A stretch of DNA of 64,000 bases from a virus (taxonomy: Duplodnaviria; Caudoviricetes), in the IMG/VR virus record IMGVR_UViG_3300021185_003040, positions 59,788 through 123,787 of that record, one strand, 5' to 3'. Positions 1-64,000 of this stretch are shown piece by piece. The notes below the pieces were generated by a model. It searched no databases. It had not been told where the DNA came from and saw only the letters and a program-made list of their open reading frames with translations. Within the stretch, counting starts at the first letter, position 1. Each line of letters opens with the position of its first letter. Both the position numbers and the translations under genes were made by a program.

Positions 1-1
1 T

Positions 2-235
2 TTGATATGTAACTACTTCGTCTACATATTTAATAGCCATTAAAGTTTTATATCTTTCGTATAATGGAATTACTGGCTTGTATTTAGTAAATCTAGTTTC
101 CGAAGGATCTCTTTGTAGAAATACCATAAAGTAATCGCAGTGTTCTTTTGCTGTTTCGAATGTGTAAATATATCCGGGGTGAAGAAGATCGAAGTTCCCT
201 GCTGTAAATCCTATTTTACCTTTATTTTGATCCAT
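2..235 (-). CDS. Cytidylyltransferase-like (TagD/HIGH family) protein, N-terminal part; runs off the window
   Basis: Manual translation from ATG at 235 gives MDQNKGKIGFTAGNFDLLHPGY...ERYKTLMAIKYVDEV, with the GxFDLLHxG motif of glycerol-3-phosphate cytidylyltransferase-like enzymes. The motif ends HPGY rather than the canonical HxGH. Not in the supplied ORF track. Confidence 0.8.
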   Translation of the reverse strand, partial: MDQNKGKIGFTAGNFDLLHPGYIYTFETAKEHCDYFMVFLQRDPSETRFTKYKPVIPLYERYKTLMAIKYVDEVVTYQ

Positions 236-467
236 TTATTTTATTTTCTTGTAACTTAATTCTGAGCCACAGTTGGTGAATAATTATTTCAATGGATTTT
301 TCATCATCCTGTTCAAGCGCAGTAATTATAGAAAATTGATCAACTAGTTTTCTAGCAGAATCTAGATGATCAAAGGTAACGCAAGAATCAATGACAGCTT
401 CGATTTTCTCTATCGCCTTAATTGACCATGTTTTATAATTTCCGGGTCTGAAGATAATGTTATCCAT
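222..467 (-). CDS. Hypothetical protein
   Basis: 81-aa ORF preceded by a class-1 promoter motif; overlaps the next gene's start. Confidence 0.7.
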   Translation of the reverse strand: MDNIIFRPGNYKTWSIKAIEKIEAVIDSCVTFDHLDSARKLVDQFSIITALEQDDEKSIEIIIHQLWLRIKLQENKINGSK

Positions 468-472
468 ATTAT

Positions 473-499
473 ATTATACTTAAAAAGACTAAATTGTTT
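473..499 (-). promoter_or_regulatory. Class-1 promoter AAAC-N17-TATAAT
   Basis: One of five minus-strand copies with an identical 17-nt spacer, each just upstream of a gene. Confidence 0.7.
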
Positions 500-890
500 A
501 TATTTTATATTTAGATCTATACCACTTGATAAGAATACTTGCAGTGCTGTAGTTGGTAGCCAAGGGGATGTCATGGACATCGCAAAGTCTCATTAGCATT
601 GATATATCTACATCATGTGGATGTTTATCGAGAGGGTCTCTCATGAATATTACGCCTGTGATTTCTCCTCTAACTACCATTGCCGCTATTTCAGCATCTC
701 CACCTAGAGGACCACTTTGAACAGTAGAAACTCTATCAATTCCAGCATGCTCTACCTTTTTCCCCGTAGTTCCTGTCGTAACTATATCCACTGCATCGCT
801 ATTAAAGAAATCTAATCTCTTAGAGACAAATGCTACCATGTCTGCTTTTTTGTTATCGTGTGCAATTAATGCGAATCTCATCTTGTCCAT
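498..890 (-). CDS. mgsA: Methylglyoxal synthase
   Basis: Motifs ALIAHDxKK, TGTTG, SGPLGGD, DPLxxHPHDxD and RLCDVHxIPLATN. Confidence 0.95.
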   Translation of the reverse strand: MDKMRFALIAHDNKKADMVAFVSKRLDFFNSDAVDIVTTGTTGKKVEHAGIDRVSTVQSGPLGGDAEIAAMVVRGEITGVIFMRDPLDKHPHDVDISMLMRLCDVHDIPLATNYSTASILIKWYRSKYKI

Positions 891-901
891 ATCTTATTAA
901 T

Positions 902-931
902 AAAAAATGCTCTGTAGTTATACAGAGCATT
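902..931 (-). terminator. Intrinsic terminator overlapping the -10 of the mgsA promoter
   Basis: Stem AATGCTCTGTA / TACAGAGCATT followed by a T-run on the minus strand. Confidence 0.75.
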
Positions 932-943
932 CTTAAATTGTTT
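917..943 (-). promoter_or_regulatory. Class-1 promoter AAAC-N17-TATAAC
   Basis: Conserved motif and spacing, upstream of mgsA. Confidence 0.7.
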
Positions 944-957
944 AAATATTTTAAAGA

Positions 958-3006
958 TTACCAGCTAGCGGCCCATACAAATTCAAAGTTATGTTTCTTA
1001 CAAAACTTTTCAATCATATCTGAAATCTTAGCTTGGGCAGCTTCGTACTTAGCGTAATCTCTTCCATCTATAATATTATAAGCACTTTCACCATATTCAT
1101 CAGGATGTCTTAATTCTCTTGGCTCGTCAGTCTTATAATAAACTTTCTTTTCAGCTGTTCTAATATAAGGCATTCTTAATTCTATTCTTCTATGTGCTTT
1201 TCTTCCGCTTGCCTTTGCGATGTCATATTGCTTTTCGATTCTTGGCTTTAATCTAGTCCATTCGGCTAATATTTTATCATTAGCTTTAAAACCTGCTAAA
1301 ATAGTTTTCATGTCAAATTCTACTCCGTTTACTCTTTTGTAATCTTTGAAAACTCCAACTACATCATCCATAAATTTATCAAAGCTAGAAATAGATTGAT
1401 ATGATCCATGGACAATTCCCATACCCCATTCATCTTCTACCTTTCCAGTTGATACTTTTTTGGTTCCATTGAATAATTTTGCAAATGAATAATTAGGTCT
1501 ACGAGTTGAGTTGTTAGAAGAAAACTTAAATACTTCATGTTTCCATGATTTTCCTCGAAGATCAATAGCTAAACACAAATTACCTCCATAATTCCATTCT
1601 GATCTATAAACTCTACATCTAAATTGAATTTTTGGAAATTCCTTTTTTAAACGCTCTGCCATTTGTAAACCATTACCGAAGTTAGATTCTCTTTTGTATG
1701 CTTCTTTACATTCTTTAGATTTTCTAGCAATAGCTAAAACCTTACTTATTGTATAGTATGTTTCTGAATCGAATATTTCATCATCTGTTTCTTTATCTAA
1801 AATAACATCTTCATTAATAGATTTTAAATGAGTCAGTTTAGTGGATGTTGATTCTGCAAATGCTTCAATATCCCATTGGATTCTTTGCATTGGATCATCA
1901 CCTCTAAAGTTTTTCTCAACCCAATCAATAAGACCTGGTTCGAATTGGGCGTTTTGTGCCATATCATAGGCATTCTTCCAACCGTCGTTTGATGCAACGT
2001 CTTCTAACCATTGGTCATATTTCCTTTGAGTCCATCTTACTTTCTTAACAGCTTTCTTATGAGGACCAGCTCCTAATGTTGACTTTACAGTATTGTAGTG
2101 TTCTGGACCTGCAAATACGCCTTCTGCCCATTCTTGATCTCTTTTATTACCGTCCCAATATTTAATTTCTTTTCTGAATCTTCTTAGTGAATAATTACCA
2201 CCTTCAATTTGTTTACGCTTTGTTACTTCTCCTTGTCTGTAACCTATTTCAATCTTCTTTTCTTCGGCAGTTTTAGGATCCATTTCGAAATGTAAAGATT
2301 TTACTAAATCTCCAATACCATCAAATTTACCTTCAGTAACTACTGATTCATCTAAACCTAATGATTTATTAACTAGATCTTCAATAACAGTAGAATAATC
2401 GTCCTTCAAAGCCCATTTAATTGTTTGACCTTGACTTCTTGCTTTTTTGTTTATCCATTTAAGATGTGTTGCATCAGTAAGAAACTCGGAAGCTTCTTTT
2501 GCAATTCTCTTTGGATCCTTTTTCCATTCTTCAATAGTAGTGCCAAAGTTATTACCGTATGTAGAACCATTAGTTCTTTTAAGGTTATTGATTCCACCAA
2601 TCTTAATGTATATGTCATTATTAATAGGCATTGCTTCAAAGAAAACTACATCTCTTTCTTCTGGGTTGTTTTCACCAGATAATTGATCAATAGCATAAGT
2701 ACTATGAACTCTCCAAGTAGGTTCGCCCTTTACATTGTATGCTGCTGAGTGCGTATCTCCACCAAATTCAGAAGCTTTTAACTTATATGCTTTAGCTTCA
2801 TTGGTGGATCCGAAAGATTCAAATGATATAATGTTTTTCATTTCGCGTTGTTTCTTTTTATTTCTCTTCTTCTTATACTCTTCTTCGGCATCTCCCTTTC
2901 CGGCTGGAATATCCCCTGATCCAACTGATGTTTCAGTTGGTAAAGAGACTTCTCCCATTCCGGCCATATCGCCAAGTGATAAGTTTTCGTTTTCGTTTAA
3001 TTCCAT
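958..3006 (-). CDS. Putative internal head (poly)protein
   Basis: 682 aa; internal leader-like MKNIISFESFGSTNE|A; further sites DESVVTE|G and KSINE|D. Confidence 0.55.
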   Translation of the reverse strand: MELNENENLSLGDMAGMGEVSLPTETSVGSGDIPAGKGDAEEEYKKKRNKKKQREMKNIISFESFGSTNEAKAYKLKASEFGGDTHSAAYNVKGEPTWRVHSTYAIDQLSGENNPEERDVVFFEAMPINNDIYIKIGGINNLKRTNGSTYGNNFGTTIEEWKKDPKRIAKEASEFLTDATHLKWINKKARSQGQTIKWALKDDYSTVIEDLVNKSLGLDESVVTEGKFDGIGDLVKSLHFEMDPKTAEEKKIEIGYRQGEVTKRKQIEGGNYSLRRFRKEIKYWDGNKRDQEWAEGVFAGPEHYNTVKSTLGAGPHKKAVKKVRWTQRKYDQWLEDVASNDGWKNAYDMAQNAQFEPGLIDWVEKNFRGDDPMQRIQWDIEAFAESTSTKLTHLKSINEDVILDKETDDEIFDSETYYTISKVLAIARKSKECKEAYKRESNFGNGLQMAERLKKEFPKIQFRCRVYRSEWNYGGNLCLAIDLRGKSWKHEVFKFSSNNSTRRPNYSFAKLFNGTKKVSTGKVEDEWGMGIVHGSYQSISSFDKFMDDVVGVFKDYKRVNGVEFDMKTILAGFKANDKILAEWTRLKPRIEKQYDIAKASGRKAHRRIELRMPYIRTAEKKVYYKTDEPRELRHPDEYGESAYNIIDGRDYAKYEAAQAKISDMIEKFCKKHNFEFVWAASW

Positions 3007-3009
3007 ATC

Positions 3010-3327
3010 TTAATATTCAAATGGTGGAGTTCCATAATCACCTTGTTCGATGCCATACCATACTCCTGATACTTGTAAATACCACCATCCATATTTAGTG
3101 TCGTCTACTACTTTAAATTTCTTAGGTAATTTAACAGATTTTTTTGGAGCTCTAGCAATATACTTTAAAACTGGAACACCATCATCCCATGTTTTTTTAG
3201 TAGATCTTGCTTGAACTGATTGTCCATCTGAAAACGCATCAAATGCTTTTGCATCTTCTATTTCATCTGCTAATAAATCGATAGCTGATTCATTAATGTA
3301 TTGTTCAAATAATTTTACTTTTTTCAT
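3010..3327 (-). CDS. Putative internal head protein
   Basis: N-terminus MKKVKLFEQYINE|S resembles the T4 capsid-targeting sequence MKTYQEFIAE. Confidence 0.6.
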   Translation of the reverse strand: MKKVKLFEQYINESAIDLLADEIEDAKAFDAFSDGQSVQARSTKKTWDDGVPVLKYIARAPKKSVKLPKKFKVVDDTKYGWWYLQVSGVWYGIEQGDYGTPPFEY

Positions 3328-3328
3328 T

Positions 3329-4663
3329 TTACCAAACTATGTTTTTATTATCCCATTTAGCCATTCTTTGCTTAAGCTCTAGTGCTTTACGCTTAGCATC
3401 TCTCATATACCAAGAACTTGATGAACCGAATTTTTCTTCTTCAGTTTTCATATTAACGTATGCTGAAACATATCCTTGATAATCTGACAATATATTTGCA
3501 ATATAATTGGTTAAATCTCTAGGTCTAATTTCTCTTCCTTTAGGGTCTTTTCCTATTGTTAATTCGTTATAGTTTCCTAATTCTTTTTTAGCTAAACCAG
3601 CCATTAAGAATTGGTGTGCATCTTCGATAATTTCTTTAACTTTCTTGTCTATTTTATCTGGGTTATCAGCTTTCTTCGCAAGAATATCGTTATACCTTGT
3701 TAAGTTATCCTCTTTGATTTTCTTAGGGTTTGTAAGTGCAGTAGCTCCAGATTTTGCCTCTGCTCTTGCAGATGTCTTATCATCGGTAGATAAAGAAGCT
3801 CTTAATGTGTCTAAATTAATAATGTAACATTCGTCAGACATTTCCGCAATTCTTTTAATGTTACCTAATCCCGTTCCACTATATTGGTTGTGTGATTTGT
3901 TAACACCGACAGTATCTTTAGATCCAGGGTATTTACCCATGTTCTTAAGTCTTCTTGTGTTTTTCTTACCACCTATTGTGTCGCTGTTTCTATTCCATAT
4001 TGAATCGTTCTGAAACATTTCATTTTTTCCATTAGAAACAGCTAATAAACAATTTCCAGGAATCATTTCAACATATCTTCCGGAAGAAGGAGCATATTCA
4101 TTTTCTTTTTCATTTCTAGAAATCCAAAATACAATTACGTTTCCGAATGTTTTTGCTTTCTTATAAACTTCAACTGGGTTGCTATTAGAAATTATCATAT
4201 CATCGGTAACTTTATCTAGTGCTACTTTAGCAAGACCGTATATACCTTTAATTAATTCCTTACCACCTTTTTTGATGTCTATTAATCCTCTTAACTTGGA
4301 AGAAGCTAGAGCTTCATTAAGTTTTAAAGATTCAGTTGCTCTGTATTTTGCAAATTTACCCTTTTTAATTGTTTTAACTAATTCAGCTTCGCTATCGTCA
4401 ATATTGCCATATACATCATTATGTGTTGCTGCGTTTACTATTTCACCAGCATCACCAATAAAATAAGTTCCTCCTGCATATTCGTCTCCATCCATATCTA
4501 GATCAAAACCACCGGCATCTAATGAATTTTTAGAAATTGTGAATTCTTTTCCGTCTGCTTTTGAAAGAGCAGCTGCTAATTTTTTTGCTATTTTAGCAGT
4601 ATCTTTCTGCTTCATAACCTTTGCTTCATTGATAAAATTATCGAAGTTAGTATATAGTTTCAT
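3329..4663 (-). CDS. Putative internal head protein, two modules
   Basis: N-terminus MKLYTNFDNFINE|A; internal TESLKLNE|A. Confidence 0.55.
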   Translation of the reverse strand: MKLYTNFDNFINEAKVMKQKDTAKIAKKLAAALSKADGKEFTISKNSLDAGGFDLDMDGDEYAGGTYFIGDAGEIVNAATHNDVYGNIDDSEAELVKTIKKGKFAKYRATESLKLNEALASSKLRGLIDIKKGGKELIKGIYGLAKVALDKVTDDMIISNSNPVEVYKKAKTFGNVIVFWISRNEKENEYAPSSGRYVEMIPGNCLLAVSNGKNEMFQNDSIWNRNSDTIGGKKNTRRLKNMGKYPGSKDTVGVNKSHNQYSGTGLGNIKRIAEMSDECYIINLDTLRASLSTDDKTSARAEAKSGATALTNPKKIKEDNLTRYNDILAKKADNPDKIDKKVKEIIEDAHQFLMAGLAKKELGNYNELTIGKDPKGREIRPRDLTNYIANILSDYQGYVSAYVNMKTEEEKFGSSSSWYMRDAKRKALELKQRMAKWDNKNIVW

Positions 4664-4687
4664 TTTATATTGTTTTGTTTATAATAG

Positions 4688-4695
4688 TATATATC
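4688..4695 (-). promoter_or_regulatory. Class-2 (putative late) promoter GATATATA
   Basis: Recurring motif at about 14 gene boundaries in the window. Confidence 0.6.
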
Positions 4696-4697
4696 TT

Positions 4698-7600
4698 TTA
4701 ATGTAAGGAATCATGTGCTAATTCATTAGCTAAGTCTGGATTATCATCTGTGAAATCTGATAATTCTTCGTCAGTCATTTCTTTTCCATTAGAATATTCA
4801 CCATAACTAAAGAATGCATCTGTGAAATCTGGATAATCTTTCATATCAACATCTTCCATTTCTAATGAACTAATATCTACTTTCTTTCCTTTAAATTTAA
4901 TATAATTAGCTTCGTTAATAAAAGATTCTAATGTTAAACTAACAACTGGTTTAATTCCAGTTAATATTCTTTTTCCAAATTTAGAAAGACCAATTCCATT
5001 TTCACTTACTGTAAAGTATTTAGAATTTCTTCTCATCCATCTTTTATTATCGATTGATTTTTCTTTTAGAATATTATTGAATTCTTCTTCTGTTAATACA
5101 CCATCCGCTAATGCCTCGATCATTGCGTTTCTGACTTTAGCAGTTCTACCTGAAGTTTGTGCAGGATGATTATCGGTATATCTTCTTTTTATTTGAATTT
5201 TAGATTCTCTAAGACCCGGTTTCATTACGTTTAATTCCCACCACTGTTCTAATTGGTGATAAATATTTGCACCCATGTTTGAAATCATGAAGTCAATTAC
5301 ATCATCATAATTGTCTTTTTCATCTTGATAAAAACCAGGAGTATCGATATATTCTTTACCCATTATCTTTCTAACTGCTCTTTCTGGCATAGCATCGATT
5401 TCTTTTAAAAATTCTTCGAAATCTTCATCGTTTTTAAAACCCTTAGCTTCAATAACCATTGATTCCATTAGGCCAATAGCAATCTCTCCAACTTCTCTAT
5501 CGCCGCCGTCAACATATCTTTTGTTAAGTATTGCAAATTTAAAACCATCTGCTTTTATCGTATACATTGGCATCATACTATCACTATAGTCGTATTTGTA
5601 TTTACCTGCTTTTAATTCTTTACCGATTGCAAAGAAATCTTTAGCTTTACCTACTAAATCTGCAAGATTATCTAAGTGGTCACCAGCGTCGTCCTTTTCA
5701 TTAACTAATGATTCATAAACTCCTTTTTCAATGTTCTTGATTAAGAGTTTAGCACCCTTCTTGTCAAGTTCATTTTGAATAAAGTCCATCATTTCGTTGG
5801 GATCTTCAGCATCTATACCAAATTCAGATGCTAAGTTTTGATATGCATCAAATTCCATATTAGAAATAGTGTCTTCTAAGTCTGCATACACATCTTCATT
5901 AACTGCTGATTCTACCATTACTAGCCCTATATCCTTATATGCTATTTCATGCTCTCCACCGTCTTGATCTAGTGCAAATACTGATTTATCATGCCACATT
6001 GCAGCATTGTCATCGTTATTAGAATCAGGATTATAAATGATATATTCTTTTCCGTTTCCGGTTTGAATCATTGCATCATCTGCATCTCCTAATTTTTTTA
6101 ATAATGACTTTTTAGTATACCTTTCTTCAACAGCTTCACCTGACGTATATTCAAAATCATTATATAGTGCCTTTAACCATTCTAAAAACTCTGGAGTTTT
6201 CTTCATTACTTTCTTATGTCCGTATTCTTTAAAGAATTCTTTCTGAAAAGTATCAAATGATTTGTGATTACCTATCATTTGGTGAATGTCAGACATAACA
6301 CCCTCACTGATAACTAATTTTACATCTTTGTTTTTACCAGCTACTGCATCATCTAGTTCATTTGTAAGAGCTTTCTTTTTTGCTGTTAAATCTATTAGCT
6401 GCTGTCTAGTTGCTGCTTTCTCATCACTTCCATCTTCCGCAGCGATGTATATCTTTACAATATCTTTCATCTTATTAACTGTTTCTCCAAATTCCTTTGA
6501 AATCTTGTTAATAGATCTAGCTTCTAATATATTAGATTCTTCAATGTATTCTCCTAATTCAGGATCGTCCCATCCATTAGGATCGGCTAATACCGATTGT
6601 AAATCTTCTCTTGAACCTGTCATTTCAACTTCTGGCCAATTGCCACCAGGGCCGTTCATTGTTAAAACTTTCATTTTAACATTATATTTCTTTAAAAGCT
6701 TTTTGAGTGTTTTTGATTTAGGATCTATTGCATCCATTACTACAGTAGCTTCATTTAAATTTTCGTCTAGCTTATCAAAGAATCCACCATGTTCACTTTG
6801 TAAATCTTCACCATACTTGTCGTCCCATATTTTAGCTAATTCATCTTTAGTAATTTTACCTTTATATTTTCCCATGATTTCAACATAGACACTACCATAT
6901 TCATATTCAAAATCTTCACCATAAGAAAAATCCCATGCCTTTTCAACATCTTTAATTGTAAGCTTTTTGGCTTCAGTAACCTTTGATTCATACCATCCGT
7001 TTTCGTAATCGTCATCATCTTCATAATCATCATACTCAGGTTCTTGATACCATGATTGATTTGGATCAGATTCTGCTTCTTCAGTAAAGTCATGTCTTTT
7101 CCAATTAAATCTTGGATCTTCAACTAATGCAGGGAATAATGTCTTTTTCTTTTTATCTTTGGTCTTTATTTTACCGAATGCTAAATCAATACCAAGTTGT
7201 CTTAATTCTTTAAATGAACCTTTCATTGTTTTAACATCTTCTTCAGTATATCCATTCATTGTAGCAACAAGATCATAATAATCCATTCCACCAAATTCAC
7301 CATATCCTTCATAATCCTTTTCCGTCCACTTGTTACCCATATTATCATACATAAATACTGTAATCATGTTCTGTCTTTCAGAACCTATTTGTGTGTTTGT
7401 ATCGGATGTAAGCCATGAAAATTGACCTTCAACTATCATCTGTTCATGTAACAATTGAGCACCAGTCGTTACAATGTTTAAATAGCTTTCAGGAATTCCA
7501 TTTACAAAGTTATGTAATTCTGGTTCGAAATCTGGCATACCACATGCATATCTTGGATATGTTGCTCCTTCTGTATTTACAAGAATACTCATTCCATAAT

Positions 7601-7916
7601 ACTCTCCAAGCTCACCTGATTCAGTGTTACAATATAATACAAATACCTGTGGCACTTGAACTTTAAAGTTAGATTGTAATGGATATTCGTTATGACATCC
7701 TAATTCTTTAGTAGTGTATACGTCTAAGGAATGTAATTCTTTATCATATTTAGTTAATTCTCTATATGGAATAGAAGCTCTTTGGTTAAATAGATCTCCC
7801 CAATAAGAAGGCTTTCTCAAGGAATATTTCCCAGAAACCTTTTTGTATACTTTATATAAATCAACGTTTTCGTTCATTGAATTTACAAAGCTTTCGAATG
7901 TTTTTTTAGTGCTCAT
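4698..7916 (-). CDS. Putative multi-module internal head polyprotein
   Basis: 1072 aa; leader MSTKKTFESFVNSMNE; about 12 recurring (ES)xx[NT/hydrophobic]E junctions. Confidence 0.6.
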   Translation of the reverse strand: MSTKKTFESFVNSMNENVDLYKVYKKVSGKYSLRKPSYWGDLFNQRASIPYRELTKYDKELHSLDVYTTKELGCHNEYPLQSNFKVQVPQVFVLYCNTESGELGEYYGMSILVNTEGATYPRYACGMPDFEPELHNFVNGIPESYLNIVTTGAQLLHEQMIVEGQFSWLTSDTNTQIGSERQNMITVFMYDNMGNKWTEKDYEGYGEFGGMDYYDLVATMNGYTEEDVKTMKGSFKELRQLGIDLAFGKIKTKDKKKKTLFPALVEDPRFNWKRHDFTEEAESDPNQSWYQEPEYDDYEDDDDYENGWYESKVTEAKKLTIKDVEKAWDFSYGEDFEYEYGSVYVEIMGKYKGKITKDELAKIWDDKYGEDLQSEHGGFFDKLDENLNEATVVMDAIDPKSKTLKKLLKKYNVKMKVLTMNGPGGNWPEVEMTGSREDLQSVLADPNGWDDPELGEYIEESNILEARSINKISKEFGETVNKMKDIVKIYIAAEDGSDEKAATRQQLIDLTAKKKALTNELDDAVAGKNKDVKLVISEGVMSDIHQMIGNHKSFDTFQKEFFKEYGHKKVMKKTPEFLEWLKALYNDFEYTSGEAVEERYTKKSLLKKLGDADDAMIQTGNGKEYIIYNPDSNNDDNAAMWHDKSVFALDQDGGEHEIAYKDIGLVMVESAVNEDVYADLEDTISNMEFDAYQNLASEFGIDAEDPNEMMDFIQNELDKKGAKLLIKNIEKGVYESLVNEKDDAGDHLDNLADLVGKAKDFFAIGKELKAGKYKYDYSDSMMPMYTIKADGFKFAILNKRYVDGGDREVGEIAIGLMESMVIEAKGFKNDEDFEEFLKEIDAMPERAVRKIMGKEYIDTPGFYQDEKDNYDDVIDFMISNMGANIYHQLEQWWELNVMKPGLRESKIQIKRRYTDNHPAQTSGRTAKVRNAMIEALADGVLTEEEFNNILKEKSIDNKRWMRRNSKYFTVSENGIGLSKFGKRILTGIKPVVSLTLESFINEANYIKFKGKKVDISSLEMEDVDMKDYPDFTDAFFSYGEYSNGKEMTDEELSDFTDDNPDLANELAHDSLH

Positions 7917-7936
7917 TTTTATTTGTATTTGTTTAT

Positions 7937-9016
7937 TTAAACTCGGTTAGGCTTTATTTTATATTTAAATTTACCTTGTGTAATAGAATATATTTGTAAT
8001 TTGCTAGTTTTTCCAGGTAATTTCTTGTAATAGTGAAAAGCTACTATTTCATGATCTTTAGACTCTATAAAAAGGAATGGAGTAGGTATATCTCCTACTG
8101 CTGAAATTACATCGTCTTGTATTTCAGTAAATGTTCTAACGGAAGGCTCAGTCTCTATTATACTTTTAATTTTTTCTGCAGTTTTAGAGTCACTTAGCTT
8201 TCCTAATTCTACGTCATTAAATTTAATTACTAATGCGCCGTTATCTTTATCTCCAGGACCTATTTTAAAATCTCTTTCACTAGAAGAAAGGGCCTGAATA
8301 TCTGTCTTAGTTAAATTTTGAATATGCTTAAATCTTTTTCCACCTACAGTTCCCCATTCATTTATCCAACCTCCACCGGCAGCCATATCTTTACCATCTC
8401 CGTCCGGGTTGATTTCTTCAATATTATATTTTACTGCGTCATATAATGCCGTTAACTTCGGTACATAAGTACTATTAATTCCCTGGTGTTTTGCACCTGT
8501 TCTCCAATTTTGTAACATGCCCTTTGACATTTGAGCTTCTTTTAACTCACATTTACCAAGGGGTGGTTTAATTGGTGACCACCTTTCATTATATAATTCT
8601 AAGTCAGTATCGGCCGCACCTCCACCTATTTTTATATTTTCTACAATATACGCTAGCATTATTTCTCCAGCACCAATTCCATTATCGTCTCTTCCAATAT
8701 TAAACAATTCGTTTGCTTCGCTTTTATTTAACATTAAATATTGAAAAACTACTCCGAATGTATCGTCATCCATTTTAGAAAGCCATAACCTACCATCAGG
8801 TTGTTGTTTAACATCCTGTGTTGAAGTAAACTTAACACCTTGCCATGGACACTTATTCTTTTTAAATGTTCTATTAATTGAATTAAATAAATTCTGTTGG
8901 GCAGCCTTACTGCCGGTTGATGCAACTCCAATATAGGATTCTATAATTAATGCTTCATTTTCAGCATTGGTTTTTGCAGCACTATGTAGTGCTCTTTCAA
9001 AATCGTACCTATCCAT
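7937..9016 (-). CDS. Putative PD-(D/E)xK-fold nuclease
   Basis: GxGE...D.DL...ELK arrangement (GAGEIML, DTDLEL, CELKE) resembles a restriction-endonuclease-like active site. Confidence 0.45.
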   Translation of the reverse strand: MDRYDFERALHSAAKTNAENEALIIESYIGVASTGSKAAQQNLFNSINRTFKKNKCPWQGVKFTSTQDVKQQPDGRLWLSKMDDDTFGVVFQYLMLNKSEANELFNIGRDDNGIGAGEIMLAYIVENIKIGGGAADTDLELYNERWSPIKPPLGKCELKEAQMSKGMLQNWRTGAKHQGINSTYVPKLTALYDAVKYNIEEINPDGDGKDMAAGGGWINEWGTVGGKRFKHIQNLTKTDIQALSSSERDFKIGPGDKDNGALVIKFNDVELGKLSDSKTAEKIKSIIETEPSVRTFTEIQDDVISAVGDIPTPFLFIESKDHEIVAFHYYKKLPGKTSKLQIYSITQGKFKYKIKPNRV

Positions 9017-10880
9017 TGTTTTCTAAAAATTGTTTAAATGTTAATAATGATTCAGTGACTTCATTTGATTCTGAAGCACCTACTGAATCTTCTAATTTTT
9101 TCTTAAGTTCACCATACATTTTATGTAAGGCCTTTGGTGTTGTAGACTTAAATAGTTTTTCATCTCCGTCTAACATTGCATTTCTAACCTGAGTCGCTGA
9201 AATATTATTGTCTGTTCTTGGAATTTCAAATAATCCAAAATCACTCCTAACTCCAAGATCTTCTCTATAAGAATCTTTATTTACTTGGAATCCGTAAGTT
9301 TTCATTCTATCGCTTCCTGTTCCCCATAATACGGGTTCATAAGTTGGTCTCATTGCATTGAACATTGTATCAATACCTCCGGTTGGAATTACAAAGATTT
9401 CTTTTAAGAATGGATATTGTTTTTGAACCGCCTTAAACATATCTAATTGTGTCTTCTCATCATAAGGTCTTTTAAATGCATCTTCCTTTTTCTTATTCTT
9501 TGCTTTTACTAATAAAACAACCACAGGATATCCATTTTCTTTGTGTATAGTTTCTAATACTTTAGCATGTCCAAGTGTAAATGGTTGGAATCTACCAACA
9601 AACATATTTACTAATTCTCCTCCTTGTTCAGGATGATCTACTTTAAGTGCTTCATTTAAATTAACACTTGTCTTTACTTTATTATGTAATATGAAATTAT
9701 TAAAGTCGTATATGGAATTTTCATCGGTATTCTCTACAAATACTTTCTTATCTATAGTTTCTACTATTTGATTTAAATGCTCTAACATTTCTGCATTTAT
9801 GATATCGCTTTCCTTGCTTCTCTTTTTTCTAAAAGAACCTAAAGTTATTTTAAATAATTCTGCAAGTATTTCGTTTTCAACATAAGAAAGAGTGGTCTCG
9901 TTCTTAATGTATTTAGTATTTAGTTTAAAGGAATCTGAATCTGCAAAATCAGCTGATTCAAAGTTAACACCAATAAACTTAGCAGAGTGTTCTTTAACAT
10001 ACGTATTAAACATCACTGACATTAATTCAATATATCTCCAGTCTGCTGTTTCTTCATTTAGTTGAATGTCTTTCATTTCAAATGTAGAAATAAATTCAAT
10101 AAGACCAGCAATAGTAATTTGATACATGTGGCTTGATCTCTTATTTTCACTAACAGTTCTTGTAAAATCTTCTAATTTAAAAGATCTAGATTTTTTCTCA
10201 TCAATAAAAGAAACTATTAATCCGTCAATTTCTACTTCAAAGTCTTCATTTAACGTAGGAGAAATTGCATTTGGATTAAATGTCTTAATCATCTTTTGGG
10301 TAAAAGGTAATCTTGCATCTGTATTTGGATCATAATCAAATGCTTCAGAAAACTCCTTATCTGACATAGATAGAACAGTTATTAATTCTTCTTTTTGCAT
10401 TTGAGATAACATACCATCAAATACAATGCTAGGTCCTTGAACCTCTAATATCTTTGACCATTTATTTAATATAACTGGATCGCTAATTGTTTTTTTAATC
10501 TTACCTGATTCATTCATAGTTTGAATGTGAGTAAGTATTAAATTGTTTTTAGGCAGTTTAGTATATTTATATTCTGACACGTTTAATTCAGGTAAATATT
10601 CAAAACCAAATTTCCAATCATGTGGCATTTGTTCCTTTATACTAGGATCTAGACTTTGGATGTGCTTGACACCTGTTTCATATAAACCTACTATTGTTCT
10701 GTCTATCATGTTCATTCTAGAATCTCCAGATTTGTAATATTCAAATTTAGTCTGGTTTCTTCTAACGTGAAATGAAGCTCCTTGTATTTTTTCAGTTACT
10801 AGAACCCTGCTATTCAACATATCTTGAAATGCATTGATATTAGTTTCCTGAAATACTTGTCTTAGTTTTTTAAGTGCCAT
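9009..10880 (-). CDS. Fusion of an ATP-dependent-ligase-like N-terminal domain and a HIGH-family nucleotidyltransferase (NadM/NMNAT/cytidylyltransferase-like)
   Basis: N-terminal TEKIQG, FGFEY, DGLIV, FKL (ligase motifs I/III/IV/V-like); C-terminal GRFQPFTLGH, GSDR and ISATQVR. Confidence 0.7.
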   Translation of the reverse strand: MALKKLRQVFQETNINAFQDMLNSRVLVTEKIQGASFHVRRNQTKFEYYKSGDSRMNMIDRTIVGLYETGVKHIQSLDPSIKEQMPHDWKFGFEYLPELNVSEYKYTKLPKNNLILTHIQTMNESGKIKKTISDPVILNKWSKILEVQGPSIVFDGMLSQMQKEELITVLSMSDKEFSEAFDYDPNTDARLPFTQKMIKTFNPNAISPTLNEDFEVEIDGLIVSFIDEKKSRSFKLEDFTRTVSENKRSSHMYQITIAGLIEFISTFEMKDIQLNEETADWRYIELMSVMFNTYVKEHSAKFIGVNFESADFADSDSFKLNTKYIKNETTLSYVENEILAELFKITLGSFRKKRSKESDIINAEMLEHLNQIVETIDKKVFVENTDENSIYDFNNFILHNKVKTSVNLNEALKVDHPEQGGELVNMFVGRFQPFTLGHAKVLETIHKENGYPVVVLLVKAKNKKKEDAFKRPYDEKTQLDMFKAVQKQYPFLKEIFVIPTGGIDTMFNAMRPTYEPVLWGTGSDRMKTYGFQVNKDSYREDLGVRSDFGLFEIPRTDNNISATQVRNAMLDGDEKLFKSTTPKALHKMYGELKKKLEDSVGASESNEVTESLLTFKQFLENNG

Positions 10881-10890
10881 ATTATATTAT

Positions 10891-12261
10891 TTATCTTCCG
10901 TACTTTATGATTCCCATCAGCTGATTGATAGCAGCAAAAGTACCTGTTAGTTTCATAGTCTTTCCTTTATATACAAAAACTATTCCTTCAGTTGGTATGA
11001 TAGATTCTACTCCTCCAATTCTATCTAATCTCTCTAGTTCTTTCATTACCTTTTCGATCTGAGTAACGCTTCCATCTTTTTTGATCTTTTCAGATTCTGA
11101 TCTAATTTGATTATGTAGTCTTTGCATCTCTTTGTCTGGATTTGCAGCTACAAAATTAGAAGCATTCATAAGAATTATAGACCCTAGTTCTAAAAATAAA
11201 TCTTCAAACGGTCTAATGTTTTCTTTATATTTCTTTTTAACATCTTCTTTGTCAAATTTCTTAACAGAAGCAGCTTCATCTTTTCCTATCTCCTTTGCAA
11301 GTGATCTCATATTTAAAGACTTTTTATCTCCATAAGCCCATCTTAATAATAAACCTTCCTTATAGTCTTGTTGTAAATCGGGGAAATTTGCATCTATTGT
11401 TTCTCTCCACCACATTTCATGATATCTAGAAACTTCGTCACCGTCTGTTAAGTTATAACGATCTCTTAATTTTTCAATCTGCTTTATAAATTTAGCTTGA
11501 TTTTTATCAAAATTAATATCTTTACCTAGTTTTAAAATCTGAGGAGGAATTATTGTAAATGTCTTTTGAACATCGGCATCTACTTCCTTTAAAGCTTTGA
11601 CTAATTCTCCTGCTATTTTTCTAGATCCTGTAATATTACCATTCCCATCAGTTTCTTGAATATCGTGAAATTGAAGAACATCTCTTTCGTAATAGATTAC
11701 ATTTGGGTTTTTAGAATAGATTAATTCTATATTTATAAAATCTTTACCGTCATTAAATATGGACTGATCTTTAATTTTTGGAAGAGCTTCATTTAGATCT
11801 TTAGCTGCAAACACGTATGTTTCTCGCACTAAAGGTACCTCATGCTTTTCAAACATTTCTATAATACCGTCTAAATCAACGGGACTAATTAATTGACCTT
11901 TATTTCTAGAAAACATCGTAACTCCGTTTTTTACGGTTGCTAATAGATTTTGACCGTCTGTTTTTTCAGTGGCTACCTCTTCAAAGTTTAATTCTCCTTG
12001 AAGACCAGACGTTACGATCTTTTTAAAATCTGCGAATGTTAAATCTTTTTCATCGAAAGGATGAGACATGTGACCAGCTGCACCGCCTTCTAAGATTAAT
12101 TCTTCTTTAAGTGTATTGTATTTTTCAACGATATATTCATCAAATGATAAAACTTTACTCTTATTTTCACTCATATAATGTGCAACATATTCCTCTCTGG
12201 TCATGCCATGTGCATCTGCGTGATGTTGAATAAAATCTACGAAGTTGTTATTTAGTTCCAT
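10891..12261 (-). CDS. ATP-dependent ligase-like nucleotidyltransferase (conserved T4-like phage family, possibly DUF6267-related)
   Basis: LILE|GGAAGHMSHPFD, TEKTDGQN (KxDG), EGIVF and KLTG. Confidence 0.6.
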   Translation of the reverse strand: MELNNNFVDFIQHHADAHGMTREEYVAHYMSENKSKVLSFDEYIVEKYNTLKEELILEGGAAGHMSHPFDEKDLTFADFKKIVTSGLQGELNFEEVATEKTDGQNLLATVKNGVTMFSRNKGQLISPVDLDGIIEMFEKHEVPLVRETYVFAAKDLNEALPKIKDQSIFNDGKDFINIELIYSKNPNVIYYERDVLQFHDIQETDGNGNITGSRKIAGELVKALKEVDADVQKTFTIIPPQILKLGKDINFDKNQAKFIKQIEKLRDRYNLTDGDEVSRYHEMWWRETIDANFPDLQQDYKEGLLLRWAYGDKKSLNMRSLAKEIGKDEAASVKKFDKEDVKKKYKENIRPFEDLFLELGSIILMNASNFVAANPDKEMQRLHNQIRSESEKIKKDGSVTQIEKVMKELERLDRIGGVESIIPTEGIVFVYKGKTMKLTGTFAAINQLMGIIKYGR

Positions 12262-12280
12262 GTATATAGCTAATATAATT

Positions 12281-12314
12281 AAAAAACTTGACCCGGAAAA
12301 ATCCAGGTCAGTTT
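12281..12314 (-). terminator. Intrinsic terminator
   Basis: Minus strand AAACTGACCTGGA-TTTT-TCCGGGTCAAG followed by T6. Confidence 0.8.
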
Positions 12315-12328
12315 ATTTTTATTTTTTA

Positions 12329-14455
12329 TTATAAATATCTATCGATAAATTCTTCTTTGCTACCAACAAATGATCTAGTCTTTGGGCCAAAAAGAACAAT
12401 TTCAGCACCTTTTGATTTAAGCCAATCTGCGACTTTTTGAGCTTTTTTCTTATCAGCTGATAACCATACTGTGTCAAATTCAGAACCGTGAGACCTTTGC
12501 ATTACAATACCTCCTTTTTCATTTGTAAATTTAAACTTATCTCCAAGAGCAACACTTACTTTAATATTTTTATCAAAATTCTTTTTATGATTCTTAAAAG
12601 AATATGCTAAAGCACCTGAGTAACTTTTAGTGTCAGTTGTAAATTCATCTAAAGATGTAGTAGTACCTTCATAAATATTTGATTCAAATGCTGGAACTAA
12701 TCCAGTTTCTCCGTAGATATCTGCCATCATCCATTTTTTAGAACCTTCATCCCATAAATAAACGAATTCTGCACCACCTTCGTAATTTGCATCTTTAATA
12801 TATTTGTTAATATTCTTAACATTACCTTTCATCAGATTAACATCTCCGCCATAGAAATTAATTTTCTTAACGTCTTTATCTAAACCTGAATTATCTCCAT
12901 TTTTAAGAACAAAATCTACATTTTTACCACTTTTAAAGGTTGATTTAATAATAGGCAACATGTTTTCAGGATATGAATCATAGTGAGTATATACTGAAGT
13001 AATATTTCCTTTCTTGTCTATTTTACCAAATTGACCTCTAGTTCCTTCATTAATTACATAATTGATTACTTCGTTAAATTTAGATTCTTTTAAAGAAATT
13101 TCTTCTTCAGTTAATTGAAACTTAACTGATTCTTCTACTGCGTTAAATCCTGCTAATAATTTTTCAGCAAGTTTAGATTCACCAATAGATTCTAAATATA
13201 GAGCAGTGCCTTCAGCAACTCCAATACCTGACCATCCGGCAGCATTTGAAATTCTAGAATAATACTCATCTAATATCTGTGATATTTTCTTTGCTCCTAC
13301 TATAATAGCTTGTTTACCAAGAGTTAAAGGATTAACAGTAACACTTCCTAATCTTCCTTTGATAATTTTTTCAGTAGCTGTTCTTTCTCTATGGAAATTA
13401 GCATCAGTTAATGCTTCAGCATAAATATATTTAATAGCTCCTAAGTGAGAAATTTTATCAGCTGTTAAGCTTCCTAGTTCTGCAAATATTTTATTGTATT
13501 GAGTTAATACTTTCTTTGCATCTCTTTTATATTTAATATCTAAGGCCTCATTCATTAATGATTCTCCTAATCCCCAGTAATTTGCGTAATCGTATTCAAC
13601 TGGGAATATACCTAAATCACCTTCATCACCTTCTTCACTTTTAACAATTTTAGCAAGATAGTAATCTCCCTTTGCAGTATCTTCATATCCGTATGAATCT
13701 GCATCTGATCCCATTTCTTTTTTAAATTGTTTTGATATCTTTCTCCAATTATCGATAGCGATTATTTCAACTTCACTTCCAATTGAATTTTCAGTAGTAT
13801 CTCCTACTTTAAATTTAGCTTTTTCAGTAACTAAAGATTCTGAAAATTCTTCAATATGTTCCATATCGATTTCATCTTCTCCCTTTAATTCTTTTTGTAC
13901 TTCTTTAGACTTTACTAATTTTGAAAGATCTTTCATAGTGATTTCTCCATCAATGAAGTCAGCTAGTATATAGTATTGATTAGCAGAAAGTCCTTCACTG
14001 TCTCTAAAATCACCAATTTCTTCAATTGCTGCTTTAGTAACGGTCTTAGCTTCAGTAATCACTGATTCGCTTAATGAATTTCTTAGACCACAGTGTACGC
14101 ATTCTACCGTTCCGTCCTTGTCAATTTGCTTATATAAATGTCCTTTTTTATTAGTACATTTTGGTTCGTCTGATTCAGTAACTTCTTCTGATGCAGTAAC
14201 CTCTTCTACCTCTACTTCTATTTCAGCGATTTCTTCTTCTGAAACATCTCCAAATATTTTTGAGATAATTGATTCTTTCTGATCTTCTTCTAAACCTTCG
14301 AAAGAAGTTAATCCTAATTCATCTAGAATAGCAGCTATTTTACCAACTGATTCTTGTCTTTTTAAATTGTTTTCTTCTCTAAGTTTACTAACAGATTCCT
14401 GTTTTCTAATCTCTGTAAACGATTTAAATGAAGAAATTTTATTAACTTTTGCCAT
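12329..14455 (-). CDS. Putative multi-module internal head polyprotein
   Basis: 708 aa; leader MAKVNKISSFKSFTE; junctions SESVITE|A, SESLVTE|K, GESLMNE|A, YVINE|G and FESNIYE|G. Confidence 0.6.
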   Translation of the reverse strand: MAKVNKISSFKSFTEIRKQESVSKLREENNLKRQESVGKIAAILDELGLTSFEGLEEDQKESIISKIFGDVSEEEIAEIEVEVEEVTASEEVTESDEPKCTNKKGHLYKQIDKDGTVECVHCGLRNSLSESVITEAKTVTKAAIEEIGDFRDSEGLSANQYYILADFIDGEITMKDLSKLVKSKEVQKELKGEDEIDMEHIEEFSESLVTEKAKFKVGDTTENSIGSEVEIIAIDNWRKISKQFKKEMGSDADSYGYEDTAKGDYYLAKIVKSEEGDEGDLGIFPVEYDYANYWGLGESLMNEALDIKYKRDAKKVLTQYNKIFAELGSLTADKISHLGAIKYIYAEALTDANFHRERTATEKIIKGRLGSVTVNPLTLGKQAIIVGAKKISQILDEYYSRISNAAGWSGIGVAEGTALYLESIGESKLAEKLLAGFNAVEESVKFQLTEEEISLKESKFNEVINYVINEGTRGQFGKIDKKGNITSVYTHYDSYPENMLPIIKSTFKSGKNVDFVLKNGDNSGLDKDVKKINFYGGDVNLMKGNVKNINKYIKDANYEGGAEFVYLWDEGSKKWMMADIYGETGLVPAFESNIYEGTTTSLDEFTTDTKSYSGALAYSFKNHKKNFDKNIKVSVALGDKFKFTNEKGGIVMQRSHGSEFDTVWLSADKKKAQKVADWLKSKGAEIVLFGPKTRSFVGSKEEFIDRYL

Positions 14456-14487
14456 TTTTAATGTTTATTTAATTTAGTTTCGTTATT

Positions 14488-15996
14488 CTATATATCTCCG
14501 TCAAATTTGACTTTCTTAATACTATACTCAAATTTCTCTTGTTTATAAATTTTTTGTCTAGCTTTACTGTGTTTGTATAGGTAATTGTCCCATTCGTCGG
14601 TTCTAATGTCATCTACAAAATCGATAATTAATACAGCTTCTTTAGACTCATGCTGCCTTAGACCTCTACCAATTGACTGCCTGATGATCACCTCGGACTT
14701 AAATGACTCTGTAAAGAATATATTGTGTATTTTCTTAATGGAAATTCCAGTAGAAAATGTACCATAACTAGCTACAATAACTACTTCATCTCCTGCTTCC
14801 ATTTTCTTCTTATATTCTTCTCTAATATCTTTATCAGTTCCTCCATCTACATAAAAAACTCTTTTATCTGAGTTTTGGCGAAGTTGTTCGTATATTTTTT
14901 TACCATGTTCTATCCTATGAAACAGAACCAGAGAGTTTCTAGGAACCTTGCCAACGACATTACATATAAAATTAAGTCTACCAAAAGAATTAATAATGTA
15001 ATTTTGTTCTAGTTGAAAAACATCCTTCCTATCATACTTATTAAATGCTAATTCTTCAAATGCCTTTTTGGCGGAATCAGGTGCGTAATTCATTTCAATT
15101 ACCTTTACTTTACATTTAGCGATGTGACCCTGGCTCTGTAAAAATGCAGCCTTAACTTCGCTAATTACAGGACCCGTTTGACTCATTAGTGTTAACTTGT
15201 CTAAAGATCCATCTTTGGGAATTGTACCCGATAAACCATACTTATATTTTGCGTTAGTGCATTTTTGTAATATAGTCTTAATAGAATTAGATTTCGCCTT
15301 ATGGGTTTCATCTACGATAACAGCGTCGAACTGTTGAAAGTATTCTTTGGGCTTTTTAACTAGGGATTGATATGTACCTATTACTACATTCCGGTCTGAC
15401 TTTATTTTCTGACCAGCATATATTTGTTGTATCTTTAGTTTTATTCTATTCTTATTATTGTATTCGTGGAAATCTTCATGAGCCTGTACAACTAAAGAAA
15501 CATTAGGAACTATAAATAGTATTTTCTCTGCTCTTTCTTTTTCTAACATATAAGCTACTGTTAAAAAGCTAATAAGTGTTTTTCCAGCAGACGTTGCTAA
15601 TTCAGCTAAACATCTCCTAAACTTTAGGATATTAAATGCAGTTTCTATTTGATAATCCCTTGGAACAAATTTGCTACCCTCAAAAAATTCTAAAGCCCAT
15701 GCTTCAAATGATTCGGCTCCTATGTTTCTATCAAATAGTCTTTGAATTCCATTAAGTTTAAGATCAAACTTATATTCCTTGCAAATAAGCATAACGTATC
15801 GCCAAAGACCAGCGGGAATCCACTTATCGTCTTTGATATATGAAACATATCCGTCCCATATTCCTTTCTTGACTAAAGGATTAAATCTCCAACTATCAAT
15901 TCTTTTAGTTAAAGATATTTTAATCTGCTCTAGTTCAAGTTCCTCTGCTTCATCAATTCGTAAGAATTGATTATCATCCGTTAGAGTTAAAATCAA
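14488..15996 (-). CDS. uvsW: UvsW-like SF2 DNA helicase
   Basis: WDG N-terminal motif, PRDYQ, ATSAGKT, DETH, GLSGT, FSTGISI and QSIGRGLR. Confidence 0.92.
   Translation of the reverse strand: MILTLTDDNQFLRIDEAEELELEQIKISLTKRIDSWRFNPLVKKGIWDGYVSYIKDDKWIPAGLWRYVMLICKEYKFDLKLNGIQRLFDRNIGAESFEAWALEFFEGSKFVPRDYQIETAFNILKFRRCLAELATSAGKTLISFLTVAYMLEKERAEKILFIVPNVSLVVQAHEDFHEYNNKNRIKLKIQQIYAGQKIKSDRNVVIGTYQSLVKKPKEYFQQFDAVIVDETHKAKSNSIKTILQKCTNAKYKYGLSGTIPKDGSLDKLTLMSQTGPVISEVKAAFLQSQGHIAKCKVKVIEMNYAPDSAKKAFEELAFNKYDRKDVFQLEQNYIINSFGRLNFICNVVGKVPRNSLVLFHRIEHGKKIYEQLRQNSDKRVFYVDGGTDKDIREEYKKKMEAGDEVVIVASYGTFSTGISIKKIHNIFFTESFKSEVIIRQSIGRGLRQHESKEAVLIIDFVDDIRTDEWDNYLYKHSKARQKIYKQEKFEYSIKKVKFDGDI
14489..14496 (-). 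promoter_or_regulatory. Class-2 promoter GATATATA
   Basis: Motif overlaps the uvsW 3' end, upstream of the 708-aa gene. Confidence 0.6.
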
Positions 15997-16013
15997 TTTT
16001 CATTTAACTTTTT

Positions 16014-16448
16014 TTACAGTCTCGAAATATCAAGGCGATTCTTTATTGCAAAGCCCATATTGTCGAGAGTTTTTACTGAGCCTTCAATAAAGGCCTTTTG
16101 GCTTTCAAGTAAATCCAAAATTTGCTTATCGTCTGAAAGATCTGCATCAATAAAACGTTCTCTTTGTTTATCTGTTATCTTATAATCAAACTTATAATAT
16201 TCAATCCATTTTTGTTTATATAACTTGTCTACTGTTCCTTTCTGCGTTCTAATTTTACCACCAATGGTTGCTAAATTTTCAACTAATATTTGCCTATAAC
16301 TTAATGTGTATGCGCTAACATCTTCTAGGTTAATACCTTCTTTTAAGTTTTCAGTAAGTTCTTTAATCTTTAAAGTCCATTCTGATCTTTGTTTTGCTAA
16401 ATATTCGTCTAATTGTACAATCTTAGATTTGTTTGATTGTTCTGCCAT
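16014..16448 (-). CDS. uvsY: UvsY-like recombination mediator
   Basis: 144-aa helical protein beside uvsW; KWIEYY...FIDAD...KTLDNMGFAIKN resembles the UvsY C-terminus. Confidence 0.7.
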   Translation of the reverse strand: MAEQSNKSKIVQLDEYLAKQRSEWTLKIKELTENLKEGINLEDVSAYTLSYRQILVENLATIGGKIRTQKGTVDKLYKQKWIEYYKFDYKITDKQRERFIDADLSDDKQILDLLESQKAFIEGSVKTLDNMGFAIKNRLDISRL

Positions 16449-16459
16449 GTGGTGTTTTT

Positions 16460-16672
16460 TTAGAATAATGAGTTGTTATTAGTATTCTTCTTAATATAAA
16501 CTTGACTCTTAAATTTTTTCTTATATTTAGGAGTTATTTTAATTTCTTTTTCATCATGTGATAAATCAGCGGCTGCAAACCCAATAATCATTTTTAGATT
16601 TTTGTGTCTTTTTCCATCTTCTTCGAATTGATCTAATTCGTCGTTTACCATTTGTACGTAATCGTCTATCAT
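16460..16672 (-). CDS. Hypothetical protein
   Basis: 70-aa ORF overlapping the primase stop. Confidence 0.6.
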   Translation of the reverse strand: MIDDYVQMVNDELDQFEEDGKRHKNLKMIIGFAAADLSHDEKEIKITPKYKKKFKSQVYIKKNTNNNSLF

Positions 16673-17751
16673 AAGTAATAAGCATCTAGTCGTGAATTAC
16701 TAAAATACTTATCCATTGTAGATAAACATTTATTTTTTGTTTTCCAAGCAGCGATAACTAGATCGTTTAGATCTTTAATCTTGCTAGGATATTTATCCAT
16801 CTTAGATTCAGAAAGAAATTTGTCCCATGTAAATACTTCTTTACCTCTTTTTAATTTTTGCATCATCTTTGATTTTCCTGCTTCGTCGTTATCAAACATA
16901 TATCGTATTGTTGGAATTTCGTCTAATTCTTCAGTTGATCTAGTTACAGACGCCAATGCTATAGAGTTAGGCATAAATAAGGCATCTAAGGGTCCTTCGA
17001 ATACCGTACAAGGCATTTGGAAGTTTGCAGTCATGATACCAAACAAAGTTGATAGCTTCTTAGAGGATATAAGCTGTTCATCCTGAAGAGGTATTTCTTT
17101 ATTCATTTCCTGATATATCTTTTCTATATCGTATGTTAAATATCTTGTGTTTTTACTTTTTCTTAAAGATCTACTTTGAAATCCTATAACTTTACCTTCA
17201 GGTGCTAAGTTTAAAACTAAGATTCTTTTATCTTTGGGAGAATATAAGAAGTGATTAAGTTTCTTATGTAAAAACCTGTTCTTTAAATAGAAAAAGGCAG
17301 GATCGCCTGGTTCTATTTCTACAAGTTTAAAAACTTCTTTAAGTTCCTTTCTTGTAGGTGATAAATCATATAAAGTTTTAAATACACCATGTTGTAGAGT
17401 GTCTACTTCATTAACAGATACCTTGTGTTCTTTAATATATTCTATAATTGTAATAGAATCTTGAGTATCTTGGAATTTTAGGTGATGATCTTTTAGAAAA
17501 CCATATAGATCTGAGTGTTGTCCACAATTAAAGCAGTGGAATTGTAACGTTGCCCAATATAGATTACCTCTTTTCTTATGAGTTTCACCATGTGAGTCAC
17601 CACAATAAGGGCATGCCAGGTTTAAACGACCTGGCATTTCCTTAATCATGTGTTTGTTAGGGTCAGTATGTTCTTTTACACAAACTTGTTTAACTAAACT
17701 TCTGACCTTCTGCTTTAAATCTTCTGTGATTTTTTTAGATTCCGATTTCAT
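16669..17751 (-). CDS. DNA primase (T4 gp61-like)
   Basis: Zinc finger CPYCGDS...HCFNC; TOPRIM motifs EGPLDALF and FDND. Confidence 0.9.
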   Translation of the reverse strand: MKSESKKITEDLKQKVRSLVKQVCVKEHTDPNKHMIKEMPGRLNLACPYCGDSHGETHKKRGNLYWATLQFHCFNCGQHSDLYGFLKDHHLKFQDTQDSITIIEYIKEHKVSVNEVDTLQHGVFKTLYDLSPTRKELKEVFKLVEIEPGDPAFFYLKNRFLHKKLNHFLYSPKDKRILVLNLAPEGKVIGFQSRSLRKSKNTRYLTYDIEKIYQEMNKEIPLQDEQLISSKKLSTLFGIMTANFQMPCTVFEGPLDALFMPNSIALASVTRSTEELDEIPTIRYMFDNDEAGKSKMMQKLKRGKEVFTWDKFLSESKMDKYPSKIKDLNDLVIAAWKTKNKCLSTMDKYFSNSRLDAYYL

Positions 17752-18691
17752 CTAAGAAAGAATCTAGATCATCGCTATCTGCTGATGCAGTTGAAGATTT
17801 TGTTTCTGCTGCCGTTGGAGTCGCTGTCATTGTGTCAGGGAATTCAAAGTTAGCATCATTTCCTGTTACCGGAGCTGCTTCTTTTACTGCTGCTTTTTTA
17901 GCAGCTGGTTTCGGTGTAGAAATTACAGAATCCATTGAAGAACCAGGGTTAAGATATTGTCTTAAAATACCATTGACAAAGTCAAGAGTTTCAGCATCCC
18001 ATTTCTTATATCCATAAGGATCTAAAGATGGTGCTGTATCTAATTCACCTTTAATAGATGTCATAGCTTCTTGGTTTCTTTCAGCTGGTTTTCCATCAAT
18101 TGCAATAGCTGATCTAGTTGCAGAGAATTTAGACTTATCATAGTTATTATATTCACCTTGGCGAGTAATAATAAGTTCAAAGTTCTTTCCTTCGAATAAA
18201 TCATAAATCTGAGTTGGTTCACCAAATGCAGGTTTAGTTTCTTCTTCGATCTTCTCTTTAATTTTGTAACCGAATTTAAATACTTTATAAGTACCTTCTA
18301 ATTCAGGGTTCTGAGGATCTTTCACTACTTTAATAAGTGAGTAATACTGTTCTCTACGCTTAAGCTTGTCGCTCATCTTACGGTCTACTGCTGAATCACT
18401 CTTACGAAGTTTGAAGAATGCATCTGCAATTGGACACTTATCTCCTACCGTTGAAGGTGAATCAATAAGTCTTCCATCGCCGTTAGCGTCAGTTAGCCAG
18501 TGTACATACTTTTTAACTAATGAATTTCTTGGGTTTGTTGGGTTTGGAACAAAACGAATAAGTGCTTTGTAAGTTCCGTCTTTACCATCGTCTGCTGATG
18601 GTTTGTAGATCTCATTTGTAGAGCTTGAGCTCTTTGTTTCATGAGTTTCAACGTCTGATACGCTGAGGTTAAAAATGTCAAAATCTGCCAT
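17735..18691 (-). CDS. Single-stranded DNA-binding protein (T4 gp32-like)
   Basis: ALIRFVP, CPI, FKFGYKI, YDLFEGKNF, NYDKSKF, and an acidic tail DDLDSFLDEI. Confidence 0.9.
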   Translation of the reverse strand: MADFDIFNLSVSDVETHETKSSSSTNEIYKPSADDGKDGTYKALIRFVPNPTNPRNSLVKKYVHWLTDANGDGRLIDSPSTVGDKCPIADAFFKLRKSDSAVDRKMSDKLKRREQYYSLIKVVKDPQNPELEGTYKVFKFGYKIKEKIEEETKPAFGEPTQIYDLFEGKNFELIITRQGEYNNYDKSKFSATRSAIAIDGKPAERNQEAMTSIKGELDTAPSLDPYGYKKWDAETLDFVNGILRQYLNPGSSMDSVISTPKPAAKKAAVKEAAPVTGNDANFEFPDTMTATPTAAETKSSTASADSDDLDSFLDEIGI

Positions 18692-18747
18692 GTCTTTAAT
18701 TGCTTTAATTTACGTTAATGTCTTTAATCTTTAAAAAACTTTCAATA

Positions 18748-18774
18748 GTTATACATGTAATTCCTAAAAGGTTT
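18748..18774 (-). promoter_or_regulatory. Class-1 promoter AAAC-N17-TATAAC
   Basis: Conserved motif and spacing upstream of the SSB gene; a class-2 motif also lies at 18792-18799. Confidence 0.7.
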
Positions 18775-18824
18775 CACAATAATAACTATTCTATATATCC
18801 GTATCGCAGGGGGCAGGGGAAGAA

Positions 18825-19016
18825 TTATAGCTCTGTGTAAGTTGCACCAGATTCGTCAATCCACTTTGAAGAAGAGTTTGGAAGACGAGCTAAACCAGCC
18901 TTTCTTAACATATCTATCATTTCATTTTCTGTTATTCTATGTTGAGTTACCATATCACTTAAAATCTCTTTAAGCTTTAATAGGTGTGCCGGTATTATTT
19001 CTTTATCTGTTTGCAT
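18825..19016 (-). CDS. Hypothetical protein
   Basis: 63-aa ORF with a class-2 motif at 19022-19029. Confidence 0.6.
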   Translation of the reverse strand: MQTDKEIIPAHLLKLKEILSDMVTQHRITENEMIDMLRKAGLARLPNSSSKWIDESGATYTEL

Positions 19017-19097
19017 ATTTTTATATATCTTTTTATTTTATGAAACTTTATGGGGAAAAGACAGTATAACTTAAGACTTTAAGCCTCAGTGGTAAAT

Positions 19098-19793
19098 CTA
19101 TTCCTCAGTGGCCGACATCTTTGCTCTAACGAAGTGAGTTAAAAAGTAAGCGTCAACTAAATCGTCAAAGGGTTTTGGTATTTTTTTCGAAGGTCCAATT
19201 TCTTTCACACAAAAATCTAAAAGAGGATGTTCTGCTAAGACTTGATCTTCTAATACATTACCTAAAAAGGCATCCCATAATTGAGACTTATTCATGTTTC
19301 CTTTTCCAGCGTGTTTCTTAATTGTAGTAGGAGCAATGGTTTGAATGTCTAGGATTTCAAGTTGACTTAGCATTCTTTCTTTAAGTATTGCAGCTCCTGC
19401 AGCCATATCTATAATATTATTAGTTCCCATTTTCGAACCGAAAGAAGTTCCTTCAAAAGAAATAATATATTGCTTCTTTGTTTTTGTAATATCCGTTATT
19501 AAATTAATAATGTCATCTGCTGTTTTAGCGTATCTCTTTATCTTTGCTAATTCAACGCTTGAATAATCTGCACCATGTTTTCCCCAGTCGGGTTGATTAA
19601 TAAGAGTAACTCCCTTCAAATGAGATATGTCTTCTTGCCAAGCTCTTTCTTTCTTGGTTCCTTGGCCTTCTTTAATATAAGATATGAAATGATATTCGTT
19701 AGTTTCTTCTTGGTATATAAAAATACCTGGAGAGTTTAATGAAAAGTCTACTGATACGTAATTCAAATTAGAATGATTTTCCGATAGCAGCAC
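19098..19793 (-). CDS. RuvC-like Holliday junction resolvase / RNase H-fold nuclease
   Basis: VDFSLNSPG, FEG, PTTIKK..GKGN.NK and DDLVDAYF. Confidence 0.8.
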   Translation of the reverse strand: MLLSENHSNLNYVSVDFSLNSPGIFIYQEETNEYHFISYIKEGQGTKKERAWQEDISHLKGVTLINQPDWGKHGADYSSVELAKIKRYAKTADDIINLITDITKTKKQYIISFEGTSFGSKMGTNNIIDMAAGAAILKERMLSQLEILDIQTIAPTTIKKHAGKGNMNKSQLWDAFLGNVLEDQVLAEHPLLDFCVKEIGPSKKIPKPFDDLVDAYFLTHFVRAKMSATEE

Positions 19794-20136
19794 CTAATCC
19801 AGCGCCAACTAATCTTGAGGTTAATAAATCGTAAAAAATACCTTTTTGAATTCCTAAAACTTTAGCAACTGTTTTACCAATTGTTTTACCTAAAGCAAAT
19901 CCTGTAAGGCCACCAAATATAGAACCTAAGAAACCTTCATTTGTTAATTCCTCATTAAATCTTTCAAAATCAAACGTTCCATCTTCATTTGCGTACTGTC
20001 TAGTAAATTCTTCTAATGCCGCATCAACCTTTTGCTCTAATTCGTCAGTCCATTCTGACTGTAGAGATTCTTCTAATAGAGTAATTTCCTCTTTAGTTAT
20101 ATTCTCTTCGCTTAAGTATTCAAAAAATGTTTTCAT
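19768..20136 (-). CDS. Leader-tagged protein with a glycine-zipper, membrane-active C-terminus
   Basis: MKTFFEYLSEE leader, acidic N-half, then NE|GFLGSIFGGLTGFALG...GAGLGAAIG. Confidence 0.6.
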   Translation of the reverse strand: MKTFFEYLSEENITKEEITLLEESLQSEWTDELEQKVDAALEEFTRQYANEDGTFDFERFNEELTNEGFLGSIFGGLTGFALGKTIGKTVAKVLGIQKGIFYDLLTSRLVGAGLGAAIGKSF

Positions 20137-20173
20137 TATAATTGTCTATATTGTTATGGATTATATATCTCTT

Positions 20174-20731
20174 TTATTTATTATCTATTTCAGGAGTTAT
20201 ATTGAACTTGTTGTAATAAAAATTAAGGGTGAATGTAGAAAACTCCGCGACATTACTTGACATATTTAATTCCAACTCTGATATTGAATTAAGAATAGGT
20301 TTTTCGAAAACTGCACTCATTAAATGTATACCCTCAGAATCCATTATTTGAAGTTTAAGATCGTTAATAAACGGGTCTCTAACCTGTTTTGAATAATAAT
20401 ATAATAGAGTATCTTGCATTATAAAATAATTAACATATCCATCTAATAACTGAAGCTCTATAGAAAATTGTCTTTCAATAGTATTCTGTATAGGAATAGA
20501 TCCTCTGTGATATGTAATAGTTCCATCGTTAGGAGATTGTGATATTGGATCAAAATTAATCCCTGGCATACTTAAACCCTGTATTGAATAATTGATAAAA
20601 TCAATAGGTTCTTCTAGAATATTTCCCGGAATTCTATTCAAATAAGGTCTGTATTTATCAGCTACTTCCTTTGGAATAAAGGTCCTAGGGAACTTAAAGT
20701 TAAATAAGTTATTTCTACTATTTAATATCAT
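20174..20731 (-). CDS. Tail completion / tube-terminator protein (T4 gp3-like)
   Basis: QGLSMPGI and LLDGYVNY pattern of the gp3/tube fold; tail-module context. Confidence 0.55.
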   Translation of the reverse strand: MILNSRNNLFNFKFPRTFIPKEVADKYRPYLNRIPGNILEEPIDFINYSIQGLSMPGINFDPISQSPNDGTITYHRGSIPIQNTIERQFSIELQLLDGYVNYFIMQDTLLYYYSKQVRDPFINDLKLQIMDSEGIHLMSAVFEKPILNSISELELNMSSNVAEFSTFTLNFYYNKFNITPEIDNK

Positions 20732-22788
20732 TATATTATTTCTACTTTTCCGTGATACAATAGGGACTCAGTTTCTCCATTCTTTATATTAATATAGAAT
20801 TTATCTTCAAATTTATTCGTATCGGTTTTATCAAATCTAACAGCGGTTGTTTTAGGTATTTTAAAAAACACCTCTCCTAATCCTAAATCTATATTAGGAA
20901 ATGATGGATCATGTGTCATTCTTTGTTCCGTAGCACCGCTTTTAATTATTAGTACTATATTTTCTGCACTTACTAATGAAACTGCTTTTTTATCGTCTCC
21001 GAATGGTTGTGCAATATTAAATTTCACAAAGTTATCAGATACCTTAGATAATGATATCGTAGCTTTACCTTCTTCAAAAAACTTAATGTTATCTAATTCT
21101 TCAGATTCTGTTAAATCTGTTGTAACATTCGTAGCGGATGCTAATATCCCATAAGTGTCTAATGCAACTGGAACATATTTAGTTTCTCCAACACTAGGTC
21201 TAATTGAATTAACAAATTGATTTAACTCTCTATTTACTGTAGTGTTAGGAAGCTTGTTATAAATAATAGTAGGATCTACATTTCTTAGATTAATCTTTTC
21301 CATTCTAGTTCCATACTTTTTAGTATTATAAGAAGTCATGGTCGCAACTTTAATAATTTGAGTATTATCGGTTTCGTTATAAATTCTCATTGTATGTCTT
21401 ATATAAAAAGAACTGGCAATGCTAGCATTAAATATGATTGGTCTAAATGGTATTGGAGCTTCATAATTTGCAGTCTGGGTAAATGTCATAGATGAAGTAT
21501 CTAAAAAATCTAAACCTATTTGCTCACTGACTTCTATATCATGAAATATTATAATGTCATCACTTGAAGTTTGTATTCTTCCATTAATGTAATTTTCAAA
21601 ACCTTGTCTAGAACCGTCTTTAGTTCCATATACTTGAAAATAATCCATGTCTTCTACTTCTTCTATGTTGGCTGCAATATCTAAATATTCATCTTCTCTA
21701 GAAACAGTAACGTCAATCGTGTCTTCGACGTTGATATATTCTACATTTCCTTCTTCAGTTAAGGTGTTTATTAATTTTAAACTTATTTCATAGTTAGTAG
21801 AATCTAATATTGCATCTTCGTTTTCTCCAAAAAATGCGTCGTGAAAATCTTTATTCTTAGTTGAAACATCAAAATAAATTAAAGAAGGTACCTTGATTTG
21901 TATGTATTTAGAATATGAAGTATCACCTAATACGAATGAATTAGGATTACTTATTTCAAAATTAGAATGATTTAAATAAACTATAGATGTAAAATAATTA
22001 TAAACCCCTGATTCTCTTTTAACTTTTACCTGAAACATAAAACCTTCTTTGCCTCTTGCAGCAAATGAAAATCCTGTTTTTAGATGCAATCTAATCGTGT
22101 CATACCAAACATCTCCTACTATATTATCATCCACGTTTGCGAGAGAAGAATCAGTACCGTTCCACTGTGAATTATCTAAATATGCCAGATCATTTTTAAG
22201 TAAAGCCCATTTACCATCACTATTTGATGGAACCCCATAATATCTTCCAACTTCACCTGTTGCGGTTTTAATACTATTTCCAGTTTCTTGTTCTGGTTCT
22301 GCAAATAAAGGGTTAGCTCTATTTCCTACATTTATTTCTCCTCCTTTAAATGTATCTCCAGCTAAATTTTCATATGAATATTCAAATCTTCCATTAGTGC
22401 CAGGGGTATATACGTATGTATTACCTATTAATTGTGTAGTTGAACCATTTATTGTGAAGCCGGCTATATTGTCTATTGTAGAATCTGATAAATTAAATTT
22501 ATAAGTTTTGCCATTTTTAAGAACTAATTGTCTCGATGCGAAGTCATTAATAAAAACATAACCATCTTGTATCTTTACACTGAAGTTAACAACATCTGCT
22601 CCTAATTCATGAATCAAGAATCTAGAGGCTGAATCATTAGATGCCTCTGTGTTTAAAAATTTAAATTGACTTCCATTGTCGTCGTTTTCTATCTTAGCAT
22701 CATCTACATAATCAATGTTTTGATCATGGTACATGAACTCCATTAGAATGTCGTCATCTAGTCTTAAGAATTTGGATGATTGTGCCAT
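20731..22788 (-). CDS. Putative virion structural protein
   Basis: 685-aa beta-rich ORF in the tail module. Confidence 0.5.
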   Translation of the reverse strand: MAQSSKFLRLDDDILMEFMYHDQNIDYVDDAKIENDDNGSQFKFLNTEASNDSASRFLIHELGADVVNFSVKIQDGYVFINDFASRQLVLKNGKTYKFNLSDSTIDNIAGFTINGSTTQLIGNTYVYTPGTNGRFEYSYENLAGDTFKGGEINVGNRANPLFAEPEQETGNSIKTATGEVGRYYGVPSNSDGKWALLKNDLAYLDNSQWNGTDSSLANVDDNIVGDVWYDTIRLHLKTGFSFAARGKEGFMFQVKVKRESGVYNYFTSIVYLNHSNFEISNPNSFVLGDTSYSKYIQIKVPSLIYFDVSTKNKDFHDAFFGENEDAILDSTNYEISLKLINTLTEEGNVEYINVEDTIDVTVSREDEYLDIAANIEEVEDMDYFQVYGTKDGSRQGFENYINGRIQTSSDDIIIFHDIEVSEQIGLDFLDTSSMTFTQTANYEAPIPFRPIIFNASIASSFYIRHTMRIYNETDNTQIIKVATMTSYNTKKYGTRMEKINLRNVDPTIIYNKLPNTTVNRELNQFVNSIRPSVGETKYVPVALDTYGILASATNVTTDLTESEELDNIKFFEEGKATISLSKVSDNFVKFNIAQPFGDDKKAVSLVSAENIVLIIKSGATEQRMTHDPSFPNIDLGLGEVFFKIPKTTAVRFDKTDTNKFEDKFYINIKNGETESLLYHGKVEII

Positions 22789-22803
22789 TGTTTATTTATT
22801 ATT

Positions 22804-23625
22804 TTAAAATCTAAGAAATTTAGGTGACCAGTATACTCCTATACCGATTGATGGACCAGTACTTATAACTTGATTGTTATTCAAATTAATTCCATATTGA
22901 AATCCAACACCAATAGACCACCCTGCTTTTTTCTCATATTTATTATTTAATCTATCGTTAACTAAGTTTATATTTTCTATATTAGTGAACGTTACTCCTT
23001 TATATGGAGTTGTAATTTTAAGTCTGTCAAATCCTTCTTCATTAATGATGGCAGCACTTAAACCTATTCCCTGTATAATATCAAATCTAGAAGAGAATAA
23101 ATTATAATTAGTGCTATCCTTTAAAAGAGATATACTTCCTTGAAATCTTCTCCAGTTATATTTATCAAACTCCCACTTATCGTTTACGTCAACTGTTATC
23201 GTATCTATATTATTTATAGAATCTGTATCTACCGTTACAACTCCATTCGCGTTTATTATCGAATCTTTTACGTTTAGTGTTGTTGAAAGTAAATTATTAA
23301 CATTTTCTAATTCGTTATTAATATTTAATTGATTAGCATATTTAGAAACTAGTTTTTTATTGCTTTCAGTTAAAGTGTTTACATCATACTCAAAGGATCT
23401 TATACTAGAAACTAATTCTTTATTTTTATTCTTTTCAATTATAATAGTGTCTTGCGTCGCCTTATAGTTATTAAGATTTCTATCTGAAACCTGCTGAACC
23501 TGAACTATCTCTCTTTTTAAATTTTGATTAGAATTACATTGTTGTAAAAGACAGAACACCAAAATCGCAAGTCCTCCGAAAAGAATTGCGTTTTTGTAAA
23601 GTTTATATGTGTTCAGTATATTCAT
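22804..23625 (-). CDS. Spanin-like membrane-anchored coiled-coil protein
   Basis: N-terminal hydrophobic segment ending LLQQC, coiled coil, and C-terminal GWSIGVGFQYG...SIGIGVYW beta-strands. Confidence 0.55.
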   Translation of the reverse strand: MNILNTYKLYKNAILFGGLAILVFCLLQQCNSNQNLKREIVQVQQVSDRNLNNYKATQDTIIIEKNKNKELVSSIRSFEYDVNTLTESNKKLVSKYANQLNINNELENVNNLLSTTLNVKDSIINANGVVTVDTDSINNIDTITVDVNDKWEFDKYNWRRFQGSISLLKDSTNYNLFSSRFDIIQGIGLSAAIINEEGFDRLKITTPYKGVTFTNIENINLVNDRLNNKYEKKAGWSIGVGFQYGINLNNNQVISTGPSIGIGVYWSPKFLRF

Positions 23626-23641
23626 ATATTAAATCTAAATT

Positions 23642-26600
23642 TTATCCTGAGAACTCTCCGGTTCCGTCGCCGTTTTCTGCGCCACCGTTTGTGTTTGTTG
23701 CCTTTTTATTATTTCCTCCAAGAGGCTGTATGTTACCCGGTGCCTGTGTGGCCCAATTTGAAGCATTACTACTGTCGGTGTATTGACCTCCGTTGGCATA
23801 TAAAAAATGTCCAAATAAAAGAGCAATATTATCTCCTGGATTTGATGCATTATAATTTAGAATTTGATCTACTACTGACGAATCTAAAAGAACCTTAAAT
23901 TCCACTGTTTGATATCTTCTAAACATGATGTCTTCTTGTCCAAACCTCCATGAATGTGAATCCATGAAAGAAGTACCCGCTGCTTCTGTACTACCCACAG
24001 TCACATTATATCCTCCTTGTAGAGCCGTTCTACCTCCCATATAATTGAATCCATATTCGTATGGACCATACGGATTCGTACCGCTATTATTATTTCCTGT
24101 ACCTCTAGCTTGGCCGTCGTCATAATGTACAGCTCTCCAATGATCATCTCCTTCGTCGTATGTATATGGATCTAAATATTGTACAACATCATTTGCCGTA
24201 ATACCTAGAGAGGGGTATTGTGATTGTATTTCTGATAGGTTAAACGTAGTTATCACAGGTAATAAAATTTGATCTGCCGCACTATTCCCATTATTGGTTA
24301 TAGGGTCGATTGCAACCTGTATAGGCTGGGTGTATATTCCTTTACGACTAACTAGTGAATCTCCTGCAGAAATTGTCATAGCCGGAGGATAAATTCTTGA
24401 GATGTATGATTCACTATCATACCATTCGTCATCAGCTAAAGCATTTCCAGTTCTATCTGAATCATAACATCCGGAAAATGAGTCTGGATACATTCCACCT
24501 CCACTTGGATTTGGAAAGTTAACCCATGGAGTCGCCGGATATTGCGCATCATAGCTGCTAATTGCATTCTCATTAGAATCCGGTAATCTTACGAAATATC
24601 CCTCCACAGCAGAAAGGTTTGAAATTCCGCGCCATGATGAATCTGCTAACCTAGCTCCAACTGGATTAGGATATGCTGCGGAAGGCGTTACAGTGTTTCC
24701 ATATATGTCAGTGACACTAGAAGTTGAAACGCTCGTTAACATTGGATTTATAGTATACCAATGTCCGGTTAGACTGTAGCCGACGCCATCTGCATAATAA
24801 AATACATCACCTGCTACATAAGTAGCTCCGGTGCTAAAAGTACCTCTGTCATTCCATGTTCCAGTAACAAATGCTGGAGATGGTACTGCGTATGGTGTTG
24901 ATGTAGGCTGATTTGGATTTGGCAACCTATATTCGTTCCAATTAACAAACCATGAATAATGATCTAGTGATGAATAAAAACCCAAAAGATTACTGTTATC
25001 GTTATCACTACCTGTTTGGTACCATGCTTTTCCTTTCATTTGCACAGTTAAAATTAAATTTTCACCATACTCTAAATTATGCGATCCTATTGTGTCAACC
25101 ACATAAGTAAAATCACTTTCATCATGATCTAATATTTTTACACTTCCGAATCTATACCTAAGTTGTTTAGTCAATGCCTGGTCAGCTGTTGGTTGAGATG
25201 TGTCCATTCTAGTTTGCTCCATTGCAAACTCATATTGTGCATTAACTGGGGCCATCGATGGCTTTTGCCATCCAAGTACGCCACCGCTCTCTGGATCTAC
25301 ACCGCCTCCACTTAAAATAGTGGATTTGGTGGCATTAAAGAAATCTATTGTTGCCGGTGGAGCTCCTGCTGCTTTAAAGTAGAATCCAGGTAGACCTAAA
25401 TAAATAAGTTGTGGAGTTCTAACAATTTTATAAACTATATGATCTTCGGGTATGCTTGATGGTTCTGCCATTCCGACCGATTCATCACCTGTTACATAAG
25501 TATCTGTAAGAGTACTTCCATTTTGATTCATTGTTGCATAACTTCCTCCTAATACATTAAGAGCAACCGGTCCTGAAGTAGTATTACCGTCAGGTGTTGT
25601 TATACTATAATTAAACGAATTTAAATTTGGAACCGTATACGATTCTCCATTTTGACCTACCCATGTTTCACCATTACAGAGATACCATCCTTCATATTCA
25701 GTACCTGCAATCCCTGCTCCAATTTCTATCTCTATATTATCCGGATTTGTTCCACTATCAATATATGTTTGAATGTTCTGAGACTGTATAAAGTTATTTG
25801 TATCTTCGTAAATAGAAGGTAAGAATGATATTATCGTTCCTATTGGTATTCCTGCTCCAATTTCTTCAGGTGTTTTAAAACCTATCGTACCATCATTATC
25901 TAGAGAAACTGCTATTTTTCCTGCAGCGGGATCAGTTCCTGGGGTAGAACTAGGACCTATGTCTATTTTAAATATTGATCCAACAAAATGAGCACTTCCT
26001 GTAGAAACAAAATTACCAGTAAACAATGCACCATTATTAGCGTCCATTGTTAATATGTTGTTATCGCTTAAATCTTTAAATTTAAAAGAATCAGCTCTAT
26101 AGTTTATATTTTTTTGAACACCTGTAGTCTCATTAAACCCAATATTTAAATTATATCTGTTTAGTGAATTACCATAGCTTGCATCAAAGTAAGTATCTGT
26201 TGTTAAATCAAAATCAGCATATATTCCTTGTGAATTATTAGAAACTAATCTAATATTAGAATCTACATATTGGTCGTTTTTATTTACTACTAATTGTGCT
26301 CTATATATAGGAGAACTGGAATTTTGAATATCACCATATTCTGGATAATCGGTTGTAAATCCTAATAATACAGTAGGTGAATGATCATTCTGTGTACTGC
26401 TAATAGTATCGACTGGAACTATTGTTTGTATATTTAAGCTTGATGTTTGATACACTACACCATCTTTCCAGAAATTAGAAACAGATGTATTAATAGGTCC
26501 TTGAGGACCTTGATCTCCACCAGTACCCTGAGGGCCTTGATCACCAGCCACACCTTGCATCCCAGTTTCTCCAATTGGACCAGTAGATCCCATTGGACCA

Positions 26601-26701
26601 CCTCCATTGGCAACTAATTGATCAAAATTATAATTAATTTTATCAAGTCTTTCCTGTTGCGAATCAGATTCTAATATCTGTTTTAAATTTGGTATAGGCA
26701 T
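23642..26701 (-). CDS. Tail fibre with collagen-like repeats and a collar-like domain
   Basis: G-X-Y run; PIGTII...GWYLCNG...VPNL collar motif. Confidence 0.8.
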   Translation of the reverse strand: MPIPNLKQILESDSQQERLDKINYNFDQLVANGGGPMGSTGPIGETGMQGVAGDQGPQGTGGDQGPQGPINTSVSNFWKDGVVYQTSSLNIQTIVPVDTISSTQNDHSPTVLLGFTTDYPEYGDIQNSSSPIYRAQLVVNKNDQYVDSNIRLVSNNSQGIYADFDLTTDTYFDASYGNSLNRYNLNIGFNETTGVQKNINYRADSFKFKDLSDNNILTMDANNGALFTGNFVSTGSAHFVGSIFKIDIGPSSTPGTDPAAGKIAVSLDNDGTIGFKTPEEIGAGIPIGTIISFLPSIYEDTNNFIQSQNIQTYIDSGTNPDNIEIEIGAGIAGTEYEGWYLCNGETWVGQNGESYTVPNLNSFNYSITTPDGNTTSGPVALNVLGGSYATMNQNGSTLTDTYVTGDESVGMAEPSSIPEDHIVYKIVRTPQLIYLGLPGFYFKAAGAPPATIDFFNATKSTILSGGGVDPESGGVLGWQKPSMAPVNAQYEFAMEQTRMDTSQPTADQALTKQLRYRFGSVKILDHDESDFTYVVDTIGSHNLEYGENLILTVQMKGKAWYQTGSDNDNSNLLGFYSSLDHYSWFVNWNEYRLPNPNQPTSTPYAVPSPAFVTGTWNDRGTFSTGATYVAGDVFYYADGVGYSLTGHWYTINPMLTSVSTSSVTDIYGNTVTPSAAYPNPVGARLADSSWRGISNLSAVEGYFVRLPDSNENAISSYDAQYPATPWVNFPNPSGGGMYPDSFSGCYDSDRTGNALADDEWYDSESYISRIYPPAMTISAGDSLVSRKGIYTQPIQVAIDPITNNGNSAADQILLPVITTFNLSEIQSQYPSLGITANDVVQYLDPYTYDEGDDHWRAVHYDDGQARGTGNNNSGTNPYGPYEYGFNYMGGRTALQGGYNVTVGSTEAAGTSFMDSHSWRFGQEDIMFRRYQTVEFKVLLDSSVVDQILNYNASNPGDNIALLFGHFLYANGGQYTDSSNASNWATQAPGNIQPLGGNNKKATNTNGGAENGDGTGEFSG

Positions 26702-26745
26702 TACTTAAATCTTTATTTATTTAGTATATATCTTAATTTATTTCT

Positions 26746-29700
26746 TTAGTCTATCGGCATTATTGTTGGGCTATCCCCGGTCATATCTTCGTCATAATAC
26801 AATTCTACATTAACGTTGCTTCCACCTATTGCATTTTGCCCAGACTGTTGCCATGATTCAACAAACTCTAGAGAAAACTCCCAATTATCGCTAAGGCTTG
26901 TATTTCCAGGAATACTACCCATAGGCAGCCATGCATTTCCACCGCCGCCAGTTGGGGATAAACATGACCCACCGCCCGTGAATATCCAATTGTTAGATGG
27001 GTTATCCTGAACACATCCATTGTTGGAACCATTACCAATAATACCTTTAATAAATTCAAATTTATATCCTGCAGCATCCGGATCCTGTATTTTAAGGAAT
27101 AAGTATACTGTATTACTAAAGTTATTAACTATTCTACCGTGCGTCATAACTGAATCTCCGGCCTGATCACCTATCGCTGGATACGATGAAGGCGAGTCAT
27201 TATCGCTATTATAGTATATTGATCCTGAAGGTGGTGGAGGCGGTCCGCCACAGCTTTCTGGCATACCAGTGAAACCTGAGTCTGTGCCTATGTTCCAATA
27301 TACTGAATCTTGTTTCTGCCCTTCTCCTATTAAAGGGAAGGCATTTGTCATGTTAGGTGATGATGTGTTATCTAATACCTTCTGTAATGGATATTTTCCT
27401 AAATCCTGAACAGAGCTTAAACCTACGATAGGAGATTGTCCTAATGGAACGTAAATTTTTACGTTTTCTCCAAGATGACCTCGAACACTATTATCTAAAT
27501 CAGTTTGATTATCATTAGATGCAAATTCATTATTATAATTAAATCTTTCTGTCATTGATGTAGGGTAATCTCCACTAAAGAAACATACATGTTTATTAAT
27601 ACCATCGCATACTGCAGTTGATGCTCCGGCTCCTGATGCTAATGTAAATTTAGTAGACCACAAATGAAAGTTACCGTGTAGAGTTTCTCCTAAGAATCCA
27701 TTCTCAGATGGTCCACCCCAATATTTAGATAGTGTAGGGTAATATGAATTTCCCGTATAAGGATCTCCATTGTATGTAAATGCATCTGTATATGCTATTG
27801 ATCTGTACCATCCCTGCGCCGGTTTAACTATTTGATTATCGTTATCTACTTTCCATATATGGGTGGCATAATCATCATACCATTCCCATGTATTTTGGCT
27901 CGTTGAAGCCGGGTGATTATCATAATTAAATGAACAATAATATTCTGTTATAGTGGCGTTTGAATAGACACTTCTTCCGGAAGCAATACCTCCATTATTT
28001 ATCGCATCAATAATAGTTTGTTCTGTCACAGGGTCTCCAGATTGATTGCTACTATTACCGGCAGACTTTCCAAACATATAGTCCTTGTCTCCTTCTACGT
28101 CTTTTATAGATTCTCCGTATGCAAAATATTTATTTTGAGGATTTGCATAAACACTATCTCCACTCGTGATTCCTTGTCCGTAAATATATTTTTTAGATTG
28201 TCCATCGATGTGAATATAACAATCCTGTAACTCTATTCCATTTTTGTAAAATCTTTCTCCAGCATTTGAGCTTCCACCCCATTCTTGTGAAATTGATTGA
28301 CCATTTTGTCCTCCGGTCCATTGTAGAGAATCAGTGGCTTTAGTAGCAGCATAAAGGGCTGAGACATCTTTTAGTGTTCCACCATAATTGCTATTTTCTA
28401 TTGGATGCCAAGACGCACTTACTCCATTTAAAGTTATTCCAGAATTATCATTACCCCATTCATACCCGACGCTCCCGAGTCTAATTATAGAAACTTGATC
28501 ACCCATTTTATCATACATGTTATGGTTTTCATCAGCTGAATTACTTTGGAGAAGATATACATAATTTGGATTAGCATTAGGATAACCATTAATTACACTA
28601 TCCGATACACCAGCTCCCATTCCAGCTCCATAAAGACCACCTAGTAATACATGTTGCTGGTGTACAAGTGTACCATTATTGACGTTATCTGTTCCATCTG
28701 GGGAAATTCCGGAAATATTATATTCAAATGTCATAATATCTGGAGTAGCATACGATATACCACCTCCATCTCCCCATGCTTGGCCGTGACATAAATACCA
28801 TCCAGAATACATACCATATCCTGCTCCAAAGTTAGATGAGAAATTATGTGCACCATTACTGTAACCTATATAAGAGGTAGTGGAGTCGTTTAAGTAAAAG
28901 TTTTGATTAAATATGTCAACGGGTATCTTTGTTATACTACCAAGCGGCATTGAATTAAATACAATTCCCGGGTTAATCCAACTTACAGTTCCTTCTGTAT
29001 CTGCAGATATTAATACGTTATTAGTATTTGCAAGCACGTCGTATTTTATATTACCTACTGTAAACTTTATTTCTTGACCATTACTTTCTACTTTTATTTT
29101 TTCTTCAAAGTTAGAAAGAGTTCCAATTGTCTGGATTACATTACTCCCGGAACTATTATATGATTCTATATTGGTAAATGTAGACTTGTGATTAATATTG
29201 TATTTTCCCCATGGTTGAGCCGGCACTGGAGTTGATATTGCAAAAGCAGCGGCGTTATCATCGACTCCTATAAATAAAGTAGAATTTGTCGGTGGATCTC
29301 CATTTACTGGGTCTACATTCTCCTGTAGCGATATTCTAAAGGATCTATATTCCCAGAAAGGATCCCATGTCGGAGATCCTGGAGGAGGTGTCATCGTTAA
29401 TTTAATAGAATCAAACTGAGATTCACTAGATTGTATTGCATATTGTCCGTCTGAAAATCTTGAATTAGTTACTACTGTTAATTGTGCCTTGGAAGATGGT
29501 GCGTTTGCAAAATCTTGATCATTATAATATGGACTTAAATACTCTCCAGTTGCACTATCTAGATGTGCACTTGCACCTATAATTACAACCGGATTAACAT
29601 TTGCAGATTGATAGAGAGTTTCGTCAGCCTTTGGATATAATATAGGATATTGTGTGCTAGCTCCATTAAGAAACCATCTTCCTCCAACTGGAGGACCTTC

Positions 29701-29922
29701 TATTCCCTGTGGACCCTGTGGACCTTGTGATCCAATCTCCCCATTTTCTCCTTTATCGCCGTCTATCCCATTATCACCTTCTAACCCTAAAGGACCAGCA
29801 GGTCCTCCATTCGCAAGAAGCTTAAAATTATAATTAATTTTATCTATTTTATGCTTTGACCACCATTCACTGCTGTTTGGATCTAGATCGCTTTTAAAAA
29901 GTTCTTTGATTCTTATATTCAT
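26746..29922 (-). CDS. Tail fibre, paralogue of 23642-26701
   Basis: Shared DKINYNF..L.ANGG motif, G-X-Y run, PLGSI...GWYLCHG...TPD. Confidence 0.8.
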   Translation of the reverse strand: MNIRIKELFKSDLDPNSSEWWSKHKIDKINYNFKLLANGGPAGPLGLEGDNGIDGDKGENGEIGSQGPQGPQGIEGPPVGGRWFLNGASTQYPILYPKADETLYQSANVNPVVIIGASAHLDSATGEYLSPYYNDQDFANAPSSKAQLTVVTNSRFSDGQYAIQSSESQFDSIKLTMTPPPGSPTWDPFWEYRSFRISLQENVDPVNGDPPTNSTLFIGVDDNAAAFAISTPVPAQPWGKYNINHKSTFTNIESYNSSGSNVIQTIGTLSNFEEKIKVESNGQEIKFTVGNIKYDVLANTNNVLISADTEGTVSWINPGIVFNSMPLGSITKIPVDIFNQNFYLNDSTTSYIGYSNGAHNFSSNFGAGYGMYSGWYLCHGQAWGDGGGISYATPDIMTFEYNISGISPDGTDNVNNGTLVHQQHVLLGGLYGAGMGAGVSDSVINGYPNANPNYVYLLQSNSADENHNMYDKMGDQVSIIRLGSVGYEWGNDNSGITLNGVSASWHPIENSNYGGTLKDVSALYAATKATDSLQWTGGQNGQSISQEWGGSSNAGERFYKNGIELQDCYIHIDGQSKKYIYGQGITSGDSVYANPQNKYFAYGESIKDVEGDKDYMFGKSAGNSSNQSGDPVTEQTIIDAINNGGIASGRSVYSNATITEYYCSFNYDNHPASTSQNTWEWYDDYATHIWKVDNDNQIVKPAQGWYRSIAYTDAFTYNGDPYTGNSYYPTLSKYWGGPSENGFLGETLHGNFHLWSTKFTLASGAGASTAVCDGINKHVCFFSGDYPTSMTERFNYNNEFASNDNQTDLDNSVRGHLGENVKIYVPLGQSPIVGLSSVQDLGKYPLQKVLDNTSSPNMTNAFPLIGEGQKQDSVYWNIGTDSGFTGMPESCGGPPPPPSGSIYYNSDNDSPSSYPAIGDQAGDSVMTHGRIVNNFSNTVYLFLKIQDPDAAGYKFEFIKGIIGNGSNNGCVQDNPSNNWIFTGGGSCLSPTGGGGNAWLPMGSIPGNTSLSDNWEFSLEFVESWQQSGQNAIGGSNVNVELYYDEDMTGDSPTIMPID

Positions 29923-29924
29923 TA

Positions 29925-32900
29925 TTATGCAATTATTTTAGAATGGACTCTAAAGCTATAGTTATATCCAGGCTTTTTATTATATATTAATCTAAAATCT
30001 AAAGGCTTTTCTGAGAATCTACTTATTTCAAAATTAGTAAGAGGTATATGGCCATCTGACATAATATCTTCAACATGCCTCACATTGTTTAATTTTGAAT
30101 ATTCTTTTTCACCAGCTTTTTCGAACCCATATACTATAATTTCGTCTAAAATAAATCTAGGAATAATATTTTCTTTTGCGTAAATGCTTACGTCATCTTC
30201 TATTGTTGTTTTATCTCCGTAGGAATTAGCAACATTTACATATTTTCCATAATGTCCTACTATATTATCTTCTTTAAGCTCTTTAACAATCGACTCAACT
30301 ATATAAAAATCCATATACACTTTATTACGATCTTCGAATATGTATACTGTATTTACATTTTCCTTTTCGTCATATCTTACTACGTCTAAATCTCTTAAGC
30401 TAAATACTCTAGAAGTATGATATGCGGTTATGTCGTATTGGTTTTTCACTTTCATGATAGTAGAGGCAAAGAAAGATCTCTCTTCAATTGGACTTAGTGT
30501 TCCGTTTACTTTTATATTTTTACCTCCTTCATAGGATCTAGTATAATAGTCTTTAGTATATTTACTATTAAATAAATTTAGATTCTTTTTATCTATAGCT
30601 ATTTCACCAATAAGGGGGTATAGCGGTTGTTTATCTGTTTCTTGACTTAGTTTTAAAACATCACTACCTTCTTCGTTAACTTTATGATAAAAGAAATTAG
30701 GTATAATTCCAAACATATTGTCTATTTTTAAATAAGATGCAAATACACAATTTACCTCTGATAAATTGTTATATTTGGATTGTTCCCACATAAATTCATC
30801 CATTTCTTCAAGACTTCCAAATGACGGAATGGAGTCTTCTATTTTTTTACTACGATATGGTGGTGTAAATTCTATTACACTTCTAAATAAAGGGTTATAT
30901 TCTCCATTCATTCTTCTAAGATTTGTATAATATCCACCATCTTCCCTAGCAACTAGGTCATGACCAATTTCATTATTACTTAATTTAAATGCCTTAGGTT
31001 TATCATCATCCGTTTCAGCGGTAAGTATAGACGTCTTAATAAATTCTACTCCGTCCTGTATTTCTATTGTGTATAGCCCAGTAGATTCGACACCTTCTTC
31101 TGAAATGGTAGTATACGTTATATTAGAATTGCTATTTATTCTTTCTGCCATTCCAGGAGCAACTACATCTTTTAAAACATTTTCCCATCCAGATCTACCA
31201 CCTTTATCGTATGATAAGACTACTGAGTTTGAAATATTACTAGCATCAGTTGGACTAAGATTAAATGATAAATAAATAGATCCGTCATCGTTGGTTTGAA
31301 CAGCGCCAGGTGTTCCTGAAACAATAATATTATTATCATCTACGACTGATACTACTTTCATTCCAAATTGTTGACTAGAAGAATATCCAGGAATATTAAA
31401 TTTTAAATATGCATATTCTCCGTCTATCTTAAATATATCTTCCGTGAATTTAGGTTGATTATTTCCGACAGACGCAATTGAAGCTGTTAATAGCTTGGTG
31501 TCTTCTTCCCATGAAGAAGCGCCTGCTGCACCCTGACCTCCAAATTCTAAGAAACCTCTAACACTAGAATCAATGATTTCTCCAGTAGTAGCATCTTTAA
31601 TATCTGTTAATGTGTATGAAAGATATCTATCAAATTCAGTGATTTCATTTTCAGGTATTGTTAAATGTATTAGAAGGGTTATAGTTTTAAATTTATCATT
31701 TTTTATAAATTCAAAGTCAGCTCTGGATTCTGACACTATTTCTTGAGCCTTTGGCACATCCGTGTAACACAATACTGTCGAATATTTATAATCGTTTATT
31801 TCTGAAGACGCACTGAATGATATAGGTTGACTCAGAGAGAACTCCTTTCTTTCTTTATAAATATATCTAAGTCCTTTAAATACTGTAGAGGAGAAGCTCA
31901 AAGAGTCTCCTGATGTAAATGAAGTATATAGTCTCTTGGTCATTGCATCTACCCAATCTCCATTTAGATCCGATGCTCCTGTAAAGTTTAAAAACGCAGA
32001 AAAATAATCATAGTCTACATCTTTTAATTTACTAGAGATATCGCTATAAGACATTTTTTCATCAGTCGGATTAATGTAATCTCTAAGATATGGTATTTTA
32101 TCAGAATCTCTCAAATAACTAGGAATATTCCATATTAAAAAATGTTCCATGTTTAGTTTATCACTATCCCTATCATTTATTATAGAAATATCTGCAGAAA
32201 GGTTATCAATTCCAAACGCTTCATTAGCATTTAGTATATACGGTAAATTTCTTGAATTTATAGCAGTACCTTCTTTTAATGCAAATTTACATATAGTGGG
32301 AACTACTCTTGAATTAATACTTGTTTCTTTTAAAGAGTTTTCATTCAATCTATCATACTCGCTGGCTATTTCAATTTCAGAGCTGTCTCCTTCGGTCGAA
32401 TCATCTTCTATTATGTTTGCTAATTTTTTAAATTGAAATAAATCTAGATTTTCATCACCTGGAATAAATATAAATTTAGATGAGTTGTCAATATCTGATG
32501 CTAATATTGCGTATTCGGGATTAGGTTCACCTGATAATATTAGTTTAGTACTTATCTCTTGGCCATACGATAAAGAAAGGTTAGATGTAACGTTTAATAC
32601 CTTAACATATTCTTGATCTATTGCAGATTTTAAGAAATCTCCTTTTTTAATAAACTCATCGACGAATAGTCCATGGATTACTATGCTCCATTCACCTTCC
32701 GAATTTGACTGAGGAACACCAGAGAAACCGGATCCACCATTAGAGTTTATTATCTCTGTATAACTTGCAGATGAGACTGAAAATGAACTTTCATCTTCCT
32801 TATAATTCTCACTTTCAAATTCTAGATGCGTCACGTCAGAGTTAGTAGTACTATAGAAATCAAAATCAAAATCTTTAAAGTCGTATGCTGAAAATTTACC

Positions 32901-34766
32901 GAAAGGCGTCTTATATGGATTATATGTAGAGAATACCCTTCTTGTAAATTTTATAGGTTTTTCGAAAATAACTCTAAATTCTTCTGCATTTAAAGGATCT
33001 CTAATTATTTCTATAATTCTAGTAAATTTATCCTTTCTGTCATATTTTACATAATCTCCAACGTTAATGTTACCAACGTCCTTTGAAGAAACTACTAGTC
33101 CTTGGTCAATTGCACATCCACCTGACATAGTATAAATAGAATAATCTCCAATAGAAAGATCACCAGAAACTATACCACCTTCATTAATAAATTCATTATA
33201 TCTTTTAGAAAAATGAGAATCCGCTAATGTACAATCACTCATATCTAAAAACGTATAAGGATTCGAAGTATTGATACCGAATATAGTGGTATATTTATTT
33301 CTACCTTGTGAATAATCATCAATTACAATCCTACTGCGATATGATTGAGCGCTATATGGTATGATTTCCCCATTTCTTATTGCTCCTGCTAATGCAGCTG
33401 CTATTTGAGAAGTGTTTCCTTGACATGAATATCTACCCTCAGAATACGTTCCAATCGGTAATGTTTCGTCTGCTATAAATATGAAATCTCCTAGATTAAA
33501 CCTTTCTATAGAGATTTCTAAAAGATCTCCTAAAAATATTTTATCATTATGAACAGGCGGTTGCGTCAGTGAAAATTTCATAAATCCATTAAAGGCTTTC
33601 TTGTCTACGAATGGAGTTTCTATTTCATTTTCTTTCTTAGCAGTAAACTTGTTAGAATCTCCCTTAAATGAAGTAGAAATAAACATATTACCGAACGATA
33701 AATTATAATTTTCAAAAGAATTTTTTATGTGATGATAATTACCTTCATTATCTTTGACCCAGCTCAATATCGGAAGACTAGATTCAGATTCATTAGGAAT
33801 AATTTTTAAATCCTCAGATTCATCATCTATTAAATTTAAGACTCCAAATTTACTTACATTCTCAACTGAGACAGTTCCTTCTTCATGCTCATCAACATAT
33901 ATTCCAAAATATCTATAAATGTTATAATCTTCTGCATCTTCATCATCAAAGAGAAATTCAATATTCATTACATTAGCTGAAATAATACCATTTCTTTCAA
34001 AACTTGATGTAATAGCATTGTTTGCTAATATCTCTGGAAGATCTTCTCTTATATAATCATCGTCTATATAATCTATTTTATTGACAAAACCACCTATCAT
34101 CGCATCTATTCCCGAAAAATGAGTAGGTTCATCTATTTCAAAATTAAAAGAAAGGTGTGAACTTGGAAAAAGAGGATCTTCTATGTGGCTATTTAAATAT
34201 GCTCCTAATTTAGAGTTATTAGTAAGATCAAATGATTTAATAATAGTAGCCTTCGAAAGCATTTCTTGAATCCTATTATTTTGACCATCGGCATCTTCTG
34301 TATATTTTTTAGAAAAATTAACATCTTCTATTCTGTATATTATAAATTTACTGGGGACCTTGTCTTCTAACCAAATAGGAGCAAGTATTCTATATTGTTC
34401 ATCATACACTTTAGTGTAATTAAAGGATGCTCCATAGTTATATAAATTTTCATACTGTGAAGAAAAATCCGCACTAACAGCTAAATCAGTATGCTCTCTA
34501 CCTACTTGATATCTTTTATCTTTTGGTAATTTTCCATAGAAAAGAGCAACATCTCTATTATATTGACCAAAGTCAGATAGTGGATATTTTTGAAATTCAA
34601 CTTGTGAGAGAGTTCTACTAGCCTTAATAGAGCTTAGGTAAATATCTCCTAAAGAATCTGCAACTAACTTAATATTAGAAGTTAATTTTGGATTAGTTCT
34701 TAGTAAAGCAAATGATTTGTTTTTAACCAAACTATTCTTTGCCGCTGTGTTAATAATTTTCGCCAT
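29925..34766 (-). CDS. Large virion structural protein (baseplate-associated?)
   Basis: 1613 aa in the structural module with a class-2 motif upstream (34795-34802). Confidence 0.5.
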   Translation of the reverse strand: MAKIINTAAKNSLVKNKSFALLRTNPKLTSNIKLVADSLGDIYLSSIKASRTLSQVEFQKYPLSDFGQYNRDVALFYGKLPKDKRYQVGREHTDLAVSADFSSQYENLYNYGASFNYTKVYDEQYRILAPIWLEDKVPSKFIIYRIEDVNFSKKYTEDADGQNNRIQEMLSKATIIKSFDLTNNSKLGAYLNSHIEDPLFPSSHLSFNFEIDEPTHFSGIDAMIGGFVNKIDYIDDDYIREDLPEILANNAITSSFERNGIISANVMNIEFLFDDEDAEDYNIYRYFGIYVDEHEEGTVSVENVSKFGVLNLIDDESEDLKIIPNESESSLPILSWVKDNEGNYHHIKNSFENYNLSFGNMFISTSFKGDSNKFTAKKENEIETPFVDKKAFNGFMKFSLTQPPVHNDKIFLGDLLEISIERFNLGDFIFIADETLPIGTYSEGRYSCQGNTSQIAAALAGAIRNGEIIPYSAQSYRSRIVIDDYSQGRNKYTTIFGINTSNPYTFLDMSDCTLADSHFSKRYNEFINEGGIVSGDLSIGDYSIYTMSGGCAIDQGLVVSSKDVGNINVGDYVKYDRKDKFTRIIEIIRDPLNAEEFRVIFEKPIKFTRRVFSTYNPYKTPFGKFSAYDFKDFDFDFYSTTNSDVTHLEFESENYKEDESSFSVSSASYTEIINSNGGSGFSGVPQSNSEGEWSIVIHGLFVDEFIKKGDFLKSAIDQEYVKVLNVTSNLSLSYGQEISTKLILSGEPNPEYAILASDIDNSSKFIFIPGDENLDLFQFKKLANIIEDDSTEGDSSEIEIASEYDRLNENSLKETSINSRVVPTICKFALKEGTAINSRNLPYILNANEAFGIDNLSADISIINDRDSDKLNMEHFLIWNIPSYLRDSDKIPYLRDYINPTDEKMSYSDISSKLKDVDYDYFSAFLNFTGASDLNGDWVDAMTKRLYTSFTSGDSLSFSSTVFKGLRYIYKERKEFSLSQPISFSASSEINDYKYSTVLCYTDVPKAQEIVSESRADFEFIKNDKFKTITLLIHLTIPENEITEFDRYLSYTLTDIKDATTGEIIDSSVRGFLEFGGQGAAGASSWEEDTKLLTASIASVGNNQPKFTEDIFKIDGEYAYLKFNIPGYSSSQQFGMKVVSVVDDNNIIVSGTPGAVQTNDDGSIYLSFNLSPTDASNISNSVVLSYDKGGRSGWENVLKDVVAPGMAERINSNSNITYTTISEEGVESTGLYTIEIQDGVEFIKTSILTAETDDDKPKAFKLSNNEIGHDLVAREDGGYYTNLRRMNGEYNPLFRSVIEFTPPYRSKKIEDSIPSFGSLEEMDEFMWEQSKYNNLSEVNCVFASYLKIDNMFGIIPNFFYHKVNEEGSDVLKLSQETDKQPLYPLIGEIAIDKKNLNLFNSKYTKDYYTRSYEGGKNIKVNGTLSPIEERSFFASTIMKVKNQYDITAYHTSRVFSLRDLDVVRYDEKENVNTVYIFEDRNKVYMDFYIVESIVKELKEDNIVGHYGKYVNVANSYGDKTTIEDDVSIYAKENIIPRFILDEIIVYGFEKAGEKEYSKLNNVRHVEDIMSDGHIPLTNFEISRFSEKPLDFRLIYNKKPGYNYSFRVHSKIIA

Positions 34767-34823
34767 TTATGAATAGACTCTATTTTTGTTAGAGTATATA
34801 TCTTGCTTTGTTACAGCAGAATA

Positions 34824-37800
34824 TTACCTGTATGGGCGAGCGTCAAAGTCGTATAATCTAGAGGATGAAAAATCTGTATATCCGCTACTAGAGTTGAAGA
34901 ATCTTCTTCTATTCCACCACCATCCACCAGAACCTGAGCTACTTCTATAACTTTGTAGCATTACTTTATTGATACTATTCTTATTAGTACCAACTGCTCT
35001 GTATTTAGCATATACTTCGATATCAAACTTAAATTCAGATTTATACGTGTCTAAGATGTCTATCCCTATTTTTTTAGAATAAGTTAAATTAGCAAAAGAA
35101 TTTCCATATATACCACCTATTCTACCTTTACCACTTTCATCTTCTCCAAAATAATCTGTCATTCTATATTGAAATACCATATCTACTGAAACAGCATTCT
35201 GACTTCCACCTTCTACTATTTTCTTACCATACTTATTAGGTCCATCTACTGATAGGCTAGTTTGATTTATAGGTGAAAGATATAAGAAAGATCCGCACGA
35301 AAGACCACCTAATAAATATTGATCATCTTCCGTAAATGAATTCTTAACAGATTTTCTAGGAATAACCGTACCTGATTCATCCATAGGTCCGGATTCTGAT
35401 CCATCCCTAAATGTAATAGCCAAAGGCTGATATGGCGTTTGTATTTTTCCGTTTTGGTCATTGGCTCTTTTAACTGCGTACTTAGGCATTGAAACTATTC
35501 CAGTTGTCACCATTTCAAACACATTTAATCTATTGTCAGGGTCAATTCCTCCCTCATCGGCGTCTTTAATAAGTGGATGAAATTTAGATAAAAATAAACC
35601 TTTATCATATTCACTAGAACCCAGCGTTGTTATCGAAATTAAATCTAGTTCAGAATTATTAGCAGAGCTTTCTACATTACCTCCACCGTATGTTCCGTTC
35701 CATATAAAATCTGATCCGTTTGATGTTGGGCTATTAGTTAATTGACATGTCATAGTACTAGAATCAGCTCCACTAAAATCTCGTAAATGCGTTCTATCGG
35801 CAATACTACCTGGAGTAAATAGTGTATTACCACCATTGTTATTTCTTATTGGATAACTTAAACCATATTCTGCAGTAGTAACTCCGTTTGTTACGGCATG
35901 AGAAGATCCCGTATCTGCATTTGTTGTAAGGTATAAATTACCATTATTAGATATATTTTTAAATCTAGAATATATGAATTGCCCATTTAATTGTGAAGAT
36001 TGTTCTGGTGCCGTAGCAAAATAATTATAAGAATTACCATCTCCAGTTAAGTTTTGATAAACTAAAGGAACTTGATCATATTTTCCTTCTGTCATATAGT
36101 ATGTATCATTAGATATCATATCATCAGGACCAGCATTTGAAGCTAGCTTCATGTTACCTGTTTCTAGATCTATTATACCTAATCCATAATCTTGTTGACT
36201 TGTTGAAACATAGGCAGGTTGTTTAAGATCTCCAACGATTCTTGCACATAGTTCTAAGTCAGATGCCTTGGTGTTATGTAATTCAACTGTAAAGTTTTTA
36301 GTAACAACATATCCTTTGCTAATTCCCGTAGGTGCATTGTCTACATAATATCCTGCAAATATTTTAGCGGTAGTGTTGTTTTTAACCATAGTGGCAACTC
36401 CTTCTTCATCTACAATTTTAACTTGTAGTTCTCCAACAGTACCTTCTACTTTAGATTGTAATCTTTCTAATTGATTCTGTAATTCTAATAATTTTTCATA
36501 AACACTAATAGGATTCTGTTCTCCGGTTAAAAATCCTGATGCAAGGCTTTCAGCGCCATGTGCATAGTATGTATCACCTGCTGTAAAGCCAGTATCAAGG
36601 TGTGTAAATAAATTCTGAGATTCTAAATCATCATTTATTTCAACTTTAACATTATCTAGATCGTTTTGATTTACGAGTGAATTAGCTCCGTCAGTTGCTA
36701 TTACTCCTTCAGGGAATGGAATACTAATAATTTCGGACCATTCTGATTCTACTGGAGTCGTAGGAAAACCTGCTTCAGAAACAGATTTTACCATCATTTC
36801 GATAACTTCGCCTTGTCTTATCGGTAAATCTATAGAATTAAAGTTAATAGCCTGTGCATCTTCTTCAGATTCTATAATCCATCTATAACCACCGTCTGCT
36901 TGCTTTTCTCTTTTTCTAACAGGACCTTTAACTTCTACCCAGTTTGAAAATGCAGCAGTTTTTTTATTAAATTTAATTTGCTCAATCACGGAAGTTTTTC
37001 CAGTAGAAGATGCATACCTATATCTTGCGATAAACTGAACTACTTCTTGTGAAACTTCATCTCCAACTTTTTTAGCATCTGGAATTGACCAGAAACCTCT
37101 AACTCTATATTTAGGAGAAGCTTTGGGTAATTCATTAGATTCTGCAATGGCTTTAATTTCACTAACGCTAGAAGAAAATACCTTTGTCTCAGCTGCTTTT
37201 TCTCTAATTAAAGAAGATAGTTCGTTCTTCTCTCTATTTCTTTCAATTTTAGATGAGAATTTTTTAGTAGCAATTAACTTTCTTTTTTTCTTAATAGTAG
37301 AATCAAGTTTTTTAACAGCTTCCTTTGCAGCGACCTTATCTGATTTAATCTGCTTAACCTTCTGAACACTTGCGTTTTCAGTAAGGTGTTTATTTATCTG
37401 AGTAACCTTAAAGTTATCAGATTCAATAATCGGTGCATCTGGGATAAGACCTTCCGATGCAGGCGGAATATAATCTACTTTAAGTGCTTTAATGAATTGT
37501 CCAAAGTCAGCAACCTCTTCTTTGTAATATTTAGCGAGAGATGTTATTACACCTTCTTCGTTTTGAATAGTTAATTCATTGGAAAAGAACGCAATTCCTG
37601 GTGAAAAATCAGTTGAAGGAATTTTAGAAATAGGATCAATTGGCTTAACAAAAACAACTTGTCTTTCATTAAATCCAACTTTAATTTCAATATCAACAGA
37701 TAAATCAATGTCTTTATAAATTCTTAGAGAATCTGCACCAATCTTTACAGGAACATATCCTTCTAATAGTTCTAAACCTACTTGAGATGTTGAAGCATCG

Positions 37801-38645
37801 ATAGAGGTTATTTTATATCTTGTGTTATATTCTTTATTGTTTACTACTAATGAATCACCTATCTTTAAAGATTCAGTGTCTTTCATTCTTTTATTAGCAT
37901 CAGAATATGTTAACTTATTTAAAGTATAAACTTTAATCGTCTTAGTTTGACTAACACCGTCTACCATGACGGTCTTCTGAACATTCTCAACCTTTAATAC
38001 ATCTAGGCCTCCTGTATATTGAATAGACCTAATTGGCATATCAACAGTCTCTGCATCGATTCTGTATTTTAAACCAGCTTCTTCAATTTTAGAAACAAAA
38101 CTTTCGTAATTAATATCATTTTCACCTTTATAAATTTCATCAAAGGATTCAGTCGATGCAATATCTTCATGATCAAAAATAAATCTTTCAGTGTATATTC
38201 TTTCAGTGTCTACCGGAATCTGTCCTTTAACATCTAAACTTATTGTTAATAGCGGGTTTAAGAAATCTTCAAAGAAATCGTTTAATTTAGTATTAAATTC
38301 TTTAGGAGTTGCAAGAGATGTTACGGGTAAAGAAGGTCCTTTTAATTTAGAAGTATGTATTTTTCTATAAGATCCATCTTTAAGTTTAACATTTGCACTC
38401 GAAGTGTCTAGTCCACTAATTGCAGTTAAATTCTTATCAATTCTTTCAATCTCTCTTTTCAAAAATCCAAATGCTGGAATTTGAATCGCTGTCATTTTTC
38501 CTGTGCGATTATCGAATAGGTCAATGGTAACTGTTTCTTTATCTGTAGAAATAGCCTCATTGATACGCTCAAAAGTTTCTAGTGAATTAGTGTTTAATTC
38601 TAGAAACTGTTCGAGTAAATGTGATATAGAATTACTAGCGCTCAT
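34824..38645 (-). CDS. Large virion structural protein with a central coiled coil
   Basis: 1273 aa; structural context. Confidence 0.5.
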   Translation of the reverse strand: MSASNSISHLLEQFLELNTNSLETFERINEAISTDKETVTIDLFDNRTGKMTAIQIPAFGFLKREIERIDKNLTAISGLDTSSANVKLKDGSYRKIHTSKLKGPSLPVTSLATPKEFNTKLNDFFEDFLNPLLTISLDVKGQIPVDTERIYTERFIFDHEDIASTESFDEIYKGENDINYESFVSKIEEAGLKYRIDAETVDMPIRSIQYTGGLDVLKVENVQKTVMVDGVSQTKTIKVYTLNKLTYSDANKRMKDTESLKIGDSLVVNNKEYNTRYKITSIDASTSQVGLELLEGYVPVKIGADSLRIYKDIDLSVDIEIKVGFNERQVVFVKPIDPISKIPSTDFSPGIAFFSNELTIQNEEGVITSLAKYYKEEVADFGQFIKALKVDYIPPASEGLIPDAPIIESDNFKVTQINKHLTENASVQKVKQIKSDKVAAKEAVKKLDSTIKKKRKLIATKKFSSKIERNREKNELSSLIREKAAETKVFSSSVSEIKAIAESNELPKASPKYRVRGFWSIPDAKKVGDEVSQEVVQFIARYRYASSTGKTSVIEQIKFNKKTAAFSNWVEVKGPVRKREKQADGGYRWIIESEEDAQAINFNSIDLPIRQGEVIEMMVKSVSEAGFPTTPVESEWSEIISIPFPEGVIATDGANSLVNQNDLDNVKVEINDDLESQNLFTHLDTGFTAGDTYYAHGAESLASGFLTGEQNPISVYEKLLELQNQLERLQSKVEGTVGELQVKIVDEEGVATMVKNNTTAKIFAGYYVDNAPTGISKGYVVTKNFTVELHNTKASDLELCARIVGDLKQPAYVSTSQQDYGLGIIDLETGNMKLASNAGPDDMISNDTYYMTEGKYDQVPLVYQNLTGDGNSYNYFATAPEQSSQLNGQFIYSRFKNISNNGNLYLTTNADTGSSHAVTNGVTTAEYGLSYPIRNNNGGNTLFTPGSIADRTHLRDFSGADSSTMTCQLTNSPTSNGSDFIWNGTYGGGNVESSANNSELDLISITTLGSSEYDKGLFLSKFHPLIKDADEGGIDPDNRLNVFEMVTTGIVSMPKYAVKRANDQNGKIQTPYQPLAITFRDGSESGPMDESGTVIPRKSVKNSFTEDDQYLLGGLSCGSFLYLSPINQTSLSVDGPNKYGKKIVEGGSQNAVSVDMVFQYRMTDYFGEDESGKGRIGGIYGNSFANLTYSKKIGIDILDTYKSEFKFDIEVYAKYRAVGTNKNSINKVMLQSYRSSSGSGGWWWNRRRFFNSSSGYTDFSSSRLYDFDARPYR

Positions 38646-38646
38646 A

Positions 38647-40647
38647 TTATCTTAAAATATCGTATTCAAACGTTTTGTTTATTGAATCAATACAAACAAT
38701 TTCTATATAAGGAGTAGCACTAAGTAAAGAAGAGGCTGGAATAGTAATCTTCTGAGACCATCCATTTTCTTTATCTGTCCACATTGTTATATTATTAGAT
38801 TGTAAGTTTTTGATTTTATTTTTAAAAGTTACTCTAACAACTTGGCCTGTTTTCCATTGTGTTACAGTATCGTCTAGGTATATATTTAGATTAGAATCAA
38901 AGCTTTCGTCGAAGGCCGTATAGATTCTAACTAAGTTATCGAATTCTTTAACTCTTTGCCAAACTGCCTTTGTTGCAGATTCTGAAGGTAAGAAAGGACC
39001 ATCTGAATTTAAAACTCTTTCATTAATACCCGATATAGTATCATATACATAGGCGGGGCTTAATGAATATCCGTAATTAACGCATGAAATCTTAACTTTA
39101 CCCGTGCTTGATTGTTTGTCAATAGAGATCCCTTTATTACCGGATTCTATTACGTCTGTATTATATTGTAACTCTGCAGGTATTTCACCAGATATCACCT
39201 GATTTAATCTAGCATTGGTGTTTGTTATTAGATCTAAAAGACTTCTTTCATCTTGAAAATTAATAGTTGCATTTTCAACATCTTGTTCTATATTGTCTAA
39301 TCTTTTAGATATTCCTTGTAAATTTTGAGAACTTATAAAGAAACTTTCTAACATTTCAACTTTCTTAGAAATATCATTATATCTTGTGTTAGCATCTCTT
39401 AATAATTGAACTGCATTTTCTAAAGCACTTGTAGTGTCTAAGAAAATATCCATTGAGAATGTAGAATAATCATTAACATTCTTTTCTACTCCTACATTAT
39501 CTAAAGCTGAATTAAATTTAAGATTTAATTTAAGTGCAAATGCATTACCATTAAGACCTGTAACCTCGTTAGGCTTATACTTAGTTAATTCTGGAATATA
39601 CCATCCGTCGTTTGAAGTATCTTCTTTCCAGTTATCTAATAATATTATACCGTATAGGTTTGTCGCTTTGTTTCCAATATTAGACTTTGAATATATGTCA
39701 TAATAAACTAGAATAGCATTGAATCTAAAATCTCCACCTCTTTTAGAATAATCTAATATTGAATCTAATTTTGGATCGTTTATTATTTTAGAATATGCAG
39801 AAGCGTTAAAGTCTATTCCAAATGTTGGAATTTCATTTTCATTAATATTATAAGTTCCATCATCTTGATCAGTATAGGCTTGTAAGTCTAAAAAAGGAGC
39901 ATTTGGATGAATGTCGTCTGACGTTCTTCCTTCAACCATGCCGTCAAAGCTTGGATTAAATTTAATATTATTAGTGTTAAACTTAGATGTTTCTAATAAA
40001 ACTTCAGGTGTATATCCTACAGAAGAAGGAACATTAATAAATATTTCATTGTATTGTTGTCCTTTATAGTTCTTGTCGTTAGTTACATCAATATTTCCGA
40101 TGTATTTTATAACTTGACTATATTCAGAACCGGATTGTGTAGAGTCATCTAGCTCTATCATTCTAGAAAATCCTGTTGAAACTTCTTGTGAAGTTGCAGT
40201 TCTTACTCTTATTGCGTTGATGTGATATAAGTATTTAAAGAATATTTTTTCTGCATCACTTTCAAATAAAACATCATCAAAATCGTCGTTAACCTCAGGG
40301 TTAAGAAGCATATTCTCTAAATTAAGGGCATAACTTTGAAAAGTTTGTGCAAAATGAACATTACCATTTCCATCATGTAACGAATCATTATAAGAACTAG
40401 CATTAGAACCGCCACCTCCTTCAAATAGTCTAGAATATTCGATGTAGTTAGGTCCAGAATACTCAGGGTTATTCGGATCACTTTGAATAGAATCAGCATA
40501 TACTGGCAAGTCTAGTAATGCAAATTTAGAAAATTCAAAATTAATATCCGGATTATAATATGCACGCGTAAGATCTCTTGCTGAATTAGCAAAAGCATAC
40601 ATCGTACCTCCCTGTTCCTGTGGAATCCTTATTAGTGGTGTAGCCAT
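38647..40647 (-). CDS. Virion structural protein with a coiled coil
   Basis: 666 aa; FNAILVYYD...NLYGI motif; baseplate context. Confidence 0.5.
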   Translation of the reverse strand: MATPLIRIPQEQGGTMYAFANSARDLTRAYYNPDINFEFSKFALLDLPVYADSIQSDPNNPEYSGPNYIEYSRLFEGGGGSNASSYNDSLHDGNGNVHFAQTFQSYALNLENMLLNPEVNDDFDDVLFESDAEKIFFKYLYHINAIRVRTATSQEVSTGFSRMIELDDSTQSGSEYSQVIKYIGNIDVTNDKNYKGQQYNEIFINVPSSVGYTPEVLLETSKFNTNNIKFNPSFDGMVEGRTSDDIHPNAPFLDLQAYTDQDDGTYNINENEIPTFGIDFNASAYSKIINDPKLDSILDYSKRGGDFRFNAILVYYDIYSKSNIGNKATNLYGIILLDNWKEDTSNDGWYIPELTKYKPNEVTGLNGNAFALKLNLKFNSALDNVGVEKNVNDYSTFSMDIFLDTTSALENAVQLLRDANTRYNDISKKVEMLESFFISSQNLQGISKRLDNIEQDVENATINFQDERSLLDLITNTNARLNQVISGEIPAELQYNTDVIESGNKGISIDKQSSTGKVKISCVNYGYSLSPAYVYDTISGINERVLNSDGPFLPSESATKAVWQRVKEFDNLVRIYTAFDESFDSNLNIYLDDTVTQWKTGQVVRVTFKNKIKNLQSNNITMWTDKENGWSQKITIPASSLLSATPYIEIVCIDSINKTFEYDILR

Positions 40648-40669
40648 CTAATTAATTGTTTATTTTTAA

Positions 40670-41236
40670 TTAAGATATTGTAGCTGAGTGTGAGCTAACA
40701 ATATACCATTTTCCTCCGTTAGAAGATTCTCCTATTAAATTAATACATCCATTCTGACCTACTGAAATAGTAGATGTTGAATCGTATCCGTGAATCGCTC
40801 CATTTGAGGCATCTATCGTAAACGCTAATTTAGCGATAATACTTAATGTTTGTCCAGGTGTAGATGCTCCTAATACTACCGATGCTGCTAATGAATTTAA
40901 TTCATAAGCTCCTAATGCAGGTGTTCCAGTTGGAAAGTTAATAGTGTCTGCTATTGAAATCTGTTGTCCTTTTTCAAAAATAACATTTTCTTTAAATGTA
41001 GCTTCAACACCAGATGTAAGCGTTGATCCATCAACTGTAAATGTAGCTAAAGTTCCATTGTTTATATTCAATGATCCAGCTCCAACCGAACTTGTTAAAA
41101 GTAAAGTGGAATTTGTCGTGTCTAGGACGTTTGCAATTAATCCTAATTCTTCATTAACGTTATCAAAATTGTTATTGATAGTAAGTCTTGAAGAAGAAAG
41201 ACTATGTGTCCCTAAAATTGTTGTAATACTTGCCAT
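40670..41236 (-). CDS. Small fibre/baseplate structural protein
   Basis: N-terminal SRLTINNNF motif typical of fibre/baseplate attachment domains. Confidence 0.5.
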   Translation of the reverse strand: MASITTILGTHSLSSSRLTINNNFDNVNEELGLIANVLDTTNSTLLLTSSVGAGSLNINNGTLATFTVDGSTLTSGVEATFKENVIFEKGQQISIADTINFPTGTPALGAYELNSLAASVVLGASTPGQTLSIIAKLAFTIDASNGAIHGYDSTSTISVGQNGCINLIGESSNGGKWYIVSSHSATIS

Positions 41237-41237
41237 T

Positions 41238-44141
41238 TTATTTAATTGTTAAGATGTTTTTTCTTGTTATGTTTTTATTTCCATTCAAATCAGTTAATTC
41301 CAGCTCTAAACTATACTCTCCTTTTGTATCGAATAGGTATGTCAGCCACTGATTATCATAATATATATCTTCTTTTTTTACACTATTATTTATCAATCTC
41401 CATTTCTGCTCTATAACACCTGGCATTTTAGTTAAATCATAAGAAAACGTCATATGATTTAGTAAACTAATAGTGCCATGATCGTCTATTATATAGGTAT
41501 CGTTAAAGTTAGGATTGTATGCTTGATATTTTACAAAGCTATTAGAATCTATTATACCTGTTGTAGTTGTTGCGTTGTGAAAATCATAACTTTGATTAGG
41601 CTGTTTCGATACAACTAACATATATGTACATTCATCAACTCCATTTATTCCTGTCGAAACATTACCATCAGAATCAAAATAAATTGGATTCCAATTAAAT
41701 TTAGAAAAAATAGGATATTGATTAGGATTTAAATTATTAAGTTCTTGTTGTAAATTATTCCAAGCTGATAAATCCTGGGCATTCGTTGGGTATATTGCAG
41801 TAGGTGTGTACGATTCTACTATTTCTAATCCAGTAAATGTATCTAGTTGCGAAACTGATATAGTTCCATTTAGGTCTCCGTTTAATTCTAACTTAAATGA
41901 AGAATTTAAATCTGCACCTACTCTGGTTTGATTCCATGAAGTAGTAGGTCCGTCGTTCCATGTTTGCTTTCTTAAAGCCTTCCATTGATATGCTCCAGTT
42001 GTTTCTGCAAACCCAGTTGGAGCGGAAGGATCGGCATATCTTCTACTTATAGAAAATTCTTTTCCTAATGTTTCGTCATTAAGATAATTTGCTCTATCAA
42101 GTGTTAAATAATAAGTAGCAATACTTTCTTCGATAGTGTTTAAGTTTTCTCTACCCCATTCCCATGAAGAACCAGCTTCATCCCACTGATATTTATAGTT
42201 AGCCCAATCTAATTCTTCTGTAAGTTTCTGATAAAGTCCATATATCTGGATGTTCTTAGATTTAACCACTATCTTTTCATTGTGGCTTACACTTCTTATA
42301 TTATATAAATCCCAAAAGGCAACATCAATTGAATACTCACCTATATATGGAAGTATTATTGGCAATGTATACCAGTCGTCAATAGATCCTCTGATAGTTT
42401 TAGAGTAACCCCTAGGACCTTTAATTATCCATTCAATTTCATATACACTTCTTTTCCACCAATCATCCCATGTCAAGAAAGTGTCTTGTGGAACTATTGC
42501 AGCTGTTGGATTCCATTCAGGAGCAGGAGTACTTGGGTCTGAATCATAAACATTATTTGGGTTTACATCATTTGGTAATTCAGAAACGTTTAACTGGTTT
42601 TCACTATTATCAGCTAATGTTCCATTAGGATTATAAACTGGAAATGCAATATCGTCATCAGTGTCATTTGCATCTATAAATGTAAAATCAGCATCATCCC
42701 ATGTGTCTTTAAGTGAAGTTCCTGTTAAAATTATAGGTGCACCTATTGGAATATTTTCAATAGTATTATACGTGCTCATATCTTCATCATGCCATTCAGT
42801 ATAGAAAGATCTAATAGAATCTTCTAATTCATTTCTTTCTGTTTTATTAAAAACTTCTATCTTTTGATTACGACCTTCTAACCTATAGTCTACTTTCCTA
42901 AGATCTTCTATATAAATTGATTTAACTTCAGGAAAGACTTCATAGTGTACGTCTTGCCCTGCGAGCTGAGAATGTATTTGATGTTGGTTATTCCAAACTC
43001 TCTGATTTACTCCGTCAAAGTAATCACCTTCTGCTGTAATATCTACGATCTTTGCGTTAAGGGGTAAGTACTCTTTTTGTAGTTTACGCTTTAAAGCATA
43101 TAATTTTATTAAAATTTCATCAGGTGAAAAATCTGTAATTTCCTCTACTTCAGGTAAATCAAATTCATTTAGTCTTCCAGTGGGAACATTTAATCTATAC
43201 GCTAGTGAAAATCTAGAAGTTTTCTTTTGATTAGAATTAGGAAGGTTCTTATTTTTACTCTTCTTTGCTAAAAAACCTACTTCAGTTTGATTAGCAACAG
43301 GAACCACCATCATTTTTCCAAATCCTTCAGATTGTTCATTTATGTTTAGCCAGTATTCTCTAAGACTTACATTGTTATATCCAAAGAAATCAATAACACC
43401 TAACAGCGCTTTATACGTTCCTATGAAAGGCTTAATGGTAGAAGCCTGTAATAAAAGTTCTTTTCTTTTTCTATTTAATAGTTTATAATCTACACCAAGA
43501 TCTTTAATATCAGAATCTCTAAATATCAAATAATCCATTTCGGTAAGATTAAGAGCCATGTTAGTTAAAAGGCTTTTTAGTCTTTCATCTTCAGCAACAA
43601 TTTCACCATACACTTTAATCTCAGCAACCTTTACTTCATTGCCGTCTTCAGTTGCATATACTTCTAATTTTCTAATATGAAATCCTTCTTGATCTGAGCT
43701 CATTGCAATATTAGCAATACATGCCTGAGGACTTAGTGCGGCTGCATTTAGAGGAACTATTTTAAAACCATCTGGGTCAATTGATGTATAATAGCTATTG
43801 TCTCTCATTTCACTAATTTGAAAAGAATCTATATTTACATCATAATCCCCATTATTCATTTTACCACTATATAAAAATATATCTGTACTTTCACCATAGT
43901 CTTCTGTGAATTTAAACTTAAGCGTATTTTTATTTGCGTCTACTGATATTGGATGTACAAACCTTTGATTATCTAATTCATCCTTTACTTCTTCTAGTAC
44001 ATATAAATTTAAAGTTTCATATAAACCCGTAGATATCTCAGGTAAAAATGCATTACCTGTAGAATATCCTAAATCAGAATTATATTCTAGATTTAATTCG
44101 TTAGAATTATTATCAAAAAATCTTAGATTTTGGTATGACAT
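41238..44141 (-). CDS. Baseplate wedge protein with PKD/Ig-like domains
   Basis: GTYKAL...FFGY wedge motif; GEYSIDV and GEYSLELELTDLNGN PKD-like motifs. Confidence 0.6.
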   Translation of the reverse strand: MSYQNLRFFDNNSNELNLEYNSDLGYSTGNAFLPEISTGLYETLNLYVLEEVKDELDNQRFVHPISVDANKNTLKFKFTEDYGESTDIFLYSGKMNNGDYDVNIDSFQISEMRDNSYYTSIDPDGFKIVPLNAAALSPQACIANIAMSSDQEGFHIRKLEVYATEDGNEVKVAEIKVYGEIVAEDERLKSLLTNMALNLTEMDYLIFRDSDIKDLGVDYKLLNRKRKELLLQASTIKPFIGTYKALLGVIDFFGYNNVSLREYWLNINEQSEGFGKMMVVPVANQTEVGFLAKKSKNKNLPNSNQKKTSRFSLAYRLNVPTGRLNEFDLPEVEEITDFSPDEILIKLYALKRKLQKEYLPLNAKIVDITAEGDYFDGVNQRVWNNQHQIHSQLAGQDVHYEVFPEVKSIYIEDLRKVDYRLEGRNQKIEVFNKTERNELEDSIRSFYTEWHDEDMSTYNTIENIPIGAPIILTGTSLKDTWDDADFTFIDANDTDDDIAFPVYNPNGTLADNSENQLNVSELPNDVNPNNVYDSDPSTPAPEWNPTAAIVPQDTFLTWDDWWKRSVYEIEWIIKGPRGYSKTIRGSIDDWYTLPIILPYIGEYSIDVAFWDLYNIRSVSHNEKIVVKSKNIQIYGLYQKLTEELDWANYKYQWDEAGSSWEWGRENLNTIEESIATYYLTLDRANYLNDETLGKEFSISRRYADPSAPTGFAETTGAYQWKALRKQTWNDGPTTSWNQTRVGADLNSSFKLELNGDLNGTISVSQLDTFTGLEIVESYTPTAIYPTNAQDLSAWNNLQQELNNLNPNQYPIFSKFNWNPIYFDSDGNVSTGINGVDECTYMLVVSKQPNQSYDFHNATTTTGIIDSNSFVKYQAYNPNFNDTYIIDDHGTISLLNHMTFSYDLTKMPGVIEQKWRLINNSVKKEDIYYDNQWLTYLFDTKGEYSLELELTDLNGNKNITRKNILTIK

Positions 44142-44143
44142 TG

Positions 44144-44413
44144 TTATCTAATTTTTTTATCGTTCTTTTTAATAGTGTAAGATTTATAACTCTTTAAATA
44201 ATTCACAGAGTCTACCCAATCAGCCAACACCTCTTGAATAAACTTTATAAAATCATTCATTTGGTTATTTCTCCATATATGACCAGATATAGAATTCTTT
44301 AAAATGTTTTTTCTATAATCATTTCCAAGATTTTTTCTATCGTCAAATACACTTTCCCTAATAGAGTATAGCCTTTCTCTTCTGCTTTTAAAAAGATTTT
44401 TAAAAATACTCAT
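44144..44413 (-). CDS. Hypothetical protein (baseplate module)
   Basis: 89-aa ORF coupled to its neighbours. Confidence 0.6.
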   Translation of the reverse strand: MSIFKNLFKSRRERLYSIRESVFDDRKNLGNDYRKNILKNSISGHIWRNNQMNDFIKFIQEVLADWVDSVNYLKSYKSYTIKKNDKKIR

Positions 44414-46233
44414 TATATAGCTTTTCTATTTTTAGCTTGAACTTTAGCAAATATGCTATTTTTCACAGCTGGTTCATCAAAGTAAATTGAAAGAGCTGCT
44501 TTTTCCCCAGTCTTTACTGAATCATCCACCATGTTTCCATTTTGATCTAACCATCCACCTCTAAACAATGCAACTTCTTCTTTTTCTAAAATTATATCTC
44601 CAAAAGAATCTAAATTAATTACATTCTCCGGAAGAGCAGCGCCTTCTTCAAAATTAACCTGTGAGGTAGTTACGTTTCTTTTAAAGAAAACCATTTTTTG
44701 TTTTCCGTTACCTATATCCTCTAATAGTGGAGTAGAAGGCGTTACGGTTACTGTTTTAGAAATATAATATCCTAATCTTCTAGCTGTTTCTTCTTTTTCA
44801 GAAGTGAATTTAACGTTAACGGAATCAATACCTTCAATACCTTCAATAATTGCTACTATATCTGATTTTGGAAGACGATCTCTTCTTGTAATATTAATTA
44901 AGTATTCAGCGACCTTAGATCTAATTTCAGATGATAGGTTATTTTTATGATATCCTTCAAAATATCTAACCTTAATATCCATTCTAAAGTATTGCGGTAA
45001 AGGATCTACTATTTTAACTTCAGTCGTTACCATCTGTCTTCCTGATTTTTCTAATAATCCCATAATTCCTTCTTTTTCTATTTCAGTAAAAAAGAATTCA
45101 GAAGTATCTAAGCTAAAATAATCTTTATTGTTTTGTAATTTTTTAAGAGTATTAGGCAACATGAATAGATAGATAACATTATCATCGTCTAAATATCCAT
45201 CGTCTGTAGTATTATATGCATCTAAATATGAAAACAAGCCGTATCTTGAAAGAAAGTGCTCATAGTTATCTGGGGTTGCTAGTACAAATGAATGTGACTG
45301 TAATGGGGCAATTAATTTTGTTAATGCAATATCTTCTGGATTTGCTCCCATTTTAGGAGCGACTGTAAACGAAAATTCTAATAATTCGTTTAAGTCATGT
45401 GTGTTTCCTAAAGAATCTGTTCCTTCAGTTTCAAACTTAAATGTCAAATCAGCTCTACCGTTTAAATTACCCATAGCACCGGAAATCTTTAAATATTCTA
45501 CTTTAATCGAAGCTCCCTTTTCAGGTATTTCTCCAAATGAACCATTACCAAAATAAAGATCTAATCCACCTGTTATACCTGTTTTCACAATGTAACCCTG
45601 TGTTCCTTTCTTCATATCATACAGTGAATCATATTTTGACCACAAATTAGAATTAACAGTTACTCTAATTTGATCATGATCAACCATTCCTTTTGTTATT
45701 ACGTTAAATGACTGAAATGACTCCCCTGTTGAAGTTAATGTTTGATCTTCATATTCTCCTTGAACTACGGGAACATATATGAAATTAGAATTAGATTTGT
45801 CTAATCTAAATTGATCATTATTGGTTCTTAAAGTATACACTAGACCATTATCATTTGATTTTATAATAGCATTAGCGGGAATGTTTAAAGCATCTCCTGC
45901 AATATCATCTAATCCCTGTACACCTAATCTCAGCTTTAATTCACCAGAAGCGGCAGCTCCTCTAAATGAATCATGTCCTGCTAATCTTGAAAGGCCATAA
46001 ATTGATTCTGGGTTTTGAGCTGTTAGTATATTTTGCTCAACCGTTGAGTCTTCTATATAGAAGAAGATTAATTTTCCTATTTCTGAAATAACATCTAGTA
46101 ATTGTGAAAAAGGAGAAGCGGTTGTAAATGCAGTTCCTACTGCACCATATACCCTGCTAACATACGATCTCACATCTGAGATCATTTCTCCAGTTTTAAT
46201 TCTAGACGTTGATAAAAAGTTATTATCTGCCAT
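44413..46233 (-). CDS. Baseplate wedge subunit (T4 gp6 / baseplate J-like)
   Basis: NILTAQ..SIYGL.RL.G, VVQGE, LYFGNGSFG.IP, GA.GN. Confidence 0.8.
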   Translation of the reverse strand: MADNNFLSTSRIKTGEMISDVRSYVSRVYGAVGTAFTTASPFSQLLDVISEIGKLIFFYIEDSTVEQNILTAQNPESIYGLSRLAGHDSFRGAAASGELKLRLGVQGLDDIAGDALNIPANAIIKSNDNGLVYTLRTNNDQFRLDKSNSNFIYVPVVQGEYEDQTLTSTGESFQSFNVITKGMVDHDQIRVTVNSNLWSKYDSLYDMKKGTQGYIVKTGITGGLDLYFGNGSFGEIPEKGASIKVEYLKISGAMGNLNGRADLTFKFETEGTDSLGNTHDLNELLEFSFTVAPKMGANPEDIALTKLIAPLQSHSFVLATPDNYEHFLSRYGLFSYLDAYNTTDDGYLDDDNVIYLFMLPNTLKKLQNNKDYFSLDTSEFFFTEIEKEGIMGLLEKSGRQMVTTEVKIVDPLPQYFRMDIKVRYFEGYHKNNLSSEIRSKVAEYLINITRRDRLPKSDIVAIIEGIEGIDSVNVKFTSEKEETARRLGYYISKTVTVTPSTPLLEDIGNGKQKMVFFKRNVTTSQVNFEEGAALPENVINLDSFGDIILEKEEVALFRGGWLDQNGNMVDDSVKTGEKAALSIYFDEPAVKNSIFAKVQAKNRKAI

Positions 46234-46250
46234 TTTACTTTTTTGTTTTA

Positions 46251-46604
46251 TTATACATAGACACCTACTTGATATTTGTTGTCTACTCTTATATCTATAA
46301 AGACTGCATGTCTGTCGACTTCTTTAGTAAAGTCAACGTCTACAGTCACGTTAAATTTTTGCGCAAGTGGACAGAATTGAAAAATCTGTTCTGCTACCAC
46401 TTTTTTTAATAAATAGTCATTATAACTTAATGAATATACATAGTCTTCTAAATTAGCACCAAATTCTGGATTACCTAGAACATCACCCTTTCTTGTAAAA
46501 AGAACTGTTTCAATCTGCGTTAACAGTCTTGAAAGTTCTGAATAGTTTTCCATCTCAGTTGGATCGAAACCAGGATCTCCTTGCGCTTTTATATAAAACT
46601 CCAT
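46251..46604 (-). CDS. Baseplate wedge subunit (gp25-like)
   Basis: LFTRKGDVLGNPEFGANL motif. Confidence 0.85.
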   Translation of the reverse strand: MEFYIKAQGDPGFDPTEMENYSELSRLLTQIETVLFTRKGDVLGNPEFGANLEDYVYSLSYNDYLLKKVVAEQIFQFCPLAQKFNVTVDVDFTKEVDRHAVFIDIRVDNKYQVGVYV

Positions 46605-46620
46605 TTAACTATATATTCTA

Positions 46621-47454
46621 TTAAGAATGCATCATCCAATCGGTGCCTTCATCTGATTTAATTTCTTCAATAACAGCTTCTAATTCTCCTTCTCCTAATC
46701 CCTGTATTGCATCTGCATTTACCTCTATATTTCCTGGCAATGCAAATCCAAAGATACTTAACTTTTGGCCAAGTGATATTTTAATCTTTGCAGCGCAATA
46801 TCTAAAGAATGCTTCATCTTCAAATAATGCACACTCTGGAATTGTTTCATATACTTCTAATATAATATCTCTATTAGGGGTTTCTCCAGTAAATTTAATC
46901 TCATGTGTTAGTTGGTTATAGTGATAGCCAATGGGGTTTTCTAGAATTTGTCTAGCCATATCAAAGAAACTTTCATTAACCACGTAATATTGAAGGTTCT
47001 CTGCTGCATCTACTACACCATCTCCACCGAACATTCCAGTATACATCATTCTTTCGATAGCAAAATCACCTTGTGAAAATCTAATATCTGTTCCACCCGC
47101 ATACTTTGATCCGGTTTCAAAACATCCATATACTGAATAAACTTCTCCACCACCTGTAACTGGATCCATCTTTGGAAGAGTAAAGCATCTTCTAGATTTA
47201 AAAAGATTAGACTCAAAAAGTTCTTTAGGCAAAACCATAAAGTTTTCTTTCATTGAATACTCGTAATTTTTATAGAACCATTTCTTTGCTCTCTTGACAA
47301 TATTCTCTACTTCTGATTTTGGAAGATTCATAGGAATCATACAAGACCCTGTTACCTCTGATGCCAACTCATTTACAAAGTTGTTAAAGCATACATTATC
47401 ATCCCAAGTAGGCTTATTTAAATGGCTATTATTACCTATTATATTATCACTCAT
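46621..47454 (-). CDS. Neck protein (T4 gp13-like)
   Basis: YCAAKIK..LG.KL..F...LPGNIEVNAD C-terminal motif. Confidence 0.75.
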   Translation of the reverse strand: MSDNIIGNNSHLNKPTWDDNVCFNNFVNELASEVTGSCMIPMNLPKSEVENIVKRAKKWFYKNYEYSMKENFMVLPKELFESNLFKSRRCFTLPKMDPVTGGGEVYSVYGCFETGSKYAGGTDIRFSQGDFAIERMMYTGMFGGDGVVDAAENLQYYVVNESFFDMARQILENPIGYHYNQLTHEIKFTGETPNRDIILEVYETIPECALFEDEAFFRYCAAKIKISLGQKLSIFGFALPGNIEVNADAIQGLGEGELEAVIEEIKSDEGTDWMMHS

Positions 47455-47470
47455 TTTATTTTAGTTATTT

Positions 47471-48766
47471 TTAAACTTCCGTATAAAGTATTTTTTCAGT
47501 GTTGTCAAACTTTGCAGTTCTTTTATCGTATTTACCGTCTCTAAATATACCTCCTTGCATCGTCCCTTTCATTATTCCATTTCCGTATACGTAACAATCT
47601 TTTAAAACACAAGACTGATGAACGTATGAACTTTCTAATTTAGATGAATTAATCTGTGTAGATTGATAAAAGTTACAAGTGTGAATATCAGATCCATTTA
47701 TGTCACAGCTAAAGAAATCACAATTTGTAAATTCTCCTCTTAAAGAACATCTTACAAATTCATATCCTTCTAATTCTACGCAATATGATAAGTTACCATG
47801 ATCTACTTGAATTGTCCCGTTATCTGCATCATAGTTAATATGTCCCTTTGTTAATTCACCATGTGTAAATAACCTAAGAACTCTTTCTCTAATATTAGGC
47901 CAGTGTAAATCTATTATTTTTTCATTGTCATTTAAATCAACCGTTAATTTAACATCTTGATTCCAACCTACATTAATAGTTTTCCAATCTTTTCTAGCCT
48001 TTATAATTCTTTCATTTTTTGCAAGAATTTTTCTAAGCTCTATTGAATTAAGATTGTCAAATTGAACACCACTAGTACTATTCCATAATTGAGTTATAAA
48101 AAGATCTAGCATTTGTAGAATCTTAGAAGTTTTCTTTTCCCAATCTGCTCCACCTAAGTATCTAAATTCTAAATAATTTTTATGTCTTTTTTCAAAGTTA
48201 ATTCCATAATATTTAGAATCGGGATATATGAAATTACTAGGAGTAATATTTAATCCATCATAGAAATAAGTATCTGACTTAGGTAAAACGAATTTAATTG
48301 ACTTTGCGTATGCAGAATCTTTTCTTTCTGGGAAAAACTTAAAAACTTGGCTTTCTTTAAAATCTAAAATAAATTTAAGAACATTCATTTTAGATATTCT
48401 GTGCTTATTCTCTATTTTATCAGTATCGAAAGAAAGGTTTAAGTGAATAGAACTTCTATCATTAGTATACCCATTTTCTTCTATCCATTTACATACTTTA
48501 ATAATCATCATTCTTGCAGCATAATACGGCTGTGCTCCCGTTACAAGTTCCATTAGTTTTTCACCACCTGACATATCAGGTTCAATTTTAAACTCATCCC
48601 TTGTAACTTCAAAGTCACTATGTGCCTTTGCCTCTACTCTAATTTTTTTACCTAAAAGACCTGCTAATTCCTTAGCAGTCGTATCGATATCCTTATTAGA
48701 ATAAAATTCAAATTCAACACCTACTAGTGCGTTCTTTAATATGTCTGAATTATTAATATTATTCAT
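47471..48766 (-). CDS. Putative amidoligase (COOH-NH2 ligase fold) with a C-terminal repeat/beta-helix region
   Basis: GVEFEF, ELVT, SSIHLNLS, KYYGIN and EFRY motifs. Confidence 0.7.
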   Translation of the reverse strand: MNNINNSDILKNALVGVEFEFYSNKDIDTTAKELAGLLGKKIRVEAKAHSDFEVTRDEFKIEPDMSGGEKLMELVTGAQPYYAARMMIIKVCKWIEENGYTNDRSSIHLNLSFDTDKIENKHRISKMNVLKFILDFKESQVFKFFPERKDSAYAKSIKFVLPKSDTYFYDGLNITPSNFIYPDSKYYGINFEKRHKNYLEFRYLGGADWEKKTSKILQMLDLFITQLWNSTSGVQFDNLNSIELRKILAKNERIIKARKDWKTINVGWNQDVKLTVDLNDNEKIIDLHWPNIRERVLRLFTHGELTKGHINYDADNGTIQVDHGNLSYCVELEGYEFVRCSLRGEFTNCDFFSCDINGSDIHTCNFYQSTQINSSKLESSYVHQSCVLKDCYVYGNGIMKGTMQGGIFRDGKYDKRTAKFDNTEKILYTEV

Positions 48767-48824
48767 TTACGTAATTATATAACTTAAGTTGGTTTATATA
48801 TCTCTGTTAGATACACTATAACGT

Positions 48825-48852
48825 GAAAAAGCCCGAGTGATCGGGCTCTTTC
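48825..48852 (-). terminator. Intrinsic terminator after the S1 gene
   Basis: GAGCCCGA-TCAC-TCGGGCT followed by a T-run on the minus strand. Confidence 0.85.
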
Positions 48853-48871
48853 AACTAAATTATAGATTTGA

Positions 48872-50197
48872 TTATAGTTTAAGGAATACTTTTCTAGTGT
48901 CTTCTTCAACTCTGATCACTTGGACAGTAATATCTGCACCTTTCGATATGTCTTTAATATCTATGTTTTCAGGGAATTCAGATACATGTAAGAGTCCTAC
49001 AACACCTTCTTCTATTTCTACAAATAAACCATAGTCTTTAGTAGATTTTACCTTTCCTACTACTTCAGTTTTCTTAGTATATCTTGAAGAAATACCTTCC
49101 CATGGATCTACTTTCTTTTCAGCAGGAGAACCTTGAACAAGTGTAATTTTTCTTTCATTAATAACTTCCTTAACATAGAATTTAATTTCTGTTCCTGGCT
49201 CTAAAGATCTGTCTCTATGTGCCTTTGAAGTTTCAGTATCTAAGTCGTTAACGTGAATCATACCTGTTAAACATCCTTCAAACTCAACGAATACACCGTA
49301 TTTTGCAGAACCGGTAACATGACCTGTTCTTTCAACTGTAATATCCTCTTGTATTGTTTTAAGTGTATTAGGAATAAGTGCTCTTAAATATGCTCTATGT
49401 GAAACTACAACAGTTCCTTTTTCTTCTGAATAACTCACAGGTACTACATACATTTCTGTGCCGATGATTGATTCAAAGTCATGTAATTTATTTACACCTG
49501 CTAAAGAACCTGGCATAAAGCAATCAATTCCTTGAACCTGAACAATATATCCTCCACCTGGAATCATTTTAGAAACAATACCGCTGTATGCTGTATTCCC
49601 ATCATCAATAGATGCTACGATTTCTTTAATAACTTTAGTCTTAAGACCTTCAGTTACAGAACCTATCATATATTTCTTGACATTCATTGAAGTATCGGCA
49701 GTCAATTGAACATCAACTTCAGCTCCTTCTTTTAAAAGTTCTTTTACTTCTGCAGTTTCTCTTGACAAATCTACATAGATTAATTCTCTATACCCTACGT
49801 CAATTGACGCCCATTCAGAATCAACGCCATACACCTTTCCAGTGTAACTAGCGCCTAATTGTAAAGAATATAAAGTGTTAGAAGTTAATGAATGACCTTC
49901 CATTAGATCAAATAACTCTTGAGCATACGGCTCTCTACTATATACCTTTACTCCTTTAGGTACTTTAATATGTGGATTTGGTTTTCTAAACTTAGTGGGG
50001 CAATCCGCCTGATAAAGATCCCACATGAATTCTCCATTTTCATCTAGAAAATCAGTGTCAGGTCCTGGCGTTAATTTTTCTGGGGTTGCTTTGTTTAGAG
50101 AAGTTTCTACTTTAACTTCTGTTTCTTGATTAGCTTCTTTAAGCTGTGTAGTTGTTGAGAGTCTTGGTCTCTTTTGTTTAGTTGTCTTTGTTGACAT
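48872..50197 (-). CDS. rpsA: Ribosomal protein bS1 homologue (about four S1 domains)
   Basis: Repeats such as GGYIV...CFMPGS, VVVSHR, YGVFVEF..GMIHVND, DPW, YGLFVEIEEGVVGLLHVSE. Confidence 0.85.
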   Translation of the reverse strand: MSTKTTKQKRPRLSTTTQLKEANQETEVKVETSLNKATPEKLTPGPDTDFLDENGEFMWDLYQADCPTKFRKPNPHIKVPKGVKVYSREPYAQELFDLMEGHSLTSNTLYSLQLGASYTGKVYGVDSEWASIDVGYRELIYVDLSRETAEVKELLKEGAEVDVQLTADTSMNVKKYMIGSVTEGLKTKVIKEIVASIDDGNTAYSGIVSKMIPGGGYIVQVQGIDCFMPGSLAGVNKLHDFESIIGTEMYVVPVSYSEEKGTVVVSHRAYLRALIPNTLKTIQEDITVERTGHVTGSAKYGVFVEFEGCLTGMIHVNDLDTETSKAHRDRSLEPGTEIKFYVKEVINERKITLVQGSPAEKKVDPWEGISSRYTKKTEVVGKVKSTKDYGLFVEIEEGVVGLLHVSEFPENIDIKDISKGADITVQVIRVEEDTRKVFLKL

Positions 50198-50243
50198 TTA
50201 CTTTGTTTTTAAAAGGGTTAATGTATGTTTTACTAGTTATATA

Positions 50244-51962
50244 TCAAATTACGGTGGCGTCAAATCCTATCATTGGAACGTAAGGAACAGTAGGAACTGG
50301 TATACCGCCCATATAAATAAATTTCATTTCACTAAGATGCGTAAAATAAGAATATGCAAGTGCTTTAGCCACTGCATTGGCTGCACCTTCCCTATCTAAT
50401 CCATAATCTTTACCTGAATTAAGAGCTCTTCTTAAATTATCTGCTAATTTCCTTTGATTTCCGTAACTAACTCCTATGTATTTTCCGCCTAAAGGAGGAA
50501 CAGATAGACATGGCGGTGTCGGGGGATCAGTTGCAAATGGCTGTATTGTTGCATCTTTCCAGTATTTAAGAGTTGCCTTTGCAAGTTCTTTATATGGATC
50601 ATCTTTACTTCCACCTTCTGCTAACATTGCAGCTTCAATTCCCATTTCTACTATTAAAGTATTTCTAATTTGCTTAGCTAAAGTTCCCGTCTTAGACATA
50701 TCTATATTCACAATAGAATCCTGTGTTTCGTCGTTTTCAGTAAGAGGACATCCTTGCCATTTTTTTCTTAATTCATCTTCTAGAAAAACGGGTTTAACTT
50801 TATTTTTTTTAAAACCATAGTCTTGTTTACCGTTCCACGTAAATTCTGTAATAACATACTGAGTTAATGCAGGTGGCATTTTATTATTTTCATCAAAAGG
50901 CTCCTGTATTTTTAAATTAGTTAATTTAAATGGATATCTTACTTTTAATTTTTCAGCAGGTTCCATTTCTTCATATCCTACGGGTAATGTAGTATCAAAG
51001 GGCCATGGATATTTAATAGCTTGTATAGGATCTTTCTTTAATGCAGTTTCATCATTGTATAAAAACTTTCCATCACTATCTACAGTTGGATGACACTTCC
51101 TTATTTCATCAATTACATATTTAGAAACTAGTAGATGAAATTCTCCATCACTATTTTTATTATTATTATTTACTGAAAAACCCGAGGAAGATTTAAATGA
51201 TTGCCAACCCCAGTCTAATCCCTTTAGTGTAGATATAGCCGCCTTCCTGTTATTGTTCATCTGCTGAATGTCTTGATTACTAAATCCTGAACCGCCAACC
51301 CCAGCTGTGGAATTGCTTCTAATTTCATTAGTTCCCATCCAAGTCGCCCAGTGCCAAAAATCCCATCTTTTATCTCCGTCAGAAATATCCTCAAATTGCA
51401 TTAATAATCTTGTTGCAAATATTCTAGCTAATTCATCGCCGGTTTCTTTACCATCTAAGCGATGAAACTCGAAGAATTTAAATCTATATAGGTTTTCTGC
51501 TTCGTCATCCTTAAACTCTTCCAGATACTTGTCAAGCTCTTCAGTTGGCTCGTATTGTATACCTCCTGAAATTTCACCTTCTAGTTTATTATATTCAGGA
51601 TCATTGTCTTTTCCTGCAATACTTAACCTGGAAGCTGCGCCAGCTGCACTCGCCAACCACGTTGCAATTCCTATTTTCTTTTCTTCGGTGTCTGGTGTTT
51701 CCATGACAGGTTCTCCTTTTTCAAAAAGGTCAGTGAACCAATGTTCATAGCTTGCTATGAATGCACTCTCCCCGGGTGATGATTCATGAGGTGCCATTCC
51801 TGGAATACACGTTGCATTAGGACCAGAACCTTTTTTAACATCAATCGTATATTGTGTGGCTAATAATTTACCGAATTCTGCGGCACTAGTCGGTGGGGCA
51901 GTAGGTGCGCTTAAAAGAAATCCTTCTACTTCACTAATAAAATTAGTCCAATCTGCAGCCAT
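50244..51962 (-). CDS. Hypothetical protein (baseplate-spike-associated?)
   Basis: 572 aa, directly downstream of the gp5-like gene. Confidence 0.5.
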   Translation of the reverse strand: MAADWTNFISEVEGFLLSAPTAPPTSAAEFGKLLATQYTIDVKKGSGPNATCIPGMAPHESSPGESAFIASYEHWFTDLFEKGEPVMETPDTEEKKIGIATWLASAAGAASRLSIAGKDNDPEYNKLEGEISGGIQYEPTEELDKYLEEFKDDEAENLYRFKFFEFHRLDGKETGDELARIFATRLLMQFEDISDGDKRWDFWHWATWMGTNEIRSNSTAGVGGSGFSNQDIQQMNNNRKAAISTLKGLDWGWQSFKSSSGFSVNNNNKNSDGEFHLLVSKYVIDEIRKCHPTVDSDGKFLYNDETALKKDPIQAIKYPWPFDTTLPVGYEEMEPAEKLKVRYPFKLTNLKIQEPFDENNKMPPALTQYVITEFTWNGKQDYGFKKNKVKPVFLEDELRKKWQGCPLTENDETQDSIVNIDMSKTGTLAKQIRNTLIVEMGIEAAMLAEGGSKDDPYKELAKATLKYWKDATIQPFATDPPTPPCLSVPPLGGKYIGVSYGNQRKLADNLRRALNSGKDYGLDREGAANAVAKALAYSYFTHLSEMKFIYMGGIPVPTVPYVPMIGFDATVI

Positions 51963-51964
51963 TC

Positions 51965-52690
51965 TTATTTATTTTCTTGTTGATAATCAGGGTGTTTACT
52001 TTTCAAAGATGCAACACCCGATGGGGTAGGAGGTAATGAAACCGCAGTTCCTGATGGACCAACTCCGGTTGGATGTATATGGTTTTCAAAAAGAGTTAAA
52101 TACTCGTCTAACCATGCTTCTAGTGATTTACCCCTTACAGCGGGTTCTGAAGTATCTTCTCCACTTTCACCTGTATTACTTAAATATACGTCTCCTGAAT
52201 CTATGAATATTCTATCGTCCGTAGAAATTTTAATATCGCCGGCTTCATCTATTTGTATTATAGGTCTTTCTTTTGCACCGCTTCCTCTTGTAATTATAAG
52301 ACCATCTTCTTCTGAGTGATAAATTCTTACGTTTCTTTCAGCGTCATATACTAGACTTATTACATTTTCAGCATTGCCAGCTCCTTCTAATATATCTGTT
52401 TTAAGATCTTCGTTTTGATCTATATGAAACCAATATTCAGGATGATATAAATTACCATTATCAAATCTAGCTGAAACTATATCTCCTATTCTAGGAACCT
52501 GGTGAGAACCTACTGCGTTTCTATTCATAGGAGTTGCCCATGGAATAGCATCATCTGGTAAATTATCAAACTTTCCTAAAACTTTAACCTTACATCTACC
52601 CAGTTTAAGAGGATCGACATTGTCGATAACTTCTCCTAACCAATGTGTGTCTCTAAGATTATCAGTATTTAATTCCTTTTCAGTTGACAT
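51965..52690 (-). CDS. Baseplate central spike (gp5/gpV OB-fold)
   Basis: GEVIDNVDPLKLGRCKVKV, PWA.P, VP.IGD.V...F..G; C-terminal HIHP. Confidence 0.85.
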   Translation of the reverse strand: MSTEKELNTDNLRDTHWLGEVIDNVDPLKLGRCKVKVLGKFDNLPDDAIPWATPMNRNAVGSHQVPRIGDIVSARFDNGNLYHPEYWFHIDQNEDLKTDILEGAGNAENVISLVYDAERNVRIYHSEEDGLIITRGSGAKERPIIQIDEAGDIKISTDDRIFIDSGDVYLSNTGESGEDTSEPAVRGKSLEAWLDEYLTLFENHIHPTGVGPSGTAVSLPPTPSGVASLKSKHPDYQQENK

Positions 52691-52693
52691 ATA

Positions 52694-53944
52694 TTAATCG
52701 TTTACATTACCAAGAGACTGTGCGGCTGCTTGTTCTAAAGCACTTCCAACAGTTGCACTTGTATCTACATTAAACACATTTTCTGCGATGTTAGCTCCTA
52801 TATTATCTACTCCATCTGAAACTCCCCTTAGAGCATCTTGATATATGTTTTCGAAATTAGGAACTCGTCCTCTGACACTGTCCCTTGCTCCTTGAACTAA
52901 TTCATCTTTCTTTTCTCTTGCTAATCTGTTAATATCAGTTTCTGCTCTATCTTTTAATTCTTTAAGCTTTCCTAGTGCTTTATCTTTTAAGAAACCAAGT
53001 ATACCATCTGCTTCATAATCTTCAGAATCGGGTGCTGGTGAATATCCGTTTGGAAATGTATCTGATACTATTCCATTTAAGACTCTGGCATCGACTTTAT
53101 CTATAACTTCATATTTCATTTCGACAGTTTGCCTGGTTTGTTCACCTGGATTTTTAGTAAGATCTGCAAAAGGATCTGCTCCTGAATTTAGAGAGAATTC
53201 ACATTCTCTAAATCTAAACATAAAGAAAGGTCTTGCTGCATTTCCTGAAATACCTTCATTTCCATTCTCTACACCCAATGAAGGTTTAAAATTACCAGGG
53301 AATCCTTTAATAGTCTCTAAAGATATTTTCTTAGGAATTCCTGATAATGAAATTTTAGACATATTTTTTATAGTTCTAACCTCAGTAACGTATATTGTCA
53401 TTGAAAATTTTCTAAGATTTTCAGGTAATATCCAATTATGCTTATGTTCGTCAAATACGGCCTTTCTATATAAGTGCATTAAACCCGAAACCCTAAGGTT
53501 AATTGATTCTAAGCAACTTAACGTAAGCTTTGCATCATCTCCTCCTCTATATGGATTATTTGGGTCTATGCCTGCTATAACACGATCTACTCCCTGTATT
53601 CCTTGAAAAAACCATGGAGTATTTTTATTAATATCTAATAGTGCTTTTTTAAATTTTATGAGATTAGATAATCTTTCACTATAGAATCTAGTAGTAGGAT
53701 CGTTGTCATCCGGTTTGAACGTAATAGGATCTATTTTACCAGGAGTAATCGCTGTTGAATTATCAGAACCAGTTGCTCCCAGGTGTCGAGTATAATATTC
53801 TTCGGCAGCTCCTGAAAAAATAGGAGAATGCTCATGACTATTAACGTCAAACAATATAACGAAGGACAAATATGTAGGATCCTGGTATGGAGACTGCGCT
53901 AATTTACCCTTTTTAAAATCTACTATGTTTTTAAAGTCTGACAT
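52694..53944 (-). CDS. Baseplate / tail-tube-like protein
   Basis: QDPTYL.F, P.NLRKF.M.IY; context. Confidence 0.45.
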   Translation of the reverse strand: MSDFKNIVDFKKGKLAQSPYQDPTYLSFVILFDVNSHEHSPIFSGAAEEYYTRHLGATGSDNSTAITPGKIDPITFKPDDNDPTTRFYSERLSNLIKFKKALLDINKNTPWFFQGIQGVDRVIAGIDPNNPYRGGDDAKLTLSCLESINLRVSGLMHLYRKAVFDEHKHNWILPENLRKFSMTIYVTEVRTIKNMSKISLSGIPKKISLETIKGFPGNFKPSLGVENGNEGISGNAARPFFMFRFRECEFSLNSGADPFADLTKNPGEQTRQTVEMKYEVIDKVDARVLNGIVSDTFPNGYSPAPDSEDYEADGILGFLKDKALGKLKELKDRAETDINRLAREKKDELVQGARDSVRGRVPNFENIYQDALRGVSDGVDNIGANIAENVFNVDTSATVGSALEQAAAQSLGNVND

Positions 53945-53963
53945 GAATTATATATTCTTATTA

Positions 53964-55454
53964 TTATGATGTTGTTTCTGCGTTAACGTTATTGAGTCTA
54001 CTTGGCCATTCTCTTCTTAAAAGAGTTAGTTCTTGAGTAATTCCAGTGCTTTCTTTATACCTGTATATAATTCCAGCAATAACATAAAAACCAGTTAAAA
54101 ATTCATCTTTAATTTGTTCTGTTCCCATTTCTGAAGGATGTTCTGCCTCGGTATCTTGATCTGTATCAAATCCTTTACCTTCCTTTGATTCATTGATTCC
54201 TTGTGCAGCAGACATTTGTGTAAATCCACCTTTCAGAATCTGAACAGGTATCTTTTGCCACAGATGAATACCTGGATTAAATGTTTTAAGATTAACAACG
54301 AGCTTCATCTTATTCATTTCATCTAAGTTTTGTTGATTACTTATCGCAGAATAAGAATAATTAAGATGCGTACCGGGTGAATCATCTGATTGAATGGGAA
54401 GCCTACCTACAAATTTTGATTTTACCTCTTTAGTATATCTGTCTTCGCCTCTTCTGCCCTTTAGAGGTTCTTCAATGTCTTTCATATCATCGCTGGCAAG
54501 GGGTTCTAATTCATGAGCTACTACTCCTACGCCCGGTTCATAGTAAATCATTTTTCTTTTATATCCATTCTTTTTAGAAAGCGAGCCAGCGTTATTAACT
54601 AGAGAATAACTTTCTATAAATGTATTCGTTGAATTCATATTAGCGGCATTCGTCAATATGTTGCTTATCTCTATTTTATTAGAGCTCTGCTCTTCGCCAT
54701 CTTCATCAAAGTCCATTTCCATATTTATGAAAGTTTCATCTACGCCTTCTTCTGAATTTAATAATGAATTAATATCTACAAAACATATATTATAATAGGG
54801 ATCTATACAATATGTTTGAAAACTATTTTCACCAATATATGAGTGTTCTACTAAATTATTTAAAAATTCAATATTGGGTTGGCACGCACTAAGAGCTTTC
54901 ATTTTGTCATCAGATGCATCTATGTTTGTTGCTAATCCTAATTTTAATTTAGTTGCAAATTCTTCAATCTGTTCCCTAGAAGTTCCTTCATAGGATGCAC
55001 ATCCCTCAGAATACATTGTAGGTATTTTCATAGTTCCTTCCATGGAATATTTAGAACCATTTGTTGCTTTTTCTAAATCCCTGTTAGGAGGACCTGAAAC
55101 TTCATCTATATCAAAATCTATTCTTATGTCTCTAAAGGTATCTTGTTGTCTAGATGCAATTCTAATAGATATAACATCTCCGTCCCTAGGTGTTGAATCA
55201 CTGTCAAACGTTCCAGCAGTGTCCATTATTACAACATTGATTGTAGGAATTTTGTCATTACAGTTTATCTCTAAACGCCTTACATCTGCTTCTGAAAATG
55301 ATTTACCATTAATCACTATCATTGGAACAGGTCCTCCGATGGTGTGACTATGCTTATCTCCATCAGGTTCATCTTCTCCCATCGCATCAAACTTTATAAC
55401 ATCAAGTTCTAATGAATGATCTATTACATTTAAAATATGATTGTTTAATGGCAT
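53964..55454 (-). CDS. Baseplate hub protein (gp27-like)
   Basis: C-terminal LTGFYVI.GI.Y......QELTLLRRE typical of hub proteins; near gp5. Confidence 0.6.
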   Translation of the reverse strand: MPLNNHILNVIDHSLELDVIKFDAMGEDEPDGDKHSHTIGGPVPMIVINGKSFSEADVRRLEINCNDKIPTINVVIMDTAGTFDSDSTPRDGDVISIRIASRQQDTFRDIRIDFDIDEVSGPPNRDLEKATNGSKYSMEGTMKIPTMYSEGCASYEGTSREQIEEFATKLKLGLATNIDASDDKMKALSACQPNIEFLNNLVEHSYIGENSFQTYCIDPYYNICFVDINSLLNSEEGVDETFINMEMDFDEDGEEQSSNKIEISNILTNAANMNSTNTFIESYSLVNNAGSLSKKNGYKRKMIYYEPGVGVVAHELEPLASDDMKDIEEPLKGRRGEDRYTKEVKSKFVGRLPIQSDDSPGTHLNYSYSAISNQQNLDEMNKMKLVVNLKTFNPGIHLWQKIPVQILKGGFTQMSAAQGINESKEGKGFDTDQDTEAEHPSEMGTEQIKDEFLTGFYVIAGIIYRYKESTGITQELTLLRREWPSRLNNVNAETTS

Positions 55455-55458
55455 GCTT

Positions 55459-55926
55459 TTAAATTCTTATTTCCCCGTTACTTACTTCGATATTAACTTC
55501 TCCAGTCTTTAATATATTAGGAGGTAATATTTCTTTATTATATTTCTTACTTAAATATTCAATTCTATTTGCATCTTTAACAGGGAGCCTTTTAGTATTT
55601 ATGAATTGATCTCTTATCGGATTTTTCTCGTCTTTATTTAATGTTAATTTCCATTTCTTTTTACCATAATCTTTAGGTGGAATGTATAATACATCACCTT
55701 CTATAATAGAAAAGGGATTAGATATTCCATTAAACTTTAAAATAATGTCAATATAATCATGAGATCCATATTCTGATAAAGACACTAGATCTATTCTACC
55801 GGTCTCATCATTACTTACGATATGAATATCCTGTACTCTCGTTGAATCTGCAAAAATAAGAGTAGGAGCACTCATAGACAGTTTATTATCTATGATTTTC
55901 TTTTTATCTATAGAATATATTTTCAT
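55459..55926 (-). CDS. Baseplate wedge protein (gp53/LysM-like)
   Basis: RIDLVS...YG....DIILKFNGISNPF....GD.L.IP. Confidence 0.8.
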   Translation of the reverse strand: MKIYSIDKKKIIDNKLSMSAPTLIFADSTRVQDIHIVSNDETGRIDLVSLSEYGSHDYIDIILKFNGISNPFSIIEGDVLYIPPKDYGKKKWKLTLNKDEKNPIRDQFINTKRLPVKDANRIEYLSKKYNKEILPPNILKTGEVNIEVSNGEIRI

Positions 55927-55927
55927 C

Positions 55928-57703
55928 TTAACCGTTAGCTATTTTTCTAAATTCAGAATTAAGAGCCTTTCTTTTATCTTTACCACCATAAGCCGTTTCA
56001 ACGTACACTTTATTAACATCAACTCCGTCCTTAGGTTGAAGATAAAATCTACCTCTACCCATATTAAACATAGACTCTATATCTAATTTATCTCTTGCTC
56101 TACCTGGCTTTAATGTAATTTCAACTACCATTCTTTCAGGAAAATCCTGAACTCCCATGCCGCCTTCAAAGGTTACATTAGTTTCTCTACATGTTAGATT
56201 ACCTACCATCATTACTGGGTTTAATGGATTTCCAACTGTCAAGTGCCATGAACCGGTAGGATCTCCTGTTAATAGAGAGGCTGCGGCCTGACCACCCTGT
56301 GGAGAATTAAACATTTTCATTAAAGTACCACCTAGTATATTATTTAAAAACTTAGAATCTTTCCCATCCATTAATCCTCCTATATCTTTAGCAACTCCTT
56401 TAAACATGTCACCTAAACCAGACGCTACACTTTTGATAAATCCACTATAGTTACCAGATTTAATCATCGAAAGATCTCCTAATGGCTTTCCAGTAGAACC
56501 ATCTCCAACATATCGTACTGCTCCTCCCCAGAATGGTGCTTGACTTGAAGTCAATACCATTATATTAGCAAGTTGATCTAGCATCAATATTTTAGGGTTA
56601 GCTCCACTAAATGATCTTAACTCATATTCAAATTTAAGTTTAAATTCTTGATTAAACGTTAAACCTTGATCTCTGAAAGATACATTCTTAATAACGTTTA
56701 CCGGGCCAAAAACGTGATTAGGATAGGTATCACTATATGCATCATAACCTGCTCCACCATTTGCTCTTCTTTGGGCGGTTACTCCATCTACACCTGCATT
56801 TGCGTTTGCAGCTGCAGTACCTATTACACTTGAATCTAAAAACTGCCCAAAAGCACCTCTTCTGTTTTTATTTTGAGATTGCTTAGTCTGTACACTTGCG
56901 GTTTCATCTTTCCAATTATATCCATGGCTCCAATTAAGTATAGAGTTCATATTGTTACCGGTAACTTCACTCATCCATGTAACTGCTCTTGCAATGTCAG
57001 GCTGATCGACTGGTGTCGGATTTCCTGCTTTATCAACATCCATTGGCGCTATAATATCGTCCATTATAGGATATGGAAATCTTCTAAGAGTTAATAAATA
57101 ATTATTAGGTATTTTACCATTATATCTACACATTGCAAAATCAGCGTAATTATACATATAACCATAACCGGATCCGCCGGCAGCAGCTGCTTTTGTAACT
57201 TCTATTATTTTAGAAACAGAAGGATTATCTAATGTTTTAGGATCTATTTTATTATATTCTTTAATATCTACACCCGTCGCCTTCGCAGATCCACCGGGAG
57301 TAAAGAAACTACCTCTAAAATTTACTAAAGAATATTTATTAAATACAGAATAAGGTTTTAAACCATCGGTTATCGCAGCAGAAGCTACGCCTTCTTGTGG
57401 TTTTCCAGCATCATCTTTTTTATAGTAGATAACTGAGTCGGCTGTTTGTGTGTAATATGCATCTGCTTCTGAATTAATAGTAGGGCTAACGTTACTCAGG
57501 GGTTGACCTGTTTTCATAGCAGCATTCCTTGCATTTGGGTCTGCAAATTGACCCTTTAATATATCCTGTGGATCTACATTTCCGGCACCATTGCCGTCTG
57601 GACTAGAAAGATTAAAGAAGTTATCTACTTTATCTCCAAATCCTGAAACTGATGATTTTAAACTGGAAGCTGCTCCCGCTGATACTAATCCAAATAATGG
57701 CAT
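55928..57703 (-). CDS. Baseplate / tail-tube initiator-like structural protein
   Basis: WHLTVGNPLNP..MVGNL...FP....V.ITLKP; context. Confidence 0.5.
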   Translation of the reverse strand: MPLFGLVSAGAASSLKSSVSGFGDKVDNFFNLSSPDGNGAGNVDPQDILKGQFADPNARNAAMKTGQPLSNVSPTINSEADAYYTQTADSVIYYKKDDAGKPQEGVASAAITDGLKPYSVFNKYSLVNFRGSFFTPGGSAKATGVDIKEYNKIDPKTLDNPSVSKIIEVTKAAAAGGSGYGYMYNYADFAMCRYNGKIPNNYLLTLRRFPYPIMDDIIAPMDVDKAGNPTPVDQPDIARAVTWMSEVTGNNMNSILNWSHGYNWKDETASVQTKQSQNKNRRGAFGQFLDSSVIGTAAANANAGVDGVTAQRRANGGAGYDAYSDTYPNHVFGPVNVIKNVSFRDQGLTFNQEFKLKFEYELRSFSGANPKILMLDQLANIMVLTSSQAPFWGGAVRYVGDGSTGKPLGDLSMIKSGNYSGFIKSVASGLGDMFKGVAKDIGGLMDGKDSKFLNNILGGTLMKMFNSPQGGQAAASLLTGDPTGSWHLTVGNPLNPVMMVGNLTCRETNVTFEGGMGVQDFPERMVVEITLKPGRARDKLDIESMFNMGRGRFYLQPKDGVDVNKVYVETAYGGKDKRKALNSEFRKIANG

Positions 57704-57738
57704 ATTGTAATATTATGTTTTTACTAGGTTTTATATAT

Positions 57739-58329
57739 TCACAATTCTATGTCATCCAGATCGTCTGACTGTGGTCTATATAAAAGCTTATCATAATATT
57801 TATCCGTCTTTGGTTCCCTATCTCCTAGAAACTTCTTAAGATGGGCAGCATATACTCCCCGTGATTGATAATAATATTTGCCAGAAGAATATACACTTCT
57901 GCTTGAGAGTTCAAATATATCTTTAAAATTCTTTTCGATTAAGAAATCTTGTATATTGTTAAATAGATCTATTACCTCTGATTTGGTTTTAACACACATT
58001 ACGGAGTCAACTGAGATCATATAAGATTCCCACTTAGAGTCTATTTGATTTTGAAAGTCTTTCATAGATTTATAGTTCTTTCTAGAAAGACCGAATGTTG
58101 TAGTTCTATTATTAAAGTCTTTTGAAAACTTCATACCGAAGAGATATCTTTTTAAGAAATCTATATTATCATGAAACTTGGTAATTCTTATTTGATATCT
58201 TGGCATATCCTCGTCGAACTTAACGTCATGAATTATTGCATAAACGGGAAATACGATATGAGAATGTCTAGTGTTGGATATAAGGGCATGTATTCTTTCA
58301 CCCTTTGAAAATAACTTATGCCTTATCAT
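57739..58329 (-). CDS. Hypothetical protein
   Basis: 196-aa ORF in a coupled run. Confidence 0.65.
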   Translation of the reverse strand: MIRHKLFSKGERIHALISNTRHSHIVFPVYAIIHDVKFDEDMPRYQIRITKFHDNIDFLKRYLFGMKFSKDFNNRTTTFGLSRKNYKSMKDFQNQIDSKWESYMISVDSVMCVKTKSEVIDLFNNIQDFLIEKNFKDIFELSSRSVYSSGKYYYQSRGVYAAHLKKFLGDREPKTDKYYDKLLYRPQSDDLDDIEL

Positions 58330-58730
58330 TATAGATCGATTATCTTGACGCTTTCAAATCTTTTAAGAACGCCTTTAGGATAATCATCTCTATTAATAAC
58401 TGTTAAGTTTAGTGATGCATCGGGTTCTATTGTTTCTTGTAGAAATAATTTAAAGTTGTCAATAGTTTCTGCATCTAAATTTTTAAATAAGTAAATGATT
58501 TTTTCTAAGTCTGCATTCTTATTTAGAACATTAATGAAAGAATCTCTTATTGCAAGACCAATTACAGATCGATGTGGTTCAGTGTCATAGGGATCTGATT
58601 TAACTAGCTTATTTCTAATGCTATAAAAATCTATTACTGTTTCTCCCGGGTTGTTTCTACAGAATTTATTAAATTCCTTTCTACTGTTACACCACACGCA
58701 TTCTATTGTAATTTCGGTCGTTGTTGTCAT
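58329..58730 (-). CDS. Hypothetical protein
   Basis: 133-aa ORF overlapping its neighbours. Confidence 0.65.
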   Translation of the reverse strand: MTTTTEITIECVWCNSRKEFNKFCRNNPGETVIDFYSIRNKLVKSDPYDTEPHRSVIGLAIRDSFINVLNKNADLEKIIYLFKNLDAETIDNFKLFLQETIEPDASLNLTVINRDDYPKGVLKRFESVKIIDL

Positions 58731-59041
58731 CTTATCAATTTCTCCAACTCTTTAATTTTAGTTTGTAAAGTTTGGATTTTATGTTTTGTTTCGATGGTAG
58801 AGGGACTATAATTAGTTCCCCATTCAGTGACCACCTTTATTTGATTAGATTGTTTTGAATTACCAAAATCTAATCCGACATCGATACAGATATCTTTGAT
58901 AAAATTTAATCTATCATCAATACCTTTATCAAAATCATAGACAATAACTGACTCGTATTTCTCACCAGCCGCATTGATGTTATCATCTGTTACGGTTTTA
59001 ATTACACCGTTATCTGCTATCTTAAGAGTTATCTCCTGCAT
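58727..59041 (-). CDS. Hypothetical protein
   Basis: 104-aa ORF. Confidence 0.65.
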   Translation of the reverse strand: MQEITLKIADNGVIKTVTDDNINAAGEKYESVIVYDFDKGIDDRLNFIKDICIDVGLDFGNSKQSNQIKVVTEWGTNYSPSTIETKHKIQTLQTKIKELEKLIR

Positions 59042-59408
59042 TTAATCTTTCTTCTAGGGATTCTTGAACTTTTCTGTATATTTTCCTAGCCGCTTTTCTA
59101 TCAGCTCTATAAGTTTCTTTATCTTTGATCGTAGTCATCGCGAAGGCCTCTTCTAATAAATCAATCTCTTCCTTGTTATAACCGATTTCAGTCCATGTTT
59201 CTTTTAACGATTCTAACTTAGCTCCTAGTTGAGCTTCTATTTGATCATTGACTCTATTCGTATTAGCTTCATGAAATTGCTTTCCTTCTTCTTGTTTTAA
59301 AGAATACCATGCTATTCCTTTTTCAGAGAATCTTCCCCATTCGTTTTTAGCTTTTAATAATCCAGCTTGTTTATAGGTGTCTCTTCTGTATTTTCTTGCT
59401 TGACTCAT
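59022..59408 (-). CDS. Hypothetical protein
   Basis: 128-aa helical ORF. Confidence 0.65.
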   Translation of the reverse strand: MSQARKYRRDTYKQAGLLKAKNEWGRFSEKGIAWYSLKQEEGKQFHEANTNRVNDQIEAQLGAKLESLKETWTEIGYNKEEIDLLEEAFAMTTIKDKETYRADRKAARKIYRKVQESLEERLNAGDNS

Positions 59409-59926
59409 ATTTTATAATAATTAGTTACAAATTCAGTTATTTGTTCGTTTAAAAATTCTTGTAGGTTATTTATCTCTATTTGAGAAACAGCTGATTTAGA
59501 GATCTCTTCTAAGATTTGTTCCTTTTCTTCTTCAGAGTTTTCAACTAACATGTTAAATATTTCTTTCTTAGGAAGATTAATTCCTACACTTAATTGAAAT
59601 GATTCAACGTTCTTAGCAGATAAAGTTTTAATTAATTGACCGAGTGGAGAATTAGTTTCTTTAACTTCTACTTTCTTTTCAATTTCTTTAATAGGAGCTT
59701 CCTTCGCTTTAGGTTTATTATTTCCAATAAGATCAACTCCAGGAAAAGGTAATCCCTCGGCGGTTACTAGTTCTAAAAACTCAGGTAATACTTTGTTGAA
59801 TATTTTAGATCCATCTTTAAAGTAAGTAAATTCAGAATCTTTAGATTCTACCTCAACCACTTTACCAAAATTATCTCCCTTTTTCCACTGATATTTTACA
59901 ATATCTTTTTCTTCAGTTGTTTGCAT
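59405..59926 (-). CDS. Hypothetical protein
   Basis: 173-aa ORF preceded by a class-1 promoter. Confidence 0.65.
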   Translation of the reverse strand: MQTTEEKDIVKYQWKKGDNFGKVVEVESKDSEFTYFKDGSKIFNKVLPEFLELVTAEGLPFPGVDLIGNNKPKAKEAPIKEIEKKVEVKETNSPLGQLIKTLSAKNVESFQLSVGINLPKKEIFNMLVENSEEEKEQILEEISKSAVSQIEINNLQEFLNEQITEFVTNYYKI

Positions 59927-59944
59927 GATTTAACCTATTTTATT

Positions 59945-59971
59945 ATTATACACCTAAACTTAGAAAAGTTT
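59945..59971 (-). promoter_or_regulatory. Class-1 promoter AAAC-N17-TATAAT
   Basis: Conserved motif and spacing. Confidence 0.7.
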
Positions 59972-60175
59972 AAGCTGTGGTATAATATAGAAGGTATTAG
60001 ATTCTCCTTCTTGATAGAACTTTATAAAGTCGTTTATAAAGGCATGGGATGTAGATGGTCCTATCATTGCCTCTGTCTTTTTAATATACCTTCTAAAAAA
60101 CTCATGGCTTCCATGTTCTTTTAAATAGTCTTCTAGGCGGTTTACTTCTGGTAAGTTTATTCTATTAATGCTCAT
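59960..60175 (-). CDS. Hypothetical protein
   Basis: 71-aa ORF overlapping the deaminase stop. Confidence 0.6.
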   Translation of the reverse strand: MSINRINLPEVNRLEDYLKEHGSHEFFRRYIKKTEAMIGPSTSHAFINDFIKFYQEGESNTFYIIPQLKLF

Positions 60176-60671
60176 TCCATACGATTACTTGTTCAACAAT
60201 AATTCCTGCCTTTTTTAATAAAGAAATACCTGACAGATCTCTATATCCTTCACAGTAGAATACTTTTTCTACACCAGCTTGTATAATTAACTTAGCGCAT
60301 TCAAAGCATGGAGAAGTAGTAGTATATAGGATCGATCCTTTCGAAGTAAGTGTAGATTTTGAAATCTTCATTAGTGCATTTGATTCTGCATGTAAGACTT
60401 CTTGTTTAGTAACTTGTTTAGAACAACAAGTATCTTCACATTCATATCCTTTTTCTATTAGAATTTCTTTGTGGTCAGGATTATCTATATTTCTAGTTTG
60501 AGTTTCTTCACATTGATTATCAAAACCATGTGGAGTTCCATTATATCCAAATGAAACAATCTGCTCGTCTTTAACTACTATACAACCGACCTTTCTTCTC
60601 TCAGCATAACTGAGTTTAGAAATTTGATATGCTATTTGCATGTATATTACGTCTACTGAAATTCTTGGCAT
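60165..60671 (-). CDS. dCMP deaminase
   Basis: VGC, GYNGTP, HAESNA and PCxxC. Confidence 0.93.
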   Translation of the reverse strand: MPRISVDVIYMQIAYQISKLSYAERRKVGCIVVKDEQIVSFGYNGTPHGFDNQCEETQTRNIDNPDHKEILIEKGYECEDTCCSKQVTKQEVLHAESNALMKISKSTLTSKGSILYTTTSPCFECAKLIIQAGVEKVFYCEGYRDLSGISLLKKAGIIVEQVIVWNEH

Positions 60672-60685
60672 ATTACTTTATAAAT

Positions 60686-60718
60686 AAAAAGGGTCCATGT
60701 ATTATACATGAACCCTTT
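60686..60718 (-). terminator. Intrinsic terminator overlapping the -10 of a class-1 promoter
   Basis: AAAGGGTTCATGTA-TAA-TACATGGACCCTTT followed by a T-run. Confidence 0.75.
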
Positions 60719-60727
60719 AAAAAGTTT
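60701..60727 (-). promoter_or_regulatory. Class-1 promoter AAAC-N17-TATAAT
   Basis: Conserved motif and spacing upstream of dCMP deaminase. Confidence 0.7.
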
Positions 60728-60745
60728 ATATTGTTAATTTTAATA

Positions 60746-61648
60746 TTAAGCTTCTGGAGTTTCCTCACCAACAGCTGAATCAGACTCTTTCATCTCATTC
60801 ACTTTCTTAGAATATGATTCGATCATTTCATTACATGCAGCTTCATAAGCTTCAACTGAATAATCTTCTTTCATTTCTTTAAGAGATTGGGCAGCTAACG
60901 CTCCAACTAATGCAGCATTTTCTTTCATATATGTTTCAACAGTATGCTCATCATGTGCATCGTCTTCCCAAGCTTTAGCTTCATTTTTACATGATTCGTA
61001 AACCTCTTTTAACATATCAGAAACTAGTCTTACTTCTTCCTCTTCTTCAGCAACTTCTTCAGTTTCTTCTTCAGCAACCTCTTCAGTTTCTTCAGCTTCA
61101 GAAATTTCTTCATTTCCAGCAGCATCGACAGTGTCTTCTAATTCAGCTTCTAATTCGTCTGATTTGTCTTCAGGAGTTTCACAGTCATTGTCAACTACTT
61201 CAGTTTCATCTTTTAAATTTTCAGCAGGTAAACCAGCTTCTTCACCAGATTCAGTTACTACTTCTTCAGTTTCAACTGATTCAAATTGTAAAGAATCAAT
61301 TCTGATATTCATTGAAGCCATTTCCATCGGTTTAGTACCATCTTCATAGTCCACTGTTGCGAACATATCTCCAAGTTCTATGATTTTAAATCTTCCAGGA
61401 AATCTAACGTTTTCTCCGTAAACAGTTTCACCTTTCTTAATTGCTTTTTGAGCTTTCTTTAATTTAGGGTGTAAACCTTCGTTAAGTTCTTCAGTAGATT
61501 CTTCTACAGCATCACCGTTTCCTTGAACTTCTTCCGCCTTTTCTTCAGATTGTTCAACTGGCTCAGCTGCCGCAACTACGTCTTGTTGCACCTCCTCAGT
61601 TCTATCCATCTCAGATAAAAACTGTTCAAATGATTTTAATTTTGCCAT
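60746..61648 (-). CDS. Highly acidic leader-tagged protein (prohead core/scaffold-like)
   Basis: MAKLKSFEQFLSE leader; Glu-rich, with EETEEVAE repeats. Confidence 0.55.
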   Translation of the reverse strand: MAKLKSFEQFLSEMDRTEEVQQDVVAAAEPVEQSEEKAEEVQGNGDAVEESTEELNEGLHPKLKKAQKAIKKGETVYGENVRFPGRFKIIELGDMFATVDYEDGTKPMEMASMNIRIDSLQFESVETEEVVTESGEEAGLPAENLKDETEVVDNDCETPEDKSDELEAELEDTVDAAGNEEISEAEETEEVAEEETEEVAEEEEEVRLVSDMLKEVYESCKNEAKAWEDDAHDEHTVETYMKENAALVGALAAQSLKEMKEDYSVEAYEAACNEMIESYSKKVNEMKESDSAVGEETPEA

Positions 61649-61703
61649 AATTTTTTATTTTATTTGTTTTTGTTGTATTAATTACTATCTATATATCCCT
61701 TTT

Positions 61704-62186
61704 TTATAGGGTTTTAATCTTGTTTTGTTTCATCCAGGCTTCTAGCTCTTTAACTGCTCTATCGAATACCCTGTTTCTATCAATTTTTAATTCAAATGAA
61801 TTAAAGTAATTTTTCATCATATAATATGCAGGTTCTACGCTTTCATCATTCGCTGCTAGATCTTCTACATGTTTAGAAACTTCATACGCATAATATGCAG
61901 ATTTTTCAGCCATAGGGTTTGTCATTGCTTGATAGAATTGTCCACCATAAAATTTACCTACTATGTCTCCGAATTTTTCTTTCATTTCTATCCATGAAAT
62001 TCCTTCTAATCCAATCCATAATTTGGCTTGAACAGATTTTGTATCTTTTCTAATAAAACCTGCCTTAGCCATTTCTTTAGATATATCTTTAATTTTCTTA
62101 GGAATTGGTAATTTACCAAACTCTTTTTCCCATGTAGAAATTTCTTTATCGTTTACAAAGGATTCAAATAGCTTTATGTGTTTCAT
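61704..62186 (-). CDS. Putative internal head protein
   Basis: MKHIKLFESFVND leader. Confidence 0.55.
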   Translation of the reverse strand: MKHIKLFESFVNDKEISTWEKEFGKLPIPKKIKDISKEMAKAGFIRKDTKSVQAKLWIGLEGISWIEMKEKFGDIVGKFYGGQFYQAMTNPMAEKSAYYAYEVSKHVEDLAANDESVEPAYYMMKNYFNSFELKIDRNRVFDRAVKELEAWMKQNKIKTL

Positions 62187-62527
62187 TTTTTAGTTATTTG
62201 TATTTTCAAAGAAGAAGTACCCTGTATAATTCTATGATACTCTCCTGCATTTACTTCTATATATCCTTTTAATTCTATAGGGAGCTTATTATCGTATTGG
62301 AACTTCCAATCATTTTCGTTTAAAGCTTCGATAACCCTGTCCTCCTCGTCGAAGTGCCATTTAAAAAGATGTTCAGGTTGGTTTGGTAAGAATTCTCTAA
62401 TGATTATATTTTTTGAAACAGCCGTCTCCGTAAAGGGTAATGTTTTATCATCGACCATGGATATCATTTCTTCCATGGACATTTCTCCACAACCGCAACT
62501 TTTACATTTACAATCTTTATCTACCAT
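62183..62527 (-). CDS. Small cupin-like protein
   Basis: WHxDxEDR...W.FQ.D...YHRII cupin pattern; likely start MVDKDC at 62527, overlapping the upstream stop. Confidence 0.6.
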   Translation of the reverse strand: MVDKDCKCKSCGCGEMSMEEMISMVDDKTLPFTETAVSKNIIIREFLPNQPEHLFKWHFDEEDRVIEALNENDWKFQYDNKLPIELKGYIEVNAGEYHRIIQGTSSLKIQITKK

Positions 62528-63060
62528 GGTTGATCGCTTTTTATACCAAGCTGTTTTCCAAAAAGAGTAGGTCCGTAACATGCCCAAAATCCCGCCTTAG
62601 TCGGATCCATCTTAGCCATTTTATCACAACCGTGTCTAGCCCAAAAGTTAGCTGCTCTTCCCGGGTCGTCGTTCTTAATAGTAGATGAAGGATCTCCCCA
62701 TTCTAATTTCTTAGCAATGATGTTTCCTTCTTTATCAGTTCTTCCACTATTTCTGTAAACTATGAATTTCTTATTTCCACCCCTCGTTGGTGAATCTAAT
62801 TTTACATTCTTTTGATTTCCTCCTCTAGGTTTATAGACTGCTTTAGTTCCTACTTCTAGATTTTTAGCCATCCATCCTGAAGGACCCTTTAAGATAATAT
62901 TGTTTTTATCCCAATATTGTTTTACTTCTTCAAATAATTCAATATATGCATCGCTTCCTAAACGAAAGAATGAATTAGTAAGATCTAATCCTTCTTCAAT
63001 GTGAGCTTTTAATTCGGGTGAAACTTCGTTCCAATCTTCAAATGTCTTTATAAACTTCAT
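62521..63060 (-). CDS. Conserved phage protein with leader (possibly DUF6321-like C-terminus)
   Basis: MKFIKTFEDWNE|V; WGDP...IK..DP.R..NF.ARH.C......KAGFWAC. Confidence 0.55.
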   Translation of the reverse strand: MKFIKTFEDWNEVSPELKAHIEEGLDLTNSFFRLGSDAYIELFEEVKQYWDKNNIILKGPSGWMAKNLEVGTKAVYKPRGGNQKNVKLDSPTRGGNKKFIVYRNSGRTDKEGNIIAKKLEWGDPSSTIKNDDPGRAANFWARHGCDKMAKMDPTKAGFWACYGPTLFGKQLGIKSDQPW

Positions 63061-63071
63061 AACTTATATAT

Positions 63072-64000
63072 CTATGATAGAACGAGCTCCTTTAAAAACT
63101 CCTGCTTGTATCGCTGTAGGGCAAGTTCTTTCGCCTTTGCTTCGAGTTCGATATCTAGATCCATACCATACGTTTCAATGTGATCATATACATAATCAGC
63201 ATGTGCACGTTTATTGCCTTGTGTAGCATCTTCGTGTATTTGTTTACATGAAGAATAGTGGCATAGTTGGCGAATTCCTTTAGGCCATGATTTAGCTGCA
63301 AGTTCTAGAGCTTCTTTTTCTGGCATTGAATCTTCGTAGCACCAGTGATGATGATAGTCAAATGTTATTGGAGTTTTACCCGTTAATAGATGTATGTCAT
63401 ATAAATCCTGTACCGAATACTGTGCTGTTTTGTCATCGTTTTCGATAACTAGACGATTCGCTGCGCCTGGAGTAAGTCGCTTGAAATTTTCAGCAAATCT
63501 TTTCTTAGTAGCTTCTTTATCGTCGTAGGTTCCGCCGATGTGAATATTGATAGCAGCATAAGGAGTTTGTGGTAAATCTAGCATATCCATTATTTCGCCG
63601 TGTTGACGTAAATCTTTAAGGGCTTTGATAACTACCTTTTCATTCGGAGAAGCAAGAACATTGAAAGGACCTGGATGGAATGTCAATCTTTGGCCATATT
63701 GTTTAGCAAGTTTACCTGCACCTTTCATTAGATTACACACTTTGTCATAATCAGGAAGTTCAGATAATTCGTATTCCGACATCCATGGAAATAGATTACT
63801 TGACATACGATACATTGTTATGTCGTTCTTGTAATTCCACTTGATAATTTCTATCATGTCCTTGATATTTAACACTGCAAGTTCTGATGCGTATTTAATA
63901 CCCTTTTCCATGAAGGTTCTTTTAATCATTTTTCTACCAACATATATGTTCGATTCTTTTTTAAGAGTCATGTTGATACAACAATATCCGTAGTCTGCTG
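63072..64000 (-). CDS. uvsE: UV-damage endonuclease (UvsE/UVDE); start lies beyond the window
   Basis: Frame stays open upstream (..ADYGYCCINMTL); YRMSS, HPGPF, IHIGG, IENDD, FDYHHH, HAD and ELEAK.KE. Confidence 0.92.
   Translation of the reverse strand, partial: ADYGYCCINMTLKKESNIYVGRKMIKRTFMEKGIKYASELAVLNIKDMIEIIKWNYKNDITMYRMSSNLFPWMSEYELSELPDYDKVCNLMKGAGKLAKQYGQRLTFHPGPFNVLASPNEKVVIKALKDLRQHGEIMDMLDLPQTPYAAINIHIGGTYDDKEATKKRFAENFKRLTPGAANRLVIENDDKTAQYSVQDLYDIHLLTGKTPITFDYHHHWCYEDSMPEKEALELAAKSWPKGIRQLCHYSSCKQIHEDATQGNKRAHADYVYDHIETYGMDLDIELEAKAKELALQRYKQEFLKELVLS

Follow-up and report, generated by a model that had tools for sequence, protein, structure and literature searches.

The internal proteins of phage T4 are the classic injected anti-defence proteins, encoded as single genes and known from few coliphages. 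Polyproteins are familiar from RNA viruses and retroviruses, in which one promoter and one translation product, with protease sites at the domain borders, yield the parts in fixed stoichiometry; the proteins in these polyproteins are essential ones, for replication and structure, and their order is fixed, whereas the content and order of the polyprotein described here vary by strain. The T4 system is built on a capsid-targeting sequence (given in PMC8442874), in which, according to the available text of PMC9026906, residues 4 and 7 act in targeting and residues 8 and 10 in processing, and on the prohead protease gp21, which cuts after L/I-x-E and was first seen to act at a Glu-Ala bond (PMC9026906). 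In the giant phages phiKZ, 201phi2-1 and SPN3US, the prohead protease processes ejection or inner-body proteins packaged in the head, cutting on the C-terminal side of the Glu in the three-residue motif A/S/G-x-E, at times at several sites in one chain as is proposed for the present ORF, the extra sites lying in discarded propeptides; the available text of PMC5694885 describes no array of interchangeable, unrelated modules. The polyvalent proteins (Iyer et al. 2017, PMC5512222) are likewise multidomain and variable in architecture, with 2 to 15 domains, and are predicted to enter the host with the DNA and to play a role in conflicts; in the available text of that paper they are composed of recognised enzymatic or binding conflict domains (ART, ParB-like, MuF, PBECR and others), often with an embedded metallopeptidase to which their processing is ascribed.

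The ORF considered here lies on the minus strand of a 64,000-nucleotide stretch of viral DNA (the window), where it sits among replication genes; its position is constant across related loci, between UvsW (71-100% identical) and a gene of 456 aa. We consider it on balance probable that its product, in a T4-like marine myovirus, is a precursor of internal head proteins that is expressed late and targeted to the capsid and whose cleavage, packaging and ejection we infer. The features to which we refer are the following:
12329..14455 (stop codon included), minus strand: the ORF, 708 aa, ATG start, 79.2 kDa, pI 5.05
14411..14455, minus strand: leader, aa 1-15 (MAKVNKISSFKSFTE), which contains an F-x-x-F pair and closes with F-T-E
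14174..14410, minus strand: head domain M1a, aa 16-94, two helices and then an acidic tail ending EEVTE|S
14051..14173, minus strand: C/H mini-module, aa 95-135 (41 aa), C-x5-H-x13-C-x2-C, ending SESVITE
13823..14050, minus strand: module 2 (M2), aa 136-211 (76 aa), pI 4.4, ending SESLVTE
13547..13822, minus strand: module 3, aa 212-303 (92 aa), pI 4.4, ending GESLMNE
13163..13546, minus strand: core of module 4 (M4), aa 304-431, helical, confidently modelled
13046..13162, minus strand: spacer, aa 432-470, in which a further motif match (ESKFNE) and the junction YVINE lie; pLDDT is low over aa 442-471
12668..13045, minus strand: module 5 (M5), aa 471-596 (126 aa), with G-T-R-G-Q directly after the junction
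12332..12667, minus strand: module 6 (M6), aa 597-708 (112 aa), pI 9.5, C-terminal
14489..14496, minus strand: promoter-like box GATATATA, which precedes the ATG by 41 nt
12279..12310, minus strand: intrinsic-terminator-like hairpin and T run, 9 pairs (5 of them G-C), loop of 4
4698..7916, minus strand: sister polyprotein of 1072 aa, in which the junction motif likewise occurs 6 times and whose modules come from a shared pool

The ORF is a variant of the T4 internal-protein theme, and a new one. Like IPI, IPII, IPIII and Alt, whose leaders end in aliphatic-x-Glu (PMC8442874), it has a leader with an aromatic pair, and both T4 and this phage encode an S77 prohead protease; the predicted products, of about 5-18 kDa, are close in size to the T4 internal proteins (about 8, 10 and 20 kDa), which, like the modules here, are poorly conserved between related phages (PMC9026906 and PMC8442874, available text). 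The T4 proteins are separate genes with one cut next to the leader (PMC8442874), whereas up to eight junction-delimited pieces stand here under one leader and one promoter, the junction is extended to E-S-V-V-T/N-E, and the modules are mostly acidic where the T4 proteins are described as highly basic (PMC8442874). The seven to eight modules, variable in content and order, fall within the domain range given for polyvalent proteins in the available text of PMC5512222; unlike the domains of those proteins, they are tiny and have at their borders sites that would suit a separate prohead protease. A literature search, with most subscription journals outside its reach, found no description of such a polyprotein.

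The evidence begins with the junctions. All of the strings quoted in the initial annotation occur in the ORF, including the leader KISSFKSFTE (aa 6-15) and the junctions SESVITE|A (129-135|136), SESLVTE|K (205-211|212), GESLMNE|A (297-303|304), YVINE|G (466-470|471) and FESNIYE|G (590-596|597). To these we add EEVTE|S at aa 94/95, which had been passed over and which makes the C/H unit a separate module of 41 aa, and two further motif matches in the tail of module 4, ESKLAE (aa 426-431) and ESKFNE (aa 457-462). The ORF contains the motif E-S-x-[ILVMFY]-x-E 6 times, against a mean of 0.22 by chance, and none of 20,000 residue shuffles reached 6. Of the window's 47 minus-strand ORFs that are 100 aa or longer, this one and ORF 4698-7916 have 6 occurrences each, two others have one each and the remaining 43 have none. 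Across 413 distinct junction contexts, P3 is V in 75%, I in 16% and L in 5%, P2 is T in 46% and N in 35%, and P1' is A in 50%, G in 17% and S in 10%, with P6, P5 and P1 set by the search pattern; the consensus is hydrophobic-x-E-S-V-V-T/N-E | A/G/S. An aliphatic P3 and a Glu at P1 are found at the internal sites both in this logo and in the residues that precede module starts. The AlphaFold model puts the five previously annotated junctions in low-confidence linkers between separate domains (pLDDT <50 at 123-136, 203-227, 287-309, 442-471 and 591-615), and with a full-model pTM of 0.30 it rules out a single fold across the whole length. The P5 serine is encoded by TCN in 48 of 48 distinct junction contexts, compared with 660 of 807 serines in the rest of these 20 coding sequences. 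This bias hints at a constraint on the DNA itself or at shared ancestry, but the junctions are not independent of one another.

A search in which 7,999 candidates were scored returned 646 relatives of the ORF at E <= 1e-3, and 296 cluster representatives lie within the same threshold; the module counts given below were taken over a sample of 264 relatives. Their behaviour strongly supports a cassette reading. Homology blocks in the 264 relatives begin and end at junctions, and where a match reaches the exact start of a module the upstream neighbour is more often different than the same (151 vs 37 for M5, 108 vs 40 for M4); for module 3 it differs in 48 of the 53 matches that reach the module start and is the same in 4. 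Within the commonest triplets just before a module, [ILVM]-x-E accounts for 168/193 at M5, 138/150 at M4, 35/35 at M6 and 17/17 at M2. These per-module start counts are cleaner than raw BLAST end statistics, which are noisy because alignments run on through the conserved junctions; even so, 950 of 4,706 raw ends fall within 2 aa of a strict junction, compared with 166 of 4,706 random positions. A close comparison is afforded by one related locus, L016, whose DNA is 94.5-98.5% identical over UvsW and M1-M5 and 86.8% identical from M6 through the downstream gene; over the ORF alone, its aligned 90-nt bins are 94-100% identical. Two insertions, one of 204 nt and one of 186 nt, set this locus apart; both are exact and in frame, each equals one module plus one junction, and their ends are ambiguous over TGAA and GAATCAGA. 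In four other loci (L025, L027, L024 and L036), DNA homology blocks break within 11 residues of junctions, at aa 84-97, 136, 303-309, 459-470 and 582-598; two block breaks fall inside M4, at aa 358 and 422. The blocks of L036 stand in a different order, and in distant relatives the order of modules is shuffled. The variation thus falls exactly at the junctions. Since the same short junction ends each module, recombination in the junction-coding DNA could add, remove or rearrange whole modules and leave targeting and processing intact, so that the locus would serve as a hypervariable slot for cargo, set between conserved genes. Across the sample of 264 proteins, some 35 families of modules are represented in 3 or more, none with a known function.

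The second polyprotein of the window belongs to the same system: segments of ORF 4698-7916 occur among the 264 relatives of the present ORF (B1 in 61, B2 in 39 and B5 in 25), and the junction motif and modules common to the two bear out the proposal that they are independent instances of one cassette design.

The individual modules differ widely in frequency. Module 5 is the commonest (197/264 relatives), followed by module 4 (185/264); the C/H unit is present as 72 copies in 72 of the 264 proteins, module 3 in 66/264, module 6 in 36/264 and C-terminal in every case, and module 2 in 19/264, with other modules taking its place in the close relatives P0005 and P0027. Most modules are acidic or neutral (pI 4.3-7.0), and they are mutually dissimilar (best pairwise E 0.29), by which we set aside a repeat protein. 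Module 5, modelled alone, is a confidently folded domain (pLDDT 90.1, pTM 0.86) without a structural neighbour in the PDB; in an alignment of relatives (A2), 10 of the 11 rows that cover its start have G-T-R right after x-x-E, and one has S-T-R. Module 4 is modelled with 10-residue block-mean pLDDT of 75-94 over aa 311-440. The C/H string CTNKKGH...CVHC is present at aa 100-123, and the unit is flanked by two junctions in P0061 and P0098. Its description as zinc-ribbon-like stands in part: the Zn-ligand pattern is found in 72 of 72 units, and C, H, C and C are kept in all 19 sequence variants; the backing is limited to this ligand conservation, short strands being predicted at 108-111, 116-119 and 125-127 with model pLDDT <50 and without a family match. 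The string KFKVGD...VEII is likewise present, at aa 214-232 in module 3, which had been likened to an SH3/KOW unit. That likeness is not borne out, as the model, of moderate confidence (block-mean pLDDT 57-70 in the folded part), is beta-alpha-alpha-beta-beta (strand 228-236, helices 237-248 and 252-255, strands 264-272 and 281-285) and not a five-stranded beta barrel, and no Pfam or PDB match was found.

The modules had also been called recognisable and captured, and neither term held up. The whole protein matches no Pfam family at E <= 1, and no peptidase domain was found by Pfam within the ORF. Sequence and profile searches of the PDB with M5, M4 and the whole protein gave nothing significant, and Foldseek gave no PDB fold match at E <= 0.001 either for the full model (best 1wd6_B, E 0.27) or for the module 5 model (best E 0.22, TM by query 0.30). 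Two hits from the PDB searches, HigB-2 (E 0.4) and tau (E 0.026), were taken as chance. Against BFVD the full model has 2 Foldseek matches at E <= 0.001, both uncharacterised phage proteins; the only PHROGs family found is phrog_1987, matched by module 5 at E 3.9e-10 and of unknown function; and an atlas search with module 5 returned unnamed viral clusters only, the nearest named cluster, Prok-E2_D (score 0.76), being taken as chance. The clusters of P0034 and P0104 bore no informative names, sequence comparison showed no similarity to T4 proteins, and a phage collection contained no match to the ORF (tblastn) or to positions 10000-30000 of the window (megablast). Relatives were seen only in viral or metagenomic sequence, and when prokaryotic species, each represented by a single genome, were scanned with module 5, none of the 210 pattern matches proved to be a relative. 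Of the earlier interpretation, the cassette design stands; that the chain may be a cleaved precursor is argued from the features that follow.

The first of these is the N terminus. The head is N-terminal in all 137 matches that reach its start and internal in none of the relatives, and F-x-x-F-[STA]-[EDQ] occurs within the first 20 aa in 155 of 263 Met-started relatives. The leader of the ORF is F-K-S-F-T-E, with aromatics at P6 and P3, compared with P7 and P4 in T4; the last position is D or Q in at least 32 of 137 relatives, so cutting at the leader is not conserved. The exact T4 spacing, [FYW]-x-x-[FYW]-[ILVM]-x-E, is seen in 11 of 263 Met-started relatives and also in 6 of 120 ORFs of the phage's own genome. 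These 11 include stand-alone genes of modules 4, 5 and 6. Examples of a single module directly behind a leader spaced like the T4 capsid-targeting sequence are module 5 in P0212, P0183 and P0228, module 4 in P0208 and module 6 in P0197 (leader MKNIPTFEDFVNE); P0230 is a further stand-alone form of module 4 with a capsid-targeting-like leader. Domain M1a (pI 4.3, net charge -14) is proposed to be a targeting or propeptide part.

A suitable protease is encoded in the same genome, where a match to Peptidase_S77 (PF03420) scores 41.7 bits against a cut-off of 27 and 0 of 14 control genomes give one. It is part of a 682-aa protease-scaffold ORF (phrog_207, E 2.2e-38), for which chain 5jbl_A, the T4 prohead protease, is a further match (E 0.0078) and which lies between the portal and major head protein genes. 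The scaffold part has a repeated Y-x-x-Y-L/V-A-E, and the start of the major head protein reads ...GINE|A. This is the sole protease found in the genome record, which is about 44% complete, so that other proteases may exist. The E-S at P6-P5 of the junctions is absent both from the candidate sites in the phage's own scaffold and major head protein and from the T4 gp21 motif as published in the available text of PMC9026906; a different protease or a structural role for the junction may therefore be considered.

The initial annotation gave the ORF its own promoter and terminator; the promoter-like box and the terminator hairpin are both real and are conserved in relatives. The final codons of the UvsW-like helicase gene overlap the box GATATATA, which 32 of 39 related loci retain at -41 to -49. 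Its counts in the phage's own genome are 21 for the coding strand and 2 for the opposite one; 16 ORFs have the 8-mer no more than 70 nt upstream of their start, and it also precedes the tail sheath, tail tube, protease-scaffold, small-terminase-like and fibre-like genes as well as ORFs with capsid-targeting-like leaders; the genome also has a sigma-factor-like ORF. A box shared in this way between virion genes and the ORF would point to late expression together with the head genes. The hairpin (12310..12289) lies 19 nt past the stop codon and is conserved in related loci, its altered stems still pairing in L024 and L034. Sixteen runs filed as RNA hold the stretch; a contig of 2,434 nt from one of them spans 12034-14467 and a contig from another ends at 14459, both ends just downstream of the box, which is no more than a weak hint, DNA carry-over being possible. 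Because the contigs read through the terminator into the next gene, they give presence and no timing. The contigs also show a depth dip over the helicase gene and a low-depth joint from 12769 to 14236.

Taken together, these features suggest a route by which the leader, together with the conserved head domain with its helices and acidic tail (aa 1-94 in all), would bring the whole chain into the prohead scaffolding core, where a gp21-type (Peptidase_S77) protease would cut after Glu, at [V/I/L]-x-E | A/G/S, at every junction. Cutting would free about eight pieces, six of them folded or metal-binding modules of 4.6-18 kDa, which would remain in the head and then enter the host with the DNA, as do T4 IPI-III and Alt. 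Recombination in the junction-coding DNA would move whole modules and leave targeting and processing unaffected. Targeting, cleavage, retention, ejection and the function of the modules are all put forward here as predictions; the polyprotein is probably a changeable small-protein load for the capsid, with counter-defence or host takeover the likely use of the cargo.

Three other explanations have to be weighed against this precursor of internal head proteins. The chain may be an uncleaved "beads-on-a-string" multidomain protein, virion-associated or not, in which E-S-V-V-T-E forms structural linkers or docking strands, a view that accommodates the conservation of P6-P4 beyond the L/I-x-E motif published in the available text of PMC9026906 and has precedents in the N4 virion RNA polymerase and some polyvalent proteins that are delivered unprocessed (PMC5512222). 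We think it rather unlikely, given that a gp21-type protease requires Glu at P1, an aliphatic residue at P3 and a small one at P1', while a structural linker needs no invariant Glu followed by Ala, Gly or Ser; the leaders of the stand-alone genes end in the same x-x-E right before the first residue of the module, and the number and order of modules are free. It is more improbable still that a host protease or a second phage protease cuts the polyprotein outside the capsid into equimolar late accessory proteins that are left unpackaged: the conserved head with its leader is always N-terminal, the stand-alone relatives have T4-spaced capsid-targeting-like leaders, the promoter-like box is common to virion genes, and the prohead protease is the only one found, all of which speak for the capsid, even though the gene sits in a replication cluster, the modules are acidic, unlike the T4 internal proteins, and the incomplete genome may encode further proteases.

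We give the lowest probability to a scaffold or core-type assembly protein resembling T4 gp22, gp67 and gp68, chopped and expelled during head maturation, with modules acting as assembly aids. The T4 core proteins are indeed cut at many L/I-x-E sites, with fragments that exit the head (PMC9026906, available text), and the acidic composition is like that of the phage's own scaffold tail; an assembly scaffold, however, is expected to be conserved and intolerant of reordering, whereas these modules are folded, mutually unrelated domains that vary between near-identical strains while the neighbouring core genes are conserved. The capsid-targeted, cleaved precursor remains the reading that we prefer. 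A wider proposition, which we hold only tentatively and regard as somewhat doubtful, is that marine T4-like phages possess a protein-level cassette system, in which a constant head and a universal junction accept any small effector module, the junction doubles as prohead-protease site and recombination microhomology, and dozens of families are shuffled among two or more loci and stand-alone genes to form a strain-specific injected arsenal; under such a system, the injected modules would most likely be anti-defence proteins.

If the precursor reading is true, abundant marine phages chain many cargo proteins behind one targeting signal and swap them as cassettes. The conserved junction would then offer a simple sequence handle for candidate injected effectors in metagenomes, and the design of junctions and modules suggests a natural route for loading several proteins per capsid at fixed stoichiometry. 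The proteins that uncultured marine phages inject would thereby become testable, by proteomics and by expression of single modules.

The target ORF, a putative polyprotein built as a chain of modules, and a second ORF of the same kind lie in the window as follows:

12329-14455, minus strand: target ORF, 708 aa
4698-7916, minus strand: sister polyprotein, 1072 aa, leader MSTKKTFESFVNSMNE, junction motif present six times

All the strings quoted in the initial annotation were found in the target ORF. The junction motif, E-S-x-[ILVMFY]-x-E, occurs six times there against a shuffled mean of 0.22, and at least six copies arose in 0 of 20,000 shuffles of either ORF; across the 47 minus-strand window ORFs of 100 aa or more it is found six times in each of these two, once in each of two others, and is absent from the remaining 43. 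Around the proposed cleavage after Glu, the junctions carry V/I/L at P3 (96%), T/N at P2 (81%), and A/G/S at P1' (77%). Segments of the sister polyprotein recur in up to 61 of 264 retrieved relatives of the target ORF, with up to 93% identity, and the shared motif and segments bear out the view that these are independent instances of one cassette design. The promoter and terminator attributed to the target ORF were likewise recovered, in the form of a promoter-like GATATATA box 41 nt 5' of its ATG and a strong terminator-like hairpin 3' of its stop codon. At related loci L027-L032, the hairpin is exchanged for an extra small gene (start MKKVIEFIKKA) between the polyprotein and the downstream 456-aa gene.

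A word-seeded search scored 7,999 candidates, 646 of them relatives at E ≤ 1e-3 (120 of the 646 being among the matches listed), and an exhaustive comparison with 1.84 billion cluster representatives yielded 296 relatives. The query was cut at the five junctions first proposed, and the six pieces (M1-M6) were compared with the 264 retrieved proteins, in which M5 was present in 197, M4 in 185, M1 in 165, M3 in 66, M6 in 36, and M2 in 19. Among matches reaching the exact module start, the upstream neighbor was different from rather than the same as that in the query in 151 versus 37 cases for M5, 108 versus 40 for M4, 48 versus 4 for M3, 8 versus 8 for M2, and 13 versus 21 for M6, with [ILVM]-x-E being the commonest triplets immediately before the first residue of the module; the head piece was N-terminal in all 137 matches reaching its start. 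The six pieces are mutually unrelated (best pairwise E 0.29), the junction being the only stretch in common. Close relatives have M2 swapped for other modules or carry extra ones, and distant relatives have the order changed, as in P0054, which reads M5-M4-M3-C/H unit, the latter being a 41-aa mini-module of M1 (aa 95-135). Rough single-linkage clustering, in which some families are lumped, sorted 1,100 junction-delimited segments into 145 families, 35 of them in at least three proteins. The module-by-module comparison revealed swaps, insertions, and reordering at the junctions, and at the level of sequence the cassette architecture of the target ORF is established.

The same turnover is visible in the DNA of 39 related loci taken from viral contigs. 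Locus position is constant, with UvsW upstream (71-100% identical) and the 456-aa gene downstream, and the content between them varies. In L016, identity is 94.5-98.5% over UvsW and M1-M5, 86.8% from M6 through the downstream gene, and 94-100% in aligned 90-nt bins over the target ORF alone; relative to the window it carries two insertions, both in frame (204 and 186 nt) and each corresponding to one module plus one junction, with ends that are ambiguous over TGAA and GAATCAGA. In L025, L027, L024, and L036, the last with its blocks in changed order, homology ends no more than 11 residues from a junction (about aa 84-97, 136, 303-309, 459-470, and 582-598), except for two breaks within M4 (aa 358 and 422). 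Variants in RNA-library contigs diverge from the window at 13824 and 14177, 1 to 3 nt off the M2/M3 and head/C-H-unit borders. Window positions 12769 and 14236 are brought together, with 23 other letters between, in one contig of RNA run X1 at low depth (2.8), which could be a variant without most modules or an assembly chimera.

AlphaFold2, given an alignment of the query and 63 collinear relatives picked from the 264, returned a full-length model of mean pLDDT 61.9 and pTM 0.30, in which M4 and M5 are confidently modeled (10-residue block means of 75-94 across aa 311-440 of M4) and all five junctions fall in segments with pLDDT below 50. A separate model of M5 (window 12668-13045, minus strand), built with 12 of its 197 relatives, mainly stand-alone or short genes, has pLDDT 90.1 and pTM 0.86, with the four junction residues at its end disordered. 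Neither model had PDB neighbors at E ≤ 0.001, no module had Pfam, PDB, or named Atlas relatives, and a scan of one genome per prokaryotic species gave none for M5. A T-H-Y-D-S-Y-P stretch is nearly invariant in M5, which also occurs within another protein family in L039, L040, and L042 (N-terminus MDKSHFNQDDRVDEGK). Of the two folds initially proposed, the zinc-ribbon-like unit keeps its C-x5-H-x13-C-x2-C pattern in 72 of 72 copies, consistent with a zinc knuckle or ribbon, and its fold was not given by the model; the SH3/KOW-like unit was not upheld, since the predicted M3 model is unlike an SH3/KOW barrel.

The source virus is a T4-like myovirus. The window is the final 64 kb of a 123,787-bp record (CheckV completeness ~44%) with a G+C content of ~32% and almost all genes on the minus strand (84 of the 86 ORFs that reach 150 aa). 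Replication genes (UvsW-like helicase, primase, gp32-type SSB) are accompanied by tail genes (baseplate wedge and hub, fiber-like giants, tail sheath, tail tube) and a head module ordered portal, 122-aa ORF, 682-aa protease-scaffold ORF, major head protein. Within the phage collection, uncultured huge phages come closest (LR756500.1: UvsW 56%, major head protein 52% identical), and no match to the target ORF was found there. A 623-aa ORF (9009-10880, minus strand) has a cytidylyltransferase-like C-terminal third (PF01467, E 8.4e-9) and an N-terminal 370 aa without assignment. The 456-aa neighbor (10891-12261, minus strand; start MELNNNFVDFIQH) has no family match, and its E-K-T-D-G stretch presumably resembles ligase motif I. 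In L036 (~6150 onward) and L037 (~5540 onward), the next downstream ORF, where the homolog of the 456-aa gene aligns, starts with a leader resembling a capsid-targeting sequence (CTS; MKIFTNFNEFMTE, MKIYTNFTEFLNE).

A protease and further leaders are encoded in the same genome:

whole record 32705-34753 (L003:13705-15753), minus strand: prohead protease (S77)-scaffold fusion, 682-aa ORF
window 3010-3327, minus strand: ORF with T4-like CTS leader
window 3329-4663, minus strand: ORF with T4-like CTS leader
window 19768-20136, minus strand: ORF with T4-like CTS leader
window 60746-61648, minus strand: ORF with T4-like CTS leader
window 61704-62186, minus strand: ORF with T4-like CTS leader
window 62521-63060, minus strand: ORF with T4-like CTS leader
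whole record 39990-41327, minus strand: ORF with T4-like CTS leader
whole record 29571-31001, minus strand: ORF with T4-like CTS leader

The genome has a Peptidase_S77 domain over the Pfam cut-off, and the protease-scaffold ORF continues into a long scaffold-like tail, in which Y-x-x-Y-L/V-A-E occurs five times alongside TEEVEE runs; in its alignment to 5jbl_A, the query His and Ser face Ala of the crystallized chain at what we take to be the catalytic positions. The major head protein (whole record 31122-32549) starts ...IIESATGINE|AEKL, a candidate short propeptide. Leaders of the small to mid-sized ORFs include MKKVKLFEQYINE and MKLYTNFDNFINE; no PHROG or Pfam function was found for these ORFs, with only a 445-aa ORF matching phrog_1250 (function unknown).

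There are 21 copies of the GATATATA box on the coding (minus) strand of the genome, among them those at window positions 4695, 14496, 20169, 26732, 34802, 48802, and 50245, and two on the opposite strand. Sixteen ORF starts have a copy no more than 70 nt upstream, and the genes preceded by the box include those for the tail sheath, the tail tube, the protease-scaffold, and the small-terminase-like and fiber-like products, as well as several leader-bearing ORFs. Among the 39 loci, 32 have the box between -41 and -49, many of these loci being near-identical and about nine being divergent lineages; in the other seven, the ORF start is missing (two), the M5-bearing protein is a different one (three), or the match is marginal, at 22 residues (two). 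The box is strand-specific and lies upstream of structural and leader-bearing genes, and by analogy with T4 late promoters we take it as a candidate late promoter, presumably unlike the T4 late consensus; a sigma-factor-like 199-aa ORF (whole record and L002:2813-3412, minus strand; phrog_1740, phage RNA polymerase sigma factor, E 3e-15) may encode the corresponding late sigma factor. Sixteen runs filed as RNA contain 0.7 or more of the sampled words; because they are kept as contigs, only presence can be claimed.

According to PMC9026906, T4 gp21 cleaves after L/I-x-E, and in the T4 CTS (10 residues, given in PMC8442874) targeting depends on residues 4 and 7 and processing on residues 8 and 10, with Asp at position 10 blocking processing and leaving targeting intact. 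Here, M4, M5, or M6 occur in stand-alone genes immediately after leaders with T4 spacing, and of the 11 aligned M5 forms in which the start of the module is covered, 10 open G-T-R straight after x-x-E and one opens S-T-R. Searches of an incomplete body of literature turned up no account of a polyprotein of this kind. A putative mechanism of processing and packaging is the best-supported reading for the target ORF product, and one that we consider somewhat more probable than not.
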